A program made the translations under genes and the position numbers. From a phage: a stretch of DNA of 64,000 nt. Numbering within the stretch: position 1 is the stretch's first letter; each line of letters begins with the position of its first letter. Below the pieces are notes generated by a model, which was not told where the DNA came from, did not search any database, and saw nothing but the letters and a program-made list of their open reading frames with translations. This document shows, piece after piece, positions 1-64,000 of this stretch. The stretch lies in assembly GCA_028130375.1 (NCBI GenBank), contig GCA_028130375.1_3658.1. The stretch is one strand, 5' to 3'.

Positions 1-1
1 A

Positions 2-18
2 GGGGAGGCCTCCTCCCC
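2..18 (+). promoter_or_regulatory. 5' stem-loop (GGGGAGG / CCTCCCC, 3-nt loop) directly upstream of the RBS of the first gene
   Basis: Perfect 7-bp inverted repeat at 2-8/12-18, followed by AAGGAGAG and ATG at 46; same hairpin-RBS layout recurs upstream of many genes. Confidence 0.35.
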
Positions 19-45
19 ACAAAAAACTAAGGAGAGCACCAAACG

Positions 46-1371
46 ATGAGCAAAACCAAATTAGAACTTACCTGGATAGGTAAAAACGAGCGCAAAAAGT
101 TAGAGCCCCACATTTTGTTAGAAGATTCTAGCAAATCTTACCACAGCCAGAAAGTGACCGAAAACGATATTTTTGATAATAAACTGATTTTTGGAGATAA
201 CTTATTAGCATTGAAGGCGCTAGAGCAAGAGTATGCAGGCAAAGTGAAGTGTGTTTACATAGACCCACCATTCAATACCGGGAGGGCTTTTGAGCATTAC
301 GATGATAGCCTGGAGCATTCCATTTGGCTGGGCTTAATGAGGGATAGGTTAGAAATAATTCGTAATCTTCTAAGTGATGATGGGGTAATATTCGTTCACT
401 TAGATGATTGCGAAATGGCGTATTTAAAAGTTTTGATGGACGAGATTTTTGGTCGTGCAAATCAGTTAAATACCATATCGATGACCACAAATTCCCCTTC
501 GGGATTTAAGGCAACAGGAGCCACAGTTTTCTCCACAGCAAACTTTTTGCTTGTATATGCAAAAGATCGCACCCAGAAACCGCTTAACAAAATCTATATA
601 CCTAAAGGGTATGATACAGGATATAACAAATACCTATTAAACCCGGATGACCATTATAAAAATTGGACGTGGTGCGGTATTGCCGATGCGTTTGCAAAGG
701 CCAATGGCTATAAAGATGCAAAAGAAGCCAAGAAAAAACTGCCTGATACATTCGATGATGAATTAGCACAATTCGCAATTGATAATGCAGAACGTGTATT
801 TCAATCTGTTGCAATTGGTGGTGGTGCTAAAATAAAGAGAAAAGAAACTATCGAGAAGTCAAAGAAAGATAGGGATAAGGTTTATGTACATCCAAATGAG
901 GATGTTGAAGGATTTTATATCGCAAATGGTAGGCAAATGGTCTTTTACTCCAATAGGCTTTTGGAAATTGACGGTGAGATGCAACCTGCGGAACTAATAA
1001 CTGATGTTTGGACAGACATTAGTTGGAATGGAATAGCAAATGAAGGCGGCGTTAGTTTCAAAAATGGGAAAAAACCAGAAGCGCTTTTGAAGCGGATTTT
1101 CGAAATGTGCACGCGAGAAGGCGATTTGGTATTGGATTCATTCGGTGGTTCTGGAACTACTGCTGCTGTAGCTCATAAGATGAAAAGACGCTGGATCTCA
1201 ATCGAGCTAGGTGATCATTGTCATACCCATATTATTCCGCGCTTGGAAAAAGTGATCGATGGCGAAGATCAAGGTGGTATTTCTAAGTCTGTAAACTGGC
1301 AAGGTGGTGGTGGCTTCCGTTATTACAAACTTGCCCCGGCCTTAGTTGCGAAAGATAAGTCTGATCAATAA
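46..1371 (+). CDS. DNA methyltransferase, beta-class amino-MTase (N6-adenine or N4-cytosine); motif IV DPPF precedes motif I
   Basis: 441 aa; ..VYIDPPFNTG.. near N-terminus and ..DSFGGSGTTAAVA.. (FxGxG SAM-binding) near C-terminus; RBS AAGGAGAG. Confidence 0.8.
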   Translation: MSKTKLELTWIGKNERKKLEPHILLEDSSKSYHSQKVTENDIFDNKLIFGDNLLALKALEQEYAGKVKCVYIDPPFNTGRAFEHYDDSLEHSIWLGLMRDRLEIIRNLLSDDGVIFVHLDDCEMAYLKVLMDEIFGRANQLNTISMTTNSPSGFKATGATVFSTANFLLVYAKDRTQKPLNKIYIPKGYDTGYNKYLLNPDDHYKNWTWCGIADAFAKANGYKDAKEAKKKLPDTFDDELAQFAIDNAERVFQSVAIGGGAKIKRKETIEKSKKDRDKVYVHPNEDVEGFYIANGRQMVFYSNRLLEIDGEMQPAELITDVWTDISWNGIANEGGVSFKNGKKPEALLKRIFEMCTREGDLVLDSFGGSGTTAAVAHKMKRRWISIELGDHCHTHIIPRLEKVIDGEDQGGISKSVNWQGGGGFRYYKLAPALVAKDKSDQ

Positions 1372-1384
1372 AGAGTACAATCAA

Positions 1385-1690
1385 ATGATGAAACGTTATA
1401 AACCATACACTTTTGAAATCGATTTCGAACTTGACGATATGTTCACTGTGGAAGCTCAGGCAGTTGTCCAGTTGCCAGACCCAGAGTGTCGTGATTCTGA
1501 TGTTGACTATTATGGATTTAGACAGATCACTGATGTGCATGTTTACCACAACGGTGAAGAGGTGGACTTCCACAAACTGCCAAACGATATGCGCCACTCA
1601 ATTTACAAACGTGCAGCCCGTGAACTAGAGTCCTATCTTGATGCAGCGACGACAGCAGCTGCATTTGCCGAAGAAGTGGGAGGTTTCTGA
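1385..1690 (+). CDS. hypothetical protein
   Basis: ORF; first ATG after upstream stop at 1369-1371 chosen over the track start 1346. Confidence 0.45.
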   Translation: MMKRYKPYTFEIDFELDDMFTVEAQAVVQLPDPECRDSDVDYYGFRQITDVHVYHNGEEVDFHKLPNDMRHSIYKRAARELESYLDAATTAAAFAEEVGGF

Positions 1691-2085
1691 TGATTACAGA
1701 TGTGAAGATTGTCCAATACCACTTAACCAAGTTGGAAGATGCTGAGAAAGAGCTTGCAGAAGTTCTGAATAGTGGATATACTTTGCTATCATGCGCCTGC
1801 TCAGACACCTACGCTGTGTGGACACTTATCAGGAAGGAAGAGCCTGCAGGGATCTTGGTGCCAAACCCTAAGATTATTAGTGAGGTGGATGACTACCCCC
1901 AGGACGGCCTGCCAGAAGGCTGGGAAGTATGGGAAGGTGGTGAAAACCCTGCACCAGGTAAGTGGGTAAAATACAAACTACGTAGTGGTGCACAGTACGC
2001 TGACTACTCTGATGACCTAGACTGGAGTCATTCTTCACCAGGATCATCTGCAAGTTCATATGATATCGTTGCTTTTCAGGAATAA
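1690..2085 (+). CDS. hypothetical protein
   Basis: 131 aa ORF; ATG overlaps upstream stop (TGATG); GGGAGG RBS. Confidence 0.5.
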   Translation: MITDVKIVQYHLTKLEDAEKELAEVLNSGYTLLSCACSDTYAVWTLIRKEEPAGILVPNPKIISEVDDYPQDGLPEGWEVWEGGENPAPGKWVKYKLRSGAQYADYSDDLDWSHSSPGSSASSYDIVAFQE

Positions 2086-2097
2086 GGAGAGGGTGTT

Positions 2098-2580
2098 ATG
2101 TCAGATTTTATGTGGAAAGTAGGCTATGCCACTCCTGAAATGTGCGAGGCTTGCTTTGTGAAAATAGGCCGCGAGGATATCGACAAAGTGATCCTTAAGT
2201 TTCGTGATGTGGCTGTGATCGGCAACCGAGTGCTTAAGCACTTAAAGAATCTGAAGCTCACTAAAAAGAAGTTCTTCGGGCTTTTCGAAGAGAAAGTTGA
2301 TGCTTGGACCCATTGCATTCAGGAAGCTAAATCTCACTACAGTGCTATCGTTACTCCAGAACGGGTAGCTAAGATGGAAGGATTCATTAACAGCACAGAA
2401 TTTGAGTGTCTGAAAGCTGCACTCGATAGTTATCCGAAATGCCTTAAGCACTTGGACAAGTATGCAGAAAAGGATGGGGAAATGTATCTAACCCTGGACG
2501 CATATTATGAGATGCAAGAAATTTTAAATTTAGATTTGACATTGGTATCCACCGAGTATACAATAGGTATCCGGGTTTAA
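2098..2580 (+). CDS. hypothetical protein
   Basis: 160 aa ORF; RBS AAGGAGAGGG 6 nt upstream. Confidence 0.55.
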   Translation: MSDFMWKVGYATPEMCEACFVKIGREDIDKVILKFRDVAVIGNRVLKHLKNLKLTKKKFFGLFEEKVDAWTHCIQEAKSHYSAIVTPERVAKMEGFINSTEFECLKAALDSYPKCLKHLDKYAEKDGEMYLTLDAYYEMQEILNLDLTLVSTEYTIGIRV

Positions 2581-2586
2581 CACTAG

Positions 2587-2613
2587 GCCCTGCCCGAAAG
2601 GGTGGGGCTTTTT
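2587..2613 (+). terminator. intrinsic terminator (GCCCTGCCC-GAAA-GGGTGGGGC, T5)
   Basis: 9-bp stem with two G-U pairs, GNRA tetraloop, then TTTTT; identical copy at 12754-12781. Confidence 0.6.
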
Positions 2614-3396
2614 GCATTAGGAGACAGCAAATTGAAATTTATCTACAAAGAACACTACCACAAAGGTGTTGTGTGGAGTCTATTTGACGGGTCTGGTGGT
2701 GCAGTCATTGACTGGGCAAAAGCTGGGTACCTGTGCCTGTGCTTTAATGCAGAAGGCGCTGATCACGGCAGTTATGCAGAGGTGATCACCGATCATCCCA
2801 ACATTCACTATGTGGACTATTGGATTGACCCGTGGTTCCCTCAGGAAACTTTTTGCATGTATCCGGCTCCAGATTTTATTCTTGCATTTCCTCCGTGCAC
2901 GCATTTAGCGGTATCAGGTGCTGCACATTTTAAGAAAAAGCTGGCTAAGGACCCCATGATCCAAATTAATGCTGTAAAGGATGCTCGGGTTGCGGAAGAG
3001 CTGGGAGAGATTTACGATTGCCCGTGGCATGTAGAGAATCCTGTGGGTGTTATGTCCACACTGTGGCGCAAACCTGATTACCGTTTTCACCCTTCGGATT
3101 ATGGCGGGTATTTACCGGAAGATGATGTAAACCCATGGTTTCCTGAATTTATAGCTCCACGTGATGCCTATCCAAAAATAACTTGCGGCTGGATAGGTAA
3201 TGGATTTATAATCCCAGCCACAAAACCTGTCCCGCAAATAGTTGACGCGGTTAGCGGGTATTCCATGCAACACGCCAAGCTGGGTGGAAAGAGTGCAAGA
3301 ACGAAGATGATTCGAAGCCTCACACCACGTGGCTGGGCAAAAGCCGTATTCCTAGCAAACGAGCCTGTAGTAAGGAGCAGAATTAATGGGAAGTAA
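2602..3396 (+). CDS. DNA (cytosine-5)-methyltransferase-like protein, compact and divergent
   Basis: Motif I-like SLFDGSGG, motif IV-like AFPPCTHLAVSGA (PC with catalytic Cys, T replacing Q), motif VI-like VENPVG; track start is GTG inside the terminator, a TTG at 2632 behind AGGAGA may be the true start. Confidence 0.5.
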   Translation: MGLFALGDSKLKFIYKEHYHKGVVWSLFDGSGGAVIDWAKAGYLCLCFNAEGADHGSYAEVITDHPNIHYVDYWIDPWFPQETFCMYPAPDFILAFPPCTHLAVSGAAHFKKKLAKDPMIQINAVKDARVAEELGEIYDCPWHVENPVGVMSTLWRKPDYRFHPSDYGGYLPEDDVNPWFPEFIAPRDAYPKITCGWIGNGFIIPATKPVPQIVDAVSGYSMQHAKLGGKSARTKMIRSLTPRGWAKAVFLANEPVVRSRINGK

Positions 3397-5464
3397 ATTT
3401 ATGGCATCTGCATACAACCGTTTCGGTGAGCCAAACCCGAAAGCAACTAAGTATAAAAGTGGGGGAAGTGTGAAACGAGACTATCGTGATGAAAAAGAAG
3501 TTGAAACTGTAGAGACTGTTTTAGAAAATACTAAAATTGTCCCTGTCCCACAACAAAATATCGGTCTGATGGCTGCACAATATTTTGGTGTGCGATCAGC
3601 ATTGTCACAAGAAGACGGTGTGACAGTCACTGCAACATATTTCCCATATTACGACCGCTACGGAAATCTGTCCGGTTTCAAAAAGCGTGACTGGACTATT
3701 CCTAAAGAACAAAGGGGCCACTTCTCCGTTGTTGGCATCGTAAAGGCCAACTCCCAGATGTTTGGTCAAAAGCTGTGTGCATCTTCCAACAACCGTAAGC
3801 AGATTAACGTTTGTGAGGGAGAAGGTGATGTTATTGCAGCATGGCAGGCTGCATATCAGATACAAGTAAAAGGGATTCTCACCAACGCTAAAGCCCCGGC
3901 AAAGGTGAAGCAGTGGGCTAAAGAGGTCCAGGACGGGATCGACGCAGTTATCAACGGTGGTGATCTGGCAGGAAAACCCTGCCTGCCTTTTGTTGGAATT
4001 AACTGTGGATGTGCAAACGCAGTAGATACTTTTGCAAACAATGAGAAGTTTATCCGTAGCTATGGAACAGTTGTACTGGCAATGGATAACGATGCAGCTA
4101 ACGAGGTAGAGAAGCAAAAACACGTCATTAAAGGTGTTGAGGCCACGCACAATATCGCAGCATTTTTGATGGCTGATAACGTTTACCACGTAGAATACCC
4201 TGGTGAAGTAAATGACCCTGACGGGGTAAAAGATATCCGTGACATGCTGAAGGCTAAAAAGCTGGAAGATATTGTCAACATGTTCCGGCATCCTGTTAAA
4301 TATGTGCCTGATGCTGTGTCGGATTTAGAAGACTTCTCTATCGAGTCTTTGCGGAAAAAGACTTCCAACGGGGTAGATATCAGCGCAGAGTTCCCAAAAC
4401 TGCAAAAAATGCTAAAAGGCTTGCACAAAGGGACACTCGTAATGCTTACAGGGCCATCAGGGGGCGGTAAAACAACTGTAGCTAAAAAACTGGAACATTG
4501 TATTGCAAGATACCTAATGGACCCGACATGCCCGAAGGCTGATGACTATGAAGAGGATGATCGTCTATGTATGATCCATCTTGAGGAGGACCCAGAGGAA
4601 GCAATTAACTCCTTGTATGCAAACCAGTTAGGGTTTGATGTTAAAGAGTTTGTTGAAGATCCTAGCCAGTTTTTAACTGATCAAGAACACGCAGAGATTC
4701 ACCAATCATGGGCAAAAGCTGGAAAAATCAAAGTGTTCAAACATTTCGGGTCTATTCCGGTGGATGAGTTGATTACCAAGCTTAAGCAAATGGTTTGCCT
4801 GTACCATTGCCGTTATATTGTGCTGGATCACCTGTCCATGGTAATTTCAGGGCTTAATGTTAAGGATGAGCGAAAAGAACTGGACATGGCTATGACTCAG
4901 CTGGCTGCGTTTTGTAAGCAGTTTAACGTGTTTATCTTGGTGATCGCTCACCTCAAACGTACAGAGATTGTGCCTCCTAAGGACAAGGATGGTAACCCGT
5001 TACCTTTCTGGTATCCTGTGCGAAAAGAGAATTTGCGAGGATCGGCGGGGCTTGAACAGTTGAGTTGGGTAGTCATAGGTGTCGAGGCCGAAGAAATGGT
5101 GGATCGTTCTCGTGGACGTGTCCGTCTGGTAGGTCTTAAAAACCGTCCAGCAAAAACTCTAGGTATTGCTGACACTTTGGTTATGGACCCGCACACAGGT
5201 AAGTTCCATGATGCCAGTAATTGGTACTGGGACAAAGAAATGCAAATGTTTACAGACGGAGAAGGTGGGGAGGTTGTTTGGAGACCTCAAGCTATGTTTG
5301 AGGATCAGGAGCATGCAGTTGTAGAAACACCTATGGGCAAGGTTGTGGCTGATAAGGTTGTAACTCCTACTGTTAAGCCTGTTGACACGCAGGAAGACCT
5401 CCAGTACGATGATCCATCCTCTGACCAGGTCCCTGGTTTTGAGGATGATGAAACGCCTTTTTAA
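3386..5464 (+). CDS. DNA primase/helicase (T7 gp4-like: TOPRIM primase + DnaB-family helicase)
   Basis: 692 aa; TOPRIM-like CEGEGDVIAAW and VLAMDNDAANE; Walker A LTGPSGGGKTT, Walker B IVLDHLS; acidic C-terminus ..FEDDETPF; RBS AAGGAG. Confidence 0.88.
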   Translation: MGSKFMASAYNRFGEPNPKATKYKSGGSVKRDYRDEKEVETVETVLENTKIVPVPQQNIGLMAAQYFGVRSALSQEDGVTVTATYFPYYDRYGNLSGFKKRDWTIPKEQRGHFSVVGIVKANSQMFGQKLCASSNNRKQINVCEGEGDVIAAWQAAYQIQVKGILTNAKAPAKVKQWAKEVQDGIDAVINGGDLAGKPCLPFVGINCGCANAVDTFANNEKFIRSYGTVVLAMDNDAANEVEKQKHVIKGVEATHNIAAFLMADNVYHVEYPGEVNDPDGVKDIRDMLKAKKLEDIVNMFRHPVKYVPDAVSDLEDFSIESLRKKTSNGVDISAEFPKLQKMLKGLHKGTLVMLTGPSGGGKTTVAKKLEHCIARYLMDPTCPKADDYEEDDRLCMIHLEEDPEEAINSLYANQLGFDVKEFVEDPSQFLTDQEHAEIHQSWAKAGKIKVFKHFGSIPVDELITKLKQMVCLYHCRYIVLDHLSMVISGLNVKDERKELDMAMTQLAAFCKQFNVFILVIAHLKRTEIVPPKDKDGNPLPFWYPVRKENLRGSAGLEQLSWVVIGVEAEEMVDRSRGRVRLVGLKNRPAKTLGIADTLVMDPHTGKFHDASNWYWDKEMQMFTDGEGGEVVWRPQAMFEDQEHAVVETPMGKVVADKVVTPTVKPVDTQEDLQYDDPSSDQVPGFEDDETPF

Positions 5465-5522
5465 TGTTTAACAAAGAGTGGGAGGGGTAGTACAACCGCC
5501 TCCCCTTTAAGGAGAACTGTAT

Positions 5523-8300
5523 ATGAGCATGTGGTCGTTCGATTTTGAGTCATCCGGTTTGCTGGAAGACCCAGATCTTTATTATCACTGCGGTCTGTTT
5601 AAAGAGCTGAATAAGAACCGTTTTATGCTGTTCCTTCCTCTAAATGACCGCACACACTACTCCGAGGAGGATATGGAGAAGGCTAAGAACTTTATTCTGG
5701 CAAAGAAAACTCTTTATAAAGATTTTGAAGTTCGCATAGCAGATTTTTCGGAGTTGGAAGGTTGGCTCACAGGCAATTCCGACTGGTCACCAACAGCTTT
5801 GAACTGCCATAACTGCTACAGTTATGACTTTATGCTGATGGAAAGATTATCCGGTATTCATTTTGATATGTTCCGTGATCCTAAATGCATGGGGACTATC
5901 AACGACCACCAGGTTAACCTGTTTGATACGTTGGCGATGAGCCGAATCTTATGGCCTGATCGCCCTTTACCAAAAGGTTGTCCTGACTCCGTATTCAACC
6001 CGGTTACTAAGAAAATGCAGCCTGTTGGTCCTCACGGCCTTATGGCATGGGGCTACGCCCTTGGTAACCAGAAAGTTCAAATTGATGACTGGCGCGATCT
6101 TCCGTTGTGGAAGTATGTGGATCGTGTATTCGAGGACGTTATCATCCAGGAGCTGCTCTGGAAAGAGCTGGTAGCGGAATCAAAAGGTGTATTCTACGGC
6201 AAATCTGACATGCAGAACTTTATGTACGATCCTGCCAAAGAGAAGCCGAAAGGGTTCAAGAAGATCACCTGGAAGAACGCATTGCGCCGGGGTATGCTGC
6301 AACACTTCCTGATGGAGCTGCAGGCCCGTCAGGGTGTGTATTTTGACATAGATGGAGCTATTGCTTTACGTGACCGTTGCGATGCGTGGATGAAAGAAAT
6401 CGCTGATCGTGTTGAACCGCAACTACCTTTAAAAGAGCTGTCAATGTCTCAGCGGCCCAAGTTCCCTGAAAAGCCGTTTAACCAAGATGGGACAATCTCC
6501 AATAATGGTTGGAAATGGTTAAAAGATAAGCTTGGCTATCCTGTAGATATGAGCGCTTTAGAGTTCAAAGCCCCGCCTAAGCGAGCATTTACCTCTACAG
6601 GAGATGTCAGTAAGATGGGGATAAAATGGTGTGAAGAGATGGGCTGCAAAGACCCCGATAAGATGGCTGATTTCTTGAGAGGCTATATTAAGGGCACCTC
6701 CACACCACAACCTTTACCTAAAGAGCTAATGGATCAGGCAATAAGTGATCTACAGCAGAAGCGAATGCCGGACTGCAAGATACCTATGAAAATCAGCAAC
6801 CAGGACGACATTAAGCGATACCTGATCAGTGCTGGTTGGCTTCCAACAATGTGGAGAACTAAGGATGTAACTAAAGACAGCAAGAAGAAAGCTCTACCTG
6901 ATGCAGATGTTGATGCACGAGTATATGCATATATGGACGAGCTTTTAGAGTCAGAGTATTGTGACCTGATTATCAACTTCTGGAACAAAACTGATGCTAA
7001 GTTCCAGACAACCGTGCACAAGTTCCGAAGCTTTCCTAACTCCGAAAGGATTAAAAAGGAAGTATTCGGGAAAATACGTAGAAAAGCTAGGGCACTTATT
7101 ACTTCTCCGCAACTGAAAGATACGTTTGGACACCTATGCCCTAATCTTGAAAAATTGAACGGAGAGATGGCTAAAGATATCGTCTTGTGGTTATCATTGC
7201 GAAACCGCAGATCGGTCCTTGATCCAATCAAGGAGGATAAGGTTGATACTGGTCTTCTTAATCACCCACGTTTGAAGATTGACCATAAGCTTCCTGCTAA
7301 AAGTTCTGGATTAACAAACACTTCCCGACAGAAACACAGTATTTGTGCAAACATGCCTAAACCATCTCCTAAAGTGGTTATGGGTAAAGAGATGCGTAGT
7401 CTGTGGGGTGTTCCTCCAGGATACTTTGAGATCGGTATTGACGGGTCCAACTTAGAGCAGCTTATCGGGGCTTGGGGTGCCTTTGAGTTCGACAACGGCC
7501 TGTATTACGATGTTGTAAGTAACGGGGACGCACACCAAAACAATGCTGAGGCATATACAAAAGTAGCAGGTAGAGAGGTGTCTCGTAACGACGGTAAACC
7601 TATCACGTATGGGGTTATGTATGGGGCACAAAAAGATAAAGTTGCAGATATGCTGGACATCTCTCCAGAGTTGGGACAAAGGGTAATCGATGCACTCTGG
7701 GATGCCAACCCTGGTCTTAAGGGGCGTAAAGAAGATCTGGAGAAATTCTGGGAAGCAACGGGTAAGAAGTTTATCTACTCTTTTGATGGTCATGCTATCT
7801 GGACCCGATCTAAACACTCTTTACTTAATGCATACCAACAAAATGGCGGTGCATCGTTGTGTGATTTAGTTGGGATACTCATGCACCACCAAATGGTGAA
7901 GCGTGGGTGGTACGATGAAGGTGTCCGTCGTATTATTTATTACCATGACGAATATCAGCTTCAAGTCCCTGACACACCGAAGTATAAGACTGTGTACACC
8001 TTCGACACAATTGAAGAACTGGAAGCATTTAAGGCAGAACAGGAGGCCAAACTTCATGTGTTCGACGGTCATAAGTACAAAAAGGCACGCAAAGATGAGG
8101 ACGGAAACGAAGTAGTTGACAGGGACGGAAACACGGTGTACGATCCTATCCTGAACGATGACGGAAAGCTTGAGCTTATCTGGAGCCCTGTGGGTGAAAT
8201 GGTGGTGCATTGCTTCTGGCAAGCTTCTAAAATGATGGGAGTCCCGTTCCAGATCACAGGTGAATACCTGTGTGGTCGTAATTGGGGTGATTGTCACTAA
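5523..8300 (+). CDS. DNA polymerase, family A, with N-terminal 3'-5' proofreading exonuclease
   Basis: 925 aa; Exo I MWSFDFESSG; motif B ..KPITYGVMYGAQ..; motif C ..YYHDEYQ..; RBS TAAGGAG. Confidence 0.9.
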   Translation: MSMWSFDFESSGLLEDPDLYYHCGLFKELNKNRFMLFLPLNDRTHYSEEDMEKAKNFILAKKTLYKDFEVRIADFSELEGWLTGNSDWSPTALNCHNCYSYDFMLMERLSGIHFDMFRDPKCMGTINDHQVNLFDTLAMSRILWPDRPLPKGCPDSVFNPVTKKMQPVGPHGLMAWGYALGNQKVQIDDWRDLPLWKYVDRVFEDVIIQELLWKELVAESKGVFYGKSDMQNFMYDPAKEKPKGFKKITWKNALRRGMLQHFLMELQARQGVYFDIDGAIALRDRCDAWMKEIADRVEPQLPLKELSMSQRPKFPEKPFNQDGTISNNGWKWLKDKLGYPVDMSALEFKAPPKRAFTSTGDVSKMGIKWCEEMGCKDPDKMADFLRGYIKGTSTPQPLPKELMDQAISDLQQKRMPDCKIPMKISNQDDIKRYLISAGWLPTMWRTKDVTKDSKKKALPDADVDARVYAYMDELLESEYCDLIINFWNKTDAKFQTTVHKFRSFPNSERIKKEVFGKIRRKARALITSPQLKDTFGHLCPNLEKLNGEMAKDIVLWLSLRNRRSVLDPIKEDKVDTGLLNHPRLKIDHKLPAKSSGLTNTSRQKHSICANMPKPSPKVVMGKEMRSLWGVPPGYFEIGIDGSNLEQLIGAWGAFEFDNGLYYDVVSNGDAHQNNAEAYTKVAGREVSRNDGKPITYGVMYGAQKDKVADMLDISPELGQRVIDALWDANPGLKGRKEDLEKFWEATGKKFIYSFDGHAIWTRSKHSLLNAYQQNGGASLCDLVGILMHHQMVKRGWYDEGVRRIIYYHDEYQLQVPDTPKYKTVYTFDTIEELEAFKAEQEAKLHVFDGHKYKKARKDEDGNEVVDRDGNTVYDPILNDDGKLELIWSPVGEMVVHCFWQASKMMGVPFQITGEYLCGRNWGDCH

Positions 8301-8349
8301 TGTAAACTATCAACACATGGAAGTGTTGTTGAGCAAAGAGGAGACTTTT

Positions 8350-8667
8350 ATGGTAGTAGAACCAACAAAAACATTTACATCCATGACTATCCCTGTTATT
8401 ATGCAGGTGGAGTGTGTTCAGGTATCTCAAGTGTGGCCAGGCACTAAAATCCCAACAGGGCCTGATTTCTTTCAGGTTGGGAAAGTGTACAATGTCTGGA
8501 AGGCACCAGATTGTCACCCTTTCATTAAAGAGAAGGCACCAAATTGCTACCCTTTCATCAAAGATGACCGTGGAATGCTGTGGTATCTTGGAAATGATTT
8601 GACACTGCACCTTGGGAATGCTATTATTGCAGTATTCAGACTTAACAAGAAGGAGACTGATCAATGA
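8350..8667 (+). CDS. hypothetical protein
   Basis: ORF; internal ATG at 8350 behind AAAGAGGAG chosen over GTG 8260 that overlaps the polymerase. Confidence 0.45.
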   Translation: MVVEPTKTFTSMTIPVIMQVECVQVSQVWPGTKIPTGPDFFQVGKVYNVWKAPDCHPFIKEKAPNCYPFIKDDRGMLWYLGNDLTLHLGNAIIAVFRLNKKETDQ

Positions 8668-8891
8668 CGACTTTGGTTAAAGCTACCTTTGTAGAAGAAA
8701 AGATGACAGACCTGTCATTCTTTAAAGAAGGAAAGACCTACGAGGTTTATTACGATAAAGCTCGTGCAAACAAGATGATTAAAGACGAGGAAGGGATTGC
8801 CTGGTTTATCTCCCATCTGGCAAACGGTGAGTATCATATCTACGGAACCACCCTGCTTGCCAAGTTTGTAGCTGTTGAAGAGGACCTATGA
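8664..8891 (+). CDS. hypothetical protein
   Basis: 75 aa ORF; RBS AAGGAG; ATGA overlap with upstream stop. Confidence 0.5.
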   Translation: MTTLVKATFVEEKMTDLSFFKEGKTYEVYYDKARANKMIKDEEGIAWFISHLANGEYHIYGTTLLAKFVAVEEDL

Positions 8892-9082
8892 AAGTAAAGT
8901 ATCTGGCTGAGGGTATGAGTAGGTATTTCACCCTTGGTGAAGAATATTGGCCCTTTACAAGCAACGGCGATGTCTACGTGAAAGATAATTTCGGCACGCC
9001 GTGGTTTCTGCACCCTAATGGGCTGGGATACTCCATTTACTGCGGTGCAGTGAACAACACAACACTTGCAGAGTTTGTATAG
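8888..9082 (+). CDS. hypothetical protein
   Basis: 64 aa ORF, coupled to upstream gene. Confidence 0.45.
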   Translation: MKVKYLAEGMSRYFTLGEEYWPFTSNGDVYVKDNFGTPWFLHPNGLGYSIYCGAVNNTTLAEFV

Positions 9083-9092
9083 AGGAGGTAGA

Positions 9093-9464
9093 ATGTTAGT
9101 AAAAGGTACCCACACAGTCAAACAACGTATTGAAGTTGAGATTGATGACTGCGAGCTGAAGCATATTTTACGGTCATGCTCCAACGTTTTGCTCCTTAGC
9201 ATTCTTCAGGAGCGAGCAGAGAACGAGTTCTTAAATGCACTGGCAGGCCGTCCTGGTGACTTCTGTGTGCGTAAGCGTGGTGACAACAAGTCATGGCTGT
9301 GGGAAATCGATGCCGACTGGGATTACCACAAAAATGAGGGTATAGATGAGCCTATTCGTGAATTGACAGACAAAGAGGTTCAGATGTACAATGAAGTTTG
9401 TCATTGGGCAACACGCCAACAAATTTACCTCGACCCTGTGTGGTTGATTGAAAATAGTCATTGA
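9093..9464 (+). CDS. hypothetical protein
   Basis: ORF; ATG 9093 behind GAGGAGG chosen over TTG 9066. Confidence 0.5.
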   Translation: MLVKGTHTVKQRIEVEIDDCELKHILRSCSNVLLLSILQERAENEFLNALAGRPGDFCVRKRGDNKSWLWEIDADWDYHKNEGIDEPIRELTDKEVQMYNEVCHWATRQQIYLDPVWLIENSH

Positions 9465-9540
9465 CAAGAAGTAAGATTAGATATAAGATGCTTCACACAA
9501 ACAGAGCGTTGATTGTTTAACACTTAAGGAGACCGCTAAG

Positions 9541-9795
9541 ATGAAAATTACTTTGAAGCCAGAATGCGTTGCAAATGACCGAGCTTTTAAAGATTGCACA
9601 GTCGGTGCAATTTATGAAGCAGAGTTTTGTGAGAACCCTCTGGTAAAAGCCCTTCTGGAAGAAGGGGCCCCTTTATCACAAGAAGAGATCGATGAGCTGG
9701 AAAACTCAGCACAGTGCCTTACCTTTAAAGATGACGAAGGAGACTCTGTCTGGTGCACTGTTAATGAAGTAGTTTTTGTAAAACCTGAACATTAA
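9541..9795 (+). CDS. hypothetical protein (paralogue of 9859-10119)
   Basis: 84 aa; RBS TAAGGAGA; shares ..RAFKDCT..(D/N)GD.V(W/F)CT.. with the next gene. Confidence 0.55.
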   Translation: MKITLKPECVANDRAFKDCTVGAIYEAEFCENPLVKALLEEGAPLSQEEIDELENSAQCLTFKDDEGDSVWCTVNEVVFVKPEH

Positions 9796-9798
9796 TAC

Positions 9799-9827
9799 TT
9801 GACAACAGTGATGGGGCCTAATATAAT
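9799..9827 (+). promoter_or_regulatory. sigma70-like promoter (TTGACA-17-TATAAT)
   Basis: Consensus -35 at 9799-9804 and -10 at 9822-9827 between the two paralogous genes. Confidence 0.55.
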
Positions 9828-9858
9828 GGCCCTATCAAAACGAAAGGGGACCACAGCA

Positions 9859-10119
9859 ATGACCAAACAATATCAACGAATTAAAGCCAAGGTTAAGCCA
9901 GACTATCTGGAGAAGGACTCTGCTTTTCGGGACTGCACAGCCGACAAAGTTTACACAGGGACTGTCCTGTTGAACGATAAACTTGAAGTAGATGTGCTGG
10001 GTAAAGAGGCCGTTATCGAGGATGACAACGGTGACTGTGTTTTCTGCACCACACGGGAGCTAGAAGTCTTAGAATACTTCGGTGAAATCTTCAACTCCTT
10101 AGACGACGAGGAAGCGTGA
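9859..10119 (+). CDS. hypothetical protein (paralogue of 9541-9795)
   Basis: ATG 9859 behind AAAGGGGA and downstream of the promoter; the track start 9799 lies in the -35 box. Confidence 0.5.
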   Translation: MTKQYQRIKAKVKPDYLEKDSAFRDCTADKVYTGTVLLNDKLEVDVLGKEAVIEDDNGDCVFCTTRELEVLEYFGEIFNSLDDEEA

Positions 10120-10508
10120 TGAAAAATATTTGGGATATTGGTATCTTTGAAGCCTCTAAGCTTGACGGTGCTGATGGGGTGATTATGGTGTCTGATGGCA
10201 AGGCAACACTAACTTCAGGAGATATCATCTATGCCTTGGACGAGCTGGCGCTTCTGAAATCTACCGGTAACACTTTAGAGGAGCGTCTTCAAGGCTTCGC
10301 CTTCAAAGAAGGCACAAATACCGCCATGATGTGCACCACACGGACAGTCCAGGTTGGTAACGGTGTCTATATGATCATTGCTGTGTGTCCTAAATTCAGC
10401 AACGTCAACAAAGATGATGCTGACGCTGTCAACGATGTGGTTGTTCTCTTCGTGGGTGACGCTATGGCAGACCTGATGAATGCAGGAGAAGCGGCAAATG
10501 AAGACTGA
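10116..10508 (+). CDS. hypothetical protein
   Basis: 130 aa ORF. Confidence 0.5.
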   Translation: MMKNIWDIGIFEASKLDGADGVIMVSDGKATLTSGDIIYALDELALLKSTGNTLEERLQGFAFKEGTNTAMMCTTRTVQVGNGVYMIIAVCPKFSNVNKDDADAVNDVVVLFVGDAMADLMNAGEAANED

Positions 10509-10800
10509 AAACATTACCCCAGCAGGGTTCTTAAAAGTATACCGTGAACTGCTATATACTACAGAGGACAGTGTTCTAGAGTATCCAGAATATCTTTTGC
10601 TGTATAAGTATCTACAGGAAGCTGGTGAAAATCTGCCAGTTAGTGCAGAAGGCGGTCCGAACTGGGTATACAGCGCATGGAGAAAGGTTGACATTCTCCC
10701 AGATCCAGGTAAAGATATGGTAGTTTGGCAGCTTATCAACAACATCGGGATTCCAATCTTTGATGAAGCTGTTAAAATCTATTTTGAACTTAACGATTAA
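10498..10800 (+). CDS. hypothetical protein
   Basis: ORF; ATG 10498 behind AGGAGAAG, overlaps upstream stop. Confidence 0.45.
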   Translation: MKTENITPAGFLKVYRELLYTTEDSVLEYPEYLLLYKYLQEAGENLPVSAEGGPNWVYSAWRKVDILPDPGKDMVVWQLINNIGIPIFDEAVKIYFELND

Positions 10801-10817
10801 TATCAGGAGACCTTAAG

Positions 10818-11063
10818 ATGACTGAAGTAGTTGCTCGCGCAGGACAGAAAGTACGTTGTGTTGAAGTAGGTTTTGGTGGCAAAGGGTGTCAAAACTTGAC
10901 TCAAGGTAAGGAATACGCTGTTATTTCTGGTGGTGGCGACGAAAGTATCGTGTTCGAGGGTCACATCCTGGATGCTGAAAACTTTGAAATCTTTGACGAC
11001 GATGGGGATCCGATCACCTGCCTGCTGGACGGGAATTGGGGAACTTTTGAAGTGATTGGCTAA
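10818..11063 (+). CDS. hypothetical protein
   Basis: 81 aa, Gly/acidic rich; RBS CAGGAGA. Confidence 0.5.
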   Translation: MTEVVARAGQKVRCVEVGFGGKGCQNLTQGKEYAVISGGGDESIVFEGHILDAENFEIFDDDGDPITCLLDGNWGTFEVIG

Positions 11064-11146
11064 CAAATATCTATTGTAATTTGCAGAAGGGGATGCTAAA
11101 ATAGTGTCTCCTTCTATGTTGTTCAAATAAAATCGGAGATTCCATA

Positions 11147-11512
11147 ATGGAACAAATGAACGATCAAACGTCGGTTGCAATGAACGAGCAAGAACAACCT
11201 CAAGAATTTTTCTTAGGGTTAAGTAAAGATCAAGTGTCTCTTTTGCTAGTGCTTTCTTCTTTCATGGGAAGACTTCAGGAGCTCACACAACAACCGGAGG
11301 CTGAACAATTATTTCAGGCTCTGCGCGAAGAAGAAAAATATCGTCGTTTGGACTATGCCTTAGGTTGGGTAGCTCAACAACGAGATATGCTGATGGCTCT
11401 CTCTGGGACCACAAGTTTTGCAATGGGCCTGTTGGCTCAAGTTCAGGACAAATTAATTCAGGCAGGGTTTGCACACACGGCAAACACTAACGAAGAACAA
11501 GGAGACAAATAA
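11147..11512 (+). CDS. hypothetical protein
   Basis: 121 aa ORF; RBS CGGAGA. Confidence 0.5.
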   Translation: MEQMNDQTSVAMNEQEQPQEFFLGLSKDQVSLLLVLSSFMGRLQELTQQPEAEQLFQALREEEKYRRLDYALGWVAQQRDMLMALSGTTSFAMGLLAQVQDKLIQAGFAHTANTNEEQGDK

Positions 11513-12738
11513 TGAGCGTTATTCAACAATTCGCTAACCCGATGAATCCGCGTGAAACTGTTTTACTGGCTCACGGCATGATTAAACGTGTCAGCATCAA
11601 GCCTATCAAAGGTGCTGATCCTACAACAGGTATTAAAACCACTGTGTGGCAAGGTAAGAAAATTGAATCCAGCCACACCATCTCTTTACTGATTTCTGAA
11701 CTGGATTCCTCTGATAACCTGCTTCAAGGTGGTGAAGAAGTTTGGATCAGTATGGGTGATAAGCTGCTTAAACCTGGTCATCAAGACTCTGTCTCTGTTA
11801 AAATTGATGACAAGTGGGAAACCGTAACGCCGGGATGGATCGTAAATATCCCTTTGAAGGCAAACGAGCATAACGGTAAGACCTATTACAAAGGCTCACT
11901 AGCTAAGATGGTCAAGCTGGGTGCAGGAGAGGCTCCAGCAGCGACCCAGCAGCAAAAACAGCAACAAGGTGCACAATCACAAGGCCAGAAGCAGAAACCT
12001 CAGCAGAATGCCAATCAGGACGTTTTACGCATCTATGGCGATGTGACTCAGATTGTTGGCAACGTGGTTACTGTTAATGACCACAAGATTGGCGAAGGTG
12101 CCATGGTTGTCACTGATGAGCAGCTTAAAGACCTGGTGGTAGGTGGTCGTGTTGCAGCCATTGTTGACAAAGACACCGGAAACATTATCAGTGGTTTCAA
12201 AGCCTATCCACCTAAGGCAGAGAACGGCACCCAAGGCTCTGGTGGCAAGCGTAAATCCTCTTACGACCCTATTGGTGTGGAGACGGGACATAGCATCAAT
12301 GCGTTGCAAATCATCCTAGATCGCGGGTTTAAGGTGGACGACCCACTAAGCGTGGCTAAAACACTGCACGTAGTCACCGTTGAGCTTAAGAAAGAGTATG
12401 CTCAAGCCACCAACCGAACTGAGGATGAAGTAGGTGCCAGTGTCGGTAATGCGGTGTTGAACGCTTGTCGCCGTATTGACAAGAAAACGAAAGTTGATGA
12501 TTTTGCAGCGGCAATTACTGCAGAAGCAAAAGATGTCTTGACTAATCTGGCTGAGCCGTTGTACGATTGGATCAAGAACGGTGCTGGGTCAACTGACCAT
12601 CAAGAACCTCAGGCTGCCAAACAGGAAGCAGCTCCACAGCAAAACACTGTAGACGCTCCTCCTGTAAATGATGAGGAAGATGACCCAATGGATCAGAATC
12701 CAGCACAGTACGCCTTTGATGATGACATCCCTTTTTAA
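11512..12738 (+). CDS. putative ssDNA-binding protein with E. coli SSB-like acidic C-terminal tip
   Basis: 408 aa; Gln-rich linker; C-terminus ..AFDDDIPF matches the host SSB tail DDDIPF; sits in the replication module; RBS AAGGAGA. Confidence 0.55.
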   Translation: MSVIQQFANPMNPRETVLLAHGMIKRVSIKPIKGADPTTGIKTTVWQGKKIESSHTISLLISELDSSDNLLQGGEEVWISMGDKLLKPGHQDSVSVKIDDKWETVTPGWIVNIPLKANEHNGKTYYKGSLAKMVKLGAGEAPAATQQQKQQQGAQSQGQKQKPQQNANQDVLRIYGDVTQIVGNVVTVNDHKIGEGAMVVTDEQLKDLVVGGRVAAIVDKDTGNIISGFKAYPPKAENGTQGSGGKRKSSYDPIGVETGHSINALQIILDRGFKVDDPLSVAKTLHVVTVELKKEYAQATNRTEDEVGASVGNAVLNACRRIDKKTKVDDFAAAITAEAKDVLTNLAEPLYDWIKNGAGSTDHQEPQAAKQEAAPQQNTVDAPPVNDEEDDPMDQNPAQYAFDDDIPF

Positions 12739-12753
12739 CAATTAGTTAACATA

Positions 12754-12781
12754 GCCCTGCCCGAAAGGGTGGGGCATTTTT
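12754..12781 (+). terminator. intrinsic terminator, second copy of the GNRA-loop hairpin
   Basis: GCCCTGCCC-GAAA-GGGTGGGGC then ATTTTTG, just after the SSB-like gene. Confidence 0.6.
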
Positions 12782-12800
12782 GTATAATGAGATCTGAAAA

Positions 12801-13217
12801 ATGACATTAGAAGATATCATTGTTAAACCTGAGAACTATGACCAATACAATCTGTCAACTCAATCTGTAGACCTCGGATGCGCCACAGTCAGTGCATGGC
12901 TGGTTAACGGAAAAGAGCTGGATAAATGCTTAGAAGCTCACATGTCTATTAACAAGTTTCTGGATGAAAATACTCACTGGCTTGAAGGTGCAGGCGTATA
13001 TGCTTCATGGTTGGAGAGTATGGGATTCGACTACCAATCTGAAGAGGGGTGGTGGAGCTATTTAGCTATCTGCCCAGAGACGCTGCAATGCTTCATGAAA
13101 TATTCTGAAGATTTGGAGTACCGGGCGGTGGTTGATAGTGCTATTGCCCGTTATAGCCGTAAACCTTTTTCCCACGACATTAAAACTGTGGAAGAATTTG
13201 TTGAAGTTTTCTGTTGA
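12801..13217 (+). CDS. hypothetical protein
   Basis: 138 aa ORF. Confidence 0.5.
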   Translation: MTLEDIIVKPENYDQYNLSTQSVDLGCATVSAWLVNGKELDKCLEAHMSINKFLDENTHWLEGAGVYASWLESMGFDYQSEEGWWSYLAICPETLQCFMKYSEDLEYRAVVDSAIARYSRKPFSHDIKTVEEFVEVFC

Positions 13218-13313
13218 CACAAGTTGAAAGGTGTGCAATTATAACTTCATAGAACGGGAGGACGTGATGAACGAAGAAAACTGGGATGTATAACTAACAG
13301 GAGGCCACTGCCC

Positions 13314-13511
13314 ATGATTTATCGAATCCGTGTAAGAGAAGATGCACCAGGCTGTTACTTTGACTGGCGTGGGTGGTGGTTTCTCCACCCGATGGATGGA
13401 CTCACAGATAGAATGCTGGATGCTGCCCTTTATACAGATACCGACATAGAATATAATCTCTATCTGAAGGACGGTATAGATAACGGTCTATTTGAAGCAA
13501 TTCCTGTGTAA
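13314..13511 (+). CDS. hypothetical protein
   Basis: 65 aa; RBS ACAGGAGG. Confidence 0.45.
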   Translation: MIYRIRVREDAPGCYFDWRGWWFLHPMDGLTDRMLDAALYTDTDIEYNLYLKDGIDNGLFEAIPV

Positions 13512-13579
13512 GAGACTGTGATAGCCATGTTTTATGATCTTCCTGTAGCACCACCACCTGTTGAACCCGGAGAACTAAG

Positions 13580-14005
13580 ATGACCTATGAAATGCCAAAA
13601 CTGATTCGTGACGATGCCCAAAACGCCCACACCTTTATCATGGGCAAACGCATGGATATTATTTGTCATAAAGATTTCTGGGAAGGGAGTTACTTCACAG
13701 AGTATTTTGGTAAACTGGACAATGGTCTGCTGATCCAGCTCTACACCGATGCGGAAAACAACATTCACTGGGAGTTCGAAACTGAAGATATCCATAAACT
13801 TTTCACCTTCCTCGGTATTAAGGTTGAGGCCAAGTTTGAAGAAGGTGAGTGCGACGATTGTGGATTCTATGAGGTAACAGATTTCTATCTCCCGAGTGGT
13901 GAGAACCTTTACTATGAAAGCCACTTCGGTAACTCCAATATGCCACAGTGCTGGACTGAGTTTTTTGAAATTGCGGAAGAGGAGCTGGCATACCGTGATT
14001 ATTGA
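13580..14005 (+). CDS. hypothetical protein
   Basis: 141 aa ORF; RBS CGGAGAA. Confidence 0.5.
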   Translation: MTYEMPKLIRDDAQNAHTFIMGKRMDIICHKDFWEGSYFTEYFGKLDNGLLIQLYTDAENNIHWEFETEDIHKLFTFLGIKVEAKFEEGECDDCGFYEVTDFYLPSGENLYYESHFGNSNMPQCWTEFFEIAEEELAYRDY

Positions 14006-14453
14006 TACTGTAGAGGGGGATTTAATCTCCCTTTTTAAGAGCGGTGCTGGTCACCTGATCCACGGTTGCAACTGCTTCCACACAATGGGCAAGGGGATAG
14101 CAAAACAGATCGCCCGTGAGTTCCCTCAAGCACTGGCAGCTGACAAAGAGACCAGACATGGTTGCCTAAGTAAACTGGGCGCGTTCTCAAGATGGGAGCA
14201 CTTATCTCCGATAGGTATTGTCTACGGAATAAATCTGTATACTCAGTTCTACCCAGGGCCTAATGCTGAATATTTCTCAATCCTGAAAGGCTTTGAGCGA
14301 GTCAATGAGGTATTCGAGGGATCGACTTTACCATTCTACATCCCTAAGATCGGGTGCGGCATAGGCGGTTTGAAGTGGGAACACGTAGAGGACGTTATTA
14401 ACCTTGCCACTTTCGACATAGATATTGTCGTGGTGGAGTACAAAAAGTGTTGA
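13995..14453 (+). CDS. macro-domain (ADP-ribose binding/processing) protein
   Basis: ..GDLISLFKSGAGHLIHGCNCFHTMGKGIAKQIAREFP.. and ..IPKIGCGIGGLKWE.. fit the macro-domain Gly-rich motifs; start uncertain (GTG 13995 used; alternatives GTG 13896, ATG 13914). Confidence 0.55.
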   Translation: MIIDTVEGDLISLFKSGAGHLIHGCNCFHTMGKGIAKQIAREFPQALAADKETRHGCLSKLGAFSRWEHLSPIGIVYGINLYTQFYPGPNAEYFSILKGFERVNEVFEGSTLPFYIPKIGCGIGGLKWEHVEDVINLATFDIDIVVVEYKKC

Positions 14454-14478
14454 CGACAATCTTCTGAGGTGATATAGT
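14450..14478 (+). promoter_or_regulatory. sigma70-like promoter (TTGACG-17-TATAGT)
   Basis: -35 at 14450-14455, -10 at 14473-14478. Confidence 0.45.
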
Positions 14479-14507
14479 TTCCACAACAACTAAGAGAGGA
14501 GAGCACT

Positions 14508-14678
14508 GTGGAGACTAAAATCTTAATTCTTGCTGTGGTAGATACAACCGAAGGAGCTATATTCGAATCTGCAGGAGGGTATTTCTACCTACCATACGGA
14601 AAAAGAACTTCCGAGCCAAGTAAAGATTCAATCCTCAAAGTGTTCCCGTGTGCTTTCTGGCTGGAGATTTTGGTATAA
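14508..14678 (+). CDS. small hypothetical protein (56 aa, GTG start)
   Basis: Not in the ORF track (<60 aa); strong RBS AGAGGAGAG before GTG at 14508; stop TAA 14676-14678. Confidence 0.3.
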   Translation: METKILILAVVDTTEGAIFESAGGYFYLPYGKRTSEPSKDSILKVFPCAFWLEILV

Positions 14679-14704
14679 GATTGCAGAGGATTTGGGAGAG
14701 AATT

Positions 14705-14899
14705 ATGAGAAACAAGAAAGAACTTTACTCTGGTGAGTGGATCAACGATCAACAGGTGGGAGAGGTAACCTGCTTCCGATGTTTTACCAGGTACAATCTT
14801 AAAACTGCACCAAAAAGTGTTCCAAAGACTGACGGTTATTACATAAAAGAACCTCATTGCCCAAAATGTAAATGCCGATTGTACTGGAGCAATCTGTAA
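14705..14899 (+). CDS. small zinc-ribbon-like protein
   Basis: ATG 14705 behind GGGAGAG; CxxC...CxxC pattern (..CFRCF.., ..CPKCKC..). Confidence 0.45.
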   Translation: MRNKKELYSGEWINDQQVGEVTCFRCFTRYNLKTAPKSVPKTDGYYIKEPHCPKCKCRLYWSNL

Positions 14900-14903
14900 G
14901 AGG

Positions 14904-14931
14904 TTGACATCTGAAAACTGCAGTGTATAAT
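14904..14931 (+). promoter_or_regulatory. sigma70-like promoter (TTGACA-16-TATAAT)
   Basis: -35 at 14904-14909, -10 at 14926-14931. Confidence 0.5.
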
Positions 14932-14962
14932 ATACGCATAAACTAACAGAGAGCGATGTATT

Positions 14963-15154
14963 ATGGTAATTTTTAACCGGGATGGTATCATAGTTAGACA
15001 GCACCCGTTCCTTGAATACTATCAAATTGAGCAATGGTGCTACGGGGATTGCAGTCACTCCTATGGACAAAGTTGGGGGTATCGCACAGTTTTTGAATCA
15101 ACAGATCTTGACAAAGTAAGACAGAAAGTTTTAGAACTTCTTAACAACAAGTGA
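14963..15154 (+). CDS. hypothetical protein
   Basis: 63 aa ORF downstream of promoter. Confidence 0.45.
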   Translation: MVIFNRDGIIVRQHPFLEYYQIEQWCYGDCSHSYGQSWGYRTVFESTDLDKVRQKVLELLNNK

Positions 15155-15164
15155 GTATCGTGCC

Positions 15165-15497
15165 ATGGTAACATTGGAAAGACGTAAAGCTATCGCCGCC
15201 ACACTGGCAGACATCTTTTGGGATTGCAACTTAAAAGATACCCGATATTGTGGCGCATCTGTAGATGTATTATTCCCACGGCCCACCATTGTTGCAATGG
15301 GCAACCTGCTCGATGTGGTATATGGAGCATGGGACAAGGAAGGTGGATTCTATATCTGGCAACCTGACTACGGGACCTGGAAAGAGGTTAGTGGTTCTGC
15401 GGACTTCACTCCTGCAGAGGCTAAAATGGATGGCTGGAAAATCTATGTCGGTAACGACATGGAACTGAAAGGCGAAATTGTTTACTGGTTACCTTAA
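15165..15497 (+). CDS. hypothetical protein
   Basis: 110 aa ORF. Confidence 0.5.
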   Translation: MVTLERRKAIAATLADIFWDCNLKDTRYCGASVDVLFPRPTIVAMGNLLDVVYGAWDKEGGFYIWQPDYGTWKEVSGSADFTPAEAKMDGWKIYVGNDMELKGEIVYWLP

Positions 15498-15517
15498 GAA
15501 AGTGCAGGAGATAAAGT

Positions 15518-15763
15518 ATGAACAAAGGGTGGACATTTGTAGACGGCGTTAAAAACATGCCTCTAGGAAAGTATATTGTAGCCATGGCAGATGAGAATGG
15601 CAAGGTGGATTTCGGAGTTTGCGAGGTTGTTCTTGCAGGATCTGGTGACTATGCTCACAAAACTGGGATAATTAACGGTCATTTCTACTTTGATTACAAC
15701 CCTGTTGTGGCGTATATGGCTATGCCAGAGTTAGAGCTCTCAAAGGAGGGTGCAGATGTTTAA
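15518..15763 (+). CDS. hypothetical protein
   Basis: 81 aa; RBS CAGGAGA. Confidence 0.5.
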   Translation: MNKGWTFVDGVKNMPLGKYIVAMADENGKVDFGVCEVVLAGSGDYAHKTGIINGHFYFDYNPVVAYMAMPELELSKEGADV

Positions 15764-15953
15764 GCTTAAATCTGCATGGAACATCGCTGTGGGGGACGAG
15801 ATCCGTATCCCAGGTGGAAAGACCATTATGAAGATATCTCGTATCGAGTACGAAGGTGATCGTGTATTTCATATCTTTGCAGAGGATGGTCGAGAAATTT
15901 ATATACAGGCAGGCTCTCACATCTATATTCGTAAGAAAGGGGACGACAAATGA
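15756..15953 (+). CDS. hypothetical protein
   Basis: ATG 15756 behind AAGGAGGG; overlaps upstream stop. Confidence 0.45.
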   Translation: MFKLKSAWNIAVGDEIRIPGGKTIMKISRIEYEGDRVFHIFAEDGREIYIQAGSHIYIRKKGDDK

Positions 15954-16279
15954 CAGAGATCATCATTTCAACTGCAGGGTATGTGTTCCTGACAATCATT
16001 GCACTGACCATTCTGGTTGTGGTATATGGAATTGTTATTCTCCCTATTCTTGAGACAATTAGTTTGTGTCGGTGTTGGAGAAAGGCTTACGGTCCACAGC
16101 CGTGGAAGGACTGGCCCCACCTTGTGCACATAGCGTTCTCTTATGCTTATGATCACGCCAGCAGTGCATGCATAACCGGGTATCACGCCCACAACTGGAG
16201 CTGGGAAGGGTTGAGGAAATGGAATGTTACAAAGACCATACCTCTCCGCATGTACAAACCTAAAAACAAAGACAGCTGA
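15950..16279 (+). CDS. putative membrane protein
   Basis: 109 aa; N-terminal hydrophobic segment ..ISTAGYVFLTIIALTILVVVYGIVILPIL.. Confidence 0.5.
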   Translation: MTEIIISTAGYVFLTIIALTILVVVYGIVILPILETISLCRCWRKAYGPQPWKDWPHLVHIAFSYAYDHASSACITGYHAHNWSWEGLRKWNVTKTIPLRMYKPKNKDS

Positions 16280-16324
16280 TACTTGAAAATTCCTGGCATA
16301 TCAAGTGTAAGGAGGATTTCTAAA

Positions 16325-16537
16325 ATGGATTTCCTCCTTTTGATATTTCACCGGGTTAGATATTTTAAAATTCTTAGAAAATCAGAAAATGGATCGAAAA
16401 CTAAAATGGATTTTTCAGAGCAGGCGCGACAAACCGAATCACTCATCCTATCGTTTGCACCATATTCCAGTCCACCATTACAGATTTCCCGCACATGCTT
16501 ACATCCTTCTACTGGAACTTCCTCCACTTACCCTTGA
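16325..16537 (+). CDS. doubtful small ORF in a repeat-rich region
   Basis: ATG behind AAGGAGG but sequence is low-complexity and overlaps AAATGGATTT repeats. Confidence 0.2.
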   Translation: MDFLLLIFHRVRYFKILRKSENGSKTKMDFSEQARQTESLILSFAPYSSPPLQISRTCLHPSTGTSSTYP

Positions 16538-16591
16538 CCTTTTATGGTAATAATCTAACCACTATCTTGAGGTTGCGGTACAGCTTTCCGG

Positions 16592-16678
16592 GTACTCGAT
16601 CTGTTTTTCGTTTCAAAGATTGAATTTTCTTAAAATTTTTCTCGATAAATTTCTCAGTACTCGATCTGTTTTTCGTTT
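16592..16678. repeat. direct repeats (2 x 22 bp GTACTCGATCTGTTTTTCGTTT) in an AT-rich non-coding island
   Basis: Identical 22-mers at 16592-16613 and 16657-16678, with nearby CGAAATCGATTTTTCG palindrome and AAATGGATTT repeats. Confidence 0.6.
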
Positions 16679-16885
16679 TCTGAATCGGATTTTCTGGAAA
16701 TCGTTCCGGAGCTCGACCTGAAATTTTTGGGAACGAAATCGATTTTTCGTTTTCAGAAATGGATTTTTAAAATTTCTATATGGGAATATTTTATGGGATA
16801 CTGTTTTATAGGAAATTGTTACGGAGGGTAATTAGCACGCTAATTAAATTTATTAAATGCGAGGAGTTCTCATTTAGAATTTTGA

Positions 16886-17215
16886 ATGATAATCATTCTC
16901 GTTTGCAGAATAACGGGCACCCCCGGTGATTGTCTCCCGGCCCCTGTTGCCCCGGCTTGTTATTATAGTATCACACAGGACAAAGAAGGCAAGGATTTTT
17001 TGCATAAATTTTTAAATGATAATGATAACCGTTCTCATTTTATGCAGCGCCCATCCCCGGTGGTTATCTCCCCCGTCACCGGTGCCTGCCGTCCTTTCGA
17101 TAGGTATATTGTGCCACCTGGCGGGGCCGCTGTCAACACCTTTCAAAAAAAATTATAACCAGGTGCGCCCACTGCCAGGACCTGGCGGGGCCAGTCTGGC
17201 AGGGGAGAGTGAAAG
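16886..17215. repeat. GC-rich repeated element family (two ~80-bp imperfect copies plus three ACCTGGCGGGG boxes)
   Basis: TTkAATGATAAT..CCCCGGTG(A/G)TT(G/A)TCTCCC.. at 16886-16965 and 17016-17100; ACCTGGCGGGG at about 17116, 17180, 17399; the 17-mer CCCGGTGATTGTCTCCC recurs inverted at 26051-26067. Confidence 0.5.
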
Positions 17216-17451
17216 CTTGCAAACCTGGTAGGGCTATGCTATAGGGTAGGCAACAACTGGAGAGGAGGTACAAAAATGAAAGGTAATATGATCCCCTGGA
17301 AAATGTAGCGACTAATGACGCTGAGGCTATCGCCATGGTTGAAAAGGCTATGGCGGGAGCGTTGGAACATAAAGAAGAGTACGAAAAAATGGTGGTTAAC
17401 CTGGCGGGGGCGGCAGGTGGATTCTATCATAAAAATAATTTAAAATAGTCG

Positions 17452-17479
17452 TTGACAACAAGGTTAATCATGGTATTAT
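17452..17479 (+). promoter_or_regulatory. sigma70-like promoter (TTGACA-16-TATTAT)
   Basis: -35 at 17452-17457, -10 at 17474-17479; first of a long series of promoters preceding the small genes. Confidence 0.5.
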
Positions 17480-17529
17480 TACCCTACAAGGTGAACAACA
17501 CCGCACTAACCAGTAAAGAGGATAAATTT

Positions 17530-17727
17530 ATGAACGCATACGGGATCAAAGTACGTCGCAACACTCGCCAGGTGGTCACCAATCAAGTGATTTGCCGGGT
17601 GGATGTAACCATCAACAACGGGCAAGGCCTTTATAAATTTCGTCGCGGTCATAGCTATACCCTGCAACAGCTTAATCGTTGCGCCCTGACAAAAGGTCAG
17701 ATCAACCACTGGTTTAATAAAAAATAA
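17530..17727 (+). CDS. hypothetical small basic protein
   Basis: ATG 17530 behind AAAGAGGA and downstream of promoter; track start 17452 is the -35 box. Confidence 0.45.
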   Translation: MNAYGIKVRRNTRQVVTNQVICRVDVTINNGQGLYKFRRGHSYTLQQLNRCALTKGQINHWFNKK

Positions 17728-17730
17728 GTA

Positions 17731-17759
17731 TTGACATATAGTCCGACACCAAATACACT
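17731..17759 (+). promoter_or_regulatory. sigma70-like promoter (TTGACA-17-TACACT)
   Basis: -35 at 17731-17736, -10 at 17754-17759. Confidence 0.5.
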
Positions 17760-17791
17760 AAAAGCACAAAAGACACTAAGAGGATAAAATC

Positions 17792-18190
17792 ATGAAAACC
17801 ACTACCTTTAATTTTGATAATGCAGACTTTTCTTTTTCTGATGTCAAGAACTGCCGCCGTGATCGTGGATTTTACAAGGCTTATAATCTGGTGGGCCTGG
17901 ACGATGACAATAATTTGCACGAAGTAGCTGAGATCCGGTATTATGCCGCCGCCAGCGGGAACACTTACTACTGCGTTTTTTGGATACACGACAACAAGAA
18001 CAATAAGTACGGCTATACTGGCGGCAAGGCGAGCGGTCACGGTTATGATAAAGCTAACGCAGCACTTGAGAGCGCATTAAATGCTATGGGGATCACTGCC
18101 GACGGCTGGATCTACGAAGAAGAGTTTTTGTCGGCACTTGCTGACCACCTAGGCTATAAAAAGCACATTGTAACATGCGCCCACGAATAA
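17792..18190 (+). CDS. hypothetical protein
   Basis: 132 aa; RBS AAGAGGA. Confidence 0.55.
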   Translation: MKTTTFNFDNADFSFSDVKNCRRDRGFYKAYNLVGLDDDNNLHEVAEIRYYAAASGNTYYCVFWIHDNKNNKYGYTGGKASGHGYDKANAALESALNAMGITADGWIYEEEFLSALADHLGYKKHIVTCAHE

Positions 18191-18196
18191 AAATCA

Positions 18197-18225
18197 TTGA
18201 CACGCTGCAAAATTTAAGTAAACTA
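18197..18225 (+). promoter_or_regulatory. sigma70-like promoter (TTGACA-16-TAAACT)
   Basis: -35 at 18197-18202; followed by 5' hairpin GGCGGGAA-TGT-TTCCCGCC at 18235-18253, then RBS and ATG 18273. Confidence 0.5.
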
Positions 18226-18272
18226 GACACAAAAGGCGGGAATGTTTCCCGCCAGCACAAAGGAAAAAGATC

Positions 18273-18677
18273 ATGAATAAGAACGTACGCCGCATCATGA
18301 ACGAGTTGGCAAACGATGAAAAAATTATTGACATGCATTTGATCAACATTTGCCGCCGTTGTGTAACATATAACAACCGCGCCGCAAAAGCGCGTGAGAT
18401 GAACGCAAAAGGCACCTTAAAGCCATTCCAGGTGGTGGTAAAGGCCATTAAAGATGTAACTAATACGGCAAACCAGGTACAGGGGAACACCAACGAGAGT
18501 ACCAATATTGATCCAGCTTACATCATGAAACGGATCCGGACCTGCAAGAACAAAGAGCAAGTGTATAATGTCATAGACTGGTTGGATTCTATGGGCGATG
18601 TGGTTTACAATAGGTTTTCTGCAGCTATCGAGATCCAGCTTGACAGGTTGGACGGTAAAGTACTGAAAACTTACTAA
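18273..18677 (+). CDS. hypothetical protein
   Basis: 134 aa; RBS AAAGGAAAAAG. Confidence 0.55.
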   Translation: MNKNVRRIMNELANDEKIIDMHLINICRRCVTYNNRAAKAREMNAKGTLKPFQVVVKAIKDVTNTANQVQGNTNESTNIDPAYIMKRIRTCKNKEQVYNVIDWLDSMGDVVYNRFSAAIEIQLDRLDGKVLKTY

Positions 18678-18679
18678 GT

Positions 18680-18725
18680 TTATTTTTAGATGGCCTTGAC
18701 TTCAGGGCCATCAATAAAGTAAACT
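18680..18725 (+). repeat. repeated 46-bp promoter/stem-loop element, copy 1
   Basis: TTATTTTTAGATGGCCTTGACTTCAGGGCCATCAATAAAGTAAACT: inverted repeat GATGGCC/GGCCATC encloses a -35-like TTGACT, then -10-like TAAACT. Confidence 0.6.
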
Positions 18726-18757
18726 AATCTCAACTAAGCGAAAAAGGGGGCTTTAAG

Positions 18758-18877
18758 ATGAGCACTACACGCCAATACACAAAGGTAACTATTATCGTTT
18801 GCGTTGTCGGTTACATCCTGGCGCAAATGTTAATGAGTAGCGCTAACAGTTTTGCAAAATTTTTCTTAAATTTTTAA
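18758..18877 (+). CDS. small hydrophobic peptide (39 aa)
   Basis: Not in the track; RBS AAAAAGGGGG; MSTTRQYTKVTIIVCVVGYILAQMLMSSANSFAKFFLNF. Confidence 0.3.
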   Translation: MSTTRQYTKVTIIVCVVGYILAQMLMSSANSFAKFFLNF

Positions 18878-18905
18878 TTGACAAACTGACTTAGATCGAT
18901 ATACT
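18878..18905 (+). promoter_or_regulatory. sigma70-like promoter (TTGACA-16-TATACT)
   Basis: -35 at 18878-18883, -10 at 18900-18905; followed by 5' hairpin GGGAA-AAC-TTCCC at 18919-18931. Confidence 0.5.
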
Positions 18906-18956
18906 TAAACACGTAAACGGGAAAACTTCCCAGAGCACACAAAAGGAGAAAACACC

Positions 18957-19298
18957 ATGACTACTATGACCGCCGCAGAAAAAGCTATGCAGATCGCCGC
19001 GCTGAAAAAACAGATCGCAGACCTTGAGAACAAGATCGATAACTTTGAAATCGACGAGGACAAGTACGACGAAAACTATGATGAATGGTTAGACGAGATC
19101 TACGGCGAAATTATGATCGGAAACATTTCTTTTCTTCCGTCGCGTATCCTCAAGGAGCTAGATCCTATCGCTTACCGCTGCGGATTTGGCGACTACATCG
19201 ACAGCCTGGATATTGAGGACGATGAAGAATACCAGGAACTACAGACAGAGTTAGAAGAAGCAAAAGAAGAGCTTGCGGAGCTGGAAGAAAACGAGTAA
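18957..19298 (+). CDS. hypothetical acidic coiled-coil protein
   Basis: 113 aa; Glu/Asp-rich helical repeats; RBS AAAGGAGAA. Confidence 0.55.
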   Translation: MTTMTAAEKAMQIAALKKQIADLENKIDNFEIDEDKYDENYDEWLDEIYGEIMIGNISFLPSRILKELDPIAYRCGFGDYIDSLDIEDDEEYQELQTELEEAKEELAELEENE

Positions 19299-19299
19299 G

Positions 19300-19345
19300 A
19301 TTATTTTTAGATGGCCTTGACTTCAGGGCCATCAATAAAGTAAAC
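19300..19345 (+). repeat. repeated 46-bp promoter/stem-loop element, copy 2
   Basis: Identical to copy 1. Confidence 0.6.
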
Positions 19346-19387
19346 TTTATACTGTTAACACTGAACTAATTCAGAGGAGTTAAAACC

Positions 19388-19633
19388 ATGGCAGCACTAA
19401 TCACCAAATATTATGCCCCTACCAACACCAAAAGCGCCCGTATCATGGTAAAAGGCTTCGGACGTAAAAAGGTTTACACCTGGGATTATGCCTTAGACAC
19501 GGAAGACAACTACACCAACGCGATGACCGATTTTATTAATGATCTGAACACGCGGATCTTGACAAATTATAAAATTACCGATATTGCCTATATAGGGGAA
19601 GGCGGGATCTGTTTTGTCGGTATCGTCAAATAA
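19388..19633 (+). CDS. hypothetical protein
   Basis: 81 aa; RBS AGAGGAG. Confidence 0.5.
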   Translation: MAALITKYYAPTNTKSARIMVKGFGRKKVYTWDYALDTEDNYTNAMTDFINDLNTRILTNYKITDIAYIGEGGICFVGIVK

Positions 19634-19709
19634 GCTGTTTTTTCGGTGGTCCTGGTAGCAGGGCCATCTATAAAGATAGTTTATCAACACAATGAAAGGA
19701 GAAAGTAAC

Positions 19710-20063
19710 ATGATCAGCGGGGCAAGTTTTATTATTGGCGCTATTGCTACGGCTTTAATTGTAAACAAGATCCAATCCAAAAACGAAAAAGAGAGCAACG
19801 CGCTTACAGAATACCCATTTTGGGTATTCAACGACAATGAAGACTACATTATCAAGTACAAGGATGAGAAAGGGGACCAGGTAACACCGAGACCGATCCC
19901 AGCTTACAAGATGCAAGAAACATTATACCGCTTAAAGGCTGGCGGCGCAAAAATCGTAGACTTTTGGGGATATGATTGCAAGGATCAGGAGACTATAAAA
20001 CGTCGTATCCGGGCGATTCAGGCAAATATTGAGATCAGTAAAGGGGGCGTTTATGAAAATTAA
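19710..20063 (+). CDS. hypothetical protein with N-terminal transmembrane segment
   Basis: ATG 19710 behind AAAGGAGAAAG; ..ASFIIGAIATALIV.. Confidence 0.5.
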   Translation: MISGASFIIGAIATALIVNKIQSKNEKESNALTEYPFWVFNDNEDYIIKYKDEKGDQVTPRPIPAYKMQETLYRLKAGGAKIVDFWGYDCKDQETIKRRIRAIQANIEISKGGVYEN

Positions 20064-20250
20064 TTTCGAAAAAATTGTAAAGCGCCCCCACGATTCCGAA
20101 GAGCTGCCGGAACGCCGCCAGCGTAACAATAAACTGAATAAACCGAAAAGGTTCGGGAAGATCTGGAGAAATCACTATGATCGCAAATTACCGAGCCTGC
20201 TTTTGGAACGTGAACGACAGGCGGAACGATACCGCCACAAAGACAAATAG
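20053..20250 (+). CDS. small basic protein
   Basis: ATG 20053 behind AAAGGGGG; Arg/Lys rich. Confidence 0.35.
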   Translation: MKINFEKIVKRPHDSEELPERRQRNNKLNKPKRFGKIWRNHYDRKLPSLLLERERQAERYRHKDK

Positions 20251-20431
20251 CAACCAACGCCCCGCCATTGTGAGGGGCTTTTTATTTCTATCCCGCCGAT
20301 AGCGCCCCTGGTTGGCCCTACAAGCGCCATAAAGGCCCCTACCTATGCAATCCCCTTTCTTAACCTGAAAACAGCGTCTAGGGCCGTTTTATGGCGTTAA
20401 AAATATTATTGACAGTGATTCTATTTAAAGC

Positions 20432-20460
20432 TTGACACCTTGGGATAGTCCGGATATACT
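20432..20460 (+). promoter_or_regulatory. sigma70-like promoter (TTGACA-17-TATACT), with a second TTGACA at 20409
   Basis: -35 at 20432-20437, -10 at 20455-20460. Confidence 0.5.
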
Positions 20461-20495
20461 AACCACATCAAAGCAAGAAGGAAGGAGTAAACGCC

Positions 20496-20756
20496 ATGCG
20501 TAAATTAAAAAATTTTGATAAAGTCGATGTTGTCCTGAATAATTTTTACTACTGCAATAATAAAGCCGTTTGGTGGCGTGATAGTTCCACCGATAAAGTT
20601 AAAGCGCGCTTTCTCCAAGGGCACTGGCAAGGCCGTCCAGTGATTAAAATCCTGGGGCAATTGGTAGCGTTTAAAAATTGCCGCCGTGTTGATGACGTTG
20701 AAGAGATTCTAAACATTTTACGCCACAATAATTTAAAAAATAGTGTTGACAAGTAA
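20496..20756 (+). CDS. hypothetical protein
   Basis: 86 aa; RBS GAAGGAAGGAG. Confidence 0.5.
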   Translation: MRKLKNFDKVDVVLNNFYYCNNKAVWWRDSSTDKVKARFLQGHWQGRPVIKILGQLVAFKNCRRVDDVEEILNILRHNNLKNSVDK

Positions 20757-20773
20757 GTCTCAATAAGTATACT
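20746..20773 (+). promoter_or_regulatory. sigma70-like promoter (TTGACA-16-TATACT)
   Basis: -35 at 20746-20751; followed by 5' hairpin GGCGGGAA-GTT-TTCCCGCC at 20784-20802. Confidence 0.5.
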
Positions 20774-20830
20774 TAAACACACAGGCGGGAAGTTTTCCCG
20801 CCACTAACAAAGAAAATAGGAGAAAATATC

Positions 20831-21454
20831 ATGACCACCGTTAACATTACTACAGGTTACAATTTATCTTTCGACGTGCTGACCGGCGAACAAAAAGAAA
20901 AAGCTGTTGAAATGGTCCGCGAAAGAGAAGAACACAGCGGGGATAACTTTTTTGCAGAAAGTGTAATTGAGTACTATAAAGAATATGTTTTTCCAGAGTA
21001 TGGCCTTGAAGATACCGAAATACATTGGTCCGGCTTTTGGTGTCAAGGCGACGGCGCATCAATTAGCGCTGAAAATGTAAACTTAGAAAAATTCTTGCGT
21101 AAGGTTAAAGCGCTTACAAAATTCCGCTTAATTAGACACTTGTTCGGCACAATGCATGATGGCGAACTGTCAGCCAGCGTTGAACGTATCCCGTTTAGCC
21201 ATTATCATCACGAAAACACAATAGGCGGGTGCATCGATACCAATTGGCTAGACCTGACCACCAAGCAAGAGGATAAAGTTGAAGAGCTGGAAGAGCTGAT
21301 CACCGAGACGGTACGGGAGTTATCCCGCAAGGTTTACGTAGACCTGGAGCAAGCCTATCTTGAACAATTCACCACCGAAAACCTGATCGGCCTTATCGAG
21401 GCCAATGATTGGCGGTTTGATGTGGATGAATATGGCGAGATGACTTTTTCATAA
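20831..21454 (+). CDS. hypothetical protein
   Basis: 207 aa; RBS AATAGGAGAAA. Confidence 0.55.
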   Translation: MTTVNITTGYNLSFDVLTGEQKEKAVEMVREREEHSGDNFFAESVIEYYKEYVFPEYGLEDTEIHWSGFWCQGDGASISAENVNLEKFLRKVKALTKFRLIRHLFGTMHDGELSASVERIPFSHYHHENTIGGCIDTNWLDLTTKQEDKVEELEELITETVRELSRKVYVDLEQAYLEQFTTENLIGLIEANDWRFDVDEYGEMTFS

Positions 21455-21462
21455 ATAAAGTG

Positions 21463-21490
21463 TTGCAATAACCTAAAAACCTGCTATATT
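21463..21490 (+). promoter_or_regulatory. sigma70-like promoter (TTGCAA-16-TATATT)
   Basis: Followed by 5' hairpin GGGGCAA..TTGCCCC at 21500-21518. Confidence 0.45.
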
Positions 21491-21542
21491 AGAACTCAAG
21501 GGGCAAGAAGTTTGCCCCACACAAAACAAAGAGGAAAACATC

Positions 21543-21923
21543 ATGAAAAGCACCACTAAAGCCATTGACACCGTTATGTTTAACCTGGTTACCTTTCGCG
21601 AGGATATGAAAGATCTTCCACGTGAAACAGTGCGCGATCACATTGAAAACTATCGCAAACTAATCAAAGAGTTGCCTTTAAAACGTGACCAGTACGCGGC
21701 TAACGCTATGCTTAACGCTATGATCAAGAAAATGATCCAGTGTGATTTGACTTTAGCTTATGATTATGCAGGTGGTCGTTTTGCAGTATACAATCAGCCC
21801 GTGCCCGGTATGAGCACCACCGAAGAATTGCACGCGTTAAATCTGAAACAAGATGTATGGGATAACATGCCCCGCGTGGTGGTGTGGGCAGAAAGCGGAA
21901 AGATTTACGGCGATAATTTTTAA
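21543..21923 (+). CDS. hypothetical protein
   Basis: 126 aa; RBS AAAGAGGAAAA. Confidence 0.55.
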   Translation: MKSTTKAIDTVMFNLVTFREDMKDLPRETVRDHIENYRKLIKELPLKRDQYAANAMLNAMIKKMIQCDLTLAYDYAGGRFAVYNQPVPGMSTTEELHALNLKQDVWDNMPRVVVWAESGKIYGDNF

Positions 21924-21933
21924 TCAGGTAACA

Positions 21934-21959
21934 GGCGGCATATTTGCCGCCTTATTGTT
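21934..21959 (+). terminator. intrinsic terminator (GGCGGCA-TATT-TGCCGCC, T-rich tail)
   Basis: 7-bp stem then TTATTGTT. Confidence 0.5.
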
Positions 21960-21987
21960 AAACAGAACTGCAAAAGAGGTACATAGA

Positions 21988-22359
21988 ATGGAATTTATTA
22001 TTTTGGCTGTAGTAGTTGCCTTGTTCAACGCCTGGATAGCTGGCAAAATAGGTAGATCCGCTTTTCTATGGTTTGTTATATCTATTTTCCTGGGAGTGGT
22101 TGCAACCATTGTACTAGTTATCCTTGCAATTGTTGACAAGGATAATAATAAGAAGGGTAAAGTATTTTCCGACCTGTATGACGCCCAAACTTTTGTTAAC
22201 GCCTATTATAGTGATCTTCCGGTCTCCTTGCGCTGCAGCCTGGCGCAACAAGTTTTTGATGAGGCTAAAACCAGAGATCAAGCCCATGAGATATGTTTAA
22301 CTGAGGCGGATCGCCTATTTGAGAGGAATAGAAAATATGTGGGCCAACCGTTTAAATAA
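21988..22359 (+). CDS. putative membrane protein (two transmembrane segments)
   Basis: ATG 21988 behind AAAAGAGG; ..ILAVVVALFNAWIAGKIG.. and ..FVISIFLGVVATIVLVILAIV.. Confidence 0.5.
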   Translation: MEFIILAVVVALFNAWIAGKIGRSAFLWFVISIFLGVVATIVLVILAIVDKDNNKKGKVFSDLYDAQTFVNAYYSDLPVSLRCSLAQQVFDEAKTRDQAHEICLTEADRLFERNRKYVGQPFK

Positions 22360-22582
22360 TGCCACGTTAATTAATCCCTTTAGTGAAGATTTGAAGCCAG
22401 CCGCCTGGCGTGACGGATTCAATAACGAACGCTTTATTTTCAGGCCTGATCTTGAGGAATTTTATAACAATGGATCGAACAACAGCGGAGATAATTTTTC
22501 TTGTGGTGTGTGTCGTGATGGTACTCCTGGGGGCCATTGTAAACCACGTCACTACTACCAGGAGGAAAGGGGGAGACGATGA
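22337..22582 (+). CDS. hypothetical protein (frame choice uncertain)
   Basis: ATG 22337 behind GAGAGG; an overlapping alternative frame (22410-22595) encodes a hydrophobic peptide. Confidence 0.3.
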   Translation: MWANRLNNATLINPFSEDLKPAAWRDGFNNERFIFRPDLEEFYNNGSNNSGDNFSCGVCRDGTPGGHCKPRHYYQEERGRR

Positions 22583-22698
22583 CAACCAAGGATAAGCCAT
22601 GCACCGATAAGGTGCGCCGCGTTATGGTATGGCTTGAGATTATCGCCCTTGAAATATTGCTAGGAGTAGGGATGTACTTTATCGCTGTAAGTAACTAG
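22579..22698 (+). CDS. small hydrophobic peptide (39 aa)
   Basis: Not in the track; strong RBS AGGAGGAAAGGGGGAG; MTTKDKPCTDKVRRVMVWLEIIALEILLGVGMYFIAVSN; followed by a terminator. Confidence 0.35.
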   Translation: MTTKDKPCTDKVRRVMVWLEIIALEILLGVGMYFIAVSN

Positions 22699-22702
22699 GA
22701 AC

Positions 22703-22731
22703 GGCCCCCGATCATGGGGGCCTATCTTTTT
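22703..22731 (+). terminator. intrinsic terminator (GGCCCCC-GATCAT-GGGGGCC, TATCTTTTT)
   Basis: 7-bp GC stem followed by T-tract. Confidence 0.6.
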
Positions 22732-22837
22732 AAAAAATTTTTCTTCCGTGGTGTTGCAATCCGGTCCGGAATGTGGATAATAACAATCAACGGGGAGCTA
22801 ATCCCCACCACCACAAAAACCAGAAAGGAGAAACAAA

Positions 22838-23038
22838 ATGAGCAACAATATCCGCGTTATTAACTTCAAAAAAGAAGAAAAAATTGCCGTGCTGATTGAC
22901 GGTCAAGAAATCTTCAAGGGCGACTATGAAGATCATCAAACGGCGATTAGTATCACTCGCGTGATTGGTTACCATAATTTTTACCCCCAAGGCGCTGAGG
23001 CAGCGGTTAAACGAATCAAAGAGATTGTAGGCCTGTAA
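22838..23038 (+). CDS. hypothetical protein
   Basis: 66 aa; RBS AAAGGAGAAA. Confidence 0.5.
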   Translation: MSNNIRVINFKKEEKIAVLIDGQEIFKGDYEDHQTAISITRVIGYHNFYPQGAEAAVKRIKEIVGL

Positions 23039-23041
23039 AAT

Positions 23042-23087
23042 TTATTTTTAGATGGCCTTGACTCCAGGGCCATCAATAAAGTAAATT
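23042..23087 (+). repeat. repeated 46-bp promoter/stem-loop element, copy 3
   Basis: TTATTTTTAGATGGCCTTGACTCCAGGGCCATCAATAAAGTAAATT, two mismatches to copies 1 and 2. Confidence 0.6.
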
Positions 23088-23131
23088 TAAACCCTGTTAA
23101 AATACCACACAGTTAACAAGGAGTGATAGAC

Positions 23132-23431
23132 ATGTTTATCCAGGCTAATAATCTTTATTTCTTTGATGGTCAGATCGTAGATGGTGTGGAAGTGGAGATC
23201 ACCGGGTGCCCTGGCGGTCAGGCTATGACTTTTCGGAATAATGCCTTTGATGATTCTCATATCGTTATGAGAATGGAAGTTACGAAGCTGGACGACAAGA
23301 AAACACTTATTGACTATTCTGTGAAAGATCATCCAGACTACCGCATGATCCATGGCGATTTGTGCATTGTTGACCGTGACAAGGTGGGCGGCATTGTGAT
23401 CGCTATTGTGAACGATGTTTTCTCAAACTAA
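23132..23431 (+). CDS. hypothetical protein
   Basis: ATG 23132 behind CAAGGAG. Confidence 0.5.
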   Translation: MFIQANNLYFFDGQIVDGVEVEITGCPGGQAMTFRNNAFDDSHIVMRMEVTKLDDKKTLIDYSVKDHPDYRMIHGDLCIVDRDKVGGIVIAIVNDVFSN

Positions 23432-23448
23432 TTTCAGCAGGCGATTTT

Positions 23449-23799
23449 ATGAAAGTCAAACTATATTACCTTAATGAGCTTAACCCCCTTGCCCAGGTCC
23501 GCGCCCTAGCTAATACCTTGATTTGTGAGAAATCTGTATATTGTGTTGAGCTTAACGCCATGCGTGAACGTCTCAAAGGTGGTTACTTTGACATCCATGC
23601 TGCAATCAACGGCCTGAATATAGAATTTATACGCTTACGTAACAGCCGCCGGAATCTGGCAAGAATGGAACAAGATCCGGCCCACCTTCGTAAGCTGGTT
23701 ATTGAAAATCATCTGATGTTTAATGCCGAGGGTGATTATTACCATTTTCACCGCAAACGCTGGTACCGTGGCGGCAATACAGGCAAGAATGCAAAATAA
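23449..23799 (+). CDS. hypothetical protein
   Basis: 116 aa ORF. Confidence 0.5.
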   Translation: MKVKLYYLNELNPLAQVRALANTLICEKSVYCVELNAMRERLKGGYFDIHAAINGLNIEFIRLRNSRRNLARMEQDPAHLRKLVIENHLMFNAEGDYYHFHRKRWYRGGNTGKNAK

Positions 23800-24001
23800 G
23801 GCCCCAGGCAGGGCCTACAGCGACCTAAACACTAGCAGGCTATGCAATCGCATAGCCTTTATTGTTTTGACGTTACAACGGCCCTAAGGTGCTTAAAAAA
23901 AAATTTTAAATAAAGGCTTGCATCAAGTCGAACAATATGGATAATAAGAGGTGTAGGGAGGTGATGCCTCCAATCATTAACAAAAACAGGAGTTAAAGAA
24001 T

Positions 24002-24286
24002 ATGGCTATTGTTACCGCTGGCGATGTAGTAAAAATGGAAGCGAAGTATTTAAAAGCTGGTATGCATATCATCCGCAATGATCTTGAACTGGTCCTCACT
24101 ATGGTTGATTATAACCCTGGTCAAGATTATCCAAGTGTTGACTACTTTTTTGAGTATGTCGATGAAGAGCTAAAAGAGGATGAGGCCTACTGCGGAGAAT
24201 TCTGCAACTACTTTTGCCCTGACGAGGTTGTAAAAGTTATCTACCAACCTGGCGTACCTTTCCCGCTACACGCTATCAATAAATAA
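24002..24286 (+). CDS. hypothetical protein
   Basis: 94 aa; RBS ACAGGAG. Confidence 0.5.
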   Translation: MAIVTAGDVVKMEAKYLKAGMHIIRNDLELVLTMVDYNPGQDYPSVDYFFEYVDEELKEDEAYCGEFCNYFCPDEVVKVIYQPGVPFPLHAINK

Positions 24287-24341
24287 ACCCGGCGGGGCCG
24301 AAAAGGCCCCCAATTATGAAAATAAAGAGAGGTAAATCATC

Positions 24342-24575
24342 ATGATGGAACAAATTAAACGCACTGAGGCTATTAATGGCAATGTGATCTATTTTGTCAG
24401 CAAAAACGAAAAAGGCGTACCCTATGCGGCGGTAACAGTACAACCTGACGGCGATTATTGGTTTACTGTGTACGGCGCTTATTCTTTTGGGCGTCCAGTG
24501 CATGATAAAATTTTGAAAGTAGCGAACCCTACCGGGAAGAATATCACAGCAGAAAAATTTTTTGAAAATAGTTGA
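24342..24575 (+). CDS. hypothetical protein
   Basis: 77 aa; RBS AAAGAGAGG. Confidence 0.5.
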   Translation: MMEQIKRTEAINGNVIYFVSKNEKGVPYAAVTVQPDGDYWFTVYGAYSFGRPVHDKILKVANPTGKNITAEKFFENS

Positions 24576-24650
24576 CATGACCATATAAGACTGTAATATA
24601 TAAATCAAAGGGGGCAACAAGCCCCACCAACCACAAAGAGGATAAAAATC

Positions 24651-24830
24651 ATGGCTATTATTGCAAAGACTGAGATCGTAGGCTTAGATTCTATTCTCCT
24701 CGCATATGAGGAAGCTATAGAAATGTATGTGGTTTCCTATGGTGAGTATATCCGTGAATATAAATCTATTGATCTGGCTTTTGAATGTTATATTCGCCAG
24801 GTTAATAAAGCGTACGATGATTATCGTTAA
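24651..24830 (+). CDS. small hypothetical protein (59 aa)
   Basis: Not in the track; RBS AAAGAGGA; preceded by a promoter and 5' hairpin. Confidence 0.4.
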   Translation: MAIIAKTEIVGLDSILLAYEEAIEMYVVSYGEYIREYKSIDLAFECYIRQVNKAYDDYR

Positions 24831-24921
24831 AATAGTTTGACAACAAACAACCATCTAACAAAGCATAATACATAAGGTGGTAGAATGATCCGCCACCCGG
24901 AACAAAGAAGAGGTAAACACC

Positions 24922-25026
24922 ATGAAACAAAAATTAATTGATGCTGTGATCCTGGTTATTGCCCTGGGTATTGGCCTGATTGCAACCATGGCTAATATGA
25001 TCTTGTCTTCCAACGGTATCTGGTGA
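24922..25026 (+). CDS. small hydrophobic peptide (34 aa)
   Basis: RBS AAGAAGAGG; MKQKLIDAVILVIALGIGLIATMANMILSSNGIW. Confidence 0.3.
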   Translation: MKQKLIDAVILVIALGIGLIATMANMILSSNGIW

Positions 25027-25035
25027 GGTTGGCAA

Positions 25036-25251
25036 ATGATCACTAACAAAACAGGCAAAACAGAATTTTTACGCAACTTACAGATCGGCAAGCCTGAGAT
25101 CTGGTATTGCACTAAAACACCACGTGACGAAATGAAAGACTTCACCGCCACGTTGCAACGGGTAAAGATATCCATCACGCAGAAAAAGGCCTTATTAGTG
25201 GTGGAAGGTGAGATCCCCCAAACCGTTGTTATAGTTGAGCGTACAGCATAG
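25036..25251 (+). CDS. hypothetical protein
   Basis: 71 aa ORF. Confidence 0.4.
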   Translation: MITNKTGKTEFLRNLQIGKPEIWYCTKTPRDEMKDFTATLQRVKISITQKKALLVVEGEIPQTVVIVERTA

Positions 25252-25342
25252 TTTAATTTATACCGATACCCGAAAATTAACCAACAAAGCATAAACAGGC
25301 GGTTACCGCCGCCTTAAACGTAGCAGAAAGAGGATAGACACA

Positions 25343-25627
25343 ATGAAAAAGATGATCGCAGTGGTTGCCCTGGTTGTTGGACTTAATGCGCCTGTAATGG
25401 CTAAAGAGCTGGCAAAAGAGGTTAATCTAACGGATATTCATGCCGTCAATAAAATCGGGGTTACTTATCGCTTATGCCTTGCCGCTAAAACTTTCCAGGA
25501 CGGCACGACAGAGTACTACGGATTCGAGGGTATCCGGTGCGGTGAGCTTGCTCGCGACCTTAAGGAAGATCCAGACCTGGAAGATCTGCCCATCACCGTA
25601 AACGGTAAAGCTTACGTAAACCGTTAA
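25343..25627 (+). CDS. putative secreted protein (N-terminal signal peptide)
   Basis: MKKMIAVVALVVGLNAPVMA.. signal-like N-terminus; RBS AAAGAGGA. Confidence 0.5.
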   Translation: MKKMIAVVALVVGLNAPVMAKELAKEVNLTDIHAVNKIGVTYRLCLAAKTFQDGTTEYYGFEGIRCGELARDLKEDPDLEDLPITVNGKAYVNR

Positions 25628-25629
25628 CC

Positions 25630-25764
25630 ATGAGAAAGATAATCATCACCTTGGGGATTGTGGCGGGATCGCTGGCGCTCTTTCCCCTTATGGTTAGGTA
25701 TGTGCTGATCAGTATTGTCCTGGTAGTCAGTGATCTATTGGAAACGGTTGGCACCTTGTTTTAA
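25630..25764 (+). CDS. small hydrophobic peptide (44 aa)
   Basis: ATG 2 nt after upstream stop; two hydrophobic segments. Confidence 0.3.
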   Translation: MRKIIITLGIVAGSLALFPLMVRYVLISIVLVVSDLLETVGTLF

Positions 25765-25779
25765 AGAGCGATAAAAAAA

Positions 25780-25971
25780 ATGAATGTCGAACAAGTTAGA
25801 AAGGTATTGGCGGTACTGCGTTATCATAATCATAGAAAGGTCATAGACGATCCTGATTATGTCGATTCAAACCTGGAAGAGGATACACTACAAGCCATAA
25901 GTAACATGCAAGAATTGCTAAAGCGCATGACAGAGAAAAACCGACCGGACTACATAGGCGAAAAAATATAA
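25780..25971 (+). CDS. hypothetical protein
   Basis: 63 aa ORF. Confidence 0.45.
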   Translation: MNVEQVRKVLAVLRYHNHRKVIDDPDYVDSNLEEDTLQAISNMQELLKRMTEKNRPDYIGEKI

Positions 25972-26031
25972 TATTTATAAACTACAAAACAGGGCTTGCA
26001 ATGGTCCTGTTTTTTGTTATACTTATTCCAC

Positions 26032-26074
26032 GGCAGGCACCTGGCGACGGGGGAGACAATCACCGGGCCTGCCT
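26032..26074. repeat. GC-rich hairpin element related to the 16.9-17.4 kb repeats
   Basis: GGCAGGC..GCCTGCC stem encloses CACCTGGCG and GGGAGACAATCACCGGG, the exact reverse complement of 16923-16939. Confidence 0.5.
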
Positions 26075-26181
26075 GTCATATAAGAACTATAAAAACCGTT
26101 GACATCTGCCATGGGGTGGGGTAACATTTATCTTGAAGGGGCAAAAGTGCCCACACAACAACCAGGAGAGAGGAAAACATT

Positions 26182-26454
26182 ATGTCAAGCTGGATTAATC
26201 AAGAAGTCGAATCACGTTTTAATGCTATATGGGATCTCATCGAAAAAGAGGACGGAACATCAAGCCCCTACCTCAACAATTTGGAATTCCATTTTGTGGA
26301 AGCGATGAACGCAGAACATGATCACGAAGGTGGCGCGGATGAGTTCGCTAAAGGTTATGGCTTTAACAATGCCAACGAAATGATCGAGGCGGTAGTACTC
26401 CAGGCTGAGGAAGATTATCAATTAAAAACGCTTGAATTCTGCCGCCGTAAGTAA
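26182..26454 (+). CDS. hypothetical protein
   Basis: 90 aa; RBS AGGAGAGAGG. Confidence 0.5.
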   Translation: MSSWINQEVESRFNAIWDLIEKEDGTSSPYLNNLEFHFVEAMNAEHDHEGGADEFAKGYGFNNANEMIEAVVLQAEEDYQLKTLEFCRRK

Positions 26455-26514
26455 TAAGATAATGACACGGGCCAAAAGGCCCACTAATCAGAACCACACA
26501 AAGAGAGAAAGAAA

Positions 26515-26733
26515 ATGACAACCCGTAAAATTAAAGTTGTTTGCATTGAATCGACTGGGGGCGCTTTTGTAGTTGGTCAGGAATATAATGCGGTTTTAAT
26601 GGGTACGGATTGGAAGGTTAAAGGCCTTAATGGTTACGAGTACGGCACTACTTGCGGCTTGCGTGGTCGAATCGGATACGTGAGTTTAGACAATAAAGAA
26701 AAATTTGTTTTCGACACCCTTGTGAGTAAATAG
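26515..26733 (+). CDS. hypothetical protein
   Basis: 72 aa; RBS AAAGAGAGAAAG. Confidence 0.5.
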   Translation: MTTRKIKVVCIESTGGAFVVGQEYNAVLMGTDWKVKGLNGYEYGTTCGLRGRIGYVSLDNKEKFVFDTLVSK

Positions 26734-26810
26734 CATGAATTGCTAAAGACTGATCTGCGAACTGCTGTATTATCAACTAATCAAAACGAACCACATAAAG
26801 AGTAAACATC

Positions 26811-27074
26811 ATGAAACGTCTGGATCAGCTTAAATTAGTTCAGTACATGGCCTACAGAATTCTTGAAGTCCAAAAAGGTAGCAAAAAAGAGGTTTGCGAG
26901 AAAGCTTATAAGATCTTTACCCGCAAAAAAGATGACTGGATGCTGCGCCAGACCAAAAAGGCTGACATCTTGGGGTACCTGGAAGAAGAGATCCGCCTTG
27001 AAGAGCAAGAAGAGATCCGCCGTAGTGAGGCAGATTATCAGGCAGCTTGGGAAAGCTGGATGAGTAACAAATAA
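26811..27074 (+). CDS. hypothetical protein
   Basis: 87 aa; an alternative overlapping frame exists. Confidence 0.45.
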   Translation: MKRLDQLKLVQYMAYRILEVQKGSKKEVCEKAYKIFTRKKDDWMLRQTKKADILGYLEEEIRLEEQEEIRRSEADYQAAWESWMSNK

Positions 27075-27139
27075 TACAACAAGTTACGGTCAGGGGGTAA
27101 TAAAGCCCCTTGATCACATAAAAATTATGCTATCCCTGG

Positions 27140-27169
27140 TTGACAGGGATCGGCAGTTTTGCTATATTC
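27140..27169 (+). promoter_or_regulatory. sigma70-like promoter (TTGACA-18-TATATT)
   Basis: -35 at 27140-27145, -10 at 27164-27169. Confidence 0.45.
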
Positions 27170-27217
27170 TTTTTTGAAGGGAAGTTGTAAGAAAATTAAC
27201 TAAGAGGTAAAAACACC

Positions 27218-27637
27218 ATGAACATTAAATCTAATAATCCGGCATATAGCTTTGATAACGCTTTTTGTCACGGTCCGGCGGCGAAAGGATTCGAAATCGA
27301 TGGTAAACTAATTATTGTCAATGTTGACGGGGAAGAGGTTGCAGTATATCCGGTGGCAGACGTAAAAAGTCGTTTACAATGCCGCATGGATGTTACCGCC
27401 TACCAGCTTGATCCGGTCCGCATAGTTGCCCTGGTCCTGGAAGGAGAAATTAAAGCCATGCACCATAGCAACAGGTTTATTGGTGACGCTCAGGATAATA
27501 TGAAAGTATGCCGCCATAAAGTTAATGAAGTGCTTAAAGAGTACGGCTATAAAGATCTTATGATCAAACGTGAGGAAAAATTCCGCTACCGTAACGACCT
27601 GGCAAATCGGATTTTTGAAATATACGAATCATTATAA
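27218..27637 (+). CDS. hypothetical protein
   Basis: 139 aa; RBS TAAGAGG. Confidence 0.55.
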   Translation: MNIKSNNPAYSFDNAFCHGPAAKGFEIDGKLIIVNVDGEEVAVYPVADVKSRLQCRMDVTAYQLDPVRIVALVLEGEIKAMHHSNRFIGDAQDNMKVCRHKVNEVLKEYGYKDLMIKREEKFRYRNDLANRIFEIYESL

Positions 27638-27655
27638 TTTTTAACTGAATTATCA

Positions 27656-27679
27656 AGGGGCTTAGGCCCCTTTCTTTTT
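27656..27679 (+). terminator. intrinsic terminator (GGGGC-TTAG-GCCCC, TTTCTTTTT)
   Basis: Closes the plus-strand arm. Confidence 0.55.
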
Positions 27680-28298
27680 GTCTGCTCTTCCCCCCTACCA
27701 TAAACGGCCCTACCTGGCAAGTGGAATAATTGACGAGCCATCAATCCCACACACTGTACAAATATACATGTAAAATAGCTATTGCATAACCTTTCATTGT
27801 GTGGTAGCGGTGCTATTTTTTACCCGTTTTCCTTCCAAAATTGCACGTAATGCAGTTATTGCACAAAATTTAACCTGATGCACATCTTCAATATCTTGTC
27901 AACAACTAAAAATCTTTATAAGTCATACACTTACACAAACCAAAGAGCGTGTTCTACGTGAAAAATCGAGTATAACTATAGCCGCCAGATCTCAGAATTT
28001 ACGTACGCTCGCCATTCTATAGCCTGCTAAGCATTTATTCCAACCATAGAATAACGGAATAGTCAATACCTGCATAAAATAATTATTCGTGTAAACTGCA
28101 TAACATAAATCAGCTTAGGTGTCAACATTTTTCGTAAACAGTCTGAAATTATCACGGTGAGTTATCATAAACAGAGAAATCTTTAGTCGTCTAATGTTTA
28201 CTGTACGTTACTATACTAACTGAAATCATTAGATGACTAATAGAAAGATAAGAAATAATTAACAATACAATTATTTTATCTGTAACAATAAGGCAACT

Positions 28299-28531
28299 AT
28301 GCAAACGAATGGCATGGCGCGACGGAGTCGCGACATAATATAAAAGCAGTAACCATCACCCCCGTGATAGTTTGTCTGCAAACTATTAATCAGATCATAG
28401 TTGCCTTGTATTTAGTTAATCATGACATAACAAGCAAGGCAACTATAGATCTTCTAATAGTTGCCCTGCTTTTATATTATGTCATAGATTATTAACTTGC
28501 TAATAGTTATCATGCAAACGAATGGCATGGC
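28299..28531. repeat. 20-bp direct repeat pair (ATGCAAACGAATGGCATGGC) flanking GGCAACTAT palindromes
   Basis: Exact copies at 28299-28318 and 28512-28531; AAGGCAACTATAG..CTAATAGTTGCCCT inverted repeats between them. Confidence 0.6.
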
Positions 28532-28544
28532 TTATCATTTCCAT

Positions 28545-28620
28545 GTAAACTGTCAAGGTGTAAACTATCCAGGCGTAAACAGTCTATGCGGGAACAATCT
28601 ATACGTGAACAGTGAAACAT
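28545..28620. repeat. iteron-like array (5 x GTAAAC(A/T)(A/G)TC-like units, about 15-bp period)
   Basis: GTAAACTGTCA, GTAAACTATCC, GTAAACAGTCT, GGAACAATCT, GTGAACAGTG in tandem. Confidence 0.55.
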
Positions 28621-29159
28621 GAAATAATAACAGTCGTTATTGTTCCATATTGTGTCATAGTATGTCACCATTATGTCTAAAGTGTCTAAGGTGTCAGACA
28701 AGTTTTTCTCCTCTTTGTCAAGTGCTGCATGAAAAATTTACAATCTTGTATGGTAGCATTTTTGCGGCCATGTTTACATTCAGCGATGTATGTATAAGCC
28801 TTGTTGTGTGGGCGTTTAGACGTCTAGACGGTTGGAAGTCCACAGGTCAATATCTAATCTATCGGCTGCTAACTATATCCCACACAAATAGTAATAAATA
28901 TAATTGTTATATGCGTAAACAGTAACTCATGTTATCAATCCCTGTATGTATCGCCAGTGGTGCGCATAATGGGTATTATGTTAAATTGCCCGTAATGATA
29001 ACAGTTCTCACAATGATAGGTATTCTCATTCATCCACACAAAATAGGTTGCAAATGTTGTGCCACTGTGTGAACGGCCTGGCCTATTAATTTCTCTCACT
29101 GCCTCGATATTTGAGAATTGTTATAAGAATGAGAAGTATTCCCATTCCGTCCGCCTGGC

Positions 29160-29470
29160 AGCGCTCCTGTAGGTCCTGCAAGGACTCTAGCTGAAAGCTA
29201 GACCCTTCGGGCCTCCCTGTAGGTCAGGTCAAAATCGTGGCAGAACTGAGCCTGTTCAGATATTTCTGGCTGACTCTTCAGGTCTGTGTGGGAAAAGCCA
29301 ACCTCTCCGGCGGGGCAGGGGGAGGTCAATTAAAAAATTTACGTGGTGTATGAAGCGCTCTTCAGGTAAGGCAGGTATTATGGGATGAAACCCTCTTCAG
29401 GCAATGATATTTGTGGGTGTGATATTTGCTGGAAAGCCAGATATGACGGGACTCCCGGCGGGGCAGGGGT
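29160..29470. repeat. degenerate repeat cluster (CCGGCGGGGCAGGGG x2, CTCTTCAGG x3, CCTGTAGGTC x2)
   Basis: Exact 15-mers at 29306-29320 and 29454-29468 plus short recurring words; no convincing ORF. Confidence 0.5.
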
Positions 29471-30165
29471 AGTACAGACAGGGAAAATATGAGAATGTAG
29501 TTGGGGAAATTGATCAGACAGGTAGAGTATGGAATATGTTACAAGTATGTTAAATATGGAGGTTGAATATCTGTAGGATTTGTGTGTAAAATCAAAGACT
29601 TAAGGGGTGTTGTGGTATTTTCTATAAATAATTCAAGTTTAATAGGCAATATTTGTCTCTATCCGCTTTGTGTGGTAAACAGATTCAGATTAGATTGGTT
29701 TACAAGTGTATACATAATATACAAATTAAAGATACAAGAAACCCCCCTCCCCCCTTCGGCTACCATTCACCTTTTCCTCTGACTGGTACTTAAACACTTA
29801 TTCAGACTCTTCAGGTTATCACCCATATATCATATGGCAGTGACTGGTGTCCTCCGGCCCCTCTTTCGTCACCCGTCCGCTTCGCCATGCTAATGCCATA
29901 GCTAATGGTTCGGTTGTTCACCCTGTTCACTCAGGTGTATCTCTATACCCCTTCAAACCGAAGAGAACAGAAAACCCGAATTACTCGGTAAAAGAAAAGA
30001 GAAGAACTTAATTTTATCAGGATAGGCAAGAATGTCAAGGCATGACTGCTCACTAAACAAGCAAACAGTCATGTGTGGGAGGTAAGTGATTGTGGTGGTA
30101 GGAAATTTAGTTGAAAGATGTGTTATAGGTGCTTCCAGCACTTTAGCCGGGCAGCTAATTGTGTG

Positions 30166-30381
30166 TCAGTCCAGCGGTTCATCCTCTACTTCACTGAAAT
30201 CAATGTTCATGGTCTCTTCCCAACCATCGATCTCAGCACAAGAGTGGAGTTCTTTAGGGTTTACTCCCAAAGCCTCAGCAACAGAGTCTATATTTAACAC
30301 CTCTGGCAGGTATGATTCATCGAATTCAAGGTAAATCAGGCCACGAGTGTTGTCAGCTCCACCAAATATCTCTATCTTCAT
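30166..30381 (-). CDS. hypothetical protein
   Basis: 71 aa acidic ORF. Confidence 0.45.
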   Translation of the reverse strand: MKIEIFGGADNTRGLIYLEFDESYLPEVLNIDSVAEALGVNPKELHSCAEIDGWEETMNIDFSEVEDEPLD

Positions 30382-30502
30382 AAAATCTCCTCTGGGAATG
30401 AAAGTGTGAACAGGGTTTTATACGTTCTAATGCACAGGAATTATACACGTTTGCCTCTTCAGGCCATGCTTTAGCATGAGGAACCTGTGTGGGCTCGGTG
30501 CT

Positions 30503-30715
30503 TCATAGTCTACCACCTCTGAACTCTTCGTGCTCAGGCATAATAGAGAACCAGATATCTACGATGTCCTCCCACGTCAGGTCATCAGCCTCAGGATCTG
30601 TCTGGGACGAAGATGAAGAGTCCTCAGAATCTAAGTTTTCCTCTTTAACTGGCTCATCCAAGGGACATATGGTCACTCCTTCGGATGTCTCTTCAGATGC
30701 ATGTGTGTTGATCAT
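30503..30715 (-). CDS. hypothetical acidic protein
   Basis: 70 aa ORF. Confidence 0.45.
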   Translation of the reverse strand: MINTHASEETSEGVTICPLDEPVKEENLDSEDSSSSSQTDPEADDLTWEDIVDIWFSIMPEHEEFRGGRL

Positions 30716-30813
30716 GTTCCACCCGTGAGTATTCCGGCAACAGCCGCTATGGAAGTAATGATCATCAGGATCACCACTAAAACTTCAGACAATGTTCTCA
30801 TTGTGTATTCCAT
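30712..30813 (-). CDS. small hydrophobic peptide (33 aa)
   Basis: Not in the track; SD GGAG; stop overlaps next start (ATGA); MEYTMRTLSEVLVVILMIITSIAAVAGILTGGT. Confidence 0.3.
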   Translation of the reverse strand: MEYTMRTLSEVLVVILMIITSIAAVAGILTGGT

Positions 30814-30833
30814 ATTCTCCAAACTGTGTGTGG

Positions 30834-30862
30834 ATACTATCACGGGAGCGGTAATGTGTCAA
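30834..30862 (-). promoter_or_regulatory. sigma70-like promoter on minus strand (TTGACA-17-TAGTAT)
   Basis: TGTCAA at 30857-30862, ATACTA at 30834-30839 on the plus strand. Confidence 0.45.
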
Positions 30863-31020
30863 CAGAAACGCCGCGAGGGTTTGGTTAAAATCCGAGCGTA
30901 TGGTGATTTGGGTCAAAACGGACGTGCGTTCTCGCTACGCTCGAAAGAGAGATTTGTTTGTAGGAAGCTCTTAAACGCTCTGTAATGAGATTATCTGTCC
31001 AAGGTATGCAATCGTGCACC

Positions 31021-31050
31021 AGATAAAGAAAAGGACGCCACAGAGCGTCC
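31021..31050 (-). terminator. intrinsic terminator (minus strand)
   Basis: GGACGC..GCGTCC hairpin followed on the minus strand by TTTTCTTTATCT. Confidence 0.5.
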
Positions 31051-31075
31051 TAGGTGTCTTAAATTTGATATTTTG

Positions 31076-31387
31076 CTATACCCATGAGGGCTTATCAAGG
31101 TTGGAGTAGCTGAAAGGTGTCAAAAGGTGACTGTCAAAATCTCTCAAACTATCTAAATCTTTTTCCTCGTCCTGACACCATCTGTGCCTACATTTATTGT
31201 TGTAGTGCATAGAATGCATAGCGTTCTGCAATTTAACAGGCACAAGTGATTCAGGAGTAGATAGTATTGTTGGGTATGCCAGAACCACCTCAAACAGTGG
31301 AAACACATCGAAACTAAAGTCTACCTCTGCAGAGGTTGATGGCATGTAAGAGTATTTAGCCGCCTTTGTAGACATAATCCACCTCAC
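31076..31387 (-). CDS. hypothetical protein
   Basis: 103 aa ORF. Confidence 0.5.
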   Translation of the reverse strand: MRWIMSTKAAKYSYMPSTSAEVDFSFDVFPLFEVVLAYPTILSTPESLVPVKLQNAMHSMHYNNKCRHRWCQDEEKDLDSLRDFDSHLLTPFSYSNLDKPSWV

Positions 31388-31710
31388 ACAGGTTTGATAA
31401 TACCTTTACCGAATAACTCTTCGTATCTAATCTTATCCGGATCCCACTCCTGGATAATTTCGAAGACAATATCCAACCCTGGGATAATCACTTCTCCAGT
31501 GTCGAGCTTAGCAAGAACAAAACCGGAAGGTTGAATGGTTTCCCAGTTGCGCCGATTGGAATAGAAGACCTCGAAAATATCGCCGACCTTTATCTGTTGA
31601 TCAAGATGTTCAAGATTCTCTTTCATATAGACGCAGCGGATTTTTCGTGCAGGCCATAGACCACCTGCATCACGTTCATTTAGCTCTTTTACAGTGATTG
31701 GTATACCCAT
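31384..31710 (-). CDS. hypothetical protein
   Basis: 108 aa ORF; ATGA coupling. Confidence 0.5.
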   Translation of the reverse strand: MGIPITVKELNERDAGGLWPARKIRCVYMKENLEHLDQQIKVGDIFEVFYSNRRNWETIQPSGFVLAKLDTGEVIIPGLDIVFEIIQEWDPDKIRYEELFGKGIIKPV

Positions 31711-31730
31711 CTCAAATCTCCTTCATAGAT

Positions 31731-31756
31731 AGTAAAAAGAGGGGCCCAAGCCCCTC
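31731..31756 (-). terminator. intrinsic terminator (GAGGGGC-loop-GCCCCTC, T-tract on minus strand)
   Basis: Hairpin 31739-31756 preceded on the plus strand by AGTAAAAA. Confidence 0.5.
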
Positions 31757-31765
31757 TCTTTGTCA

Positions 31766-32071
31766 TTATTCTACAGAGCGTTTGAACAGAATGTCTGCCT
31801 CAGACATGTGCTCAACCTCTTCTTCGATTTTAGCGCGACGTTTTTCAGCCTCATAGCGAATATCGAACTCGGTAGCCACCAGAGATTTGATGAATTTAGG
31901 AGAATACAGGTGATCCTGCTTCTCAACGAGAATGATATCCTTAATGGCATCTTTCAGATCTTTAATCTGAAGTTGGAGTTCTACCAGTTCTTCGATTGTT
32001 TTGCGAAGGCGATCACGCTCTGCAGTGTCAGAAGGAAGAGAGGTGAACAGTTCAACTTTAGATTTAGCCAT
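31766..32071 (-). CDS. hypothetical coiled-coil protein
   Basis: 101 aa, charged helical composition. Confidence 0.5.
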   Translation of the reverse strand: MAKSKVELFTSLPSDTAERDRLRKTIEELVELQLQIKDLKDAIKDIILVEKQDHLYSPKFIKSLVATEFDIRYEAEKRRAKIEEEVEHMSEADILFKRSVE

Positions 32072-32099
32072 AGTAAGAGTCTCCTTATGTTGTTTTAAA

Positions 32100-32351
32100 T
32101 TAACGTTCTACAAAAATACCGTTCAGTTCAATAACCAGGAATTTCTGGTCTTCACTATCGTCTCGTGCCAGCACCTCACAGACGTATCGGTCATCCCCAT
32201 CATCATCGCAGTCAAATACAAGACTGAGGACTTTATCATGGTAAACCTTCGCCACTACCGCCTCGTAAGTATTGCCGATTGTGAATCCAAGATAATCTCC
32301 GATGCATTTGACAACAACATGGTCTCCAGCATTTAAGTCAATCTTCGTCAT
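32100..32351 (-). CDS. hypothetical protein
   Basis: ATG 32351 behind AAGGAG chosen over TTG 32417. Confidence 0.5.
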   Translation of the reverse strand: MTKIDLNAGDHVVVKCIGDYLGFTIGNTYEAVVAKVYHDKVLSLVFDCDDDGDDRYVCEVLARDDSEDQKFLVIELNGIFVER

Positions 32352-32478
32352 TACTGCGCTCCTTGGGTAATAATACTGTATGTAAAACTTTAACCAGAGA
32401 TGTGAATAACGCCCCAAAACACACCGATAGCGCTAAAACAGACAAGGCCATCATTAAAGCTTCAGTAAAATCAGTCAT
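32338..32478 (-). CDS. small hydrophobic peptide (46 aa)
   Basis: Not in the track; RBS AAGAGGTGAGGA; MTDFTEALMMALSVLALSVCFGALFTSLVKVL.. Confidence 0.3.
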   Translation of the reverse strand: MTDFTEALMMALSVLALSVCFGALFTSLVKVLHTVLLPKERSNDED

Positions 32479-32506
32479 TCCTCACCTCTTGTTAGTCACT
32501 ATACTA

Positions 32507-32770
32507 TCATTTATCCTTGTCGTCAAGAACTTTTTTAAATCTTTCAGGGATATCTCCCGTTCTTAGATAGTTCATGACCTCGCAAGGTTCCCACTTGAAT
32601 TTCTTACAGAGCAGGGCGGCTGAGATTGTTTCATTGCGAAAAGAAAGGATATTAATATCCCACTCTGAGAACCCCAACTTCCGAAGGGTAGCTACAGAAA
32701 TCCTCACCGCAACCCAGCAGCAAAAACATGCAACAAACGCCACTGCTACAACCCACATCAGGATGTTCAT
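32507..32770 (-). CDS. putative membrane protein
   Basis: 87 aa; N-terminal hydrophobic ..MWVVAVAFVACFCCWVAV..; RBS AAGGTG. Confidence 0.5.
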   Translation of the reverse strand: MNILMWVVAVAFVACFCCWVAVRISVATLRKLGFSEWDINILSFRNETISAALLCKKFKWEPCEVMNYLRTGDIPERFKKVLDDKDK

Positions 32771-32779
32771 ATAAGCACC

Positions 32780-32863
32780 TTACTGAAATACAAGACACAG
32801 TGTTAAGGTTACTGACCAGCAAATAATTAACAGTGCCGTTGCAACCTTGGCAAGATTTATCAT
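32780..32863 (-). CDS. small hydrophobic peptide (27 aa)
   Basis: ATGA overlap with upstream stop; MINLAKVATALLIICWSVTLTLCLVFQ. Confidence 0.25.
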   Translation of the reverse strand: MINLAKVATALLIICWSVTLTLCLVFQ

Positions 32864-33147
32864 AGTGCCTCTAAGATTTCATATCCTTCGGGTCGGAATA
32901 CAAGCCACTCCGTGGCTCCGTTTGGTCGATACGCTTTATACAGAACAACCTGGTCTCGGCACATGCACATGGCTACATAGTTTTCATCCACACCTGCAGC
33001 CTGCATTGCATCTTCTTCTCCGGCAACTGCTTTGCTTACAACTTCCTTGGTAGGCAGGTGTGCGATCAGCTCGTCACCATCATTAATTCCAAAATGGCTG
33101 AGTTCGCCGTTGGTATCTTTAATCTTAATCTTAACCAGATCTTTCAT
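32860..33147 (-). CDS. hypothetical protein
   Basis: 95 aa ORF. Confidence 0.5.
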   Translation of the reverse strand: MKDLVKIKIKDTNGELSHFGINDGDELIAHLPTKEVVSKAVAGEEDAMQAAGVDENYVAMCMCRDQVVLYKAYRPNGATEWLVFRPEGYEILEAL

Positions 33148-33476
33148 TAGTCTTCCCCCAGGTTCAAAGGTCCTAAGATTTCATATGCCAGATTAGAAGT
33201 TACAAGAGGGTCTTCTGCGTCTTTAGTATTATACCACCCGTGAATAACCAGAGCCCCACTTTGTTTCATGTCCAACTGGAACTCTTCTGCCGTTTCCTCA
33301 TCCAGCTCCAAGATTTCCATAAGGTATTTGATGTTAGGGAGGTATGCAGCTGTTACAGTCCCCTCTACCAGACCTTCAGGCCAACCTACATCTGGATGAC
33401 AAGTAGGAACCAGGTTGGTCAGCTTAATGGTGTACGCTTTTTCTGCACGAGCCTTCAGTAACGGGTCAATCTTCAT
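33147..33476 (-). CDS. hypothetical protein
   Basis: 109 aa ORF. Confidence 0.5.
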   Translation of the reverse strand: MKIDPLLKARAEKAYTIKLTNLVPTCHPDVGWPEGLVEGTVTAAYLPNIKYLMEILELDEETAEEFQLDMKQSGALVIHGWYNTKDAEDPLVTSNLAYEILGPLNLGED

Positions 33477-33826
33477 TATTCGTCCTCCTCTTCGGTACCT
33501 GCTTCCAGTAATAAGTTAAGAATATCTTCTGCACAAGGTTCATAGAACTCTTGGCCTTCATTATCGATGATTTTGTAGTCATCTCCACGAATAATCAGGG
33601 GATCACTCTCAAAATTATCGAGACCTTTAACAACGACAACACGATCGATTGCCATCATTGTAAGAACTTTATCGACATCTTCCTCTGCTACACCATACTG
33701 CAGCAGAATGTCTTTGGTAGGAGGAACAGCATCCACCACAACGCCGTTACCAAAACCTTCTGGAAGTTTAGCTAAAATATCTTCCGGAACCACATTCACA
33801 TCAAAACCGGTAATTTCTACTTTCAT
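33476..33826 (-). CDS. hypothetical acidic protein
   Basis: 116 aa ORF. Confidence 0.5.
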   Translation of the reverse strand: MKVEITGFDVNVVPEDILAKLPEGFGNGVVVDAVPPTKDILLQYGVAEEDVDKVLTMMAIDRVVVVKGLDNFESDPLIIRGDDYKIIDNEGQEFYEPCAEDILNLLLEAGTEEEDE

Positions 33827-34087
33827 TTACAGCACCTCTTCGTCAACTACTTCATAAAAATGGCCTGGGATTGCAATAGCGTTCTCACCTTCACCTACAA
33901 ACACAGTTCCGTCAAGAATCAACATCATAAGAATTTCTGTAATATCCTCTTCCGGAACGTTGCCAAAACCTTTAATCAGCTCGTAGGTTGGAATATTTAC
34001 CTCTAAGATGTCACCATCTTTAGAACGGAAATCAACACCGTCCTGAATCTCTGCCGTTTCAAGGTTTTTCAATTTAATCTTCATCAA
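33827..34087 (-). CDS. hypothetical protein
   Basis: 86 aa ORF. Confidence 0.5.
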   Translation of the reverse strand: MMKIKLKNLETAEIQDGVDFRSKDGDILEVNIPTYELIKGFGNVPEEDITEILMMLILDGTVFVGEGENAIAIPGHFYEVVDEEVL

Positions 34088-34163
34088 TCGGTCCCCTGTC
34101 TTGTTAAGATGAAGGTATTATTTCACACAGGGTTGGCGTTGTCAACACCTGTGTGCAAGAAAA

Positions 34164-34559
34164 TTACTGAAACAGTGCGGATAAATTACCTTCTGGTGGG
34201 AACTTATCTGCCAAAAACGGTGTTAGCACAGTAGCCTTCTGAAGATCTGGGGTCCACTCGTTGTTCAGAACATCCCAGTAGTACGCAATGTTGCTGTGTG
34301 GGTGCCGCATTACGAACTTTTTCCCTTCGTAGTCATCTGAAACCTCTACAGAAGAAATAACAACAGAATCTTCAAGGGTTTCTTCATAGAAAGATCCACC
34401 TTCAAATTTCCAACGAGATGCAAGAGCCCCTGCCTTGAACGCTGCAGATAACGGACTGTCGGCAAGAACATACATTTCTTGCACTCTGTCGCTGCGATCT
34501 TTGCTTCTTACGTTGTATACAGTATCTGAGCTATACTCAACACGGTATAGGCTTACCAT
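34164..34559 (-). CDS. hypothetical protein (paralogue of 36371-36769)
   Basis: Shares ..(V/R)HP(D/H)S..YW....(T/E)WTP.. with 36371-36769. Confidence 0.5.
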   Translation of the reverse strand: MVSLYRVEYSSDTVYNVRSKDRSDRVQEMYVLADSPLSAAFKAGALASRWKFEGGSFYEETLEDSVVISSVEVSDDYEGKKFVMRHPHSNIAYYWDVLNNEWTPDLQKATVLTPFLADKFPPEGNLSALFQ

Positions 34560-34891
34560 TACCGCACCTCCTCAATAACTTCCACATCTGAACCTACCAC
34601 AAATGCAAAAGGACAGGTTTCATGAAAGATATCCGGATCGCCGCCAAGCTTGCTAACAATTTCTCCACCACTAATAAACACAAGCTCACCGATATTCATC
34701 AGATTGCTGAAATAGTACCCATAATGATTAAAGAATGCAGCAGGGTCAGGTAGACTAGTAGCCTCAAGCACTACATCGGTTGAGGTTACTTTCTTATCAT
34801 AACCTCTCGCCTTTTGAGATGCAAGATCTGCAGAATCCTCAGGCGACCGGAGATGCATAGGAATTGTTTCACCAATAAAGCGTACTTTCAT
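34559..34891 (-). CDS. hypothetical protein, MKVK-type small paralogue family
   Basis: ATG 34891 (MKVRFIG..) chosen over TTG 34918; C-terminal ..FVVGSDVEVIEE.. resembles 36782-37036. Confidence 0.45.
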   Translation of the reverse strand: MKVRFIGETIPMHLRSPEDSADLASQKARGYDKKVTSTDVVLEATSLPDPAAFFNHYGYYFSNLMNIGELVFISGGEIVSKLGGDPDIFHETCPFAFVVGSDVEVIEEVR

Positions 34892-34895
34892 ATTA

Positions 34896-35159
34896 TCACC
34901 CAACAACCATAGCTTCAAAAGGAGTCATGAACGAATAAACGGCATCATCATCTGCTTCAGGGAATGCTCCCAAAGACTTCATATCTGAGCCCTTGACAAA
35001 TACAAGGTTTTGATCAAAGGCTTCTTGGGGGTCAATCCGATACATATTTCGTAAAATATCGCTTACCTCCTCATCAAGAGGTGAGTATGCTGTGCACGTT
35101 TTTCCGATCAAGCTTTGAGAATCAGGGTATCCACCTGAAGTTTTAAAATAAACAATCAT
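34896..35159 (-). CDS. hypothetical protein
   Basis: 87 aa ORF. Confidence 0.45.
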   Translation of the reverse strand: MIVYFKTSGGYPDSQSLIGKTCTAYSPLDEEVSDILRNMYRIDPQEAFDQNLVFVKGSDMKSLGAFPEADDDAVYSFMTPFEAMVVG

Positions 35160-35250
35160 ATAGTATCACCTCTGGTAAGAGATTGGGACTCCTTTCCCAC
35201 AAATAATTACAAATCTTCCTTAGCGAGGAAGTATGCTAATCCAAGCAGGA

Positions 35251-35520
35251 TTATTCCTCTACAATCTCATACACATCAGGAGTTACAATCAACTCTTCTC
35301 CGTTACCCGGTGCAACAAACACCACCAAACCTTCAGGTGTGTGCTTTTTAGCCATCTCGATAACATCTTCTCGCAGAGCTGGCTCCATCAGATCAAAACC
35401 TTCACCTAGGGCATCACGAACCACCTTCATATAGTCCACTGGTTGTGCTTCAACAATCATGCCTTCAACCAGTCCACAATTTTTGTCTGCCAGCTCAGTT
35501 TGGAATAATTTAATTTTCAT
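35251..35520 (-). CDS. hypothetical protein
   Basis: 89 aa ORF. Confidence 0.5.
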   Translation of the reverse strand: MKIKLFQTELADKNCGLVEGMIVEAQPVDYMKVVRDALGEGFDLMEPALREDVIEMAKKHTPEGLVVFVAPGNGEELIVTPDVYEIVEE

Positions 35521-35546
35521 TTAGAGGTCTCCTCAATTATTTGATA

Positions 35547-35648
35547 TTAATAGCCGTAACCTAACACATTAACTACAACTGCGATTGCAAACATAATTTC
35601 AAAGCATGCAATCTCTACATTTGGGACTAATTTCTTAATCACACCCAT
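35547..35648 (-). CDS. small hydrophobic peptide (33 aa)
   Basis: Not in the track; RBS GGAGAATGAGGTG; MGVIKKLVPNVEIACFEIMFAIAVVVNVLGYGY. Confidence 0.3.
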   Translation of the reverse strand: MGVIKKLVPNVEIACFEIMFAIAVVVNVLGYGY

Positions 35649-35657
35649 TGTAGCACC

Positions 35658-35978
35658 TCATTCTCCAAAGTCAATCTTTACTTTGCCTTTCCCCTTACCT
35701 TTCTTTCCACCGCATTTAGCCAGCTGACGTGCTGCAACATCTACCATACGGTCAGTTGCCTCGTAAGCATCACTGCCTTTAGCCTTGGCAATAACTTCTT
35801 TTCCAGAATTGTCAAAAATGAACGCCATAACTTCCTGGTGATCATTTTCAACTTTTACACTCACACGTGCATAGTTAACAGAGGGATGTAAACGCTCCAG
35901 CTTGGACATTTTGCGGGAAATAAAAGATACCATACCTTCTGTGATTTCTACATTGTTGCCAGTGATTTCAATTTGCAT
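35658..35978 (-). CDS. hpf: ribosome hibernation promoting factor / RaiA (S30AE family) homologue
   Basis: 106 aa; MQIEITGNNVEITEGMVSFISRKMSKLERL.. closely parallels bacterial HPF (MQLNITGNNVEIT..AKLEQ..) and ..AARQLAK.. matches ..LARQLTK..; own promoter and RBS. Confidence 0.8.
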   Translation of the reverse strand: MQIEITGNNVEITEGMVSFISRKMSKLERLHPSVNYARVSVKVENDHQEVMAFIFDNSGKEVIAKAKGSDAYEATDRMVDVAARQLAKCGGKKGKGKGKVKIDFGE

Positions 35979-36027
35979 AACGTGTTCCTTTTAAGGAAGA
36001 GGGAATAACTATCTCTCTTTGAAAACA

Positions 36028-36056
36028 ATGATACTAAATCTGAAGCGTTGTGTCAA
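36028..36056 (-). promoter_or_regulatory. sigma70-like promoter on minus strand (TTGACA-17-TATCAT) upstream of hpf
   Basis: TGTCAA at 36051-36056 and ATGATA at 36028-36033 on the plus strand. Confidence 0.5.
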
Positions 36057-36062
36057 CAGTTT

Positions 36063-36353
36063 TTACAGCTTGTTGTCGATAGTTTTTAAAATATCCACAG
36101 CAAGATCTGCCATTTTTCGAACATACTCTGCAAACTCAACAGGATCCTTGATCAAAGAATTCACAGGGTCGTACCCTAGAGCGTTTAAAATGGCTGCAGC
36201 ATCTACAACCTTCTCATCATTTGCGAAGATCTCTCCGTCAAACTTGTAGGTCCATTTCGAGTCAACCTTAGCAGAGCAGGGTTTGTCCATGCTTGTTACA
36301 CTATCGTCTTTAAACTCTCCTGCGTTATCAATATTTAGAATTAAATCCATCAT
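36063..36353 (-). CDS. hypothetical protein
   Basis: 96 aa ORF. Confidence 0.5.
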   Translation of the reverse strand: MMDLILNIDNAGEFKDDSVTSMDKPCSAKVDSKWTYKFDGEIFANDEKVVDAAAILNALGYDPVNSLIKDPVEFAEYVRKMADLAVDILKTIDNKL

Positions 36354-36370
36354 GGTGACACCTCACTGTT

Positions 36371-36769
36371 TCAGTTTAGCTTTTCTTCAACAACCCCATA
36401 ACTTGGGGCAGAGTCAAGAGCTTTCTGGTTTAAAAGTGGCGTAGCAGAATCTGCAAACGGTGTCCAAGTTTTTGTTCTGGCATTCCAGTAATGCTTCACT
36501 CTGGAATCTGGATGCACTATAACAAAAACTTTTTCACTTGTCAACACATTAATTTCTTCTACACCCTTGCTGATAATTTCTCCGTCATAGCCCCCAGTCT
36601 GGTATCCTTCGTACCAGGTTCTTGCATAGGCATAGCCAGCCTGCCAGCATGCAGCCTCCTCCGAGGTGGAGACTACGTAGAAGTCTTTCTCAAATTCTGG
36701 AACACGCCCTTGCTTTACGCTCCAAGCCCCGCGAATTTTCATTGTAACTTTAAACAGTTTATTTTTCAC
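36371..36769 (-). CDS. hypothetical protein (paralogue of 34164-34559)
   Basis: 132 aa; ..VHPDSRVKHYWNARTKTWTPF.. Confidence 0.5.
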   Translation of the reverse strand: MKNKLFKVTMKIRGAWSVKQGRVPEFEKDFYVVSTSEEAACWQAGYAYARTWYEGYQTGGYDGEIISKGVEEINVLTSEKVFVIVHPDSRVKHYWNARTKTWTPFADSATPLLNQKALDSAPSYGVVEEKLN

Positions 36770-36781
36770 AACGGTTACCCA

Positions 36782-37036
36782 TCACAGCTCTACAATATCT
36801 GCATCTGACCCTACCCCAAAGGCATAGTAGGACTCTTCCCCGAAATAATATTCAGGTGCACCAGCGGTGATCAGGTCTGATCCCAAGATAAACACCACGT
36901 TGTGGCCTACATAACTGTGATGTTGCCGCACAGGATCATCCCACGGCAACCCTTCAAAGTATACCGCAGGAACGACCTTTCCATTCAGGAAGGATTGTCC
37001 CAAGTAGATGTTAGAATCAAGAATTTTAACCTTCAT
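36782..37036 (-). CDS. hypothetical protein, MKVK-type small paralogue family
   Basis: MKVKILDSNIYLGQ..DLITAGA.. Confidence 0.5.
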   Translation of the reverse strand: MKVKILDSNIYLGQSFLNGKVVPAVYFEGLPWDDPVRQHHSYVGHNVVFILGSDLITAGAPEYYFGEESYYAFGVGSDADIVEL

Positions 37037-37253
37037 GATCGTCCTCCACTACCTCTACATCCTCACCTAGGGCAAAGTTATAGGTCCACTGACTGTCAAA
37101 GCATTCCTGAGATGCACCAGCGGCAATAAGATCTGCTCCTTTTATTTTTAAAAGGTCAGGGTAATCTTCGTTAGGGACAGCAGTAAACACTTTTCCTACT
37201 AAAGGCTCCTGACCAATATAGAAGCTTGAATCTAAAACTTTAACTTTCATCAA
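37026..37253 (-). CDS. hypothetical protein, MKVK-type small paralogue family
   Basis: MMKVKVLDSSFYIGQ..DLIAAGA..EVVE.. Confidence 0.5.
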   Translation of the reverse strand: MMKVKVLDSSFYIGQEPLVGKVFTAVPNEDYPDLLKIKGADLIAAGASQECFDSQWTYNFALGEDVEVVEDDHEG

Positions 37254-37537
37254 CGGTCTCCATCAGGTGGTTGTGGGACGTAAACACTGTTACGAATATC
37301 GTCAGCAGTGTAGTAATAAGTGGTTCCAACCCTGTCTCGGGCTGCAATGTACTCTGCTATACCAATAAGTGCCATTGATTTGGTGGCGTATCTTCCCAAC
37401 TCGTTAGCTCCCCAGTAGAATTTAGACCAGTAGGGAATAAGACCGAACAAATATACCTTTTGACGAACTTCCCAGTAAGTGCCTTTTCCGACAAGTTTAA
37501 ACTCTACTTCACTACTGTTAATCTTTTTCATTATCAA
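37250..37537 (-). CDS. hypothetical protein
   Basis: 95 aa ORF. Confidence 0.5.
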   Translation of the reverse strand: MIMKKINSSEVEFKLVGKGTYWEVRQKVYLFGLIPYWSKFYWGANELGRYATKSMALIGIAEYIAARDRVGTTYYYTADDIRNSVYVPQPPDGDR

Positions 37538-37830
37538 TCTCCCTCTACCGTGGTCGGATTGTCAGTAAGAAATTGAGCATTGGCTGGAGGCACGCCTGAC
37601 ATTTTCCACACAACCATAAGTTTGTAACCAGGCACTCTATTAAGTGCAGATCGAGTAGAGTTTGTGCACGTATACTTTCGCTTTCCAAACCCGTTCTCCA
37701 TCATAATCCAGTACCCAGTATCTTTGTCACCAGGTATCGGTAGACCACCTTCATCAACCCACTGAATGGACCACGGCACGATGGCTACAGCTTTATATTT
37801 AAACTTTTTAAACCACTCAAAAAGTTTCAT
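37534..37830 (-). CDS. hypothetical protein
   Basis: 98 aa ORF. Confidence 0.5.
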   Translation of the reverse strand: MKLFEWFKKFKYKAVAIVPWSIQWVDEGGLPIPGDKDTGYWIMMENGFGKRKYTCTNSTRSALNRVPGYKLMVVWKMSGVPPANAQFLTDNPTTVEGD

Positions 37831-38015
37831 AATTCAGCCTCGCTTGGCAACTCTTCTACCTTAACATGCCGAAAAGTGTTACCGTAATGGTTGATCCATG
37901 ACATCAGCTCGCTTTCTTGCTCTTCCTCTGGGATGAACTCTCGAATGCTGACAAGTTTTAAGAAAACCCAATCACAATCTGCACCCATTCTACCAGACAG
38001 GCAATAGTGCTTCAT
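37827..38015 (-). CDS. hypothetical protein
   Basis: 62 aa ORF. Confidence 0.4.
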   Translation of the reverse strand: MKHYCLSGRMGADCDWVFLKLVSIREFIPEEEQESELMSWINHYGNTFRHVKVEELPSEAEL

Positions 38016-38033
38016 AAAACCCTCCTGCCTGGT

Positions 38034-38228
38034 TTAGAATATTGCTTCTTCCATTGCGCCTGAGAGCAACAAAGAGGTGATCTGGCTAACATTCATCTCA
38101 GACTCTACTTCCTCCCCTTTGAAAGGTTCGCGGCAGAATAGGACTGTTTCAGGACTTTTACTTCGAACAATATAATACAAATCATTCAATGTGTTGTAGT
38201 AATAAGTGTTAAAACGTAAGTTTTTCAT
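38034..38228 (-). CDS. hypothetical protein
   Basis: 64 aa ORF. Confidence 0.4.
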   Translation of the reverse strand: MKNLRFNTYYYNTLNDLYYIVRSKSPETVLFCREPFKGEEVESEMNVSQITSLLLSGAMEEAIF

Positions 38229-38512
38229 TTTCTAGTCCTCTTCTTAGATTTTTGGGGAGAAACGCTTTCTGCAATACGAGACAGACGTTCTTCTGAAGCC
38301 TTACCTACTCCAGGTTTTTTGAGTGGATTATCTTTATGACCACAATCCAACTGGATATTGGATACCTCTCCAACTTTGTAAGTCAATTCTAGCAAAAGGT
38401 TGTCGTCCTTGTCAAATGTTTTTACGATAAATTTTTTATCGTTCTCCTGAACTTCATATCTGGTACCTGCAGTATACAGCATGGTGCCATCAGCATAGGA
38501 TATCCAGATCAT
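38225..38512 (-). CDS. hypothetical protein
   Basis: 95 aa, basic C-terminus. Confidence 0.45.
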   Translation of the reverse strand: MIWISYADGTMLYTAGTRYEVQENDKKFIVKTFDKDDNLLLELTYKVGEVSNIQLDCGHKDNPLKKPGVGKASEERLSRIAESVSPQKSKKRTRK

Positions 38513-38856
38513 TGAGCCTCCTTTTGCTGCAACAGCATTAACTCTTTGTTAGAGATCTTTACTGCTGTTTTTATTGTTCCATCTTCACGAAACCACGACC
38601 AGAACTCTACAGTGTCACCACTATCAAGTAAAGCATGCCCATGGTAAAAATCTTTGTCCTTAGACAGTTTCTCATCTATATCTGCATCAACACATTCGTG
38701 ATCCATAGCATTTTGCCTGAACGCATCGGTTATGCCAATGCACGCCTTGCTCTCAAGACTGGTATATCCGATATCTTTTAATTCAGTTTCCCAAGTCCAG
38801 TACCCTATAAAAGCTAAAACAGCTACCCACAGTAATAACGTTTTAATCTTTGGCAT
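38509..38856 (-). CDS. putative secreted or membrane-anchored protein
   Basis: 115 aa; N-terminal ..MPKIKTLLLWVAVLAFIGYWTWE.. Confidence 0.5.
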   Translation of the reverse strand: MPKIKTLLLWVAVLAFIGYWTWETELKDIGYTSLESKACIGITDAFRQNAMDHECVDADIDEKLSKDKDFYHGHALLDSGDTVEFWSWFREDGTIKTAVKISNKELMLLQQKEAQ

Positions 38857-38918
38857 TCTCTCTACCTCTTTCTTAGTTTATTTCACTATGGCACATCCTT
38901 TGTGCCATATCTCAACTA

Positions 38919-39389
38919 CTACTTAAATAGTAGTTCAAAATAGTGCAAAATTAACAGAAGTTGAACTACACCTAGTGCAACGGCGAGTATGTTAATCTTA
39001 GAATCGAAAAACTTCTTAACTTTTACTCTAAAAGGTTCCTTAATGTCCTTTACGATCCTATCTATAGATGACCTCATATCTCTGATTACCATCCTGAACA
39101 TTAAAGACGGATGCTCCCCCATCTCTGTAACGGAATCGAAAACATACTCTCTTCGGTCATAAGGGCCGCCAGCTCTGCGTATTAACCTCTCCACAGAGAC
39201 CTCGAACGTCACACCTGTAACGTAATCATCTATAACAAGTCGTGACGGGTCTTTACCTTTACTATCAAGAGGTATCAAAGTTATCTTTCCAGATTTTGTT
39301 AAAATTTCCCCTTTTTCAAGCAAGGTGTACCAATGCTCTCTGCCAAGACTGTTGAGGCACGTTTTTACATATTTAACAAACATCGTCAC
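38919..39389 (-). CDS. hypothetical protein with C-terminal transmembrane segment
   Basis: 156 aa; ..ILAVALGVVQLLLILHYF.. at C-terminus. Confidence 0.5.
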   Translation of the reverse strand: MTMFVKYVKTCLNSLGREHWYTLLEKGEILTKSGKITLIPLDSKGKDPSRLVIDDYVTGVTFEVSVERLIRRAGGPYDRREYVFDSVTEMGEHPSLMFRMVIRDMRSSIDRIVKDIKEPFRVKVKKFFDSKINILAVALGVVQLLLILHYFELLFK

Positions 39390-39589
39390 CCCTCATCGCA
39401 CGTCTGATATAACCACTCTATAAAATCTTGATACCATTCGCCCTCTGAGCGCTCCGTAGGCCAATAATCTTCACCCTCTCGTGCATTAAAATCTGAGTAT
39501 TCAACTTTCCACTCCTTTACCAGCTCGTGGAGAAGGTTTTCAGCCTGCTCTAAAGATTTATTTTTTACCATTGCTGTCTCCTTTTTCAA
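39386..39589 (-). CDS. hypothetical protein
   Basis: 67 aa ORF. Confidence 0.45.
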   Translation of the reverse strand: MKKETAMVKNKSLEQAENLLHELVKEWKVEYSDFNAREGEDYWPTERSEGEWYQDFIEWLYQTCDEG

Positions 39590-39790
39590 GATAGTTATAC
39601 ATCAGAACTGCACCACCTAAGATGGCTACCAGTAACAATATCCCAGATAGCATCTCAATAAACATGGCTTGAAACACTGGAAGGTCTCCCTAAATTAACG
39701 CACCATTTTAAATACATGCTCTTTTCCCATAAAGGTGCCTGGCTAAGATCTGCGTAGAACGCAATCTCTTTAAGAACAGTATAGATAGTT

Positions 39791-40018
39791 TTAGGTGCGG
39801 TCTCCATCCCTACTCTCCTTCCTGATATTCTTGTAGTAATCAACTAGGCACATTATTACGATGAAGATAACAACAGGCCAAAAAGGTGCAGCAGTGATGA
39901 TGGTGATAAAATCATCAAACTTCACCCTTCGTCTGGACACGATGCATACACCTGTCAAGAATACCGCTGTTATAACGGACATTACCAGGTAACCTATTAG
40001 CACAACATTTATACTCAT
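39791..40018 (-). CDS. putative membrane protein
   Basis: 75 aa; two hydrophobic segments. Confidence 0.45.
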   Translation of the reverse strand: MSINVVLIGYLVMSVITAVFLTGVCIVSRRRVKFDDFITIITAAPFWPVVIFIVIMCLVDYYKNIRKESRDGDRT

Positions 40019-40048
40019 TGGTCCTCCCTTTGTAGGTTAAATTGTATA

Positions 40049-40582
40049 CTACAAATGGTCGCTGAGGGTGTCAAGAAAATTATCCCGTTCTTTCTCAGAG
40101 TTTTCATGTGTGTAGCTGAAAAACATATCGAGAATAACCTTATTGATATATTCCAGCTCCTCTGTGTTCAGATGCTTAGCAGGATCTACAATGACATCCC
40201 AAATATCATACAGACCACACTCATGATACCCATAACGCCACTCAATTGTCAAGCTGAGCGGCAAATCTTTACCTTCACAAACAACCTTCCATCTACATAT
40301 GTTGGTATCTGGTCGTACCTGTGCACGGTACACCTGCACAAAATCCAATTTGAATTTGAGGTACTCGTCATACAATTTAAGCACAAAGCTCTCGATTTGT
40401 GGAGACACTTTTGCAGCAAACTGTGCGTATTTGTACTTGCACTGGATGATCTTTCTGCGTTTTGCAGTTAAATTTTTTGCCGCCAGTTGTTCTTCAGTGT
40501 ATCTCCACCTACGATCAACAAACGCAACAGGGTCTTTGTCCCCATAGAGGTCTTCCCAGTTAATCAGAAGCATACCTGTCAC
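40049..40582 (-). CDS. hypothetical protein
   Basis: 177 aa ORF. Confidence 0.5.
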   Translation of the reverse strand: MTGMLLINWEDLYGDKDPVAFVDRRWRYTEEQLAAKNLTAKRRKIIQCKYKYAQFAAKVSPQIESFVLKLYDEYLKFKLDFVQVYRAQVRPDTNICRWKVVCEGKDLPLSLTIEWRYGYHECGLYDIWDVIVDPAKHLNTEELEYINKVILDMFFSYTHENSEKERDNFLDTLSDHL

Positions 40583-40812
40583 TCCTCCACAACTTCAAGG
40601 CCTTTACCGCCTCGCTCTGGCAGATTACTTAAAGATAGGTAATACATATAATCAGGAGAGATCCTGCCAGACTCTGCACCTGCAGCTAGTAAATCCTTAC
40701 CTTTAACCAGGACAACATTCTCGTTTGCAGATAGCCGTTTTGCTTCCACAATTTTACCAACACAGTCAACCAAGGAAGGGTACCCTAAATCTGTAAGAAA
40801 TTTAACTTTCAT
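40579..40812 (-). CDS. hypothetical protein, MKVK-type small paralogue family
   Basis: MKVKFLTDLGYPSLVDCVGKIVEA..DLLAAGA..LEVVEE. Confidence 0.5.
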   Translation of the reverse strand: MKVKFLTDLGYPSLVDCVGKIVEAKRLSANENVVLVKGKDLLAAGAESGRISPDYMYYLSLSNLPERGGKGLEVVEE

Positions 40813-40849
40813 GCTACCTCCTACCTACCGTCCCTGGTAAGATAAATTA

Positions 40850-41248
40850 TTACTGAACAGAGCGCGGTGCTGGGAAGGATAACTCTTCTAAAGAGAAGAT
40901 TTCATTTCCTACCACCCAAGTTGCTGGGTCATCTGGATCAACAGGTTGGATAATCATTACCTCATCCGCCTCGCACACACGTTTACCACCCATAGTAGCG
41001 TCAGCCACTAACATACGCGGCTCTTCAGAAATGCACAGGTAGCCACCTCGGCCCACTGTTCCTTCCACGGGATCCTGCCCTTTGACCACAATGAATACCT
41101 TCTCTCCTGTGGAGATATTACTTTTCACACTAACAGTTTGACCAACTTTAGATGTACCGATCTTGGTGGCTTCAAACATTAAATCCCGAATTACTGTTGC
41201 ATAGTTGCCGGACACTTTCTTACCTTCTTTAGTAATCTCAATCTTCAT
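40850..41248 (-). CDS. hypothetical protein
   Basis: 132 aa ORF. Confidence 0.5.
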   Translation of the reverse strand: MKIEITKEGKKVSGNYATVIRDLMFEATKIGTSKVGQTVSVKSNISTGEKVFIVVKGQDPVEGTVGRGGYLCISEEPRMLVADATMGGKRVCEADEVMIIQPVDPDDPATWVVGNEIFSLEELSFPAPRSVQ

Positions 41249-41484
41249 AATCTAGGCTCCTTAAATGAATCTATGTAATCAATTAAATCCCAAGCATCGC
41301 GATGGGCTGTCAGAGGGTATACTTCTCCGAGAGGGATCATAGCAATAAGTCTATCAAAAACCCAGTCTGGACGCAACATTTTATGGTGATATTCCCACTC
41401 ACCTTCCACAGATTTTTTCTGAGTGATCAGGATCTCTGTGTAGTGTTTCGCCTGTCTTGAGTAGATTGAAAATGACTTGTACAT
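41245..41484 (-). CDS. hypothetical protein
   Basis: 79 aa ORF. Confidence 0.45.
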   Translation of the reverse strand: MYKSFSIYSRQAKHYTEILITQKKSVEGEWEYHHKMLRPDWVFDRLIAMIPLGEVYPLTAHRDAWDLIDYIDSFKEPRL

Positions 41485-41520
41485 AAATTACCCCCTCTTG
41501 TTGAAAACAACAATACACAA

Positions 41521-41835
41521 CTACCAGGTTACTGTCAAGTAGGCAACCGTATTATTTTTCTCTGGGGAGATGCCAACAACATCTACCTGCAGACCTCCTG
41601 CCCTTAAATCTCCAACAATGTGCGGGAAGTAATCTGAGAGATGCGAGGGTAGATTTATCGAAAATCCGCACCCCAGAAAGCCTGCTAACGCTTTATTTTG
41701 TATCTCCCCTACAATCGCATCATAAATGGAGTTAAGCTCGTCAGGGAGCGTTACAGGGCGTTTTAGCGCTAGCTGGTGTAATTTGTCCTTAGCACTCATT
41801 TTCATTTCAGGTCTACCTCTGGGGGTGCCAACCAC
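41521..41835 (-). CDS. hypothetical protein
   Basis: 104 aa ORF. Confidence 0.45.
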   Translation of the reverse strand: MVGTPRGRPEMKMSAKDKLHQLALKRPVTLPDELNSIYDAIVGEIQNKALAGFLGCGFSINLPSHLSDYFPHIVGDLRAGGLQVDVVGISPEKNNTVAYLTVTW

Positions 41836-42335
41836 ATAAATGGCGGCAAGTCTAAACGGTTTTTCTTATCCCACACAAAATATGCATATGCTTGCCCGTC
41901 AGTTCTGCCGTTTGATTGAAATGATGGACGCTTAGATATTGTGATCACAGTAGTAGGTGCATTATCAAGCCACCATTCAAATCTGGCTTTGCTTTCCAGA
42001 AAATTAAGACGCAAAAGCATAATAACTACGTCAGCATCTTTCAACGCCTTGTCTACAAACTCACGAGCCAGGCTGTATGGTGGGTTGGTGATAATACAGT
42101 CAACATGGTTGTATTCTGTATTCAGATAGTCAACACCTTCTTGTATTTCTCCCCATGCAGATCCTAACGGCATACGGGAGTAGAACACACCTGAGGCACT
42201 ATTCCTGCAAGGCTCTAAGTAGGTCCAGTCTTCTGGGAACGGAATAAGGTCATACAGCCCTTCTGCACACCACTCCGGTGTCACATACTCATCGTAGGCG
42301 TTACGTTGTTCATCAGGTTTTCTAGCACAAGTCAT
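41802..42335 (-). CDS. small DNA N6-adenine methyltransferase (NPPY motif)
   Basis: 177 aa; ..YLEPCRNSASGVF.. (motif I-like) and ..DCIITNPPYSLA.. (motif IV). Confidence 0.65.
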   Translation of the reverse strand: MTCARKPDEQRNAYDEYVTPEWCAEGLYDLIPFPEDWTYLEPCRNSASGVFYSRMPLGSAWGEIQEGVDYLNTEYNHVDCIITNPPYSLAREFVDKALKDADVVIMLLRLNFLESKARFEWWLDNAPTTVITISKRPSFQSNGRTDGQAYAYFVWDKKNRLDLPPFMWLAPPEVDLK

Positions 42336-42350
42336 GCAAATCTCCAGATC

Positions 42351-42374
42351 ATAAAAGCCCTCCGAAGAGGGCTT
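42351..42374 (-). terminator. intrinsic terminator (minus strand; UUCG-type loop)
   Basis: AGCCCTC-CGAA-GAGGGCT on the plus strand with flanking ATAAA, giving a T-tract on the minus strand. Confidence 0.5.
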
Positions 42375-42386
42375 TAGAATTAATGT

Positions 42387-43436
42387 TTAAGCTTCTTCGA
42401 CAATTCCTGCACCCAGGATTTTTTCATTGAGCTCTTTTGCTGTTTTAATAATATTGTCCACCAGACGCTTGCGGGTCTTATCTTTCACCTTAACCTCTTC
42501 ACCGCCGTTCAGAGTAGTCTTCAGTTGAGACAGAATATCCTGAAGTTCAACGACAGAGAATCTCTGCAGATCTTCTGAAGTAATCTCACTCAGGGCAATT
42601 CTGACGGTCTCGCCACTTTCCATCTGCAGATTCAGGAACACAGTGTGAACATCACCTTTCGAACCACCCGCTTTTGCAGATTCAACAGCATGAACTAACT
42701 CATCTAAAGATGTGCACTGGTGAATCTCCGGAAGACCTGCTTCACCTAACACGCCTTCTTCATCACCTTTTGCCAGAAGCTTTTTCGGTTTTTGTCCGTT
42801 CTGGATGCGTTGTATGTTGCCTTCATCCAGAATAATAGCTCCAGTGCGTGCTGCCAGCTCTTCTCCGTCCAACCACACTTCGCCACCAGCTGTGATGGAT
42901 GCGATCTCATCTTCTGTCAGCACCCCACCGTAGTATTTTTCGATCAGGCGTTCAAAACGTTTTTTCCAGTAGCTGACCTGAGTATTCATGTTCACACCGT
43001 TACCATAAGTGCCACCTTGATAGTAGTGGAACATAAACTCTGTGTCCGGAGCCACAGTACGTTCTTTACAACCAAGCCATAAGATTGTTCCAGCAGAGCA
43101 GCACATCCCTTCAGCATGTGCAACAACGCTTGCCTGAGACTCTCGGAATGCCTGCAGATAAGCCATTGCAATGTGCACGCAACCCCCAGGGCTATTGATG
43201 ATCACCCGAATGCTTTCTTCCGGCTGAGCCATACGGATCGTCTGCAGACGAGACATATGATCTTGTAAGTCTTCCAAATCGTCGATATAAAGAACGTGGT
43301 CAACAACAGGTGTTGGGTAGCTGTATGTTTCCATGATACCGCCCGGCATACCAAACATTTTATTACTCATAGGTTCGAAACCGTTCTGTTTTTCTTTCAT
43401 GCCGTGTACCATGGTTCTGCGAGGTGTTAAATTCAT
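42387..43436 (-). CDS. ClpP/S49-family serine protease-like protein with long C-terminal helical extension
   Basis: 349 aa; ..VIINSPGGCVHIAMAY.. and ..GMCCSAGTIL.. resemble the ClpP INSPGG and active-site Ser motifs; C-terminal third is charged/helical. Confidence 0.55.
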   Translation of the reverse strand: MNLTPRRTMVHGMKEKQNGFEPMSNKMFGMPGGIMETYSYPTPVVDHVLYIDDLEDLQDHMSRLQTIRMAQPEESIRVIINSPGGCVHIAMAYLQAFRESQASVVAHAEGMCCSAGTILWLGCKERTVAPDTEFMFHYYQGGTYGNGVNMNTQVSYWKKRFERLIEKYYGGVLTEDEIASITAGGEVWLDGEELAARTGAIILDEGNIQRIQNGQKPKKLLAKGDEEGVLGEAGLPEIHQCTSLDELVHAVESAKAGGSKGDVHTVFLNLQMESGETVRIALSEITSEDLQRFSVVELQDILSQLKTTLNGGEEVKVKDKTRKRLVDNIIKTAKELNEKILGAGIVEEA

Positions 43437-43496
43437 GAGAAATCCTTAATATTGGAAGTTGAAAGCTATTTATTTAAACCTGATTCACATTTACCT

Positions 43497-43808
43497 TTAT
43501 TTAGCAATCACTATGGAATACTTACGATTGTCAGAAGCATCACAACTCAATGATTGCCAGTCTACCACATACCACGTATCATTGTCAACAATTACTTTAT
43601 CGCCTGTTCTGTAGCAAGTGCTGCTTTCAATAATTCGAGACTCGATAAAGAATCTGTGTCGGCGCTCACGTAGCAACGCTAAGTTAATTATATTACCACC
43701 GCTGTCCTTGGTCCACACATTCTTGGATCCCTTATTTGCCAAAATTGTCTCGCCGTTATAGACAAACAGGCAGTATATTTTATTCAGTTTCTCTTGTATT
43801 GTAGCCAT
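43497..43808 (-). CDS. hypothetical protein
   Basis: 103 aa ORF. Confidence 0.5.
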   Translation of the reverse strand: MATIQEKLNKIYCLFVYNGETILANKGSKNVWTKDSGGNIINLALLRERRHRFFIESRIIESSTCYRTGDKVIVDNDTWYVVDWQSLSCDASDNRKYSIVIAK

Positions 43809-43836
43809 ACTGTCCTTCTCTCTGTTTTGTCCGATA

Positions 43837-43865
43837 ATAATATCTAAAGCTTACCTATTTGTCAA
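43837..43865 (-). promoter_or_regulatory. sigma70-like promoter on minus strand (TTGACA-17-TATTAT)
   Basis: TGTCAA at 43860-43865 and ATAATA at 43837-43842 on the plus strand. Confidence 0.5.
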
Positions 43866-43909
43866 CAACTGTTTTAGATATTTAAGGGTGGAATAACCAC
43901 CCTTCTGTA

Positions 43910-44698
43910 TTACTCGGAAACAGGGGTCCAAATATGATTTGCACGATCCTCAATAAGATTGAGTGCGATCTGACGACCCAACCCAGAACGAACGACATCG
44001 TCTGGACTATCAAAGCTGATCATTCCAACCTCAGGATCTGGATGACGAGTAAAGAAATCCGTCACCCATGCAAGGCCAGATTTACCAGGGATGTCACGTT
44101 GGCTATTATCACCCATAATTACAAGGGTGGCTTGATCAGAGATCCTTGTGATAATTGACAACATTTCTTCAGGGTTAGTTTGCTGTGCCTCGTCAATCAG
44201 GACAAAGCATCGCTCATCGAAACTACGACCACGAATGCTTTCAACTTCACAAATCTCGATACGGCTGTTCTGACCGTCTCCCAGCATTGCGGCAAAAGCA
44301 CCTTTGCCAACACGACGACAAATCGTGTCCATCATGCTTCGAAGATAGGGCCACAGTTTCTGCATTGCATTTCCAGGTTTAAATCCTGAAGTCTTTCCTG
44401 TCTGAACGTAAGGACGTGCAACAATAATCTTATCAATCTCGTTCTTACGCAGAAGATCACCTGCATATGCAGATGCCATGAATGTCTTACCGGATCCAAA
44501 CACACCGTTTACAATAATAATCTTACGTGACCCTAGATAATCAAGATACTTTTGCTGCTTCTTATTCATTGGTCGGAGAGCTGGAGCGGTGTGCTCTCTT
44601 TCGTCAGCAAATTTCTCAGCAGCCTTACGCAGGCGATCAGATTTGCGAGCCTCTCTAGCTTCATCACGCATGCGTTTTGTTTCTTTAGCTCGACCCAT
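43910..44698 (-). CDS. phoH: PhoH-like ATPase
   Basis: 262 aa; Walker A ..VNGVFGSGKTFMA.., Walker B ..FVLIDEAQ.., ..LVIMGDNSQRD.. as in the PhoH family. Confidence 0.78.
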   Translation of the reverse strand: MGRAKETKRMRDEAREARKSDRLRKAAEKFADEREHTAPALRPMNKKQQKYLDYLGSRKIIIVNGVFGSGKTFMASAYAGDLLRKNEIDKIIVARPYVQTGKTSGFKPGNAMQKLWPYLRSMMDTICRRVGKGAFAAMLGDGQNSRIEICEVESIRGRSFDERCFVLIDEAQQTNPEEMLSIITRISDQATLVIMGDNSQRDIPGKSGLAWVTDFFTRHPDPEVGMISFDSPDDVVRSGLGRQIALNLIEDRANHIWTPVSE

Positions 44699-44736
44699 GT
44701 TGGGACTCCTTTCAGATTGAGATGTGCCAAGTACTT

Positions 44737-45087
44737 TTACTGCAACAGTTTTTCAATAGCCGCTTCCATGCTGCTTGCAACAGCCTGAACTCGGATATTC
44801 ATCTCTTCTTGGTGGATCAGCTCCTTAAGCTCTTTAATGGTAAATTCTTTAGAGAAACCTTCCACCATAATCTTGTGCAAGGCTTCTTGCGTGTCTACTT
44901 GCAAGAACTTTTCCAGTTTGTTGGCAGAGGCTTCTAAATCAGCCCGAATACGAGGGTCATCTGTGCGATTCAGCATTAGGCGTAAGCCATCAAGATTAGT
45001 AGAAATAGCATCTGCATGTTGAGTAACTAACCGTGGCAAAATGAGATCTACAAACTTATTAGCCAAATCGATACGTTCTTGTGTCAC
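44737..45087 (-). CDS. hypothetical protein
   Basis: 116 aa; GTG start overlaps upstream stop. Confidence 0.45.
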   Translation of the reverse strand: MTQERIDLANKFVDLILPRLVTQHADAISTNLDGLRLMLNRTDDPRIRADLEASANKLEKFLQVDTQEALHKIMVEGFSKEFTIKELKELIHQEEMNIRVQAVASSMEAAIEKLLQ

Positions 45088-45197
45088 TGTTGCACCCCCT
45101 CTTCATCTTCATGATGTTTCTTTTCACGCTTGTGTTTTTTCTTAAGCTCAAGCGCAATCTCTTTCTTGTACGCCTTCTTCAAGGCTTTTTTAGCCAT
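45084..45197 (-). CDS. small highly basic protein (37 aa)
   Basis: Not in the track; strong RBS AGAGGAGGTG; MAKKALKKAYKKEIALELKKKHKREKKHHEDEEGVQQ. Confidence 0.35.
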   Translation of the reverse strand: MAKKALKKAYKKEIALELKKKHKREKKHHEDEEGVQQ

Positions 45198-45227
45198 TTG
45201 GCACCTCCTCTGCTTTCATTACGGCAA

Positions 45228-45256
45228 TTATAACCAACTCAACAAAGCTTTGTCAA
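45228..45256 (-). promoter_or_regulatory. sigma70-like promoter on minus strand (TTGACA-17-TTATAA)
   Basis: TGTCAA at 45251-45256 on the plus strand. Confidence 0.45.
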
Positions 45257-45259
45257 CAA

Positions 45260-45733
45260 CTAGTCTACCTGAACCCAACCGCCTGATACTTTTTTAAACA
45301 TTCTTTGGTTATCACTGCCTCTGAACGGTTTCTTGGTTGGTAAATCTTTTACATACTTACCGTCAATGATGATATCAGCCAGTTTAAGAACATCACTAGA
45401 GATATGGTCAAATGTGAACCCAGTATATACAAGAATAGTTTTCTTGTCACCAAATTTTTCCTTAATTTTCTCCATCAGGCTAATAATATCTGGCTCATTA
45501 TAGTATGCTAAGGGTTCTCCACCCAGTAGAGAGATACCGCACACAGACGGGTTATCTAAATCTGACAAGATTTTTTGCAAGTCTTCTTCAGTGAACTTCC
45601 TCCCCTTATCTTTTGACCAAAATGCCTGATTAAAGCAACCAGGGCAAGCGTGTGGGCACCCAGATACCCACAAGGCAGTTCTAATACCTGGTCCTTCGGT
45701 GTAAGATATTTCTGTGTATCCAGCAATGTTCAT
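45260..45733 (-). CDS. nrdG: anaerobic ribonucleotide reductase activating protein (radical SAM)
   Basis: 157 aa; ..VSGCPHACPGCFN.. CxxxCxxC radical-SAM cluster motif; adjacent to nrdD. Confidence 0.85.
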   Translation of the reverse strand: MNIAGYTEISYTEGPGIRTALWVSGCPHACPGCFNQAFWSKDKGRKFTEEDLQKILSDLDNPSVCGISLLGGEPLAYYNEPDIISLMEKIKEKFGDKKTILVYTGFTFDHISSDVLKLADIIIDGKYVKDLPTKKPFRGSDNQRMFKKVSGGWVQVD

Positions 45734-45846
45734 AGATACTCCGCATCACATTTAGGGCAATGCCAAATAAAATCGTCTAGTGCCTTGCACCAACGAAGAT
45801 TACAACTACAGCCGCACTTGCAAATTTTATAAATACCTGATGACAT
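45730..45846 (-). CDS. small Cys-rich protein (38 aa, 8 Cys), coupled to nrdG
   Basis: Not in the track; RBS AGGAGGTG; MSSGIYKICKCGCSCNLRWCKALDDFIWHCPKCDAEYL; stop overlaps nrdG ATG. Confidence 0.4.
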   Translation of the reverse strand: MSSGIYKICKCGCSCNLRWCKALDDFIWHCPKCDAEYL

Positions 45847-45909
45847 ACTGCACCTCCTAGCTCACTGTGTGTCAATAATATGCCACATCCTTGTGGCTTT
45901 TGTCAAGAA

Positions 45910-48033
45910 TCAGCAACCACAACTTCCGTAGTGCTTAACTCGCTCGATAACTTCCGCTTGCTTACCTTTATTGTAAGGACGGGAGTTAGGACTGGAAAGG
46001 TATCCAGACACACGTCGAATTACACTGATCGTTCCCTCTTCATGGTTTCCACACTCTGGGCATACAAAGCCTTTAGCTGTTGCACTGAACTCACCAGAGA
46101 AACCACACTTGAGACATTTATCCACAGGTTGGTTAATACCAAAATACATAATGTGTTTATACCCGAAGTCAACAAGAGCCTCTAAAGCATCCAGGTTGTT
46201 TTTCAGGTTAGGTGTTTCTACGTATCCGATGTTGCCACCAGAGGAGATCATAGCAAAACCTTCCTCATACTCCCACTTATCAAAAGGAGAGCTATTTATC
46301 CATACTGGCTGATGGAAACTGTTGGTGAGATATTCATGCTCGTGCTTCAACACTTCCGGATATTCACGATCCAGACAGGTTGCAGCTTTATAGCATAGAC
46401 TCTCAGAAGGAGTGCCGTACAAGCTAAATGCTAGTCTACTTTCCTTCTTGTATCGCTCACAAGCATCTCTCATGTGCTGAAGGATTCCAAGAGCTAAAGC
46501 CTTGTCACCCTCTCTGCCCAAAATCTGACAGGTTTCATACACACCGATATACCCAATACTGATGGAAGCGTACCCGTCATAGAAGAGTTTATCAATACTC
46601 TCTTCAGGATCCAGGCGAGCAAGAGCGCCTTCACACCACATGATGGGGTTCTGCCCTGCCTTTGTTCCTTTTAGACGATTAACCCTTACAAGGTGAGCCT
46701 CGTATGCAAGATCCAAGTATTCGTCAAGAACTGCAAAGAAATCAACACCTTCCGTCTTGGCTTTTGCCGCAATCATTGGCAGGTTAAGGCTAACAACGCC
46801 TAAGTTAAATCTGCCAAGGTATTTCTCCTCGCCTGTTTCCAAGTCATTGTATTTGCTAAGAAAACTCCTGCAACCCATGCTAGTTACTTTGCCATCTGTC
46901 GAGCCTGTCACTTTTCTATTTAGTGGTACAGATACGAAGTCAGGATAGATACGTTCTGCACAGCATTCCAGAGCTAATCGTTTCAAATCATAGTTAGGAT
47001 CCCCAGGGTTCATGTTGACACCCTCTTCCAGGAAGAACAGCACTTTAGGGAACACAGGTGTGATACGTTCTTCACCAAGACCCATTTTGTGGACTTTCAG
47101 GTAGTTTTTGGTAATCATTCTACCAAAGACCGAGGTATCCAGTCCTAAACTCAATGTGATGAATGGAGTTTGCCCGTTGACAGAAGTTAACGTGTTGATT
47201 TGATAGAGCAAAGTCTGCATGCTGTCAAATACGTCTTTATCTGTCATTTGCATTGCAACAGTTTCAGCATCCGGCAACCAATGTTCCTGGCAAAATTTAA
47301 GGTTCTTCTCATAGGTTGCTTCAGCATACTGTGCCAGATAATGATCAATATGGCTCATAGTCTGACCACCATATTGAGCACTAGCTACCGCACTAGAGAT
47401 TTGGCTAAGGATTGTTGTTGCAACCCCTATTGACTTCGGCTTACTGACATGGGCGTTACCAATGTTGAATCCGTTTTCCAACATATCTGGATAATTTACC
47501 AAACAACAGTTTGTTAACGGACTGATCAAGTAGTCAAGATCATGCACATGGATGAATCCTTTATTGTGCTCTTCGGAGACACGGTCTGGCAGGATCTGTG
47601 TTGATGCAAGGTGTTTGCTAAGAATACCTGCAAGCAGGTCGCGATGAGTGTGTACATGATTAGTAGGCTTATTTGCGTTTTCTTTTGTAAATTCATCACA
47701 AGTTCGATCCAAGAAGCCACTAATATCTGCAAGCAGTTTTCCACCTGCCTCTCTGTTATTATCTCTTGTCTGTCTATACTGGATGTATTCTCTGGCTGCA
47801 CATTTTAAACCCATATCCATAAGAGCATCTTCAACAAGGATATGGATATTTTTTACAGAGATCGTGCACTGGTCGGTTGGTAGATTGTTAGCAACAACTT
47901 CATTAACCGCGCAGGCGATCCGGTAAGCTTCTTCTTCAGTATGTCCAGACTCAAGTAAGGCGGACTCTGCCGCCTTGATCACCTTAATTCCGTTATAGAA
48001 CTCTTCTCTACCGTCCCGTTTTACAACTTTCAC
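45910..48033 (-). CDS. nrdD: anaerobic ribonucleoside-triphosphate reductase (class III)
   Basis: 707 aa; N-terminal ATP-cone-like ..VVKRDGREEFYNG..; C-terminal zinc ribbon CLKCG..CPECG and glycyl-radical region ..IRRVSGYLS.. Confidence 0.88.
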   Translation of the reverse strand: MKVVKRDGREEFYNGIKVIKAAESALLESGHTEEEAYRIACAVNEVVANNLPTDQCTISVKNIHILVEDALMDMGLKCAAREYIQYRQTRDNNREAGGKLLADISGFLDRTCDEFTKENANKPTNHVHTHRDLLAGILSKHLASTQILPDRVSEEHNKGFIHVHDLDYLISPLTNCCLVNYPDMLENGFNIGNAHVSKPKSIGVATTILSQISSAVASAQYGGQTMSHIDHYLAQYAEATYEKNLKFCQEHWLPDAETVAMQMTDKDVFDSMQTLLYQINTLTSVNGQTPFITLSLGLDTSVFGRMITKNYLKVHKMGLGEERITPVFPKVLFFLEEGVNMNPGDPNYDLKRLALECCAERIYPDFVSVPLNRKVTGSTDGKVTSMGCRSFLSKYNDLETGEEKYLGRFNLGVVSLNLPMIAAKAKTEGVDFFAVLDEYLDLAYEAHLVRVNRLKGTKAGQNPIMWCEGALARLDPEESIDKLFYDGYASISIGYIGVYETCQILGREGDKALALGILQHMRDACERYKKESRLAFSLYGTPSESLCYKAATCLDREYPEVLKHEHEYLTNSFHQPVWINSSPFDKWEYEEGFAMISSGGNIGYVETPNLKNNLDALEALVDFGYKHIMYFGINQPVDKCLKCGFSGEFSATAKGFVCPECGNHEEGTISVIRRVSGYLSSPNSRPYNKGKQAEVIERVKHYGSCGC

Positions 48034-48308
48034 TTTTTCTCTCCAAAACCATTCTTAACAAAAGAGATGAAATCGTCGGCACCGCCTATATGGACACTGT
48101 CAAGATCGCTTTCTAAGAAGATCTGCGGCAACGTTCTGGGGACAATTGGACTGCACTTCTCAATAAGCTCTTCTTTTGTGTAGCCCTCGCCAAGTGTCTT
48201 ATATACAAAAGGCAGACCTTTGCTGATTGCAAATTCTTTTGCTCTGACACAATGTGGGCAGTTATCCTTACCGTAAATGATGATGAAAAAAGATTTTTCG
48301 CAGCTCAT
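48030..48308 (-). CDS. glutaredoxin/thioredoxin-like protein (CPHC active site)
   Basis: 92 aa; ..YGKDNCPHCVRAK.. and ..TLPQIF..IGGADDF.. typical of the glutaredoxin fold; between nrdB and nrdD. Confidence 0.7.
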   Translation of the reverse strand: MSCEKSFFIIIYGKDNCPHCVRAKEFAISKGLPFVYKTLGEGYTKEELIEKCSPIVPRTLPQIFLESDLDSVHIGGADDFISFVKNGFGEKK

Positions 48309-48311
48309 ATA

Positions 48312-49400
48312 TTAAAACTCCCAAATTTCTTCTTCAGCGTCGTTAACAGTTGTGTTGACGCGGTAGTCAGTGTTCGACATTTCTTGGTTCGCCGTCTGTT
48401 GTAATGAAGGTTTCATCCACACCTGCATAAACGGTAGCGGGTCCTTTGTTGGCGGCACAAAGTCTTTGTCGATGTCGTAGTAATCATAAATCGGTGAGCA
48501 GTTATAGTCAACCCACTCTTTAAGCAACGGTGAGTTAAGACCTATAATCGCTCTTCCTTCGCTGAAAATATAGTCACTCCAACCGTACTCTTTGGTTCGT
48601 ACTTCATCAAGAATCTCTTTTAACTCCCCCTTTATCTCAAGGAAGCTTTTCTCCCATGCGGGATCATTAAGCAAGATATCAATGATGGCAAAATCACCTT
48701 TCGAATGTAGCATTTCGTCAAGCATGATTTTTTGAACAAGCTGCGCCACCTGAACAAAGATACCCTGTTCAGCTACTGCGAAAGTGCATGCAAAACTTGC
48801 AATAAACTCAATACTTTCCAGAGCTAAAAGCGCAAAAAGCGCTCTAAGAATGCATTTCCGCACAATATCTTCTTCAACACTAGAAGGATCCAGGCGGTAT
48901 TTTGCACCAATAACCTCAAGCTCTTGCATGTATTTGACAATAACGCCGGATCTGCTCAGAACGTTTTGGTTTTCCTGAATCTCTTCTATAATCTCACGGG
49001 CATTGGGGAGGCATTGTCTAACAATCTCTGAGTAAGTTAGTGCGTGAAGAACTTCAATCTCTGACTGTTTCATCAATAGAGTGAAAAGCTCACTATTAGT
49101 GATGAATGGTGAAAAGAGGCAGATGATCGATCTTGCCGCAACGCTATCAGCCTCCCATTGCCACATCAAGGTCTGCACCATCACGTCATAAGTTGACTTT
49201 GAGCATGTTACAAAATCTGAAATAGATTGCGACAAATCCACTTCATCCTCTGCCCAATCTTGCTCTTTTTGTTTTTTGTATAGTTCAAACAGTTGTGGAT
49301 ATTTTTTGTTGATAGAGTCGTACATACCCATTTGCTGTCCCAGAAACAGCGGATAGTCACCAGTTTTATGAGCGGTGTTCTCAGCATTAAATACAGCCAT
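48312..49400 (-). CDS. nrdB: ribonucleotide reductase small subunit (class Ia)
   Basis: Ferritin-like ORF next to nrdA; ATG 49400 (MAVFNAEN..) behind GAGGTAGA chosen over the upstream start at 49460 that overlaps nrdA. Confidence 0.8.
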   Translation of the reverse strand: MAVFNAENTAHKTGDYPLFLGQQMGMYDSINKKYPQLFELYKKQKEQDWAEDEVDLSQSISDFVTCSKSTYDVMVQTLMWQWEADSVAARSIICLFSPFITNSELFTLLMKQSEIEVLHALTYSEIVRQCLPNAREIIEEIQENQNVLSRSGVIVKYMQELEVIGAKYRLDPSSVEEDIVRKCILRALFALLALESIEFIASFACTFAVAEQGIFVQVAQLVQKIMLDEMLHSKGDFAIIDILLNDPAWEKSFLEIKGELKEILDEVRTKEYGWSDYIFSEGRAIIGLNSPLLKEWVDYNCSPIYDYYDIDKDFVPPTKDPLPFMQVWMKPSLQQTANQEMSNTDYRVNTTVNDAEEEIWEF

Positions 49401-49417
49401 TATTCTACCTCTAAAAT

Positions 49418-49431
49418 GGGGCCGAAGCCCC
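49418..49431 (-). terminator. terminator-like hairpin between nrdA and nrdB (GGGGC-UUCG-GCCCC)
   Basis: GC stem with UUCG-type loop and weak T-tract on the minus strand; may act as an attenuator. Confidence 0.35.
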
Positions 49432-49438
49432 TTTAAAA

Positions 49439-51754
49439 TTATAGTGCACAGCTTTCGCAATACGGATCTTCAACTGAACTATCTGCAATCAAAGGATAGT
49501 TCTTTCTGGTTTCATCTTCAGCCTGTTTCTTGGCATGAAGTTCCTCTGCCAAGGAGTCACCAGCACCAACCCTAGAGTTTAAATAATACCATGTCTTCAT
49601 CCCGAATTTAGTGGCACGGATAAGGTACCCTAACTGCTCCTTCATTGAAATTTTACCATCTTTCAACTTGGTGTAGTCTATGTATAAATCCGCGCTGATT
49701 GCCTGACCTGTGAATTTTTGAATCACGGCATACATATCGATCATGTCGTTAGTATCAACGTCCCAAGCCGAGGTGTAATACTCTTTCAACTCATCATAGT
49801 CAGGAACGATAAACAGCACCTGCCCTTGTGGCGACTTTTTAAAGATAATGTGCTCACGGACAGGATAAACCCCGTTAGTGGTGTTTGTTGCCAGCGAAGA
49901 GCTTTCATTAGGCATATATGCTTCAAGAACGCTATTACGTAGCCCACCATTCTCAATGATTTCTTTACGTAACCCTTCCCAATCCTGTTTAAGAGAAGGA
50001 TCTTTCACCACGCTATCGACCTCTTTGTTATAGGTGTCGATTGGTAACCAACCTTCTGGATATTTTGTTTTATGCATCCACTCGCAGACACCACGCTCTT
50101 TTGCCAACCGTAAACTTGCCTTATGCAAGCTGTAGCTGTGAAGTTCTGCAAGATCGTGAACGAGCTGTTTACTTTCAGGAGACCCGTAAGTAACCTTGTG
50201 GCTGGCAATAAAATGTGCAACATTGGTAAGGCCAACCCCGATGGATCTGCGTTTTTTAACTGTGCTTTCCATATTTTCATACGGATATGTCATGATTTCC
50301 ATAACATTGTCAATCATAAGCACCGTATAGTATGCAACATCCTCATACTCCTCTGGAGTAACCCTCCCAGCTACAAGAGATGACAGGAAGCACAATGCAA
50401 CCTCTCCATCATCAGCATCGTACTTGAAGATATTACGCATATCTGAATAGCCTTTTGTCGGGAGGGCTATTTCTGCACACAGGTTGCTTGAATAGATCAC
50501 ATCTTTAAAAGGTGTATGTCTATTCATCTCATCTGTCCAGTATACGTACAGCCTTCCCACCTCAGTGCGCTGCGTGATCAGTTCAACAGCAAGATCTCTA
50601 GCTCGGATCCATGTTTTAGGAATACTGTCATCTTTAGCAATACGATCAACCTCTGCATCAAACTCCTCCATAGACATGGTGAAGATACCCTCATGCAGTT
50701 GAGGCGCGTGCTTATAAGAAACAAGCATCCAATCTAAATTCTTAGCCACACGGTTGATAAACGACCTATTAATACCGATGGAGTAGTCCATGGTGTTGAT
50801 TCTTTTTGAAGCAACAGTCATAGGGTTTCTCAAACGGATTAGCTCATCAATCTGCGGGTCCAGTGCAAGGAATGATACTGTTGCAGAACCACCACGTGAT
50901 TGTTGTCTGTTCTCCTTAACCCCAGCATCAATACCTCGATAATATGGAATCTTACCCATATGTTTAATAGTGTTACCACGAACACCATCGCCTGCAGATC
51001 TTGAGGATAAGTAGTAGCCGATACCTGCTTGGTTAACCGTCATTGTGTACGCAACTTCACGTGCCACACCAATAGATTTTGCTGTATCGTCAGCTTTTAT
51101 TACACAACAAGATGCATACCCTGTCTTACCTGTGCGCAGCCCGTTTAAGTACGGTGTTGGGGCATTGATCTTTAAGTCGGACAGATAAGTGTACAATTTT
51201 ACAACATCGTTGATACGACGTTCTTTCGGCATATTCTTCATGACAGCCATTGCTATCCCCATAAACATCATCTGGGGAGATTCAAACAAGGTGTCTTTAA
51301 GAGTATCCTTGATCCCGTATTTGTCGCGAAACTGTTTAAGGACTGCATAGCCATAACCGAGATCTTTACTGTGGTCAATAACAGCGTCTAAAGTGTTTAG
51401 CTCGGTAAAGCTATAACCCATATCCTCCCAATAACCTTTCTCAACCATGTCATTGTAAAATGATGGTAAGGAAGGGATCTTTGTAAACCCTCCAAAAGCC
51501 TCTTTATAGATCTGACCAATAAGAACACGACCAGCCATACGGGAATGTGCTTCGTCTTTACGGCTAACACAAGAGTCTATAATAGCTTGGTTAACTTCTT
51601 TGGTTGTACATCCATCATACAACCGCTTGTAGGCATCCAGTGCAATATGTGACCAATTGCCGTTACCATCGTCACCGAAAATAGCTGCCTTATTTAAACG
51701 TTCTGGATCGAATGCCACTTCACATCCGTTGCTTTTAATTACCTTGGTGATCAA
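49439..51754 (-). CDS. nrdA: ribonucleotide reductase large subunit (class Ia)
   Basis: 771 aa; N-terminal ATP-cone-like ..KVIKSNGCEVAFDPERL..; C-terminal ..CESCAL redox tail. Confidence 0.9.
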   Translation of the reverse strand: MITKVIKSNGCEVAFDPERLNKAAIFGDDGNGNWSHIALDAYKRLYDGCTTKEVNQAIIDSCVSRKDEAHSRMAGRVLIGQIYKEAFGGFTKIPSLPSFYNDMVEKGYWEDMGYSFTELNTLDAVIDHSKDLGYGYAVLKQFRDKYGIKDTLKDTLFESPQMMFMGIAMAVMKNMPKERRINDVVKLYTYLSDLKINAPTPYLNGLRTGKTGYASCCVIKADDTAKSIGVAREVAYTMTVNQAGIGYYLSSRSAGDGVRGNTIKHMGKIPYYRGIDAGVKENRQQSRGGSATVSFLALDPQIDELIRLRNPMTVASKRINTMDYSIGINRSFINRVAKNLDWMLVSYKHAPQLHEGIFTMSMEEFDAEVDRIAKDDSIPKTWIRARDLAVELITQRTEVGRLYVYWTDEMNRHTPFKDVIYSSNLCAEIALPTKGYSDMRNIFKYDADDGEVALCFLSSLVAGRVTPEEYEDVAYYTVLMIDNVMEIMTYPYENMESTVKKRRSIGVGLTNVAHFIASHKVTYGSPESKQLVHDLAELHSYSLHKASLRLAKERGVCEWMHKTKYPEGWLPIDTYNKEVDSVVKDPSLKQDWEGLRKEIIENGGLRNSVLEAYMPNESSSLATNTTNGVYPVREHIIFKKSPQGQVLFIVPDYDELKEYYTSAWDVDTNDMIDMYAVIQKFTGQAISADLYIDYTKLKDGKISMKEQLGYLIRATKFGMKTWYYLNSRVGAGDSLAEELHAKKQAEDETRKNYPLIADSSVEDPYCESCAL

Positions 51755-51981
51755 TTTGCTTCCTCCACTTCACTAACGTATTTATCAAGGCAGGTATCAG
51801 TATCTTGCTGGATAAAAGTATCCTCTTCTACAGAGATATTTATAATTTTACCTGTATACTCGTCATAATAGACATCATCATACATTTTAATATCGTTTGT
51901 CAGGCCATTGAACCAAAGCCAACCAACATACTCTGCCCGACTTGCAAAACCAAGATCCTTCCACTTGGAGTTATGACTCAT
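51751..51981 (-). CDS. hypothetical protein
   Basis: ATG 51981 behind AAGGTGGTG chosen over the longer track ORF. Confidence 0.45.
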   Translation of the reverse strand: MSHNSKWKDLGFASRAEYVGWLWFNGLTNDIKMYDDVYYDEYTGKIINISVEEDTFIQQDTDTCLDKYVSEVEEAN

Positions 51982-51991
51982 CTTCACCACC

Positions 51992-52465
51992 TTAGCTTTC
52001 AATACCGAATAATTTTTCCAGGCGATGCAGATCTTCAAAATTGAAAGGTTCATCAACAATATGAATATCTTCAGCCTTTTCAGATTGTTTTGTATACTTT
52101 CTTACATTAACACGATCCTCTACAGGGATATCATACGGGAGATCTTGAACAAGCATTGCCTCACCAGGTGCTTTATCTACATCTAAAATATCTACACCGT
52201 TATACATTTGTGGGTATCTAAAGTCTGCACGCATGACACCAGCAAATACATCTGCCTTTCGATAATGTGTTGGCTTATTTTTGCATCGAACGTTTTTTCC
52301 ACGAAGAACATCAATACTTTTTAAATCAAACCCTACGGCAAAGAGTGCAGCTCGGAGACCGTTTCGTGTGCGAACGTTAAACCCGGGGACGGTAGATAGA
52401 AAATCTAAAGTAACTGAAATAAATGTCTTTTTAGGAATCATAACATTACTCATATCTGTCTCCAT
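51992..52465 (-). CDS. hypothetical protein
   Basis: Start moved to ATG 52465 (SD GGTGAG) because a promoter -10 box abuts the track start at 52492. Confidence 0.4.
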   Translation of the reverse strand: METDMSNVMIPKKTFISVTLDFLSTVPGFNVRTRNGLRAALFAVGFDLKSIDVLRGKNVRCKNKPTHYRKADVFAGVMRADFRYPQMYNGVDILDVDKAPGEAMLVQDLPYDIPVEDRVNVRKYTKQSEKAEDIHIVDEPFNFEDLHRLEKLFGIES

Positions 52466-52493
52466 TTCTGGCTCACCAACAAAGTGAGCCATT

Positions 52494-52522
52494 ATTATAG
52501 ATTATCTAATACTATTAGTCAA
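52494..52522 (-). promoter_or_regulatory. sigma70-like promoter on minus strand (TTGACT-17-TATAAT)
   Basis: AGTCAA at 52517-52522 and ATTATA at 52494-52499 on the plus strand. Confidence 0.5.
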
Positions 52523-52551
52523 CACAAAAGTTACCTATCGCTGTGATAGGA

Positions 52552-53535
52552 TTAACCTTTCACGAAGTGGTTATTAAGCAGTTGTCTGTGCTGAACCCAC
52601 CCACAAAAGTTGGCAGACCAGAATTTACCATCACGGTCTTGATGGGTTACACCTTCCTGCCAAGTACTGATGTCTTGTGTGATTTCACATGAAGACAGGT
52701 AGTAGTTTAAACGTTCCATTGCGTTATCGTGATCCATAGGTGTTGCCTGGTGCTCGTAAGGGCTTGCATGAATACGATCCCCACCAATCAATTTTTTAGC
52801 CACACTATCTGCCTTTTCAAACGTGCTGTCAATATTTCGATAAGATACTTGTGCACAGCAACTAGCACTGATAGACAGAGCTTCTTTAGTATCGAGAATG
52901 CAGAGCTTTCCTTCTGTGTCACGTACAGCGTAGTTAAACTCTCCGTCCAAATAAACGTGCTCTACATATGGGGTGTGCCATTGACCCGGTTTAAGGATTT
53001 CAGGAGTGCTATTCTCAAGAGCCTCCCACATACAATTAGCTAACATCTGAATCGTAGGATCCGCATCGTGCCAGCAACGGAGGTGGAAAAAATTATTCCA
53101 CTCGGTGCTTGTTACAACTGTTTTCATGCGCTGGAACGGCTCCACTAAGCGGTTACATACTTGCTTATGGTAACCAGCAAGGGCGAACTTCTCTGCATGC
53201 CAAGCGGCGTTTTTTGCAGCTTCTTTCCAAAACTCTTCAGGAGTTAGCTCCATGTCAGTGTACTCTACACGGATCTTTTGATCGTGTTCCCCACCATCTT
53301 CCATTCCTCGCTTATTTACACCGAAGCGAACTGGCATTGCCGGATTCTCCACAATCTGTTGCAGCATCTTGCCGACAGGTACTGCACGGGAAGACATGGC
53401 GTTTCGGCTGAACACTCGGTGCGTCATAAGCTCTGAGTGAATAATTCGAGGATACTCTAGTTCAAAAGTGGTGATACGCTTACCTTTCTCGGAAATGCTG
53501 TCAGCAATAATCTTTGCAGTGCACAGTTTTAGCAT
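52552..53535 (-). CDS. ThyX-like (flavin-dependent thymidylate synthase family) protein, divergent
   Basis: 327 aa; ..TTFELEYPRIIHSELMTHRVFSRNAMSSRA.. aligns by eye with the ThyX core ..[30 protein letters not shown].. but RHR is THR and SxRY is SSRA. Confidence 0.45.
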   Translation of the reverse strand: MLKLCTAKIIADSISEKGKRITTFELEYPRIIHSELMTHRVFSRNAMSSRAVPVGKMLQQIVENPAMPVRFGVNKRGMEDGGEHDQKIRVEYTDMELTPEEFWKEAAKNAAWHAEKFALAGYHKQVCNRLVEPFQRMKTVVTSTEWNNFFHLRCWHDADPTIQMLANCMWEALENSTPEILKPGQWHTPYVEHVYLDGEFNYAVRDTEGKLCILDTKEALSISASCCAQVSYRNIDSTFEKADSVAKKLIGGDRIHASPYEHQATPMDHDNAMERLNYYLSSCEITQDISTWQEGVTHQDRDGKFWSANFCGWVQHRQLLNNHFVKG

Positions 53536-53735
53536 TATTTAGCTCTCCTTGTTTTAATTTTGGAAATTTCGTCTGGGTTTATGTTGGCCTTAAATGCAAG
53601 GTATCTGTTGAACATGTCAGAGCACATATCTTGGGTGATCCTAGAGGCATACACTAGCTTACCTCCTAGATCATACACCTCTAGCCAGTCACCGTATCTG
53701 ACTACAGGATCGCCACCTTTAGAACATCTGCCCAT
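53535..53735 (-). CDS. hypothetical protein
   Basis: 66 aa ORF. Confidence 0.45.
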   Translation of the reverse strand: MGRCSKGGDPVVRYGDWLEVYDLGGKLVYASRITQDMCSDMFNRYLAFKANINPDEISKIKTRRAK

Positions 53736-53736
53736 T

Positions 53737-54330
53737 TCAAATACCTTCTAAAAATTTTCCTATTTTATACCAGCTATTAGCGGTATAGTCAACACTGACC
53801 TTTAACTCCTCGAATTGCTCATAAGGCGTATCTTTTAGGATTTTAATAACTTCAGGTCGTGAAGCGAATTGGTTCAGGTATTCATGCCTGTCGTCAATTA
53901 TAACATCTACAGCCACATTCCCTTTGAAATGTGTGGCGTAGAAGCCGTGGCCCTGGGTGTGATCGTCCAGATCCATAAAATCACTGGTCCAACGCTTTAA
54001 GAACCTTGATTTAGATGCAAGGTGACCTTTCTTGCATACCGAGATAAATGCAAGCTTGTGACCACGAGCCACCAAATCTTTCATAACCTCAATAGCCCCC
54101 TCTTCAGGCTTAAGGAAGTCGTAGAGGAACGGATCACTCCAGAAATCAAAAGGTCCTATGATGTTTTCTTTGGGACGATCAGGCCAATACTTTGACAGAT
54201 CGTAATACATTAACCCATTAGAAGGTTTAGCTACTGTCTTACTGGCTGGACCATACAAACGCTCCAACCACTCCCACCATGCTGTTCCTGAATCTACCAG
54301 TGTCAGATCTACATCAATTCCGATTAACAT
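53737..54330 (-). CDS. HAD-superfamily hydrolase, putative 5'(3')-deoxyribonucleotidase
   Basis: 197 aa; N-terminal MLIGIDVDLTLVD (DxDxT motif I). Confidence 0.55.
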   Translation of the reverse strand: MLIGIDVDLTLVDSGTAWWEWLERLYGPASKTVAKPSNGLMYYDLSKYWPDRPKENIIGPFDFWSDPFLYDFLKPEEGAIEVMKDLVARGHKLAFISVCKKGHLASKSRFLKRWTSDFMDLDDHTQGHGFYATHFKGNVAVDVIIDDRHEYLNQFASRPEVIKILKDTPYEQFEELKVSVDYTANSWYKIGKFLEGI

Positions 54331-54938
54331 TCTTCTTGGGCCTCTTTAGCATCAATATACTTGCACACAATCTCCGATGCACACTCCCAAGGTGCACCTT
54401 CAGGGTTTACAACATCAAACTCAACCCCTTTTATTCCGTTCTTTTCCAGACTTAGATAGGTTCTGGAATCATTTCCCCAGTCATATCCTACACGGTGAAT
54501 ACGGAACAACAACAGATCTCCACCTGTGCTGTATGCGTACTCGCTAAGGCATGCCAGCTCCTCTTTGAATCCCCCATCGGAGTAAACAATAACCCCTTTA
54601 CCTTCAGGGAAATCTTTCTTCAAAGATGCGACTGCGGCTTTACCGAAAGCATCTTCACCAAAGATAGGTTTAATCAGATTTTCACTACAATGGATCATCC
54701 ATTCTCGCGGAGAAACATGCTTGCCGTCTATCATTAAGAAAGGGCAAGGCTCTTCTTTGTAGTGGCGGTCATAAAGTGCATTCCAGAGTTGAGGAGTTAC
54801 ACCAGCTGCCTTAATTGCCACACTGAAGAGCATTTCCTTAACCTCACGGTGGTGTGAGTTAGGAATAGCTTCCAACAAGAGATCTGCAATGTGATCCTTA
54901 CCACTGCTGGGTGGGGCGTTAAGAACAATAATATCCAT
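54324..54938 (-). CDS. deoxynucleoside monophosphate kinase (T4 gp1-like)
   Basis: 204 aa; N-terminal P-loop MDIIVLNAPPSSGKDHIADLL resembles T4 dNMP kinase MKLIFLSGVKRSGKDTTADFI. Confidence 0.65.
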   Translation of the reverse strand: MDIIVLNAPPSSGKDHIADLLLEAIPNSHHREVKEMLFSVAIKAAGVTPQLWNALYDRHYKEEPCPFLMIDGKHVSPREWMIHCSENLIKPIFGEDAFGKAAVASLKKDFPEGKGVIVYSDGGFKEELACLSEYAYSTGGDLLLFRIHRVGYDWGNDSRTYLSLEKNGIKGVEFDVVNPEGAPWECASEIVCKYIDAKEAQEEC

Positions 54939-55141
54939 TAAAAACCTCCGTGGTATTCTTCAACTGCATCAATAATACTTTTACACTTATCTACCAGCTC
55001 GTTAGCCACTACAGCATCGTCTTCCCAAACAGCCTCCTCAATCTGATCAAGCAATGATCGCATCTTACTCATCATTTCTGGGATAAAGTTTTCTGAAAAG
55101 CTGTCTGGAATTGTTAACTCTAGTGTCATTTCGGTCTCCAA
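54938..55141 (-). CDS. hypothetical acidic protein
   Basis: 67 aa ORF. Confidence 0.45.
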   Translation of the reverse strand: METEMTLELTIPDSFSENFIPEMMSKMRSLLDQIEEAVWEDDAVVANELVDKCKSIIDAVEEYHGGF

Positions 55142-55156
55142 TCATACTATGCGTTA

Positions 55157-55615
55157 TTAGAAGTTTGTTTTTACACGTCCCTTCTCATCAACCTCGTTGT
55201 TAGCTAAAAGCGTTACAAAGTCTGTGAAACGAACATGAAGAACCCTTTTCTTATCAAGGTATCCTAAAGCCACCCCTGAGAAATTTAGCATCAAAGGGGC
55301 TAAAGAAGCTCTGGCACTGAAATGCTGTTGTTCTACCCTTCCAACACCCTTAGTGTAGGATGGGTTAAGATTGTAAGTTCTGAATCCCAGTTTTGTTGGA
55401 GCTTTAGAATTAAAAACGACTTTATAGCGTTTCTTACTCAACTTATGCTCCAGGATAAGCATTCCCTTATCACCTTTGATAAGTTGAAAATCTGTAAAGT
55501 GCTCTTTTAAGACGAAAGGTAGTGCCAGTCCCATCGCCTGTCCTCTTTGTACCGCTGTCTCACCAAAAGCTTTTGCATCAGTAAGTTCTTTGGTCAAGTC
55601 TATGCTTTTGATCAT
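55157..55615 (-). CDS. hypothetical protein
   Basis: 152 aa ORF. Confidence 0.5.
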   Translation of the reverse strand: MIKSIDLTKELTDAKAFGETAVQRGQAMGLALPFVLKEHFTDFQLIKGDKGMLILEHKLSKKRYKVVFNSKAPTKLGFRTYNLNPSYTKGVGRVEQQHFSARASLAPLMLNFSGVALGYLDKKRVLHVRFTDFVTLLANNEVDEKGRVKTNF

Positions 55616-56396
55616 ACCTGGTCTCCAAAATGTATTGTAGTTCTTTCTTGCCTATACTCTTCATTCCAGCAGTCTTACCTGCTTCTTCTTGAAAAGAAGA
55701 ATAGCATTCAGCAAACACTCTGTCAACACCGTTAACTAAAGATTTTATGAAATATGTTGATTCTTCAGATTTTGGGTCATCATCCCCCAATACTTTTCCA
55801 GCATTATACCCAACACGTCTTACACAGAAGTCGTAGTCATCTGGTGTGCTAAAAGAAAATAACTTATTCTCTCCAATCTCTACAGGATCCCTATTGCACG
55901 CCTTTTTCTCCCAAATTTGGAAAACACATGGCACGTCATAAGGTTTGCCATTAAGTAAAAACGAATTCTTAGGGCACCTTTCGCTGTAGACAAGGTGCAT
56001 CGACATGTCCAGTTTGTTTGCAAAAAATATTTTTTCAAATGTCCGTGGCAAGATGAAGGCTATAGCCCCTCCAAGCTCTAGCAATGATGCACAATGGTTA
56101 AAGAATTTGCAAGCTAAGGATGAATTCTTGCCAAATGGTGGGTTACCTATGAAGACATCTGCCTTGGGATGCACCTCCAAGAAGTTTGCCTGAATGCACG
56201 GTGTTGGTCCTTCAAATTCAGGATCTGGTACTAAATCGTACGACAGTATCTCTGAAAATAGTTTTGAAAAAGAACCCCTTCCAGCAGAAGGCTCAACGTA
56301 TGCACAATTCCCATACTTATCTTTTACTTTACCAACAAGATATTCTGCATACTCAGGGTTTGTGTAGTATTTGTCGTTGGACTCTTTCTTGCTCAA
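55578..56396 (-). CDS. DNA N6-adenine methyltransferase, gamma-class (motif I then NPPF)
   Basis: ..YVEPSAGRGSF.. (motif I) then ..FIGNPPFGKN.. (motif IV); no in-frame ATG near the 5' end, TTG at 56396 behind GGAGG proposed. Confidence 0.6.
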   Translation of the reverse strand: MSKKESNDKYYTNPEYAEYLVGKVKDKYGNCAYVEPSAGRGSFSKLFSEILSYDLVPDPEFEGPTPCIQANFLEVHPKADVFIGNPPFGKNSSLACKFFNHCASLLELGGAIAFILPRTFEKIFFANKLDMSMHLVYSERCPKNSFLLNGKPYDVPCVFQIWEKKACNRDPVEIGENKLFSFSTPDDYDFCVRRVGYNAGKVLGDDDPKSEESTYFIKSLVNGVDRVFAECYSSFQEEAGKTAGMKSIGKKELQYILETRYDQKHRLDQRTY

Positions 56397-56409
56397 AGTG
56401 CCTCCAAAA

Positions 56410-56433
56410 GGAAAAGGGAGGCGCAAGCCTCCC
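56410..56433 (-). terminator. intrinsic terminator (minus strand; GGGAGGC-loop-GCCTCCC)
   Basis: Hairpin 56416-56433 with T-tract on the minus strand, after the exonuclease gene. Confidence 0.5.
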
Positions 56434-56441
56434 TATAATTG

Positions 56442-57425
56442 TTAGATTATCTGAATCAGGGTATTTTTCATTTCTTCTCTGGTGCGGATGTTGTTACGGT
56501 CACGAACAACAGATCCACAACCTTCGCAGCGATATGTTTTAAATGCACTCAGTTGAGTATACGCCAAAGCTTCTTCCTCGTGAAGGTGTTCTCCACCACA
56601 GCGTGGGCAACGAACTTTTGGCTCCTCATCCTGGTAGTACAATGACATGTTGGGGTGCTGCTTAGCAAACGGGCGAGCCAGCAAATACAGGCCTTCCAGA
56701 GATAGGATATCGCCAACATTGTACTCCCGCATCTGTTTAAACGCCTCAAGATCACCGTGAACACACTTGATCCACATTTCAAATGTGTGGTCAATCAGTT
56801 TCTGTCGGGCAAGTTGGAAGTATTTGCATGCATACTCCAAAGTGTTTGCATTCAAACGGAATGCCTTCTTGATCATTTTAAGGGTGTCAACCTCTTTGTA
56901 GGGGCTTGTTGGAGGCAATCCGTGAAATGCAAATCGTTGGTTGGCCCACCCACAGTCAAAACCTGAATTGTGGGCTACTGCGACATCACATTTATCCAGA
57001 TAATACCACAAATCCTGAATCAATTCGAGATCATTGTGAATATCCTCATCCCACATTTTGTAATCAGGAAGAGCGCAGTCAACCACACTAGGACTGTCTA
57101 ACCACTTACCTGCGAAAGTTAGCATGTAGGGCATAATTTCAATACCGCAGGTTTGAATGTTGGTCTTATAGTGCCCAAAGAACCAGCCGTTTGTTGGAGA
57201 TGTCTCTGTATCATACACCCAAACTTTAGCACCTTTGTGCTCTTCAAGGAAGCGCTCCGTTGCTTCTCCTACAATCTCTGACATATTCTCTTGTGCACGT
57301 TTAAGCTGTAGTCGGATCCAGCTCTCACGTGACTCACGGCCTAAAAATTCACGAGCAATTTGTCTATTAGTGTATCCCTGTTGCTTTAGTGTTAAAATTT
57401 GCTCAAGAGTTAACTTTGTCATCAT
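56442..57425 (-). CDS. DEDD-family 3'-5' exonuclease with N-terminal HTH-like region and C-terminal zinc ribbon
   Basis: 327 aa; Exo I ..VWVYDTETSP.., Exo II ..VAHNSGFDCGW..; ..CPRCGG..CEGCG.. Confidence 0.6.
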   Translation of the reverse strand: MMTKLTLEQILTLKQQGYTNRQIAREFLGRESRESWIRLQLKRAQENMSEIVGEATERFLEEHKGAKVWVYDTETSPTNGWFFGHYKTNIQTCGIEIMPYMLTFAGKWLDSPSVVDCALPDYKMWDEDIHNDLELIQDLWYYLDKCDVAVAHNSGFDCGWANQRFAFHGLPPTSPYKEVDTLKMIKKAFRLNANTLEYACKYFQLARQKLIDHTFEMWIKCVHGDLEAFKQMREYNVGDILSLEGLYLLARPFAKQHPNMSLYYQDEEPKVRCPRCGGEHLHEEEALAYTQLSAFKTYRCEGCGSVVRDRNNIRTREEMKNTLIQII

Positions 57426-57437
57426 CGTTAAGATTCC

Positions 57438-57659
57438 TTAGTAAAACTGAAGAATGTCTTTTAAAGCGAAGTCACGATATTCGCCCTTGTCTACATCGAA
57501 GGCACGCATCAACCACTGCTCTTCTTTATGATACTCTGTAGAGCCAAACCATAAATTAGGCTCAGTAACGCAGCGATCTGCAACAACACCTTTCCAGTTA
57601 CGGTATTTCATCCTGATCAGGACTGAGTCGCAAGGATTGAATACCTTTTTCATCCCCAT
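57438..57659 (-). CDS. hypothetical protein
   Basis: 73 aa; RBS GAGGAG; overlaps the 3' end of the HNH gene. Confidence 0.4.
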   Translation of the reverse strand: MGMKKVFNPCDSVLIRMKYRNWKGVVADRCVTEPNLWFGSTEYHKEEQWLMRAFDVDKGEYRDFALKDILQFY

Positions 57660-58203
57660 AGAAATCTCTCTCCTCAGTTTTCTTTATAAACTCCTGCATG
57701 TAGAACTCAATAGCCTCATGCTTGGTGCACTCTGGATTAATGACAAGATTGAGATCTGATTCTGCTCGTGCAATGATCGTAGCTTTAGAGCATCTCCTCA
57801 AGAACTTTGTCATATCATCTCTGTAGTTTTTGTGGAGCGGGAAGTCGCTGTAGTCTTTCTCCAAATAGTCAGCCATCCGGCGCAACGCCTCTGATAAACT
57901 GCAATCTGTATACTCGTTACAGTATTTCATCCAGTATTTAAGCACATACCCCTCAAAGGTATTAGTGCATTGTGACAAAACACCCCTGCAACGACCAGTC
58001 AGATGGTCATGATCCAAACAAGGCTTACGAAGTGGCTCGCACAAGATCGGATCAAGACCATCCTGCTCCTCTGACAATTCTTTTCGAAAGTTGGCTATGT
58101 CCTTAGAATCTTTTAACCACCCGTTATGAACGGGGGCTTTGACAGCTTTCTTTCTTATTTTACGCTTTGCGATAATCCCTCCAGATGCGCCCTGCCTATC
58201 CAA
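57598..58203 (-). CDS. HNH endonuclease
   Basis: 201 aa; ..CLDHDHLTGRCRGVLSQCTN.. classic HNH core. Confidence 0.7.
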   Translation of the reverse strand: MDRQGASGGIIAKRKIRKKAVKAPVHNGWLKDSKDIANFRKELSEEQDGLDPILCEPLRKPCLDHDHLTGRCRGVLSQCTNTFEGYVLKYWMKYCNEYTDCSLSEALRRMADYLEKDYSDFPLHKNYRDDMTKFLRRCSKATIIARAESDLNLVINPECTKHEAIEFYMQEFIKKTEERDFYGDEKGIQSLRLSPDQDEIP

Positions 58204-58784
58204 TAAGCATCTGCGAGATCGGCCTTACCTTGTACCAAATTGATCCCATCTAGGAACCCAGGTTCAGATACTTCGCAGGCCTTAACCATCAACTTTTTAT
58301 CCATCGTAACAGGTTTCTTCACAGTATGCTCTTTACCTGTCTTTTTGTCAAGCTTTTTCTTCTCCTCGAAAGCAAGTTCCTCAGGAAGATGACCACGAGC
58401 AAACTTTTTGGCAGTTGTTGGTGTCACTGTGTGGACCTTAAACAGGCCGTCATTTTCACAATCAGCTAAGGCATCCCAAAGCATAACTTCAAGACCGTAA
58501 AACAACCCAGCCAGTTCACGTGTGGCATCCCCGCGTGATCCAAAGGAAAGCCCTTCCATAACTACAGTGTCAACGCCGTGCGTGTGGATATAATATCTGA
58601 CCTGTTTGCAGATCCAGTCAATACGCTCAGCAGCTGTTGCAAAAGAAACCGTCCCTGGTTTCTTCTCTTTTGCAGATGAGCTTTGAGTTCGTAACACAAC
58701 CTTATGAACAGGCTTTCCATCGTCCCATACAACGCAAGCTGTGTGTGTCAACGACTGGTCTATGGATAATAGACGCTCTCTCAT
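58155..58784 (-). CDS. RuvC-like Holliday junction resolvase (RNase H fold)
   Basis: 209 aa; ..LLSIDQSLTHTACVV.. (N-terminal Asp), ..VVMEGLSF.. (Glu), ..GKADLADAYWIG.. resembles RuvC DAADALA motif. Confidence 0.5.
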   Translation of the reverse strand: MRERLLSIDQSLTHTACVVWDDGKPVHKVVLRTQSSSAKEKKPGTVSFATAAERIDWICKQVRYYIHTHGVDTVVMEGLSFGSRGDATRELAGLFYGLEVMLWDALADCENDGLFKVHTVTPTTAKKFARGHLPEELAFEEKKKLDKKTGKEHTVKKPVTMDKKLMVKACEVSEPGFLDGINLVQGKADLADAYWIGRAHLEGLSQSVK

Positions 58785-59116
58785 GCTTCCTCATCCTCCT
58801 CTCCTTCATCAGGAGCATAAGCCTTATCTTTGAACAATACGAGAGAGCAAAGCTTAACATCTGTTTCCACACTGGTGAACATGCATAACCGCTCGCCCTC
58901 AATCAGCTCACAATCCTCTTTTAAAACAGCAGACCATACACGGTCATCTGCGTAATCATCCGTGTACAGGATGTATGAAATGGTGTCATCTTCATACAAC
59001 CGCCACATACCTGTGGCAACAACGAATGTATTTTTTGTTTTAAGTGTCCCTGTTGTGTGATCATCCTCAAAAACAGCTTCCATAATTGCGTTATCTACAG
59101 AATTTTTAGTCATCAA
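58781..59116 (-). CDS. hypothetical protein
   Basis: 111 aa ORF. Confidence 0.5.
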   Translation of the reverse strand: MMTKNSVDNAIMEAVFEDDHTTGTLKTKNTFVVATGMWRLYEDDTISYILYTDDYADDRVWSAVLKEDCELIEGERLCMFTSVETDVKLCSLVLFKDKAYAPDEGEEDEEA

Positions 59117-60252
59117 ATTGCTCCAACATTTCTAAGAACGTTAACAAGTTTTGTTTGATCATTGAATGTTCGCTTCATATACAAACAGTCAAAAATTATA
59201 CTCATCCATTGACCTACGGAGATTCTACGATCAATACCATTGAAGTCAGTATACTTAACAACACCTTTCGGGAACCACTTCTTGTACTGATCAATAATAG
59301 CCACCCACATCTCCTTTGGAGTGCTGCACTGAGACAGTAGGTAGAATGCTGAGGCATCTCCGAACTTACCCTTACCGATAAGTCCTTGATACGGCTTGAT
59401 GTTGTCAGCAGAGTCACCACACAGCATTTGGTATCCGAAGAACAGCATTCCGTAACCACCAACCTCTCCATTAGGCTTCATGAAGATGTTCCCCATACCG
59501 TTATCGATCAGCATAGGGGTTTCCCTTACAAAATCTCCCTTATCGTTTCGCATGGGATCGAACACAAGCCCCGGTAGTGTTCTTTGGTCCTTATCAATAG
59601 AGATAATAAACTTGTTGAACTTACCTGTTTTTTGGTAGTGGTTCCAACCTTCAAATTGCTGGATAGCTAACCAGTCATCAGCCTCGATACCGTTGATCAC
59701 TTGAGCATTATACTGCTTTTGGAGATACTGTCTTGCATCTCCAAGCAGCAGTGGTCGAAGAGTATTGTTACGGTTGGCTTTGTATCTTTCCGGCATTGGA
59801 AGATCTAGTCTGAAGTTACCTGTGCCTCCCAACACCCCGACACATCGCTCTTCCGGAATACCAAGATAGTTAAGAACTGCATTTGCCTTACATTTTATTG
59901 TGTGCAAGCAGTTCTCTACAGGGTCAGGTGTTTGGATATCCAAGACATCAAAATCTTCACGTGTCCACGGAATAAACTCCTTACCAGACTTTTTACATGC
60001 GGCTTCACGGTTGGTATTCTCAGCTTTTAGCCAACCACCAACGGTGTTCTTCTGCCGCCCCCAGAACTCTGTTCGTGTTTTAAACATCTTCTTACGTCCG
60101 GAGGCTTTGTGTGTTACCTCAATTGTCCTTTTTTCACAACTTGCTGCAGCTTGATATGCAACCTGATCGAAGTCATAATAAACTATAGCGTCAGGTTCAA
60201 GAAGATCAGCCAGACAATCTATGGACTCAATAAGTGGATATTCTCTACTCAA
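59113..60252 (-). CDS. 5'-3' exonuclease / flap endonuclease (T7 gp6 / T4 RNase H family)
   Basis: 379 aa; ..VINGIEADDWLAIQ.. matches the G(Y/I)EADD signature of 5' nucleases. Confidence 0.72.
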   Translation of the reverse strand: MSREYPLIESIDCLADLLEPDAIVYYDFDQVAYQAAASCEKRTIEVTHKASGRKKMFKTRTEFWGRQKNTVGGWLKAENTNREAACKKSGKEFIPWTREDFDVLDIQTPDPVENCLHTIKCKANAVLNYLGIPEERCVGVLGGTGNFRLDLPMPERYKANRNNTLRPLLLGDARQYLQKQYNAQVINGIEADDWLAIQQFEGWNHYQKTGKFNKFIISIDKDQRTLPGLVFDPMRNDKGDFVRETPMLIDNGMGNIFMKPNGEVGGYGMLFFGYQMLCGDSADNIKPYQGLIGKGKFGDASAFYLLSQCSTPKEMWVAIIDQYKKWFPKGVVKYTDFNGIDRRISVGQWMSIIFDCLYMKRTFNDQTKLVNVLRNVGAI

Positions 60253-60553
60253 AGACCCTCCTGTTAGTTATTCTGCAAGATGGTTGGATGCTATAATGGA
60301 ATGCATCATCACTCTCTGCAATAAGTGACTCAACATCCCAATACTTTTCAAAAAGGAACGGATTAGACCCCCAGTGGTGGGTTATTTTCATCAAGGAGTC
60401 TGGTATCATATAACCACAGATCTTAATTACATCGCCAGGTTGAATTGTGTTTTCATGAAGGTTGCTTGCCTTCTTCAGAATCATACCTTTATGATTCTCG
60501 TTTGCATACAACTGGACAATATCTTTATCTTCAACAATAAAAATTTTAAGCAT
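60245..60553 (-). CDS. hypothetical protein
   Basis: 102 aa; RBS AGGAGA. Confidence 0.5.
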   Translation of the reverse strand: MLKIFIVEDKDIVQLYANENHKGMILKKASNLHENTIQPGDVIKICGYMIPDSLMKITHHWGSNPFLFEKYWDVESLIAESDDAFHYSIQPSCRITNRRVFE

Positions 60554-60586
60554 ACCTAGTTCTCCTAGTTTATAGATATCTGACCG

Positions 60587-60616
60587 ATAATATCAGATTA
60601 ATAACACTTTTGTCAA
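60587..60616 (-). promoter_or_regulatory. sigma70-like promoter on minus strand (TTGACA, 17-18 nt spacer, TATTAT-like -10)
   Basis: TGTCAA at 60611-60616 on the plus strand. Confidence 0.45.
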
Positions 60617-60906
60617 GACTTTTTAGTCTTTCTTGGAGAGCTTTTTGTTGATCTTTTCCTTTTGTGGTAGATTCCAAGTGCAGCGTTTTCTTGGGCGCAC
60701 GTTTTAACAGTTCTCAGACAAGAGCTTTCAGCTTTAGGCAGGTTTAACTCCCACCAACCAAGCCAGTAAAGTTCTGATTCAGACAACTGCTCAGATTCAG
60801 CCTTCCGATACAAGGCTTGCATACCCCTGATGATATCGTCCAGAGGTGTATCGAATACAAAAGCTGTCTTATCGAATTTCTCTTTTACAGATCTCTTAGC
60901 CATCAA
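60613..60906 (-). CDS. hypothetical basic protein
   Basis: 97 aa ORF. Confidence 0.45.
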   Translation of the reverse strand: MMAKRSVKEKFDKTAFVFDTPLDDIIRGMQALYRKAESEQLSESELYWLGWWELNLPKAESSCLRTVKTCAQENAALGIYHKRKRSTKSSPRKTKKS

Positions 60907-61360
60907 GGTAACCCTCTATCCACGAAAAGTCAGTCTTCCATTCTGGAACTTTACTAAGCTCGCGCCACTCTGCAAAGCAGTCTCGGTAATACGCCTCTGC
61001 CATACCTCTGGTGATCTTATTCACCTTAGCCAACTGATTAACTGCCTGAGCATACTTTCCACGGATATTTGCTAATCCAGGATGTACCGATGTGTGACAA
61101 TCTGGGCACAACGCTATCAGTCCGACAAGCCGGATCACTCCCTCTTCGAAAGTGTAAAGTTCATGACACTCCACTGGATGTTTGCTGCCTTTACCGCCGC
61201 ACACCTCGCAAGTGTAGTTTGCCTCTCTGTAGCACTTCTTACGGATCTTATCCCACTCACTCTTCTTCACAGCGTTTCGGAGGTTATTATACCAAGCTGT
61301 TTCTGGGATCAGTTGCACAATAAGCCTGCGTTCAGACCTCATTAAACGTCCGTCTTCCAC
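60896..61360 (-). CDS. putative HNH-like zinc-finger nuclease
   Basis: 154 aa; ..CEVCGG..HPVECHELY..CPDCHTSVH.. (CxxC..H..CxxC H pattern). Confidence 0.4.
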   Translation of the reverse strand: MEDGRLMRSERRLIVQLIPETAWYNNLRNAVKKSEWDKIRKKCYREANYTCEVCGGKGSKHPVECHELYTFEEGVIRLVGLIALCPDCHTSVHPGLANIRGKYAQAVNQLAKVNKITRGMAEAYYRDCFAEWRELSKVPEWKTDFSWIEGYLDG

Positions 61361-61369
61361 GTATCCCCC

Positions 61370-61576
61370 TTATTCAAAGAAATGGGTGCGAGGGCAGGAA
61401 CCTGCCTCGCCTTGTTTCACAAGCTCGTAGAGCTCACCTTGGCTTGTCTCATAAAGGCAAATACGTTTACCATTGTCCCGATACACATCGACAAGATACG
61501 CTGTTTCACCTGCAAACACGACACCACAGGCCAGACATGCTGCCATGAACAAAATTGCCAACAGAAAATCTTTCAT
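61370..61576 (-). CDS. small secreted protein (signal peptide), possibly lysis-associated
   Basis: ATG 61576 behind GGAGTG; MKDFLLAILFMAACLACGVVFAG.. hydrophobic N-terminus; next to endolysin. Confidence 0.45.
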   Translation of the reverse strand: MKDFLLAILFMAACLACGVVFAGETAYLVDVYRDNGKRICLYETSQGELYELVKQGEAGSCPRTHFFE

Positions 61577-61607
61577 GGTTAAACACTCCATAACATTTTA
61601 TGAGGTA

Positions 61608-61636
61608 ACAATACCACGTCCGTGTGGTTATGTCAA
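61608..61636 (-). promoter_or_regulatory. sigma70-like promoter on minus strand (TTGACA-17-TATTGT)
   Basis: TGTCAA at 61631-61636 on the plus strand. Confidence 0.45.
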
Positions 61637-61639
61637 TGA

Positions 61640-62110
61640 TCAATCCAGGACAATGCCGCCTGCCTTTTTAAACACATCGATCAACTTCTCGATCTTCTGT
61701 TCATGCTGACCATATCCAGCGCCGGGTAACGAAGCCCAGCGGGAACGGCATTTGCGGATAGCTTCGTGGATACGCCCTTCGTCAATGTCGGCGAGAGCCT
61801 TGCACTCACGGATCAGTTGCAACGCAATCTTGTCCTGACTGGCAGGGCCAAAATCTGGTAATCCTAACTGTTTCATGTAGTGTTTAGCAAACTTCTCCAA
61901 AACCTGGTAACGACCAGCAGCGGAGGAGGTAAGTTTAGCATTTAGCTTAACGTAAACACCTGGATGCTTGCTGTAATCGCTGAACAGCTTGCCGCCGACT
62001 ATGACATCGTACCCCCGATCCTTGGTAGGTTGTCTACCATTATCTGTTCCTTCCGAATATGCAATCATATCCAAGAAAGCTTTTCGTTGAACATTTTTAT
62101 CAAGTTTCAT
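61640..62110 (-). CDS. endolysin, lambda R-like lytic transglycosylase
   Basis: 156 aa; ..QRKAFLDMIAYSEGTDNGRQPTKDRGYDVIVGG.. and ..RWASLPGAGYGQHEQ.. closely match lambda R (..QRKAFLDMLAWSEGTDNGRQ.., ..IWASLPGAGYGQFEH..). Confidence 0.85.
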   Translation of the reverse strand: MKLDKNVQRKAFLDMIAYSEGTDNGRQPTKDRGYDVIVGGKLFSDYSKHPGVYVKLNAKLTSSAAGRYQVLEKFAKHYMKQLGLPDFGPASQDKIALQLIRECKALADIDEGRIHEAIRKCRSRWASLPGAGYGQHEQKIEKLIDVFKKAGGIVLD

Positions 62111-62234
62111 TTTTCATACTCTCCAGTTTGCTCATAACTAACCCGATCAACAACACTGCATAGTGTGGTTATGTAGGTGCCAATTGAAAAACCATCATTC
62201 AATTGGCTACCGTTACCTACTAAACCATCCTACA

Positions 62235-63518
62235 TCATTCCAGAACCTCCCAAGTATCTGGGTTAACATTTCGGACGCAGATACCGACAGGGAATTGGTA
62301 GTTGTTGTCTTCTGTCCTTGCTTGATATTTGAAGGTGACAAACTTGCCGATCATTTCCTGCATTCTGTCATAGCTACGCTCCTCGTGCGTACCTTTCATC
62401 TTCATTTTAACAACAATACCTTCCTTGTCAACACAGATAAGAACACCTTCATCATTCTTATCTTTCTCAACGTCAATAACTTTCACCTCTGCGTCGTTGA
62501 ACTTTTTCCATTTCAATGCTTCAGATGTTCGCTGACCGTACTCATATTTACCACAGAAGTTACGCATAATGGTACCTTCATATCCTTCGGACATGAATAT
62601 ACCAACAGATTCTTCGCAATGATCAACTGTGTACGCAAGCTCTGCGTCAACAACCTTGATATGGTCAAGCATCAGAGTGGTAACGGTATCCTCTGCATCC
62701 ATAAGATCCTTGCAGCGTCCAGACTCTGTTTCGGGATCCCACCACACCTTGTCGCTAGGAATATCAAAAATGTGATACTCCAGATCGTAGCTACAGTACC
62801 CACCGTAACGCAAATCATCACGAACAGGCTCAACATCGACAGGAATATCTACCTTGTTGAAGTTTTTGTATGTTGATAAGCCGGACTTAATTGCGGCATG
62901 ACGGCGTTTTTTATCTGCCTCATAGTCTTTATCGATCTCGGCCTGAATCTCTTCCTGTGTGCGCCACCGTTTAGCAAGAGACACTATTTTCTGCAAAGGA
63001 AGACCATGAATGTATAGTTCCCCATCAAGTTGTTTAATCCCAGTGGTAGAATGGAAAGAACGAAGTTGCTCTAAAAGCTTTCCTTGAATAGGGTAGGACT
63101 TATTACCACGGGAAATAAATTTAGGCTCACCATTTTGGAAAACAACAAGCAGACGAAGGCCATCTAACTTACGCAAGATCCAGCAAGGTAGTTTAAGTGC
63201 CTTGCCACGCTTCAGGTAGTCATGCACCAGCATGGGTAAAAGATCAACACCCTGCTCGCAATCTTCCATGTTTTCAACATACCCCAGACGGACTTGTTTT
63301 TCCCACTTGCTGATAGCCTCAAGCTCGGCCTGTTGCTCAGCTGTAGTCTCATTGGCACGACCTACGTTCTTAGGTGTGCATACCGTCTCTTTGTACTGCA
63401 ATTTACCGTCAAGCTTGCCAAACTCTACGATAACCTTTTCGCCATCAGTGAATACTTTCCACTGTTGGTAGCTGCCATCTTTGTTCAGTGCGTACAGTGT
63501 TGTTTTGATTTGATGCAT
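62235..63518 (-). CDS. ATP-dependent DNA ligase
   Basis: 427 aa; adenylation motif I K-x-D-G-x-R present as ..RKLDGLRLLV.. Confidence 0.72.
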   Translation of the reverse strand: MHQIKTTLYALNKDGSYQQWKVFTDGEKVIVEFGKLDGKLQYKETVCTPKNVGRANETTAEQQAELEAISKWEKQVRLGYVENMEDCEQGVDLLPMLVHDYLKRGKALKLPCWILRKLDGLRLLVVFQNGEPKFISRGNKSYPIQGKLLEQLRSFHSTTGIKQLDGELYIHGLPLQKIVSLAKRWRTQEEIQAEIDKDYEADKKRRHAAIKSGLSTYKNFNKVDIPVDVEPVRDDLRYGGYCSYDLEYHIFDIPSDKVWWDPETESGRCKDLMDAEDTVTTLMLDHIKVVDAELAYTVDHCEESVGIFMSEGYEGTIMRNFCGKYEYGQRTSEALKWKKFNDAEVKVIDVEKDKNDEGVLICVDKEGIVVKMKMKGTHEERSYDRMQEMIGKFVTFKYQARTEDNNYQFPVGICVRNVNPDTWEVLE

Positions 63519-63787
63519 TACTCGGCCTCTTCCTTAAAAATTTTAAACATCTCTTCTTTACTCATTACCAACCAGTCTCCCATAAAGTCAACTAGCCAAT
63601 CTCCCTGGTACAAGACAAGGTTACCAAAAGGCTCGACAAGCTCACACATGCGACGAAGATCTCTGGTCCGAACAGGTGACGATGCAAACACACCTGTATC
63701 AATCCACCGTTGCAGATCAGATACTGATGAAGAGCTTCCGTCAAACTGGTGGGCTTCTACAGGTTTAGCAAGATTAAATAACGGCAT
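63518..63787 (-). CDS. hypothetical protein
   Basis: 89 aa ORF coupled to ligase. Confidence 0.5.
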   Translation of the reverse strand: MPLFNLAKPVEAHQFDGSSSSVSDLQRWIDTGVFASSPVRTRDLRRMCELVEPFGNLVLYQGDWLVDFMGDWLVMSKEEMFKIFKEEAE

Positions 63788-64000
63788 TGCAGTCCTCCTT
63801 CTGTAGTAGGTCTTTTATAGGATAAACAAGTAAGTGTGGATCGGAATAACGTATAGTCCTATTCTGCCACACTATGAACTTTATTACAACCAAATTTACA
63901 ATATCTTTATCACCATGTAGCCCAACACACACATTTGTCCATATTTTGTGGTTGAAGATCTTGCTATCAATGTAGATTTTAGTGTCAAACTTATCTTCCA

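What the first reader, a model, noticed from the sequence alone, without database searches (positions are those of the whole stretch)
35658..36056. Phage-encoded ribosome hibernation factor (HPF/RaiA) with its own sigma70 promoter
The 106-aa product parallels bacterial HPF/YfiA nearly residue for residue at the N-terminus (MQIEITGNNVEITEG.. vs MQLNITGNNVEIT..) and in the C-terminal helix (..AARQLAK..). A phage copy would let the virus control host ribosome dimerisation or protect ribosomes during infection. It sits inside an array of small genes of unknown function, so it may belong to a larger translation-takeover module.
Basis: partly seen in the sequence, partly recalled or inferred. Interest (0 to 1): 0.7.

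Follow-up and report, generated by a model that had tools for sequence, protein, structure and literature searches.

The report
Known rV5 phage HPF homologue
This is the already annotated and published ribosome-hibernation-factor (HPF) homologue of rV5-like E. coli phages; the gene and its promoter are real, but it is a diverged, tailed version whose role in infection is still unproven.

Summary
A 106-aa ORF on the minus strand (35658..35978) is a significant member of the HPF/RaiA (Ribosomal_S30AE) family: Pfam 56.7 bits against a cut-off of 23.7, and E. coli HPF in the PDB at E about 4e-15. [quoted passage not shown] A near-consensus sigma70 promoter (TTGACA-17-TATCAT, 36056..36028) precedes it.

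It is not new. The window is a rV5-like Vequintavirus, and the gene is rV5 ORF144 with promoter P144, both annotated in GenBank DQ832317. Mizuno et al. 2019 described it, expressed it in E. coli, and found it neither in 70S/100S fractions (high salt) nor affecting 100S formation. Mathieu et al. 2020 noted it again.

New here:
- The protein is under strong purifying selection (median dN/dS about 0.06).
- It is old in the phage lineage and fully phage-like in composition.
- It fails both the short-HPF and RaiA equivalog cut-offs.
- It has lost several conserved ribosome-contact residues (E. coli R17, K80, K89, R33, H55, H62, H95).
- It carries a conserved Lys/Gly-rich C-terminal tail that none of about 260 cellular homologues has.

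The "translation-takeover module" idea has no support: neighbours have no recognisable function, and no RMF-like gene or tRNA is present. Novelty: already known. Interest is low to moderate.

The parts
36028..36062 (-). Sigma70-type promoter (rV5 P144): extended -35 block AAACTGTTGACA (36062-36051), 17-nt spacer, -10 TATCAT (36033-36028)
   Evidence: Consensus scan gives 11 of 12 matches. The rV5 record annotates it as 'Sigma70-type promoter; P144'. The -35 block is invariant in 11 rV5-like copies and in the divergent P0004 lineage. It is one of 21 strand-consistent near-consensus sites, against 1.9 expected. Activity and timing are inferred, not shown.
35979..36021 (-). 5' untranslated leader with a weak hairpin (AAGAGAG 36019-36013 / CCCTCTT 36003-35997) and Shine-Dalgarno AAGGA (35990-35986)
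   Evidence: Read from the sequence. The fold is -7 kcal/mol with z about -0.9, not better than shuffles. The hairpin is absent from the divergent lineage. The transcription start is assumed to lie about 7 nt after the -10 element.
35658..35978 (-). hpf-like CDS, 106 aa plus stop (rV5 ORF144 homologue)
   Evidence: ORF list. PF02482 56.7 bits, TIGR00741 56.8 bits, NF007780 65.2 bits (below its cut-off of 125). PDB E. coli HPF at E about 4e-15. 100% identical copies occur in slur16, MaxBurger, A51.2 and others. Median dN/dS is 0.06.
35709..35978 (-). Residues 1-90: folded S30AE domain, beta1(2-8) alpha1(14-30) beta2(34-44) beta3(47-56) beta4(61-68) alpha2(71-90)
   Evidence: AlphaFold2 model with block-mean pLDDT of 90-95 through residue 80 and 83 for residues 81-90 (whole-protein mean 84.0). 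All 36 top Foldseek PDB hits are HPF/RaiA/pY; 4hei_A has TM 0.91 and rmsd 1.0 A, and 6h4n_x has TM 0.88.
35661..35714 (-). Residues 89-106: lineage-specific Lys/Gly-rich basic tail CGGKKGKGKGKVKIDFGE
   Evidence: Residues 92-106 are predicted disordered (pLDDT below 50). Net charge is +4. The tail is conserved in rV5-like copies; the divergent lineage has a different but also basic tail ending K-W-D-Y, against K-I-D-F here. It is absent from all of about 260 cellular homologues collected.
35547..35648 (-). 33-aa hydrophobic ORF 9 nt downstream of hpf, probably co-transcribed
   Evidence: ORF list. phrog_15151 at E = 4e-26, unknown function. Annotated as a CDS in rV5, JES2013 and FV3. Absent from the divergent lineage. 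Co-transcription is inferred.
35251..35520 (-). 89-aa acidic ORF, syntenic downstream neighbour of hpf in both phage lineages
   Evidence: phrog_11868, unknown function, no Pfam hit. It is 60% identical in the P0004 lineage with dN/dS about 0.13. A functional link to hpf is not shown.
35215..35231 (-). Terminator-like hairpin (CTTCCTCGCTAAGGAAG followed by ATTTGTAATT) that may end the P144 unit
   Evidence: Consensus scan. It is a weak site: 6-bp stem, 3 GC pairs. Terminator-like sites were not enriched over shuffles in this region.

Best explanation
The gene is the rV5-type phage homologue of the bacterial short hibernation promoting factor. It is a single S30AE domain that an ancestor of the Vequintavirus lineage took long ago from a gammaproteobacterial (Enterobacterales-like) hpf gene, and the phage has kept it under strong purifying selection.

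It is transcribed by host RNA polymerase from a near-consensus sigma70 promoter, so it is probably made early in infection (inferred).

The most likely mechanism, also inferred, is that it binds vacant 30S/70S ribosomes in the HPF/RaiA cleft between the 30S head and body. It keeps K23, K26, R29, R84, K88 and K92 of the rRNA-contact track. It has lost contacts that characterise the 100S-forming E. coli HPF: E. coli K80, K89, R17, the E-tRNA contact R33, the uS9/m2G966 contacts H55, T53 and H62, and the G693-stacking H95. In their place it carries a 17-residue Lys/Gly-rich tail that leaves helix alpha2 where the HPF C-terminus sits in the mRNA path at the E site.

Its predicted behaviour is therefore RaiA-like rather than HPF-like: a weak, salt-sensitive, monosome-level occupant of the decoding site that does not promote RMF-dependent 100S dimers and may compete with host HPF/RaiA/RMF. 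The proposed benefit to the phage is control or protection of the pool of idle host ribosomes early in infection or in non-growing hosts.

Shown: homology, fold, conservation, promoter motif. Inferred: ribosome binding, tail placement, timing, benefit.
For: Homology: family membership above curated thresholds; full-length alignment to E. coli HPF at E about 4e-15.

Fold: AF2 model with mean pLDDT 84; the top 36 PDB fold hits are all HPF/RaiA/pY.

Subfamily: the phage protein scores 65 bits on the short-HPF model against 23 bits on the RaiA model, and RaiA itself cross-scores 70.5 bits on the HPF model, so the phage protein is a separate HPF-derived branch.

Selection and age: present in all 119 rV5-like records at 93-100% identity, plus a 65%-identical lineage at the syntenic position. 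Median dN/dS is 0.06 within the clade, and pN/pS is 0.30 with saturated pS between lineages. GC3 is 35.5%, equal to the phage background.

Contact residues: published cryo-EM contacts for Gram-negative HPF are K26/Q29, H55/E60, T53/H62, and K80, R83, K87, K89, K91 (10.1101/2025.10.07.680626), plus R33/K93/H95 (10.1101/382572). The column-by-column comparison is: 5 of 8 basic sites are kept, and only 1 of 91 cellular homologues lacks K/R at all of positions 17, 80 and 89. In S. aureus HPF, the equivalents of K80/R83 are critical for dimerisation, while binding is lost only when both helices are mutated (PMC4889938).

Tail: basic and conserved. The RaiA tail heads toward the RMF site.

Experiment: rV5 HPF expressed in E. 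coli does not change 100S (PMC6375957).

Promoter.
Against: The only experiment found, Mizuno et al. 2019, detected the rV5 protein in crude extract but not in purified 70S/100S fractions. A genuine loss of ribosome binding therefore cannot be excluded. The authors list high-salt washing and growth phase as alternative reasons.

Loss of K80 and K89, which the 2025 preprint calls strictly conserved contacts, could abolish binding rather than weaken it.

The position of the tail on the ribosome is extrapolated from E. coli HPF and RaiA structures, and the tail itself is predicted disordered.

No transcriptomic or proteomic timing data for this gene were found. No deletion phenotype is known.
Confidence: 0.55

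Rival explanations
1. Canonical short HPF. The phage protein works with host RMF to convert 70S into 100S dimers, putting host ribosomes into hibernation or stabilising them as dimers during infection.
For: The closest solved and cellular relatives are 95-aa short HPFs of Enterobacterales. The best subfamily score is on the short-HPF model. K23, K26, R84, K88 and K92 are retained.
Against: Expression of rV5 HPF in E. coli had no discernible effect on 100S particles, and the protein was absent from 100S fractions (PMC6375957). It scores 65 bits against a cut-off of 125 on the HPF equivalog model. It has lost K80, whose S. aureus equivalent is critical for dimerisation, as well as K89, R33 and H95. 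The added tail resembles the arrangement in RaiA, which antagonises 100S formation. No phage RMF-like gene is present.
Confidence: 0.15
2. Neofunctionalised domain. The S30AE (dsRBD-like) fold has been repurposed and no longer acts on the ribosome. It could bind another RNA, a protein, or a nucleotide signal, as the phage sponge Acb4 is proposed to have evolved from the same kind of RNA-binding fold. On this reading it would be one more early anti-host or anti-defence protein.
For: The protein was not found in ribosome fractions. Its ribosome-contact surface is remodelled, yet dN/dS is about 0.06, so a function is being maintained. It has a lineage-specific conserved tail with a K-x-D-aromatic end in both lineages. 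It sits in an early array of small, mostly very acidic proteins of unknown function. SPO1 Acb4 is structurally similar to V. cholerae HPF 4HEI (10.1101/2024.12.30.630793).
Against: Five of eight basic rRNA-contact positions, and nearly all core and family-signature positions, are retained. All 36 significant PDB fold matches are ribosome hibernation factors, with no sponge protein among them. The negative binding result was obtained under conditions that strip loosely bound factors. No alternative ligand or partner is indicated by any result.
Confidence: 0.2
3. Anti-hibernation or anti-defence decoy. The protein binds the HPF/RaiA site only transiently. It displaces host HPF/RaiA and, through its tail, RMF, which wakes hibernating ribosomes of stationary-phase hosts. 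Alternatively it shields the decoding centre and the 16S 3' end from RNases or abortive-infection toxins. This is a sub-case of the best explanation with a specified direction of effect.
For: Mizuno et al. proposed competition with cellular homologues to prevent dimer formation. Host hibernation factors block YbeY and RNase R access to the 16S rRNA (PMC7913689). RMF rises in a DRT2-mediated dormancy response (PMC13434031). Weakened contacts plus the basic tail are consistent with this.
Against: There is no direct evidence. Any occupant of the A/P-site cleft also blocks translation, so waking ribosomes requires fast off-rates that have not been measured. No phenotype is known.
Confidence: 0.25
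4. Decaying or non-functional host-derived passenger gene (or an annotation artefact).
For: A few records have a truncated or frameshifted tail (Murica at 99 aa, APECc02). No function has been demonstrated.
Against: There are 36 synonymous against 14 non-synonymous variable codons, and median dN/dS is 0.06. The gene is intact in about 119 genomes and in a lineage with saturated synonymous divergence. The promoter and RBS are conserved. The protein was detected by MS when expressed.
Confidence: 0.02

Closest known systems
Escherichia phage rV5 ORF144 / ABI79209 ('sigma 54 modulation factor', later annotated as hpf, 'ribosome hibernation factor' or 'RaiA'), as described by Mizuno et al. 2019 (PMC6375957)
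   Same: It is the same gene: 97% amino-acid identity, the same position between the 96-aa and 33/89-aa genes, and the same promoter P144. About 22 deposited phages carry the 106-aa allele at 99% identity or more, several of them 100% identical to the window's.
   Different: The window carries the 106-aa allele (GNNVEIT, R22, V34), whereas rV5 itself has 105 aa (GNVEIT, H22, A34).
E. coli short HPF (YhbH; NF007780; PDB 2rql, 4v8h, 6h4n)
   Same: Same fold, with domain length about 90 aa and N-terminus MQ(L/I)xITGNNVEIT. The D-x-Y-x-A-x-D and ARQL motifs and K23, K26, R83, K87 and K91 are conserved. TM is 0.84-0.88.
   Different: Identity is only 42-44%. It scores 65 bits against the 125-bit equivalog cut-off, while E. 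coli HPF scores 205. R17V, R33S, T53F, H55F, H62I, K80V and K89G are changed, and there is no H95. It has a 17-residue Lys/Gly tail and pI 9.0, against 6.5 for E. coli HPF. It is not in the rpoN operon. No 100S effect was seen when it was expressed.
E. coli RaiA / YfiA / protein Y (NF007654; PDB 1n3g, 4v8i)
   Same: Same fold and ribosomal site family. It has a C-terminal extension beyond helix alpha2 of similar length (113 against 106 aa). The predicted consequence, 70S-level inactivation without 100S, is what the phage protein most resembles functionally.
   Different: The phage protein scores only 22.8 bits on the RaiA model, against a cut-off of 158. The RaiA tail is acidic (net -3) and unrelated in sequence, whereas the phage tail is basic (+4). 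The RefSeq name 'RaiA' given to the phage protein is therefore not supported at subfamily level.
HPF-like proteins of jumbo phages (Cronobacter phage GAP32 K4F6Q6, Escherichia phage PBECO4 L7TII8, Xanthomonas phage XaC1)
   Same: They are phage-encoded S30AE-domain proteins of about 110 aa with the same fold.
   Different: They are only 23-25% identical in structure-based alignment and were not found by tblastn with the window protein at 1e-5. They represent independent acquisitions.
Phage sponge Acb4 (Bacillus phage SPO1)
   Same: It is a small phage protein whose monomer is structurally similar to V. cholerae HPF and dsRBD folds.
   Different: There is no sequence or significant fold match here, since all fold hits at E <= 1e-3 are hibernation factors. 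Acb4 acts as an oligomeric nucleotide sponge. Nothing indicates that for this protein.

Membership tests
HPF/RaiA family (Pfam PF02482 Ribosomal_S30AE; TIGR00741) | Sequence match above the curated family threshold over the whole domain | tested here: met
   PF02482 scores 56.7 bits against 23.7, covering residues 3-89 of the protein and profile positions 1-83 of 88. TIGR00741 scores 56.8 against 40.9. The relatives P0001 and P0004 also pass TIGR00741.
HPF/RaiA family (Pfam PF02482 Ribosomal_S30AE; TIGR00741) | [quoted passage not shown] | tested here: met
   The AF2 model has elements E2-8, H14-30, E34-44, E47-56, E61-68 and H71-90. Foldseek against 4hei_A gives TM 0.91 and rmsd 1.0 A, and the top 36 hits are all family members.
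HPF/RaiA family (Pfam PF02482 Ribosomal_S30AE; TIGR00741) | Conserved basic track on helices alpha1 and alpha2 that contacts 16S rRNA (E. coli K23, K26, K80, R83, K87, K89, K91, plus R/K17) | tested here: inconclusive
   Five of eight sites are kept (K23, K26, R84, K88, K92). R17V, K80V and K89G are lost in both phage lineages. Of 91 cellular homologues, 84 have at least 6 of 8, and only 1 lacks K/R at all of positions 17, 80 and 89.
HPF/RaiA family (Pfam PF02482 Ribosomal_S30AE; TIGR00741) | Binds the 30S decoding cleft of vacant ribosomes and blocks tRNA/mRNA sites | not testable with these tools
   The one published test found the rV5 protein absent from salt-washed 70S/100S fractions, although it was present in the extract. 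The authors consider this inconclusive (PMC6375957).
Short HPF (YhbH) equivalog, NF007780 | Score above the equivalog cut-off; 95-aa protein ending ...KDKLKQH | tested here: not met
   It scores 65.2 bits against a cut-off of 125, while E. coli HPF scores 204.8. Of the 120 best profile hits, 113 are exactly 95 aa, whereas the phage protein is 105-106 aa with a different C-terminus.
Short HPF (YhbH) equivalog, NF007780 | Promotes or stabilises RMF-dependent 100S dimers | not testable with these tools
   Published result: no discernible effect on 100S when expressed in E. coli NM522. The residues seen in the native 100S structure (R33, K93, H95) are not conserved.
RaiA/YfiA equivalog, NF007654 | Score above the equivalog cut-off; acidic C-terminal tail that overlaps the RMF site | tested here: not met
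   It scores 22.8 bits against a cut-off of 158. A tail is present, but it is basic (+4 against -3) and unrelated in sequence. Overlap with the RMF site is not testable here.
Long HPF (Gram-positive type) | C-terminal dimerisation domain after the S30AE domain (about 180-190 aa in total) | tested here: not met
   The protein is 106 aa. Only PF02482 was detected, and the tail is 17 residues and predicted disordered.
Sigma70-dependent early phage promoter | -35 and -10 hexamers close to consensus with 16-18 nt spacing, upstream of the gene on the coding strand, and conserved in relatives | tested here: met
   TTGACA-17-TATCAT matches 11 of 12 positions. It is conserved in 11 relatives, with the -35 block invariant in the divergent lineage. 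The class is enriched 21 against 1.9 and is strand-consistent. It is annotated as P144. In vivo activity was not tested.

The most novel reading that the evidence does not exclude
The rV5-type protein is not simply a stolen HPF but the founder of a third, phage-specific branch of the HPF/RaiA family. It has shed the contacts needed for stable, 100S-type hibernation and gained a conserved basic tail ending in K-x-D-aromatic. It would act either as an anti-hibernation or ribosome-shielding factor that overrides host RMF/HPF/RaiA or ribosome-targeting defences, or on a non-ribosomal target altogether.
Probability: 0.25. Interest if true: 0.6.

Novelty: already known. Interest (0 to 1): 0.22.

Why it matters
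Phage-encoded ribosome-associated proteins are one of the few direct routes by which viruses might reprogramme bacterial translation. This HPF homologue is the standard cultivated example, and its function is still open after one negative binding experiment.

The residue-level picture given here suggests why the published assay was negative: HPF-specific contacts are lost, a conserved basic tail has been gained, and the protein forms a distinct subfamily. It also points to concrete mutants and conditions to test. As a discovery, however, the finding adds nothing new, because the gene, its family assignment and its promoter have been in public records since 2006 and in the literature since 2019.

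Tried and rejected
(1) Translation-takeover module. Ten flanking ORFs were scanned against Pfam (no hits) and PHROGs (only unknown-function families). An all-vs-all BLAST and an RMF query against 45 minus-strand ORFs between 28 and 40 kb found only two small paralogue groups and no RMF-like protein. ARAGORN found no tRNA or tmRNA in the 64 kb. Rfam found nothing credible at 33-39 kb. The idea is rejected for lack of evidence.

(2) Regulatory 5'UTR structure. The hairpin AAGAGAG/CCCTCTT folds no better than shuffles (z about -1), shows no compensatory change, and is missing from the divergent lineage. It is not pursued as a feature.

(3) Recent capture from the host, as Mizuno et al. suggested. 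This is rejected. The best cellular identity is 35-44%, GC and GC3 equal the phage background, and synonymous sites are saturated between two syntenic phage lineages.

(4) The RefSeq 'RaiA' label is rejected at subfamily level.

(5) Literature searches for functional or transcriptomic work on Vequintavirus hpf beyond Mizuno 2019 and Mathieu 2020 found nothing.

(6) The word-indexed protein search with the single sequence returned only phage copies. The exhaustive search and a profile search were needed to reach cellular homologues.

(7) An Acb4-like sponge: no sequence was available to compare, and the fold search gave no sponge hit.
Full report
WHAT IS THERE. The finding's coordinates (35658-36056) hold a 106-codon ORF on the minus strand (35658..35978, ATG start) and the 84-nt intergenic region upstream of it. 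The product is MQIEITGNNVEITEGMVSFISRKMSKLERLHPSVNYARVSVKVENDHQEVMAFIFDNSGKEVIAKAKGSDAYEATDRMVDVAARQLAKCGGKKGKGKGKVKIDFGE.

Its family scores are:
- Pfam PF02482 (Ribosomal_S30AE): E = 4.2e-15, 56.7 bits, cut-off 23.7.
- TIGR00741 (HPF/YfiA family): 56.8 bits, cut-off 40.9.
- Short-HPF equivalog model NF007780: 65.2 bits, below its cut-off of 125.
- RaiA equivalog model NF007654: 22.8 bits, cut-off 158.

Against PDB sequences the best matches are E. coli HPF (2rql, 4v8h, 6h4n) at E = 4e-15 to 2e-14. An AlphaFold2 model built on a 61-sequence alignment has mean pLDDT 84 and the order beta1-alpha1-beta2-beta3-beta4-alpha2, with residues 92-106 disordered. The 36 Foldseek PDB matches with E <= 1e-3 are all HPF/RaiA/pY proteins, the best being V. 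cholerae HPF 4hei_A (TM 0.91, rmsd 1.0 A) and E. coli HPF in the 100S structure 6h4n_x (TM 0.88).

THE PROMOTER. On the minus strand, TTGACA (36056-36051), a 17-nt spacer and TATCAT (36033-36028) match 11 of 12 consensus positions. An AAGGA Shine-Dalgarno lies 7 nt before the ATG.

A single such site could be chance, because the tool's looser class (at least 9 of 12) is not enriched: 15 found against 11.7 expected. The stringent class is different. Sites matching at least 11 of 12 occur 21 times in the window against 1.9 +/- 1.4 in first-order Markov simulations. All ten below 27.2 kb are on the + strand and all eleven above 30 kb are on the - strand, which matches the coding strands of the two convergent gene arms. 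The extended -35 motif AAACTGTTGACA, allowing up to 2 mismatches, is also enriched: 25 against 9.5 +/- 3.2. The -35 block is unchanged in 11 related phages. It is also invariant in a lineage whose intergenic sequence is otherwise largely different. Early transcription by host RNA polymerase is a reasonable inference but was not shown by any data I could find.

IT IS ALREADY KNOWN. The 2-kb region is 97-99.8% identical to 116 records of rV5-like phages (genus Vequintavirus). In the rV5 type record (DQ832317) the gene is 'ORF 144, sigma 54 modulation factor', and the promoter is annotated as 'Sigma70-type promoter; P144'. Other records call the gene hpf, 'ribosome hibernation factor' or 'RaiA'.

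Mizuno et al. 2019 (PMC6375957) list the rV5 protein ABI79209 among virus-encoded ribosomal proteins and place it among gammaproteobacterial HPFs. They suggest it might compete with cellular homologues to prevent dimer formation. With the protein expressed from pBAD24 in E. coli NM522, ribosome profiles showed no effect on 100S. MS found the protein in crude extract but not in 70S/100S fractions purified under high-salt conditions. The authors leave open growth phase, salt stripping, or a genuine loss of ribosome binding as explanations. Mathieu et al. 2020 (PMC6969025) note the hpf gene again in five new rV5 isolates. I found no later functional or transcriptomic work.

WHAT THE ANALYSIS ADDS.

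(1) Distribution. tblastn of the window protein finds it in 119 phage records at 93-100% identity, and in no other phage group at E <= 1e-5. E. coli HPF as query finds 130 records, of which about 119 are the same rV5-likes. The rest are a jumbo Xanthomonas phage and a few fragments. Structure search adds the jumbo phages GAP32 and PBECO4 at 23-25% identity, which are independent acquisitions.

(2) Age. An exhaustive search of 1.84 billion cluster representatives gives one close relative (P0004, 66% identity) and then nothing above about 44%. P0004 lies in 125-137-kb rV5-like contigs at the same position: 93/96-aa gene, promoter, hpf, 89-aa gene. Between the two lineages pS is 0.83 (saturated) and pN is 0.24. 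The closest cellular proteins are 95-aa short HPFs of Enterobacterales (Serratia, Yersinia, Citrobacter and others) at 35-44% identity. The gene's GC (41.4%) and GC3 (35.5%) equal the phage background of 43%. The capture is therefore old, not recent as Mizuno et al. inferred.

(3) Selection. Among ten rV5-like copies there are 36 codons with only synonymous variation against 14 with amino-acid changes. Median pairwise dN/dS is 0.06. The gene is clearly maintained for a function.

(4) Subfamily. E. coli HPF scores 204.8 bits on the HPF equivalog model, RaiA cross-scores 70.5, and the phage proteins score 50-65. The phage protein is thus about as far from HPF proper as RaiA is, although it derives from the HPF side (only 23 bits on the RaiA model).

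(5) Contact residues. Cryo-EM of Gram-negative HPF-ribosome complexes identifies several contacts (10.1101/2025.10.07.680626):
- K26/Q29, near m3U1498.
- H55/E60, with the uS9 C-terminus.
- T53/H62, with m2G966.
- The strictly conserved alpha2 track K80, R83, K87, K89 and K91.
In the native E. coli 100S, R33 and K93 additionally touch the E-site tRNA, and the C-terminal H95 stacks on G693 at the -3 mRNA position (10.1101/382572).

In an alignment with 91 cellular homologues, the phage protein keeps K23, K26, R29, E61, R84, K88 and K92, along with the fold-determining positions G7, T13, L27, V39, E44, G59, A64, D70, Y72, A74, D76, D80 and Q85. In both phage lineages it has V at R/K17 and V or T at K80, G or S at K89 and S or T at R33. 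It also has F or R at T53, F at H55 and I or M at H62, and no H95. Only 1 of 91 cellular homologues lacks K/R at all of positions 17, 80 and 89. The phage protein has 5 of 8 basic contact sites, where 84 of 91 cellular proteins have at least 6. In S. aureus HPF the equivalents of K80/R83 are critical for dimerisation, while abolishing binding required mutating both helices (PMC4889938).

(6) The tail. After alpha2 the phage protein continues with CGGKKGKGKGKVKIDFGE (net +4; whole protein pI 9.0, against 6.5 for E. coli HPF). The tail is conserved among rV5-likes. The divergent lineage has a different but also basic tail (SKSKGIDKRTAKWDY) with a similar K-x-D-aromatic end. None of about 260 cellular homologues collected has a Lys/Gly run. 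RaiA also has a tail, acidic and unrelated, which heads toward the RMF site and is linked to its antagonism of 100S formation.

MECHANISM. Taking these together, my best reading (about 0.55) is a ribosome-site binder with RaiA-like rather than HPF-like behaviour. It would occupy the head/body cleft of vacant 30S/70S through the retained alpha1/alpha2 basic residues. It would bind less tightly, or differently, than HPF because the HPF-specific contacts are gone. Its basic tail would run from the E-site end of alpha2 along the mRNA exit path, where it could collide with RMF/anti-SD, and it would not promote 100S. This fits the published lack of a 100S effect, and it could also explain loss during high-salt purification.

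Why the phage wants this is inferred only. It might protect idle ribosomes after host mRNA decay or against nucleases, since host hibernation factors block YbeY and RNase R (PMC7913689). It might instead out-compete host hibernation factors in non-growing hosts.

The rivals are:
- A canonical 100S-promoting HPF (0.15), contradicted by the experiment and the lost residues.
- A repurposed domain that no longer touches the ribosome (0.2). The negative binding result allows this, and there is a precedent in Acb4, a phage nucleotide sponge with an HPF-like fold. However, no fold or sequence hit supports it.
- A decaying passenger gene (0.02), refuted by the selection analysis.

CONTEXT. The gene sits about 6-8 kb from the distal end of the minus-strand arm, in a run of about 45 small ORFs. 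Ten neighbours have no Pfam match and fall into unknown-function PHROGs. Two paralogue groups exist (phrog_7379 and phrog_5009), and most of the small proteins are strongly acidic. Further upstream in the same arm are a ClpP-like protease, PhoH, NrdG/NrdD and NrdB/NrdA. There is no tRNA in the window, no RMF-like ORF and no Rfam family nearby.

The immediate transcription unit may be P144 - hpf - 33-aa hydrophobic ORF - 89-aa acidic ORF - weak terminator-like hairpin at 35231-35215. Only the 89-aa gene is syntenic in the divergent lineage, where it has its own promoter-like site. Nothing indicates a translation module.

VERDICT. Novelty is 'already known'. Residual interest lies in the unresolved function and in the phage-specific features documented here, namely the lost contacts, the conserved basic tail and the distinct subfamily. 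These make the published negative result interpretable and suggest specific experiments.

Noticed in passing
whole window; e.g. + strand 2536, 8599, 9363, 9799, 14904, 17452, 18878, 20432, 20746, 27140; - strand 62431, 60616, 52522, 45256, 43865, 40252, 38415, 36544, 36056, 34145, 30038: There are 21 near-consensus (at least 11 of 12) sigma70-type promoters against about 1.9 expected. All are on the + strand below 27.2 kb and all on the - strand above 30 kb, matching two convergent gene arms. Many share an extended xxxxTGTTGACA -35 block.
   Followed up: partly
window 34164-34559 and 36371-36769; 36782-37036, 37026-37253 (weakly also 34559-34918 and 34896-35159): Paralogous small genes flank hpf. 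Two are phrog_7379 members (28% identical, shared ...HP.S....YW......WTP motif). Two to four are phrog_5009-like members. All are of unknown function with no Pfam hit.
   Followed up: partly
window 30166-30381, 30503-30715, 33476-33826, 33827-34087 (minus strand): These are very acidic small ORFs (net charge -16, -17, -21 and -13 in 71, 70, 116 and 86 aa). That composition is typical of phage early host-takeover or DNA-mimic-type proteins. They were not analysed further.
   Followed up: no
window 35952-35957 (codons 8-9 of hpf) and 35661-35714 (tail): Allelic length variation occurs. The window and about 22 records have GNNVEIT (106 aa, as in E. coli HPF), whereas rV5 and most others have GNVEIT (105 aa). 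YN3 lacks two tail residues. Murica and APECc02 have a frameshifted or truncated tail (99 aa in Murica) within the purine-rich GGAAAGAAAGGTAAGGGGAAAGGC run, which could be sequencing error.
   Followed up: partly
window 35647-35674 (minus strand): A second promoter-like site (TTGACT-16-TACAAT with an upstream TG, 10 of 12) lies inside the last codons of hpf, directly in front of the 33-aa hydrophobic ORF (35648-35547). That ORF is absent from the divergent P0004 lineage.
   Followed up: no
public records matching window 35000-37000: Eighteen GenBank records named 'Campylobacter phage' (MG0656xx, host C. jejuni, unannotated) are 97-99.8% identical to this rV5-like coliphage region. They look like mislabelled or contaminating coliphages.
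   Followed up: no
public records: OR062525, OR062530, MT884009, MT884011 (hpf); nom_135, A6-1 XLZ96104, navn and SophiaRose (89-aa gene = window 35251-35520): Annotation errors have propagated. In several records hpf is labelled 'ATP-dependent protease La type I'. In others the unrelated downstream 89-aa gene is labelled 'sigma 54 modulation factor'.
   Followed up: no
window 42387-51754 (minus strand): Upstream in the same arm lie auxiliary-metabolism genes: a ClpP-like protease (42387-43436), PhoH (43910-44698), NrdG-like radical-SAM activase (45260-45733), anaerobic RNR NrdD (45910-48033), and class I RNR small and large subunits (48312-49460, 49439-51754).
   Followed up: partly
L002 6313-6395 (divergent rV5-like contig, between hpf and the 89-aa gene): In the P0004 lineage the 33-aa ORF is replaced by an intergenic stretch. 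It carries another AAACTGTTTACA -35-like block and a perfect 7-bp inverted repeat, CTGTAGT-AC-ACTACAG.
   Followed up: no

What the first reader, a model, noticed from the sequence alone, without database searches (positions are those of the whole stretch)
42387..43436. ClpP/S49-like serine protease with a long helical tail inside a nucleotide-metabolism cluster
The N-terminal half carries INSPGG and a GxxxSAG active-site-like motif; the C-terminal third is charged and helical, like protease-scaffold fusions. No capsid, portal or terminase gene is nearby; its neighbours are a methyltransferase and phoH. Either the morphogenesis module is fragmented or this protease has a non-structural role.
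Basis: partly seen in the sequence, partly recalled or inferred. Interest (0 to 1): 0.5.

Follow-up and report, generated by a model that had tools for sequence, protein, structure and literature searches.

The report
Second, non-head ClpP-like phage protease
This gene is the already-annotated ClpP-like protease (gp122) of rV5-type E. coli phages: a second protease that sits apart from the phage's own head-assembly protease, probably works inside the infected cell, and still has no known target.

Summary
The ORF is real: 42387-43436, minus strand, 349 aa, with INSPGG and GMCCSAG. The window is an rV5-like Vequintavirus, 99.9% identical to phage slur16. The protein is 100% identical to slur16's annotated ClpP subunit and corresponds to rV5 gp122, annotated ClpP in 2013.

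Its N-terminal domain is a genuine ClpP fold. Ser114 and His137 align with the ClpP catalytic Ser and His and are invariant in all homologs sampled.

The morphogenesis module is not fragmented. In phage AlexBoehm (99.4% identical), terminase, portal, an XkdF-type prohead protease, scaffold, decoration and capsid genes form one block about 33 kb away on the other strand.

The ClpP-like gene and a small upstream ORF lie between a predicted sigma-70 promoter and a terminator, inside a nucleotide-metabolism cluster beside PhoH. gp122 is absent from the rV5 virion proteome.

The "scaffold-like tail" is instead a lineage-specific small alpha/beta domain with no relatives.

Five of the seven mappable residues of ClpP's ClpX/ClpA docking pocket are replaced by invariant polar residues, so the usual "ATP-dependent" label is unsupported. 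Substrate and function remain unknown.

Verdict: ordinary and already catalogued. Interest is low to moderate.

The parts
43837..43865 (-). Predicted sigma-70 promoter (TTGACA-17-TATTAT, 11 of 12), equivalent to rV5 promoter P121
   Evidence: Consensus scan. The same element was predicted independently by the rV5 authors (Table S4). Prediction only; transcription was not measured.
43497..43808 (-). 103-aa ORF (rV5 gp121 equivalent, PHROG 5456, unknown function), first gene of the two-gene unit
   Evidence: ORF. (PHROG 5456, E=2e-39). No Pfam match. Conserved upstream of the ClpP-like gene in rV5-like loci and weakly in PVP-SE1-like loci.
42387..43436 (-). ClpP-like protease gene, 349 aa (rV5 gp122 equivalent; 100% identical to the slur16 protein)
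42801..43301 (-). ClpP-fold catalytic domain (residues about 46-212)
   Evidence: AlphaFold2 pLDDT about 90. Foldseek against PDB ClpP structures: TM 0.63-0.70 normalised to the target, about 170 aligned columns. PDB profile hits to ClpP down to E=4.7e-13.
43095..43097 (-). Codon of Ser114, the predicted nucleophile (aligns with E. coli ClpP Ser97, mature numbering)
   Evidence: Invariant in 21 long-form homologs and 7 distant phage homologs.
43026..43028 (-). Codon of His137, the predicted general base (aligns with ClpP His122)
   Evidence: Invariant in all sampled homologs.
42879..42881 (-). Codon of Glu186, candidate third triad residue (at the ClpP Asp171 position by motif alignment: RDRFL / RDIYI / KDFWM / GEVWL)
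   Evidence: My reading of the alignment, plus the secondary-structure register; codon checked. The residue is Gln in 17 of 21 long-form homologs, so the assignment is tentative.
42411..42707 (-). Lineage-specific C-terminal alpha/beta domain (residues about 244-342), joined by a disordered linker (about 224-240)
42351..42372 (-). Rho-independent terminator (GCCCTC-TTCG-GAGGGC-TTTTAT), 15 nt after the stop codon; equivalent to rV5 t122
   Evidence: Sequence read. The identical element is listed as t122 (-14.9 kcal/mol) in rV5 Table S4.
43910..44698 (-). PhoH-like P-loop ATPase, the conserved upstream neighbour
   Evidence: Pfam PhoH E=3.6e-47. PhoH is linked to the ClpP-like gene in Vequintavirinae, ICP1, Barbavirus, locus L028 and Alteromonas phage V22.
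41802..42335 (-). DNA methyltransferase, the conserved downstream neighbour, beyond the terminator
   Evidence: PHROG 799 E=8e-67. Weak Pfam Dam/EcoRI-methylase matches. Conserved immediately downstream in L004, L005 and L011-L027.

Best explanation
The gene encodes an accessory ClpP-fold serine peptidase that is not part of the virion. It is made from a two-gene unit (gp121-like ORF plus protease) by host sigma-70 RNA polymerase, as part of the phage's DNA- and nucleotide-metabolism programme rather than its late head-assembly programme.

Catalysis is expected to use Ser114 and His137, with Glu186 as a possible third residue, in a ClpP-like chamber.

Five of the seven mappable residues that line the ClpX/ClpA docking pocket in E. 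coli ClpP are replaced here by invariant polar residues. The enzyme therefore probably does not plug into the host Clp ATPases. It more likely acts on its own, on peptides, unfolded proteins or specific targets.

The lineage-specific C-terminal domain on a flexible linker is the most likely substrate- or partner-binding module.

Shown here: the fold, the Ser/His conservation, the location away from an intact head module that has its own protease, the predicted promoter and terminator, and the absence from published virion proteomes. Inferred: timing of expression, oligomeric state, independence from ATPases, and the role of the C-terminal domain. The substrate is unknown.
For: Fold and active site:
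- Pfam CLP_protease is above its cutoff.
- PDB ClpP profile hits reach E=4.7e-13.
- The structure model matches ClpP over the whole body.
- Ser114 and His137 align with the ClpP catalytic Ser and His at 96% profile-profile probability. Both are invariant in all 28 phage homologs aligned.

Not the head protease:
- AlexBoehm, 99.4% identical, has TerL, portal, a Peptidase_S78_2 protease (E=8.7e-18), scaffold, decoration and a Phage_cap_E capsid protein in one block, about 33 kb away on the other strand.
- In rV5 itself the capsid protein is gp60, the portal is gp64 and the ClpP-like protein is gp122.
- gp122 is not among the 19 proteins in the rV5 virion MS.
- The W70 and CB7 virion proteomes list the XkdF-type protease, but neither paper's main text mentions Clp.
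- T5 likewise has a head protease (T5.150) in its head module. The Slocum record's annotation note matches its Clp protease, which lies next to the dNMP kinase gene, to T5.042.
- Homologs in KVP40-like, PaP1-like, ICP1 and Barba phages all lie among replication or nucleotide-metabolism genes.

Transcription unit: the promoter and terminator were both predicted independently in rV5 Table S4.

ATPase docking: at the E. coli pocket positions, Y60 becomes R77, F82 becomes E99, I90 becomes H107, M92 becomes E109 and F112 becomes T127. All five are invariant in the long-form family.
Against: No expression, activity or interaction data exist for this protein or any family member in the literature I could search.

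The promoter and terminator are predictions only.

Absence from virions is weak evidence. Prohead proteases usually leave the mature head, and only 19 rV5 proteins were detected.

The list of ClpP pocket residues comes from my own knowledge of the E. coli ClpP literature and was not checked against a structure here.

The Asp171 equivalent could not be aligned automatically. It is Gln in most homologs, so the catalytic arrangement could differ.

Oligomeric state could not be modelled. The weak PHROG and NCBIfam matches to ClpP-related head maturation proteases show the two groups are related.
Confidence: 0.7

Rival explanations
1. It is a second, or the true, capsid maturation protease fused to a scaffold-like tail, displaced from the head module.
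For: ClpP/S49-fold proteases with C-terminal scaffold domains are a known phage design (lambda gpC/Nu3, P2 gpO; my own knowledge). There are weak profile matches to head maturation protease families: PHROG 1684 at E=8e-22, PHROG 94 at 2.6e-17, and NF045542 at 60 bits.
Against: The NF045542 score is half its cutoff of 120. A complete head module with its own XkdF-type protease and scaffold lies about 33 kb away on the other strand. That protease, and no Clp entry, appears in the virion proteome tables of relatives. The gene has its own sigma-70-type promoter and terminator. There is no convincing nested start for a scaffold product. The tail is a small globular domain, not an extended helical scaffold. 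Homologs in T5 and T4-like phages coexist with well-known head proteases.
Confidence: 0.06
2. It is a phage-supplied proteolytic subunit that replaces or mixes with host ClpP and is driven by host ClpX/ClpA. This is the literal meaning of the database label 'ATP-dependent Clp protease proteolytic subunit', and it would redirect host ATP-dependent proteolysis.
For: Whole-body ClpP fold including the handle helix. A conserved N-terminal segment lies ahead of the core where ClpP has its axial loops. The host provides ClpX next to clpP.
Against: Five of the seven mappable pocket residues that dock the ClpX/ClpA IGF loops are replaced by invariant charged or polar residues. The ClpP equivalog model TIGR00493 scores 33 bits against a cutoff of 308.6. 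Identity to cellular ClpP is only about 20%.
Confidence: 0.12
3. It works with the neighbouring phage PhoH-like ATPase as a phage-encoded two-component ATP-dependent degradation system. Protein and RNA-protein substrates are both conceivable.
For: PhoH lies upstream of the ClpP-like gene, separated by 0 to 3 annotated ORFs (about 0.05 to 2 kb), in Vequintavirinae, ICP1, Barbavirus, metagenomic locus L028 and Alteromonas phage V22. This holds although the two proteins have diverged to about 21-39% identity and the intervening ORFs are not conserved. The invariant polar patch that replaces the ClpX pocket could serve a different partner.
Against: In the window PhoH is upstream of the P121 promoter, so it is not in the same predicted unit. 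The linkage is absent in T5-like, KVP40-like and PaP1-like phages and in most short metagenomic forms. The linkage may simply reflect inheritance of a shared replication module. To my knowledge PhoH has no known unfoldase activity.
Confidence: 0.07
4. It is a catalytically dead ClpP mimic that acts as a decoy or inhibitor of host proteolysis.
For: Phages are known to inhibit host proteases (for example T4 PinA against Lon; my own knowledge). The third triad residue is Gln in most homologs.
Against: Ser114 and His137, and the surrounding G-x-x-C-S-A-G-T and M-F-H-x-Y-Q-G-G motifs, are strictly invariant across deep divergence, which points to selection for catalysis. The ClpX docking pocket that a decoy would need is not conserved.
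Confidence: 0.05

Closest known systems
rV5 gp122 / PHROG 5410 'ATP-dependent protease' (Vequintavirinae ClpP-like protease, e.g. slur16, AlexBoehm bas56_0173, PVP-SE1 gp151)
   Same: It is the same protein. It is 100% identical to the slur16 product and matches PHROG 5410 over the full length at E=2e-155. It has the same length and the same neighbours as rV5 gp122.
   Different: Nothing differs. The database names ('ATP-dependent') imply a partnership with a Clp ATPase that the sequence does not support.
Short standalone phage ClpP-like proteases (PHROG 1827; T5.042, ICP1 ClpP, PaP1 gp041, KVP40-type ClpP, Barba gp072)
   Same: Same ClpP core with invariant Ser and His. All lie among early replication or nucleotide-metabolism genes, away from head modules. 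More than 1,000 phage records carry one.
   Different: Most are 180-240 aa and lack the C-terminal domain found here. ICP1 has a different C-terminal extension. Identity to the window protein is only 25-36%.
Cellular ClpP (MEROPS S14; E. coli ClpP, PDB 1TYF and others)
   Same: Same fold, including the handle helix (TM 0.63-0.70). The catalytic Ser and His are aligned, and the INSPGG oxyanion-loop motif is shared.
   Different: About 20% identity. The IGF-loop docking pocket residues are replaced by polar residues. The Asp171 equivalent is Glu or Gln. There is an extra 135-residue linker and domain. TIGR00493 scores far below its cutoff.
ClpP-related and S49 phage head maturation proteases, including protease-scaffold fusions (NF045542; lambda gpC/Nu3 and P2 gpO from my own knowledge)
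   Same: Distantly related ClpP-like core. The architecture is superficially similar: an N-terminal protease followed by a C-terminal extension.
   Different: It scores below the family cutoff. It is not in the head module. The genome has another prohead protease and scaffold. There is no nested scaffold start. Its signals are sigma-70-type early/middle signals.

Membership tests
ClpP fold / Pfam CLP_protease (PF00574) | Profile match above the curated cutoff, and ClpP three-dimensional fold | tested here: met
   47.7 bits against a cutoff of 20.2. Foldseek TM 0.63-0.70 to many ClpP structures.
Canonical ClpP (MEROPS S14, TIGR00493 equivalog) | Catalytic Ser and His at the conserved positions | tested here: met
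   Ser114 and His137 align with E. coli Ser97 and His122. Both are invariant in the family.
Canonical ClpP (MEROPS S14, TIGR00493 equivalog) | Catalytic Asp (Asp171) completing the triad | tested here: inconclusive
   Automatic alignment failed in this region. Motif and secondary-structure register place Glu186 there. The residue is Gln in 17 of 21 long-form homologs and Asp in ICP1, T5-like and KVP40-like homologs.
Canonical ClpP (MEROPS S14, TIGR00493 equivalog) | Hydrophobic pocket (Y60, Y62, F82, I90, M92, F112, L114) that docks the IGF/LGF loops of ClpX/ClpA | tested here: not met
   The aligned residues are R77, I79, E99, H107, E109, T127 and A129. R77, E99, H107, E109 and T127 are invariant. 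The pocket residue list is from my own knowledge of the E. coli ClpP literature.
Canonical ClpP (MEROPS S14, TIGR00493 equivalog) | Equivalog profile score above cutoff | tested here: not met
   TIGR00493 scores 33.2 bits against a cutoff of 308.6. All other ClpP NCBIfam models are also far below cutoff.
Canonical ClpP (MEROPS S14, TIGR00493 equivalog) | Double-heptamer chamber and ATPase-dependent protein degradation | not testable with these tools
   No multimer modelling or biochemistry was available.
ClpP-related phage head maturation protease (NF045542 Clp_rel_HeadMat) | Profile score above cutoff | tested here: not met
   60.3 bits against a cutoff of 120.
ClpP-related phage head maturation protease (NF045542 Clp_rel_HeadMat) | Encoded in the head module between portal and major capsid genes, as the phage's prohead protease | tested here: not met
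   The head module is about 33 kb away on the other strand and contains a Peptidase_S78_2 protease. The gene's neighbours are PhoH, a methyltransferase and RNR genes.
ClpP-related phage head maturation protease (NF045542 Clp_rel_HeadMat) | Present in proheads, and expressed late | tested here: inconclusive
   It is absent from the rV5 virion MS, and the papers on relatives' virion proteomes do not mention Clp. Predicted sigma-70 promoter. No prohead proteome or transcriptome was available.
Peptidase S49 (SppA, lambda gpC type) | S49 profile match and a Ser-Lys dyad | tested here: not met
   No Peptidase_S49 Pfam hit. TIGR00706 SppA scores 14.4 bits against a cutoff of 155. The second catalytic position carries an invariant His aligned with the ClpP His.
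Protease-scaffold fusion (lambda C/Nu3, P2 gpO type) | C-terminal scaffold domain, usually with a nested in-frame start, in a genome that lacks a separate scaffold | tested here: not met
   Only weak SD-like GTG codons occur internally. The tail is a 100-residue alpha/beta domain. A separate scaffold gene sits next to the capsid gene.
PHROG 5410 (Vequintavirinae-type long ClpP-like protease) | Full-length profile match | tested here: met
   E=2e-155, residues 24-345 on profile positions 4-322 of 323.

The most novel reading that the evidence does not exclude
The phage ClpP-like ring has swapped the ClpX/ClpA docking pocket for a conserved polar surface, and in this lineage has gained a private C-terminal domain. 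This would let it work with a non-canonical partner, such as the persistently linked PhoH-like ATPase or the co-transcribed gp121 protein. It would then be a phage-owned regulated degradation machine aimed at specific host proteins, for example defence or stress-response factors. If so, this would assign a function both to the widespread orphan phage ClpP family and to phage PhoH.
Probability: 0.07. Interest if true: 0.75.

Novelty: already known. Interest (0 to 1): 0.25.

Why it matters
The finding itself is not new. The gene has been annotated as a ClpP-like protease in rV5-type phages since rV5 was described, and it belongs to a catalogued phage family.

What remains open is function. More than a thousand sequenced virulent phages (T5-like, ICP1, KVP40-like, PaP1-like, rV5-like) carry a ClpP-fold protease outside the head module, and I found no experimental study of any of them.

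This analysis suggests the standard label 'ATP-dependent Clp protease subunit' is probably misleading, because the ATPase docking pocket is not conserved. It also gives concrete handles for experiments: S114A, deletion of the C-terminal domain, and tests against PhoH and gp121. rV5-like phages are used in phage therapy and biocontrol, so a phage protease that acts in the host cytoplasm is worth understanding.

Tried and rejected
- Literature. Six searches looked for functional work on phage ClpP-like proteases, covering rV5, ICP1, Vequintavirinae, PAK_P3/P4 and phage-encoded ClpP. They returned only annotations. The Mic1 cyanophage 'clp protease' (late cluster) comes from a phage that was not among my homolog hits and was not compared, so I did not use it.
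- A faulty alignment. My first attempt to map E. coli ClpP residues used mafft --keeplength, which dropped residues and gave wrong numbering. I discarded it and redid the mapping.
- Asp171. MAFFT misaligned the ClpP C-terminus, so the Asp171 equivalence rests on my reading of the motif and the secondary-structure register.
- PhoH co-occurrence. In 79 IMG/VR loci the linkage is near-universal only within the long-form (Vequintavirinae-like) clade and in a few outgroups. Most short forms of about 185 aa show none. I therefore treat it as a lead, not a finding.
- Nested scaffold-like start. I looked for one and found none convincing.
- Limits. No tRNA genes occur in the window.

Full report
**Observation**

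The ORF is present exactly as described: 42387-43436, minus strand, 349 aa. Its ATG is preceded by AAGGA at a 6-nt spacing. INSPGG lies at residues 80-85 and GMCCSAG at 110-116.

Pfam CLP_protease matches above its curated cutoff (47.7 against 20.2 bits, E=2.1e-12). PHROG 5410 'ATP-dependent protease' matches end to end at E=2e-155. No Peptidase_S49 model matches, and the SppA model scores 14 bits against a cutoff of 155.

**Source and prior knowledge**

A 3.3-kb stretch around the gene is 99.9% identical to Escherichia phage slur16 and to other rV5-like phages of the genus Vequintavirus. In 110 phage records one match covers at least 80% of that stretch. The protein is 100% identical to the slur16 product.

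It corresponds to rV5 gp122 (349 aa), which was listed as 'ClpP (ATP-dependent) protease subunit' in the 2013 rV5 genome paper (PMC3606486, Table S3). The gene is therefore already annotated in many public records.

**Where the head genes are**

Phage AlexBoehm is 99.4% identical and carefully annotated. There the ClpP-like gene is bas56_0173, at 105304-106353 on the minus strand.

Its head module is a contiguous plus-strand block at 683-6817: large terminase, portal, prohead protease, scaffold, decoration protein and major capsid protein. I checked these labels directly:
- The 139-aa protease matches Pfam Peptidase_S78_2 (XkdF type) at E=8.7e-18.
- The capsid protein matches Phage_cap_E at E=3e-40.
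- The portal matches Portal_Mu and PHROG 113.

On a circular map, the module begins roughly 9 kb beyond the right end of the window and about 33 kb from the ClpP-like gene, on the opposite strand. In rV5 the capsid protein is gp60 and the portal is gp64, against gp122 for the ClpP-like protein.

The morphogenesis module is thus intact and has its own protease and scaffold.

**Virion data**

The rV5 shotgun virion proteome lists 19 proteins, and gp122 is not among them. The papers reporting virion proteomes of the related phages W70 and CB7 list the XkdF-type protease beside the portal, and their main texts do not mention Clp. This is weak negative evidence, because prohead proteases are commonly lost from mature heads.

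**Transcription context**

A near-consensus sigma-70 promoter (TTGACA-17-TATTAT) lies at 43865-43837 on the minus strand, between PhoH and the 103-aa ORF that precedes the ClpP-like gene. A GC-rich hairpin with a T tail lies at 42372-42351, 15 nt after the stop codon.

The rV5 authors predicted both independently, as P121 and t122. The gp121-like ORF and the protease therefore look like a two-gene unit read by host RNA polymerase. The unit lies inside the large minus-strand block that also carries nrdDG, nrdAB, thyA, exonucleases and ligase. The late-promoter motif the rV5 authors derived was found only in the structural region. All of this is prediction; I found no transcriptome for this group.

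**The protein**

An AlphaFold2 model built on 21 homologs gives three parts:
- a confident core, residues about 46-212, pLDDT about 90;
- a disordered linker, about 224-240;
- a moderately confident C-terminal domain, 244-342.

The core matches cellular ClpP structures over essentially the whole ClpP body, with TM 0.63-0.70 normalised to the target and about 170 aligned columns.

Profile-profile alignment with E. coli ClpP (96% probability) puts Ser114 on the catalytic Ser (Ser97, mature numbering) and His137 on His122. Both are invariant in 21 long-form homologs and in 7 distant phage homologs: ABPH49, ICP1, L028, Barba, PaP1, phi-pp2 and T5-like Slocum. The codons were checked.

The Asp171 region did not align automatically. 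By my reading of the motif (RDRFL in ClpP, RDIYI in Slocum, KDFWM in ICP1, GEVWL here) and of the strand-helix register of the model, the equivalent residue is Glu186. It is Gln in most long-form homologs, so the third residue is uncertain.

**ATPase docking**

From the E. coli ClpP literature (my own knowledge), the pocket that receives the IGF/LGF loops of ClpX and ClpA is lined by Y60, Y62, F82, I90, M92, F112, L114 and L189.

In the well-aligned part of the domain these positions are R77, I/V79, E99, H107, E109, T127 and A/S129. R77, E99, H107, E109 and T127 are invariant in the long-form family. The ClpP equivalog model scores 33 bits against a cutoff of 308.6.

The protein thus has the ClpP fold and catalytic pair but not the docking surface. 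The 'ATP-dependent' label is inherited from the fold, not supported by the sequence.

**The C-terminal tail**

It is richer in charged residues than the core (31% against 22%). It is not a long helical scaffold. Modelled alone, it is a helix, a beta-hairpin and three helices, with pLDDT 80-92 over the folded part.

There is no convincing in-frame internal start of the lambda C/Nu3 kind.

**The wider family**

The ClpP core has relatives in more than 1,100 phage records. A T5-like homolog as query finds more than 1,300. In every case examined, the gene lies among replication or nucleotide-metabolism genes:
- PVP-SE1 and ABPH49: PhoH, a few ORFs, ClpP, methyltransferase.
- ICP1: RNR, lysozyme, PhoH, two ORFs, ClpP, ligase.
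- Barba25A: PhoH, Clp protease, Dam methylase.
- Alteromonas V22: PhoH as CDS-146 and Clp protease as CDS-147.
- PaP1: near dCMP deaminase and ligase.
- KVP40-like phi-pp2: between frd and uvsX.
- T5-like Slocum: next to dNMP kinase, with an annotation note matching it to T5.042.

T5 has a separate head maturation protease, T5.150, between its portal and major head protein genes. The two-protease layout therefore recurs in unrelated lineages, which argues that this family is not the capsid protease.

**PhoH linkage**

Among 79 IMG/VR loci, all long-form loci but one have PhoH within about 2.5 kb upstream, and all have the methyltransferase downstream. A few outgroups (ICP1, Barba, L028) keep PhoH. 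Most short forms of about 185 aa do not.

The linkage survives divergence to 21-39% identity while the intervening ORFs turn over. However, shared ancestry of a replication module could explain it. In the window, PhoH also lies upstream of the P121 promoter. I treat a functional PhoH-protease partnership as a low-probability lead.

**Conclusion**

The S49 and scaffold-fusion analogies are not supported.

The best-supported description is an accessory, non-virion ClpP-fold serine peptidase of a catalogued and widespread phage family. In this subfamily it carries a private C-terminal domain, and it probably acts without the host Clp ATPases. Its substrate is unknown.

The gene is already known and annotated. 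The modest points of interest are the unsupported 'ATP-dependent' label and the complete lack of functional data for a very common phage gene.

Noticed in passing
window 41500-44800, compared with GenBank MG065635, MG065653, MG065654, MG065666 and others: Nineteen records named 'Campylobacter phage', mostly unannotated, are 98.6-99.9% identical to this E. coli rV5-like sequence over 3.3 kb. The host label of those records looks doubtful; contamination or mislabelling is possible.
   Followed up: no
window 43497-43808 (-): A 103-aa ORF (rV5 gp121 equivalent, PHROG 5456, no known function, no Pfam match) appears to be co-transcribed with the ClpP-like gene between promoter P121 and terminator t122. 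It could be a partner, regulator or substrate of the protease.
   Followed up: partly
window 43910-44698 (-), and loci L004, L005, L006, L010, L028: A PhoH-like ATPase stays within about 0.05-2.5 kb upstream of the ClpP-like gene in several deeply diverged phage lineages (Vequintavirinae, ICP1, Barbavirus, a metagenomic contig, and Alteromonas V22 by its gene table). The ORFs in between are not conserved.
   Followed up: partly
window 45227-45256 (-): A perfect 12-of-12 sigma-70 consensus promoter (TTGACA-18-TATAAT) lies just downstream of nrdG and upstream of the small ORFs that lead to PhoH. It matches rV5 promoter P118.
   Followed up: no
proteins P0002, P0003, P0017: Homologs labelled as Escherichia coli or Enterobacter asburiae proteins sit on contigs of about 74-137 kb. 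The 137-kb contig is the size of a whole Vequintavirinae genome, which suggests phage sequence deposited within bacterial assemblies.
   Followed up: no
L001 24413-26580 and L003 17352-20971 (AlexBoehm), compared with window 45910-48033 and 5523-8300: In AlexBoehm the anaerobic ribonucleotide reductase (nrdD) and the DNA polymerase are each annotated as joined from two pieces, the polymerase with a homing endonuclease inside it. In the window nrdD reads as one uninterrupted 707-aa ORF. Intron or intein content seems to vary among these near-identical phages.
   Followed up: no
window 41802-41835: The 104-aa ORF at 41521-41835 (PHROG 12158, unknown function) overlaps the 3' end of the methyltransferase gene by 34 nt if its GTG start is used. 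AlexBoehm annotates a shorter version (285 nt) overlapping by only 4 nt, so the GTG start is probably not the real one.
   Followed up: no
ClpP-like protein residues 77, 99, 107, 109, 127 (window about 43056-43208): An invariant set of polar residues (R77, E99, H107, E109, T127) occupies the positions of ClpP's hydrophobic ATPase-docking pocket. This looks like a conserved new surface rather than simple decay of the old one.
   Followed up: partly

Follow-up and report, generated by a model that had tools for sequence, protein, structure and literature searches.

A conserved seven-cysteine micro-ORF between nrdD and nrdG of an rV5-like coliphage, probably a portable accessory gene

The closest described counterparts of the protein studied here are the one-domain zinc-ribbon or CPxCG microproteins, represented by HVO_0758 (PDB 8q5b), ZifS (PDB 8yoz) and the ribbons of RPB9, ELOF1 and eL43. 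The phage microprotein is similar to them in size (36-60 aa), in the occurrence of two cysteine knuckles, one CxxCG-like and the other CPxC, and in a predicted three-stranded sheet, and these proteins provided its top fold and motif matches. However, it differs from them in three additional invariant cysteines, arranged as CxxCxCxC-x4-C, and in the first knuckle, which is shortened to CxC in the variant encoded by the DNA analysed here. Since neither the sequence scores nor the fold scores were significant, the zinc ribbons are to be taken as its structural class and not as a demonstrated homologous family.

To our knowledge, no small subunit has been described for class III ribonucleotide reductase (RNR). 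Small iron-binding subunits occur in other glycyl radical enzymes, namely BSS (beta and gamma), HPAD (gamma) and MASS (beta, gamma and delta), the delta subunit of MASS being rubredoxin-like (PMC13450708). Like these subunits, the microprotein is tiny and rich in cysteines, and its gene neighbours those of a glycyl radical enzyme (NrdD) and of the cognate activase. Unlike them, it gave no match to their sequences in a PDB search with E values up to 10, none of them was among the listed fold matches, and its gene does not strictly co-occur with the catalytic subunit, as it precedes a DNA ligase gene in Vectrevirus phages.

A further cysteine-rich element associated with RNR is the CRD, the cysteine-rich zinc-finger domain at the C-terminus of the class II enzymes, an electron shuttle of about 30 residues with six cysteines, four of which bind zinc while two form a redox pair (Loderer et al. 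2017, PMC5704485). The comparison, made by description only, showed that the CRD shares the small size, the cysteine richness and the RNR association with the phage microprotein but is fused to the catalytic subunit, has a different spacing (CX2CX9CX2CX2CX5C) and belongs to a different RNR class. Finally, Com of phage Mu is a zinc-finger protein that activates the translation of mom. Com resembles the microprotein in its small size, in its CxxC...CPxC layout and in the position of its gene, which lies upstream of mom and overlaps it; the microprotein gene, however, is free-standing in 33 genomes and is accompanied by no conserved downstream RNA target.

The micro-ORF and its translation signals

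The window, i.e. the whole stretch of 64,000 nucleotides that was analysed, belongs to an rV5-like coliphage (Vequintavirus). The region between the two genes of its class III RNR contains the following features, given in the direction of transcription.

45910..48033, minus strand: nrdD, catalytic subunit of class III RNR, 707 aa (Pfam and PHROG matches)
45877..45906, minus strand: putative sigma-70-like promoter in the nrdD/micro-ORF spacer, TTGACA, 18 nt, TG-CATATT (consensus scan only)
45897..45882, minus strand: hairpin GCCACAAGGATGTGGC inside the putative promoter match
45852..45858, minus strand: Shine-Dalgarno AGGAGGT, 5 nt before the micro-ORF ATG (read directly)
45730..45846, minus strand: micro-ORF CDS, stop included, 38 aa, MSSGIYKICKCGCSCNLRWCKALDDFIWHCPKCDAEYL (ORF list and sequence)
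45739..45742, minus strand: GGAG in micro-ORF codons 35-36, 5 nt before the nrdG ATG (read directly)
45730..45733, minus strand: ATGA stop/start overlap of micro-ORF and nrdG, candidate termination-reinitiation junction (sequence)
45260..45733, minus strand: nrdG, class III RNR activating enzyme, radical SAM, 157 aa (Pfam Fer4_12 at 1e-42 and Radical_SAM; phrog_626)

The 38-aa reading frame had been described in an earlier note, with a strong AGGAGG ribosome-binding site (RBS) and a stop codon overlapping the nrdG start, and the ORF list and the sequence bore out all of these elements. The AGGAGG hexamer occupies positions 45858..45853 and is followed by a T at 45852, by the 5-nt spacer GCAGT and by the ATG at 45846..45844. 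At the other end, the TGA stop (45732..45730) overlaps the nrdG ATG (45733..45731), giving the ATGA junction. The GGAG located within the last codons of the micro-ORF is likely the Shine-Dalgarno of nrdG itself. On this arrangement, translation of the micro-ORF would start from a strong RBS of its own, and ribosomes terminating at the TGA can reinitiate at the nrdG ATG, so that the junction would hand them over to nrdG.

The nrdD gene ends (45910) 63 nt upstream of the micro-ORF. Its product comprises an ATP-cone, the NRDD domain, the glycyl radical domain and a C4 zinc ribbon, with a C-terminal tail ending in YGSCGC, and its start is overlapped by a glutaredoxin gene. The putative promoter site in the spacer was conserved in the related locus L007, and the GenBank record of phage Murica carries a terminator and an RBS annotated under the match to the micro-ORF. 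In phage naam the Shine-Dalgarno was kept (TAAGGAGGTGCAGTATG) though the rest of the upstream flank differs. A 901-bp stretch around the micro-ORF was 99.9% identical in slur16, slur12, Bas53 and others.

Coding status, distribution and genomic arrangements

The micro-ORF is a genuine coding gene under purifying selection. Cysteine richness by itself is weak evidence for a gene, and it is conservation that establishes this one. Three ORFs of 30-60 aa with at least seven cysteines occur in the window, compared with an expectation of 0.4 from shuffled sequence, and the other two (seven cysteines each) have TTG or GTG starts and lie inside other genes. The substitution analysis was carried out on a 27-codon core in nine distinct nucleotide versions of the gene, drawn from GenBank, IMG/VR, Logan and ENA contigs. 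The variable sites were distributed as 10, 6 and 19 over the first, second and third codon positions, and the pooled pN/pS was 0.12 in the frame of the micro-ORF, 0.28 in the antisense frame that shares its wobble positions and at least 0.9 in the remaining four frames. The comparison of the window with the most divergent locus, L008, returned a pS of 0.83 and a pN of 0.044. Cysteine codons alternate between TGC and TGT across the homologues, the cysteine being retained every time.

Two other ways of reading the region were considered and rejected. A 60-aa ORF runs antisense to the micro-ORF (45650..45832, plus strand) and is open in the relatives because its wobble positions are shared with the micro-ORF frame; its pN/pS was 0.28 against 0.12 and no RBS was seen before it. 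An RNA element in place of a protein gene is unlikely, since the micro-ORF region gave no match in Rfam and its folding energy was ordinary (z = -0.22).

A tblastn search detected the gene in 122 phage records, in 121 of which at least 80% of its length is intact. It is annotated as a CDS in FFH2 (gp178) and Bas53 (Bas53_0180), and its product is labelled "hypothetical protein" in several records and "ribonucleotide reductase" in the RefSeq records of FFH2 and JES2013. The protein belongs to the family phrog_20137, with residues 1-38 aligned to profile positions 1-38 at E = 4.7e-30, and a 53-aa variant matched the same family at 8e-23. The microprotein showed no RNR domain in Pfam. The "ribonucleotide reductase" label of phrog_20137 and RefSeq seems to have been taken over from the adjacent genes.

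The family has very few members, all of them from Vequintavirus, from a small number of uncultured relatives and from a few Vectrevirus phages of the SP6 type. It accounted for 14 clusters (90% identity) among 5.8 billion proteins, and an exhaustive HMM search of 1.84 billion representatives returned nothing further; one candidate from this search (P0015) proved to be a spurious repeat protein. The uncultured loci consist of three in IMG/VR and five true ones in metagenomes, after rejection of L022, an apparent distant match lying off-frame in a bacterial contig of high GC content. No homologue was detected in one genome per prokaryotic species or in 5,426 complete E. coli genomes, and the single "plasmid" match is a 137.5-kb record, as large as a Vequintavirus genome. 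By comparison, NrdG homologues occur in about 2,134 phage records and the micro-ORF in about 121. Among the titles and abstracts listed by literature searches on Vequintavirus phages, none dealt with the microprotein.

Three genomic arrangements were distinguished. Type A is that of the window, with the order nrdD, micro-ORF, ATGA, nrdG, and is found in about 85 phage records whose NrdG is at least 90% identical to that of the window. The loci L007, L017, L020 and L021 have it as well, and so do L008 and L010, which represent two divergent uncultured lineages with saturated synonymous sites and an almost unchanged microprotein core. The ATGA junction joins the micro-ORF to nrdG in L007, L008 and L010, and to a DNA ligase gene in phage ACG-C91 and in L011.

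Type B comprises 33 Vequintavirus records (naam, the rV5-type and others), in which the micro-ORF is free-standing, with a TAA stop of its own. Downstream come about 150 nt, an unrelated 78-aa ORF (phrog_3249) and then an nrdG allele that is 51.6% identical. Three variants of this type deviate more strongly: phage Alma has a frameshifted micro-ORF of 61 aa, in the ENA contig P0014 a deletion fuses codon 20 of the micro-ORF to the 78-aa ORF, and in the locus L009 an additional 34-aa ORF separates the micro-ORF from nrdG.

Type C was observed in vB_EcoP_ACG-C91, an SP6-like podovirus of 43.7 kb (Vectrevirus), and in two Logan/ENA clusters. Here an unannotated homologue of 36 aa, 77% identical and with all seven cysteines retained, is located between a nucleotide kinase gene (DUF3310) and the gene of an ATP-dependent DNA ligase, to which it is coupled by ATGA; no nrdD or nrdG is listed in the stretch examined of the annotated 43.7-kb record. 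The nucleotide similarity between types A and C is confined to the ORF: it sets in a few codons after the ORF start and runs as far as ATGAATAT, which covers the opening codons (MNI) of both nrdG and the ligase gene. Close Vectrevirus relatives have flanks that are 98% identical and carry other inserts in the same slot between kinase and ligase, namely a 38-aa C4 zinc ribbon in K1E and UTI89UKE2 and a 57-aa ORF of non-cysteine type in vB_EcoP_B. Homology of the seven-cysteine family to the K1E-type C4 cassette was rejected, as hhalign returned a probability of 15% over 7 columns.

The earlier note had proposed to look for the same small ORF between nrdD and nrdG of related phages, and its frame was conserved in every Vequintavirus record and in the divergent uncultured relatives. 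Moreover, the micro-ORF stands immediately after nrdD in every large phage carrying the gene (about 121 records and the metagenome contigs). In the sister genus Seunavirus and in the more distant Phapecoctavirus, the nrdD stop overlaps the nrdG start and no ORF occurs between them.

These data also bear on the explanation that the micro-ORF is a chance ORF, or the decaying remnant of a homing-endonuclease insertion, with no function. The nrdD region is prone to HNH insertions, and both the deletion fusion of P0014 and the frameshift of phage Alma would be consistent with decay. However, the strong purifying selection, the invariant cysteine pattern, the strong RBS and the integrity of the gene in about 120 genomes argue against this explanation, which is highly improbable and is already effectively refuted by the substitution pattern.

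Cysteine pattern and predicted fold

An alignment of 13 cluster representatives showed 23 invariant columns out of 38, including all seven cysteines; the other invariant residues are G12, L17-R18-W19, L23-D24-D25, I27-W28, P31 and E36-Y37-L38. Eight cysteines had been claimed for the protein in the earlier note, but the actual number is seven (positions 9, 11, 13, 15, 20, 30 and 33), and the motif string given there likewise holds seven. The residue His29 alternates with Tyr and is therefore not a metal ligand. The general pattern of the family is C-x(1-2)-C-G-C-x-C-N-L-R-W-C-x9-C-P-x-C, which contains the layout of zinc-ribbon knuckles, C-x(1-2)-C, 18 residues and C-P-x-C, all invariant. In the zinc-ribbon class the two Cys-Cys knuckles are about 15-20 residues apart.

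The length of the protein varies from 36 aa in Vectrevirus and 38 aa in Vequintavirus to 41 aa in L009 and 53-54 aa in L008 and L010, the last two having an N-terminal extension rich in Lys and Glu. The first knuckle is CxxC (CKDC or CKHC) in the variants of 41-54 aa and CxC (CKC) in those of 36-38 aa.

Structure prediction with AlphaFold2 from the family alignments returned a three-stranded sheet for both the window protein (pLDDT 66) and the 41-aa variant (pLDDT 80). A Foldseek comparison with the PDB gave zinc ribbons as leading matches, namely the N-terminal domain of the NUDIX protein 3cng, ZifS, RPB9 and ELOF1, none of them significant, and the zinc ribbons of L37Ae and HVO_0758 were also among the nearest structures, again with non-significant scores. 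In a fold search of BFVD, the microprotein family itself came first and was followed by generic viral zinc ribbons. At the sequence level, a profile search of the PDB (E up to 10) detected similarity confined to the knuckles, the second of which, IWHCPKC, is identical in ribosomal protein eL43. No family was matched in Pfam (E up to 1) or NCBIfam, and the rubredoxin profile PF00301 gave no match. The structural part of the earlier suggestion, a rubredoxin-like or zinc-ribbon-like protein, agrees with the knuckles, the three-stranded sheet predicted by AlphaFold and the nearest structures, the scores of the last being non-significant.

The microprotein would then have a fold of the zinc-ribbon type, to which three invariant cysteines are added. 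The outer knuckles, Cys9/Cys11 and Cys30/Cys33, most likely hold one zinc ion, while Cys13, Cys15 and Cys20, predicted in the first strand or beside it, may form a second metal site with a shared thiolate or an intermolecular site. With seven cysteines, two tetrahedral sites could share one thiolate, or a single such site could be accompanied by an intermolecular one. The bound metal could also be iron; the CxxCG and DD..W.CPxC motifs are rubredoxin-like as well.

Two possible origins or relationships of the protein were discarded. Its derivation by duplication of the C-terminal zinc ribbon of NrdD gave an hhalign probability of 11%. The bacterial metallothioneins SmtA/BmtA gave no Pfam match, and the hhalign probability was 1% against an approximate SmtA sequence.

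Possible roles of the microprotein

The micro-ORF probably represents a portable accessory gene and not a dedicated partner of the reductase, because the same gene precedes a DNA ligase gene in an unrelated phage and nearly all other nrdD-nrdG loci lack it. Made up of its own Shine-Dalgarno and an ORF, the cassette would be compact and portable, and two unrelated coliphage lineages would have acquired it at tight junctions between genes of DNA metabolism. The adjacency to nrdG would represent the place of landing and not an obligatory partnership. Since nearly all core residues are frozen in phages sharing little but E. coli, we infer that the microprotein is a small binding module acting on a host-encoded or otherwise universal target, either a protein or a nucleic acid; the shared target would most simply be a host component, because E. 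coli is common to both phage families. In our judgement the chances are even that the protein is a stand-alone zinc-ribbon-type binding module, directed to a target common to both phage families, which came to lie beside nrdG only as a landing site. A strong counterpoint to opportunistic insertion is the constant position after nrdD in the large phages, which such an insertion does not require.

The position always directly downstream of nrdD in Vequintavirus-like genomes would instead fit a microprotein that binds iron or zinc and docks on the phage or host NrdD or NrdG as an accessory subunit of class III RNR, where it might deliver electrons to the [4Fe-4S] cluster of NrdG or stabilise or protect the glycyl-radical domain. 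The ATGA coupling to nrdG in about 85 records favours matched co-expression, and the rubredoxin-like knuckles (CxxCG, DD..W.CPxC) and the glutaredoxin gene overlapping the nrdD start are consistent with such a role. Precedents are provided by the small iron-binding subunits of the three glycyl radical enzymes HPAD, BSS and MASS (PMC13450708) and by the zinc finger of about 30 residues and six cysteines that shuttles electrons in class II RNRs (PMC5704485). Nevertheless, the subunits of BSS, HPAD and MASS were not among the fold matches and no rubredoxin was matched in Pfam. Moreover, the micro-ORF precedes a DNA ligase gene in Vectrevirus, is uncoupled from nrdG in 33 records, where the microprotein is unchanged despite an nrdG allele 52% identical, and is absent from Seunavirus, Phapecoctavirus and about 2,000 other phage nrdG loci. 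An RNR-directed role is not strictly at odds with the ligase context, because the Vectrevirus host, E. coli, encodes its own NrdD and NrdG. A "zinc clasp" link between the micro-ORF and the cysteine pair in the C-terminal tail of NrdD was rejected, as L010 has the micro-ORF together with a tail lacking cysteines and the link is therefore not consistent. As the micro-ORF persists despite the swap or uncoupling of nrdG, precedes a ligase gene elsewhere and is missing from most class III RNR loci, an accessory subunit of the reductase appears doubtful, and a dedicated redox partner of NrdG is a less likely reading than a stand-alone module. The redox partner of the anaerobic reductase proposed in the earlier note found no support in the ligase context, in the 33 uncoupled records or in the absence of the gene from the sister genus. 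A rubredoxin-like or zinc-clasp module on phage or host NrdD or NrdG, delivering electrons or protecting the glycyl radical, is more unlikely still; if true, docking on RNR would explain the presence of the gene in an SP6-like phage infecting gut E. coli, and the small-subunit theme of HPAD, BSS and MASS would extend to RNR.

A role at the RNA level, as a translational regulator similar to Com or as a pure coupling device, would have the microprotein, or its translation, control the overlapped downstream gene. The ATGA overlap in two unrelated contexts, nrdG and ligase, the putative Shine-Dalgarno of nrdG inside the micro-ORF and the correspondence with the Com layout, both in the CxxC...CPxC pattern and in the gene arrangement, are in line with this proposal. 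We regard it as improbable, however, the peptide sequence being conserved far beyond what an ORF for coupling alone would need. Downstream lies nrdG, the ligase gene or, in 33 records, no overlapped gene at all, which leaves no conserved RNA target beyond the ORF itself; at the downstream gene start only ATGAATAT is shared. In addition, the RNA structure is not unusual (z = -0.22), there is no Pfam match, and hhalign returned a probability of 4% against an approximate Com sequence. A specific version of the stand-alone module would be a factor for anti-defence or host takeover, such as a zinc ribbon of the restriction-alleviation type. The gene occurs in lytic phages only and is horizontally mobile, it occupies a variable small-gene slot in Vectrevirus, and the alternative 38-aa C4 cassette of that slot gives weak, sub-threshold matches to the Lar and ECs_2282 families. 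On the other side, the seven-cysteine protein matched no NCBIfam, Pfam or other PHROG family, hhalign showed no relationship to the K1E-type cassette, and the Lar families TIGR03655 and phrog_599 were not matched by the seven-cysteine protein, their sub-threshold hits being those of the K1E-type cassette. It is only the nature of the slot that makes this role possible, and its chances seem slim.

Very short ORFs are numerous in phages, and whether they are genes is seldom clear; the one described here is a demonstrably real and heavily constrained gene. The ORF itself is not new, as it is known as a hypothetical protein and a PHROG family; its unusual features are the Cys array CxxCxCxC-x4-C and the documented horizontal mobility. 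On present evidence, the microprotein is an uncharacterised member of the familiar zinc-ribbon class and of modest importance. Its database label of "ribonucleotide reductase" should be corrected, and with 38 residues it is a tractable target for metal-binding and interaction work. The move of the micro-ORF between two unrelated families of coliphages led in each case to a translationally coupled junction. If the anaerobic reductase proved to be the target of the microprotein, class III RNR would gain its first known small subunit; if the microprotein is directed to the host, it would represent another phage microprotein manipulating E. coli.

Database records and the Vectrevirus kinase/ligase slot

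The genomes of 18 'Campylobacter phage' records (GenBank MG0656xx) were found to be near-identical to E. coli Vequintavirus genomes across the query, and the micro-ORF, which encodes the 38-aa seven-Cys protein, was also present together with nrdG in a 137.5-kb 'E. coli plasmid' (PLSDB CP057073.1) having the size of a Vequintavirus genome. Both labels are probably host or replicon mislabels.

In the SP6-like Vectrevirus phages, the nucleotide kinase gene is separated from the DNA ligase gene by a slot in which three small ORFs, mutually unrelated, occur in phages otherwise 98% identical:

L012 899..1072, slot ORF
L013 899..1015, slot ORF
L003 4001..4108, slot ORF

All three start directly after the kinase stop and are ATGA-coupled to the ligase. 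The 38-aa slot ORF with the four-Cys (C4) zinc ribbon matched the restriction-alleviation family Lar and the ECs_2282 family, in both cases weakly and below threshold.

Genes around nrdG

A second microprotein gene is located directly 3' of nrdG in the window:

45084..45197 (-), 37-aa Lys-rich microprotein ORF MAKKALKKAYKKEIALELKKKHKREKKHHEDEEGVQQ

This ORF matched phrog_7670 (2e-20), is annotated as "hypothetical" in the FFH2 and Bas53 records, and overlaps with its 3' end the start of the next gene (116 aa). In composition, it is similar to the N-terminal extension, rich in Lys and Glu, that the 53-54-aa seven-Cys variants carry.

A replacement nrdG allele, 51.6% identical to the window nrdG, occurs in 33 Vequintavirus records. 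Coupled to it on the 5' side is a 78-aa ORF (phrog_3249), mislabelled in some records as 'putative minor capsid protein':

L014 (naam) 968..1674, replacement nrdG region
L004 (Alma) 1770..2395, replacement nrdG region

The nrdG annotated in Alma is truncated (130 aa), and the usual NrdG C-terminal residues (...PTKKPFRGSDNQRMFKKVADGWVQVD) are carried by a separate overlapping 78-aa ORF.

The nrdD gene and its downstream spacer

The two ends of nrdD and the spacer that follows it showed these features in the window:

48030..48033 (-), GTGA overlap shared by the nrdD GTG start and the stop codon of the glutaredoxin gene lying upstream
45910..45930 (-), nrdD C-terminus
45877..45906 (-), candidate promoter-like site (TTGACA, 18 nt, TG-CATATT; 10/12 matches)

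A full ATP-cone (Pfam, residues 1-91) is contained only in the 707-aa NrdD form, the nrdD annotated in the Bas53 record being 71 codons shorter and thus cutting into this domain. The C-terminal tail was compared with those of L008, L009, L010, L015 and L016, showing a conserved ...RVKH followed by a lineage-specific sequence: YGSCGC or YGSCSC in Vequintavirus, TNNGDCCSIY in L008, VGNVDYCPLSK in L009, FH in L010 and one residue only in Seunavirus and Phapecoctavirus. The Cys pairs at the terminus are reminiscent of the tails that shuttle electrons in class I/II RNRs; across the compared lineages, no consistent link between the micro-ORF and the NrdD terminal Cys pair was seen.

The promoter-like site lies within the 63-nt spacer between nrdD and the micro-ORF, with a 6-bp GC-rich hairpin (45897..45882) between its two hexamers, and is conserved in L007, a relative with the same gene arrangement. 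In the Murica record, a terminator and an RBS are annotated under the match to the micro-ORF.

The window nrdD is intact, and in relatives inserted ORFs interrupt the gene or lie beside it:

L001 (FFH2) 270..3191, HNH endonuclease within nrdD
L009 862..3948, HNH endonuclease within nrdD
L010 687..3936, 264-aa ORF within nrdD
L008 3399..3908, free-standing HNH/AP2-like ORF between nrdD and the micro-ORF

The nrdD locus is an insertion hot spot.
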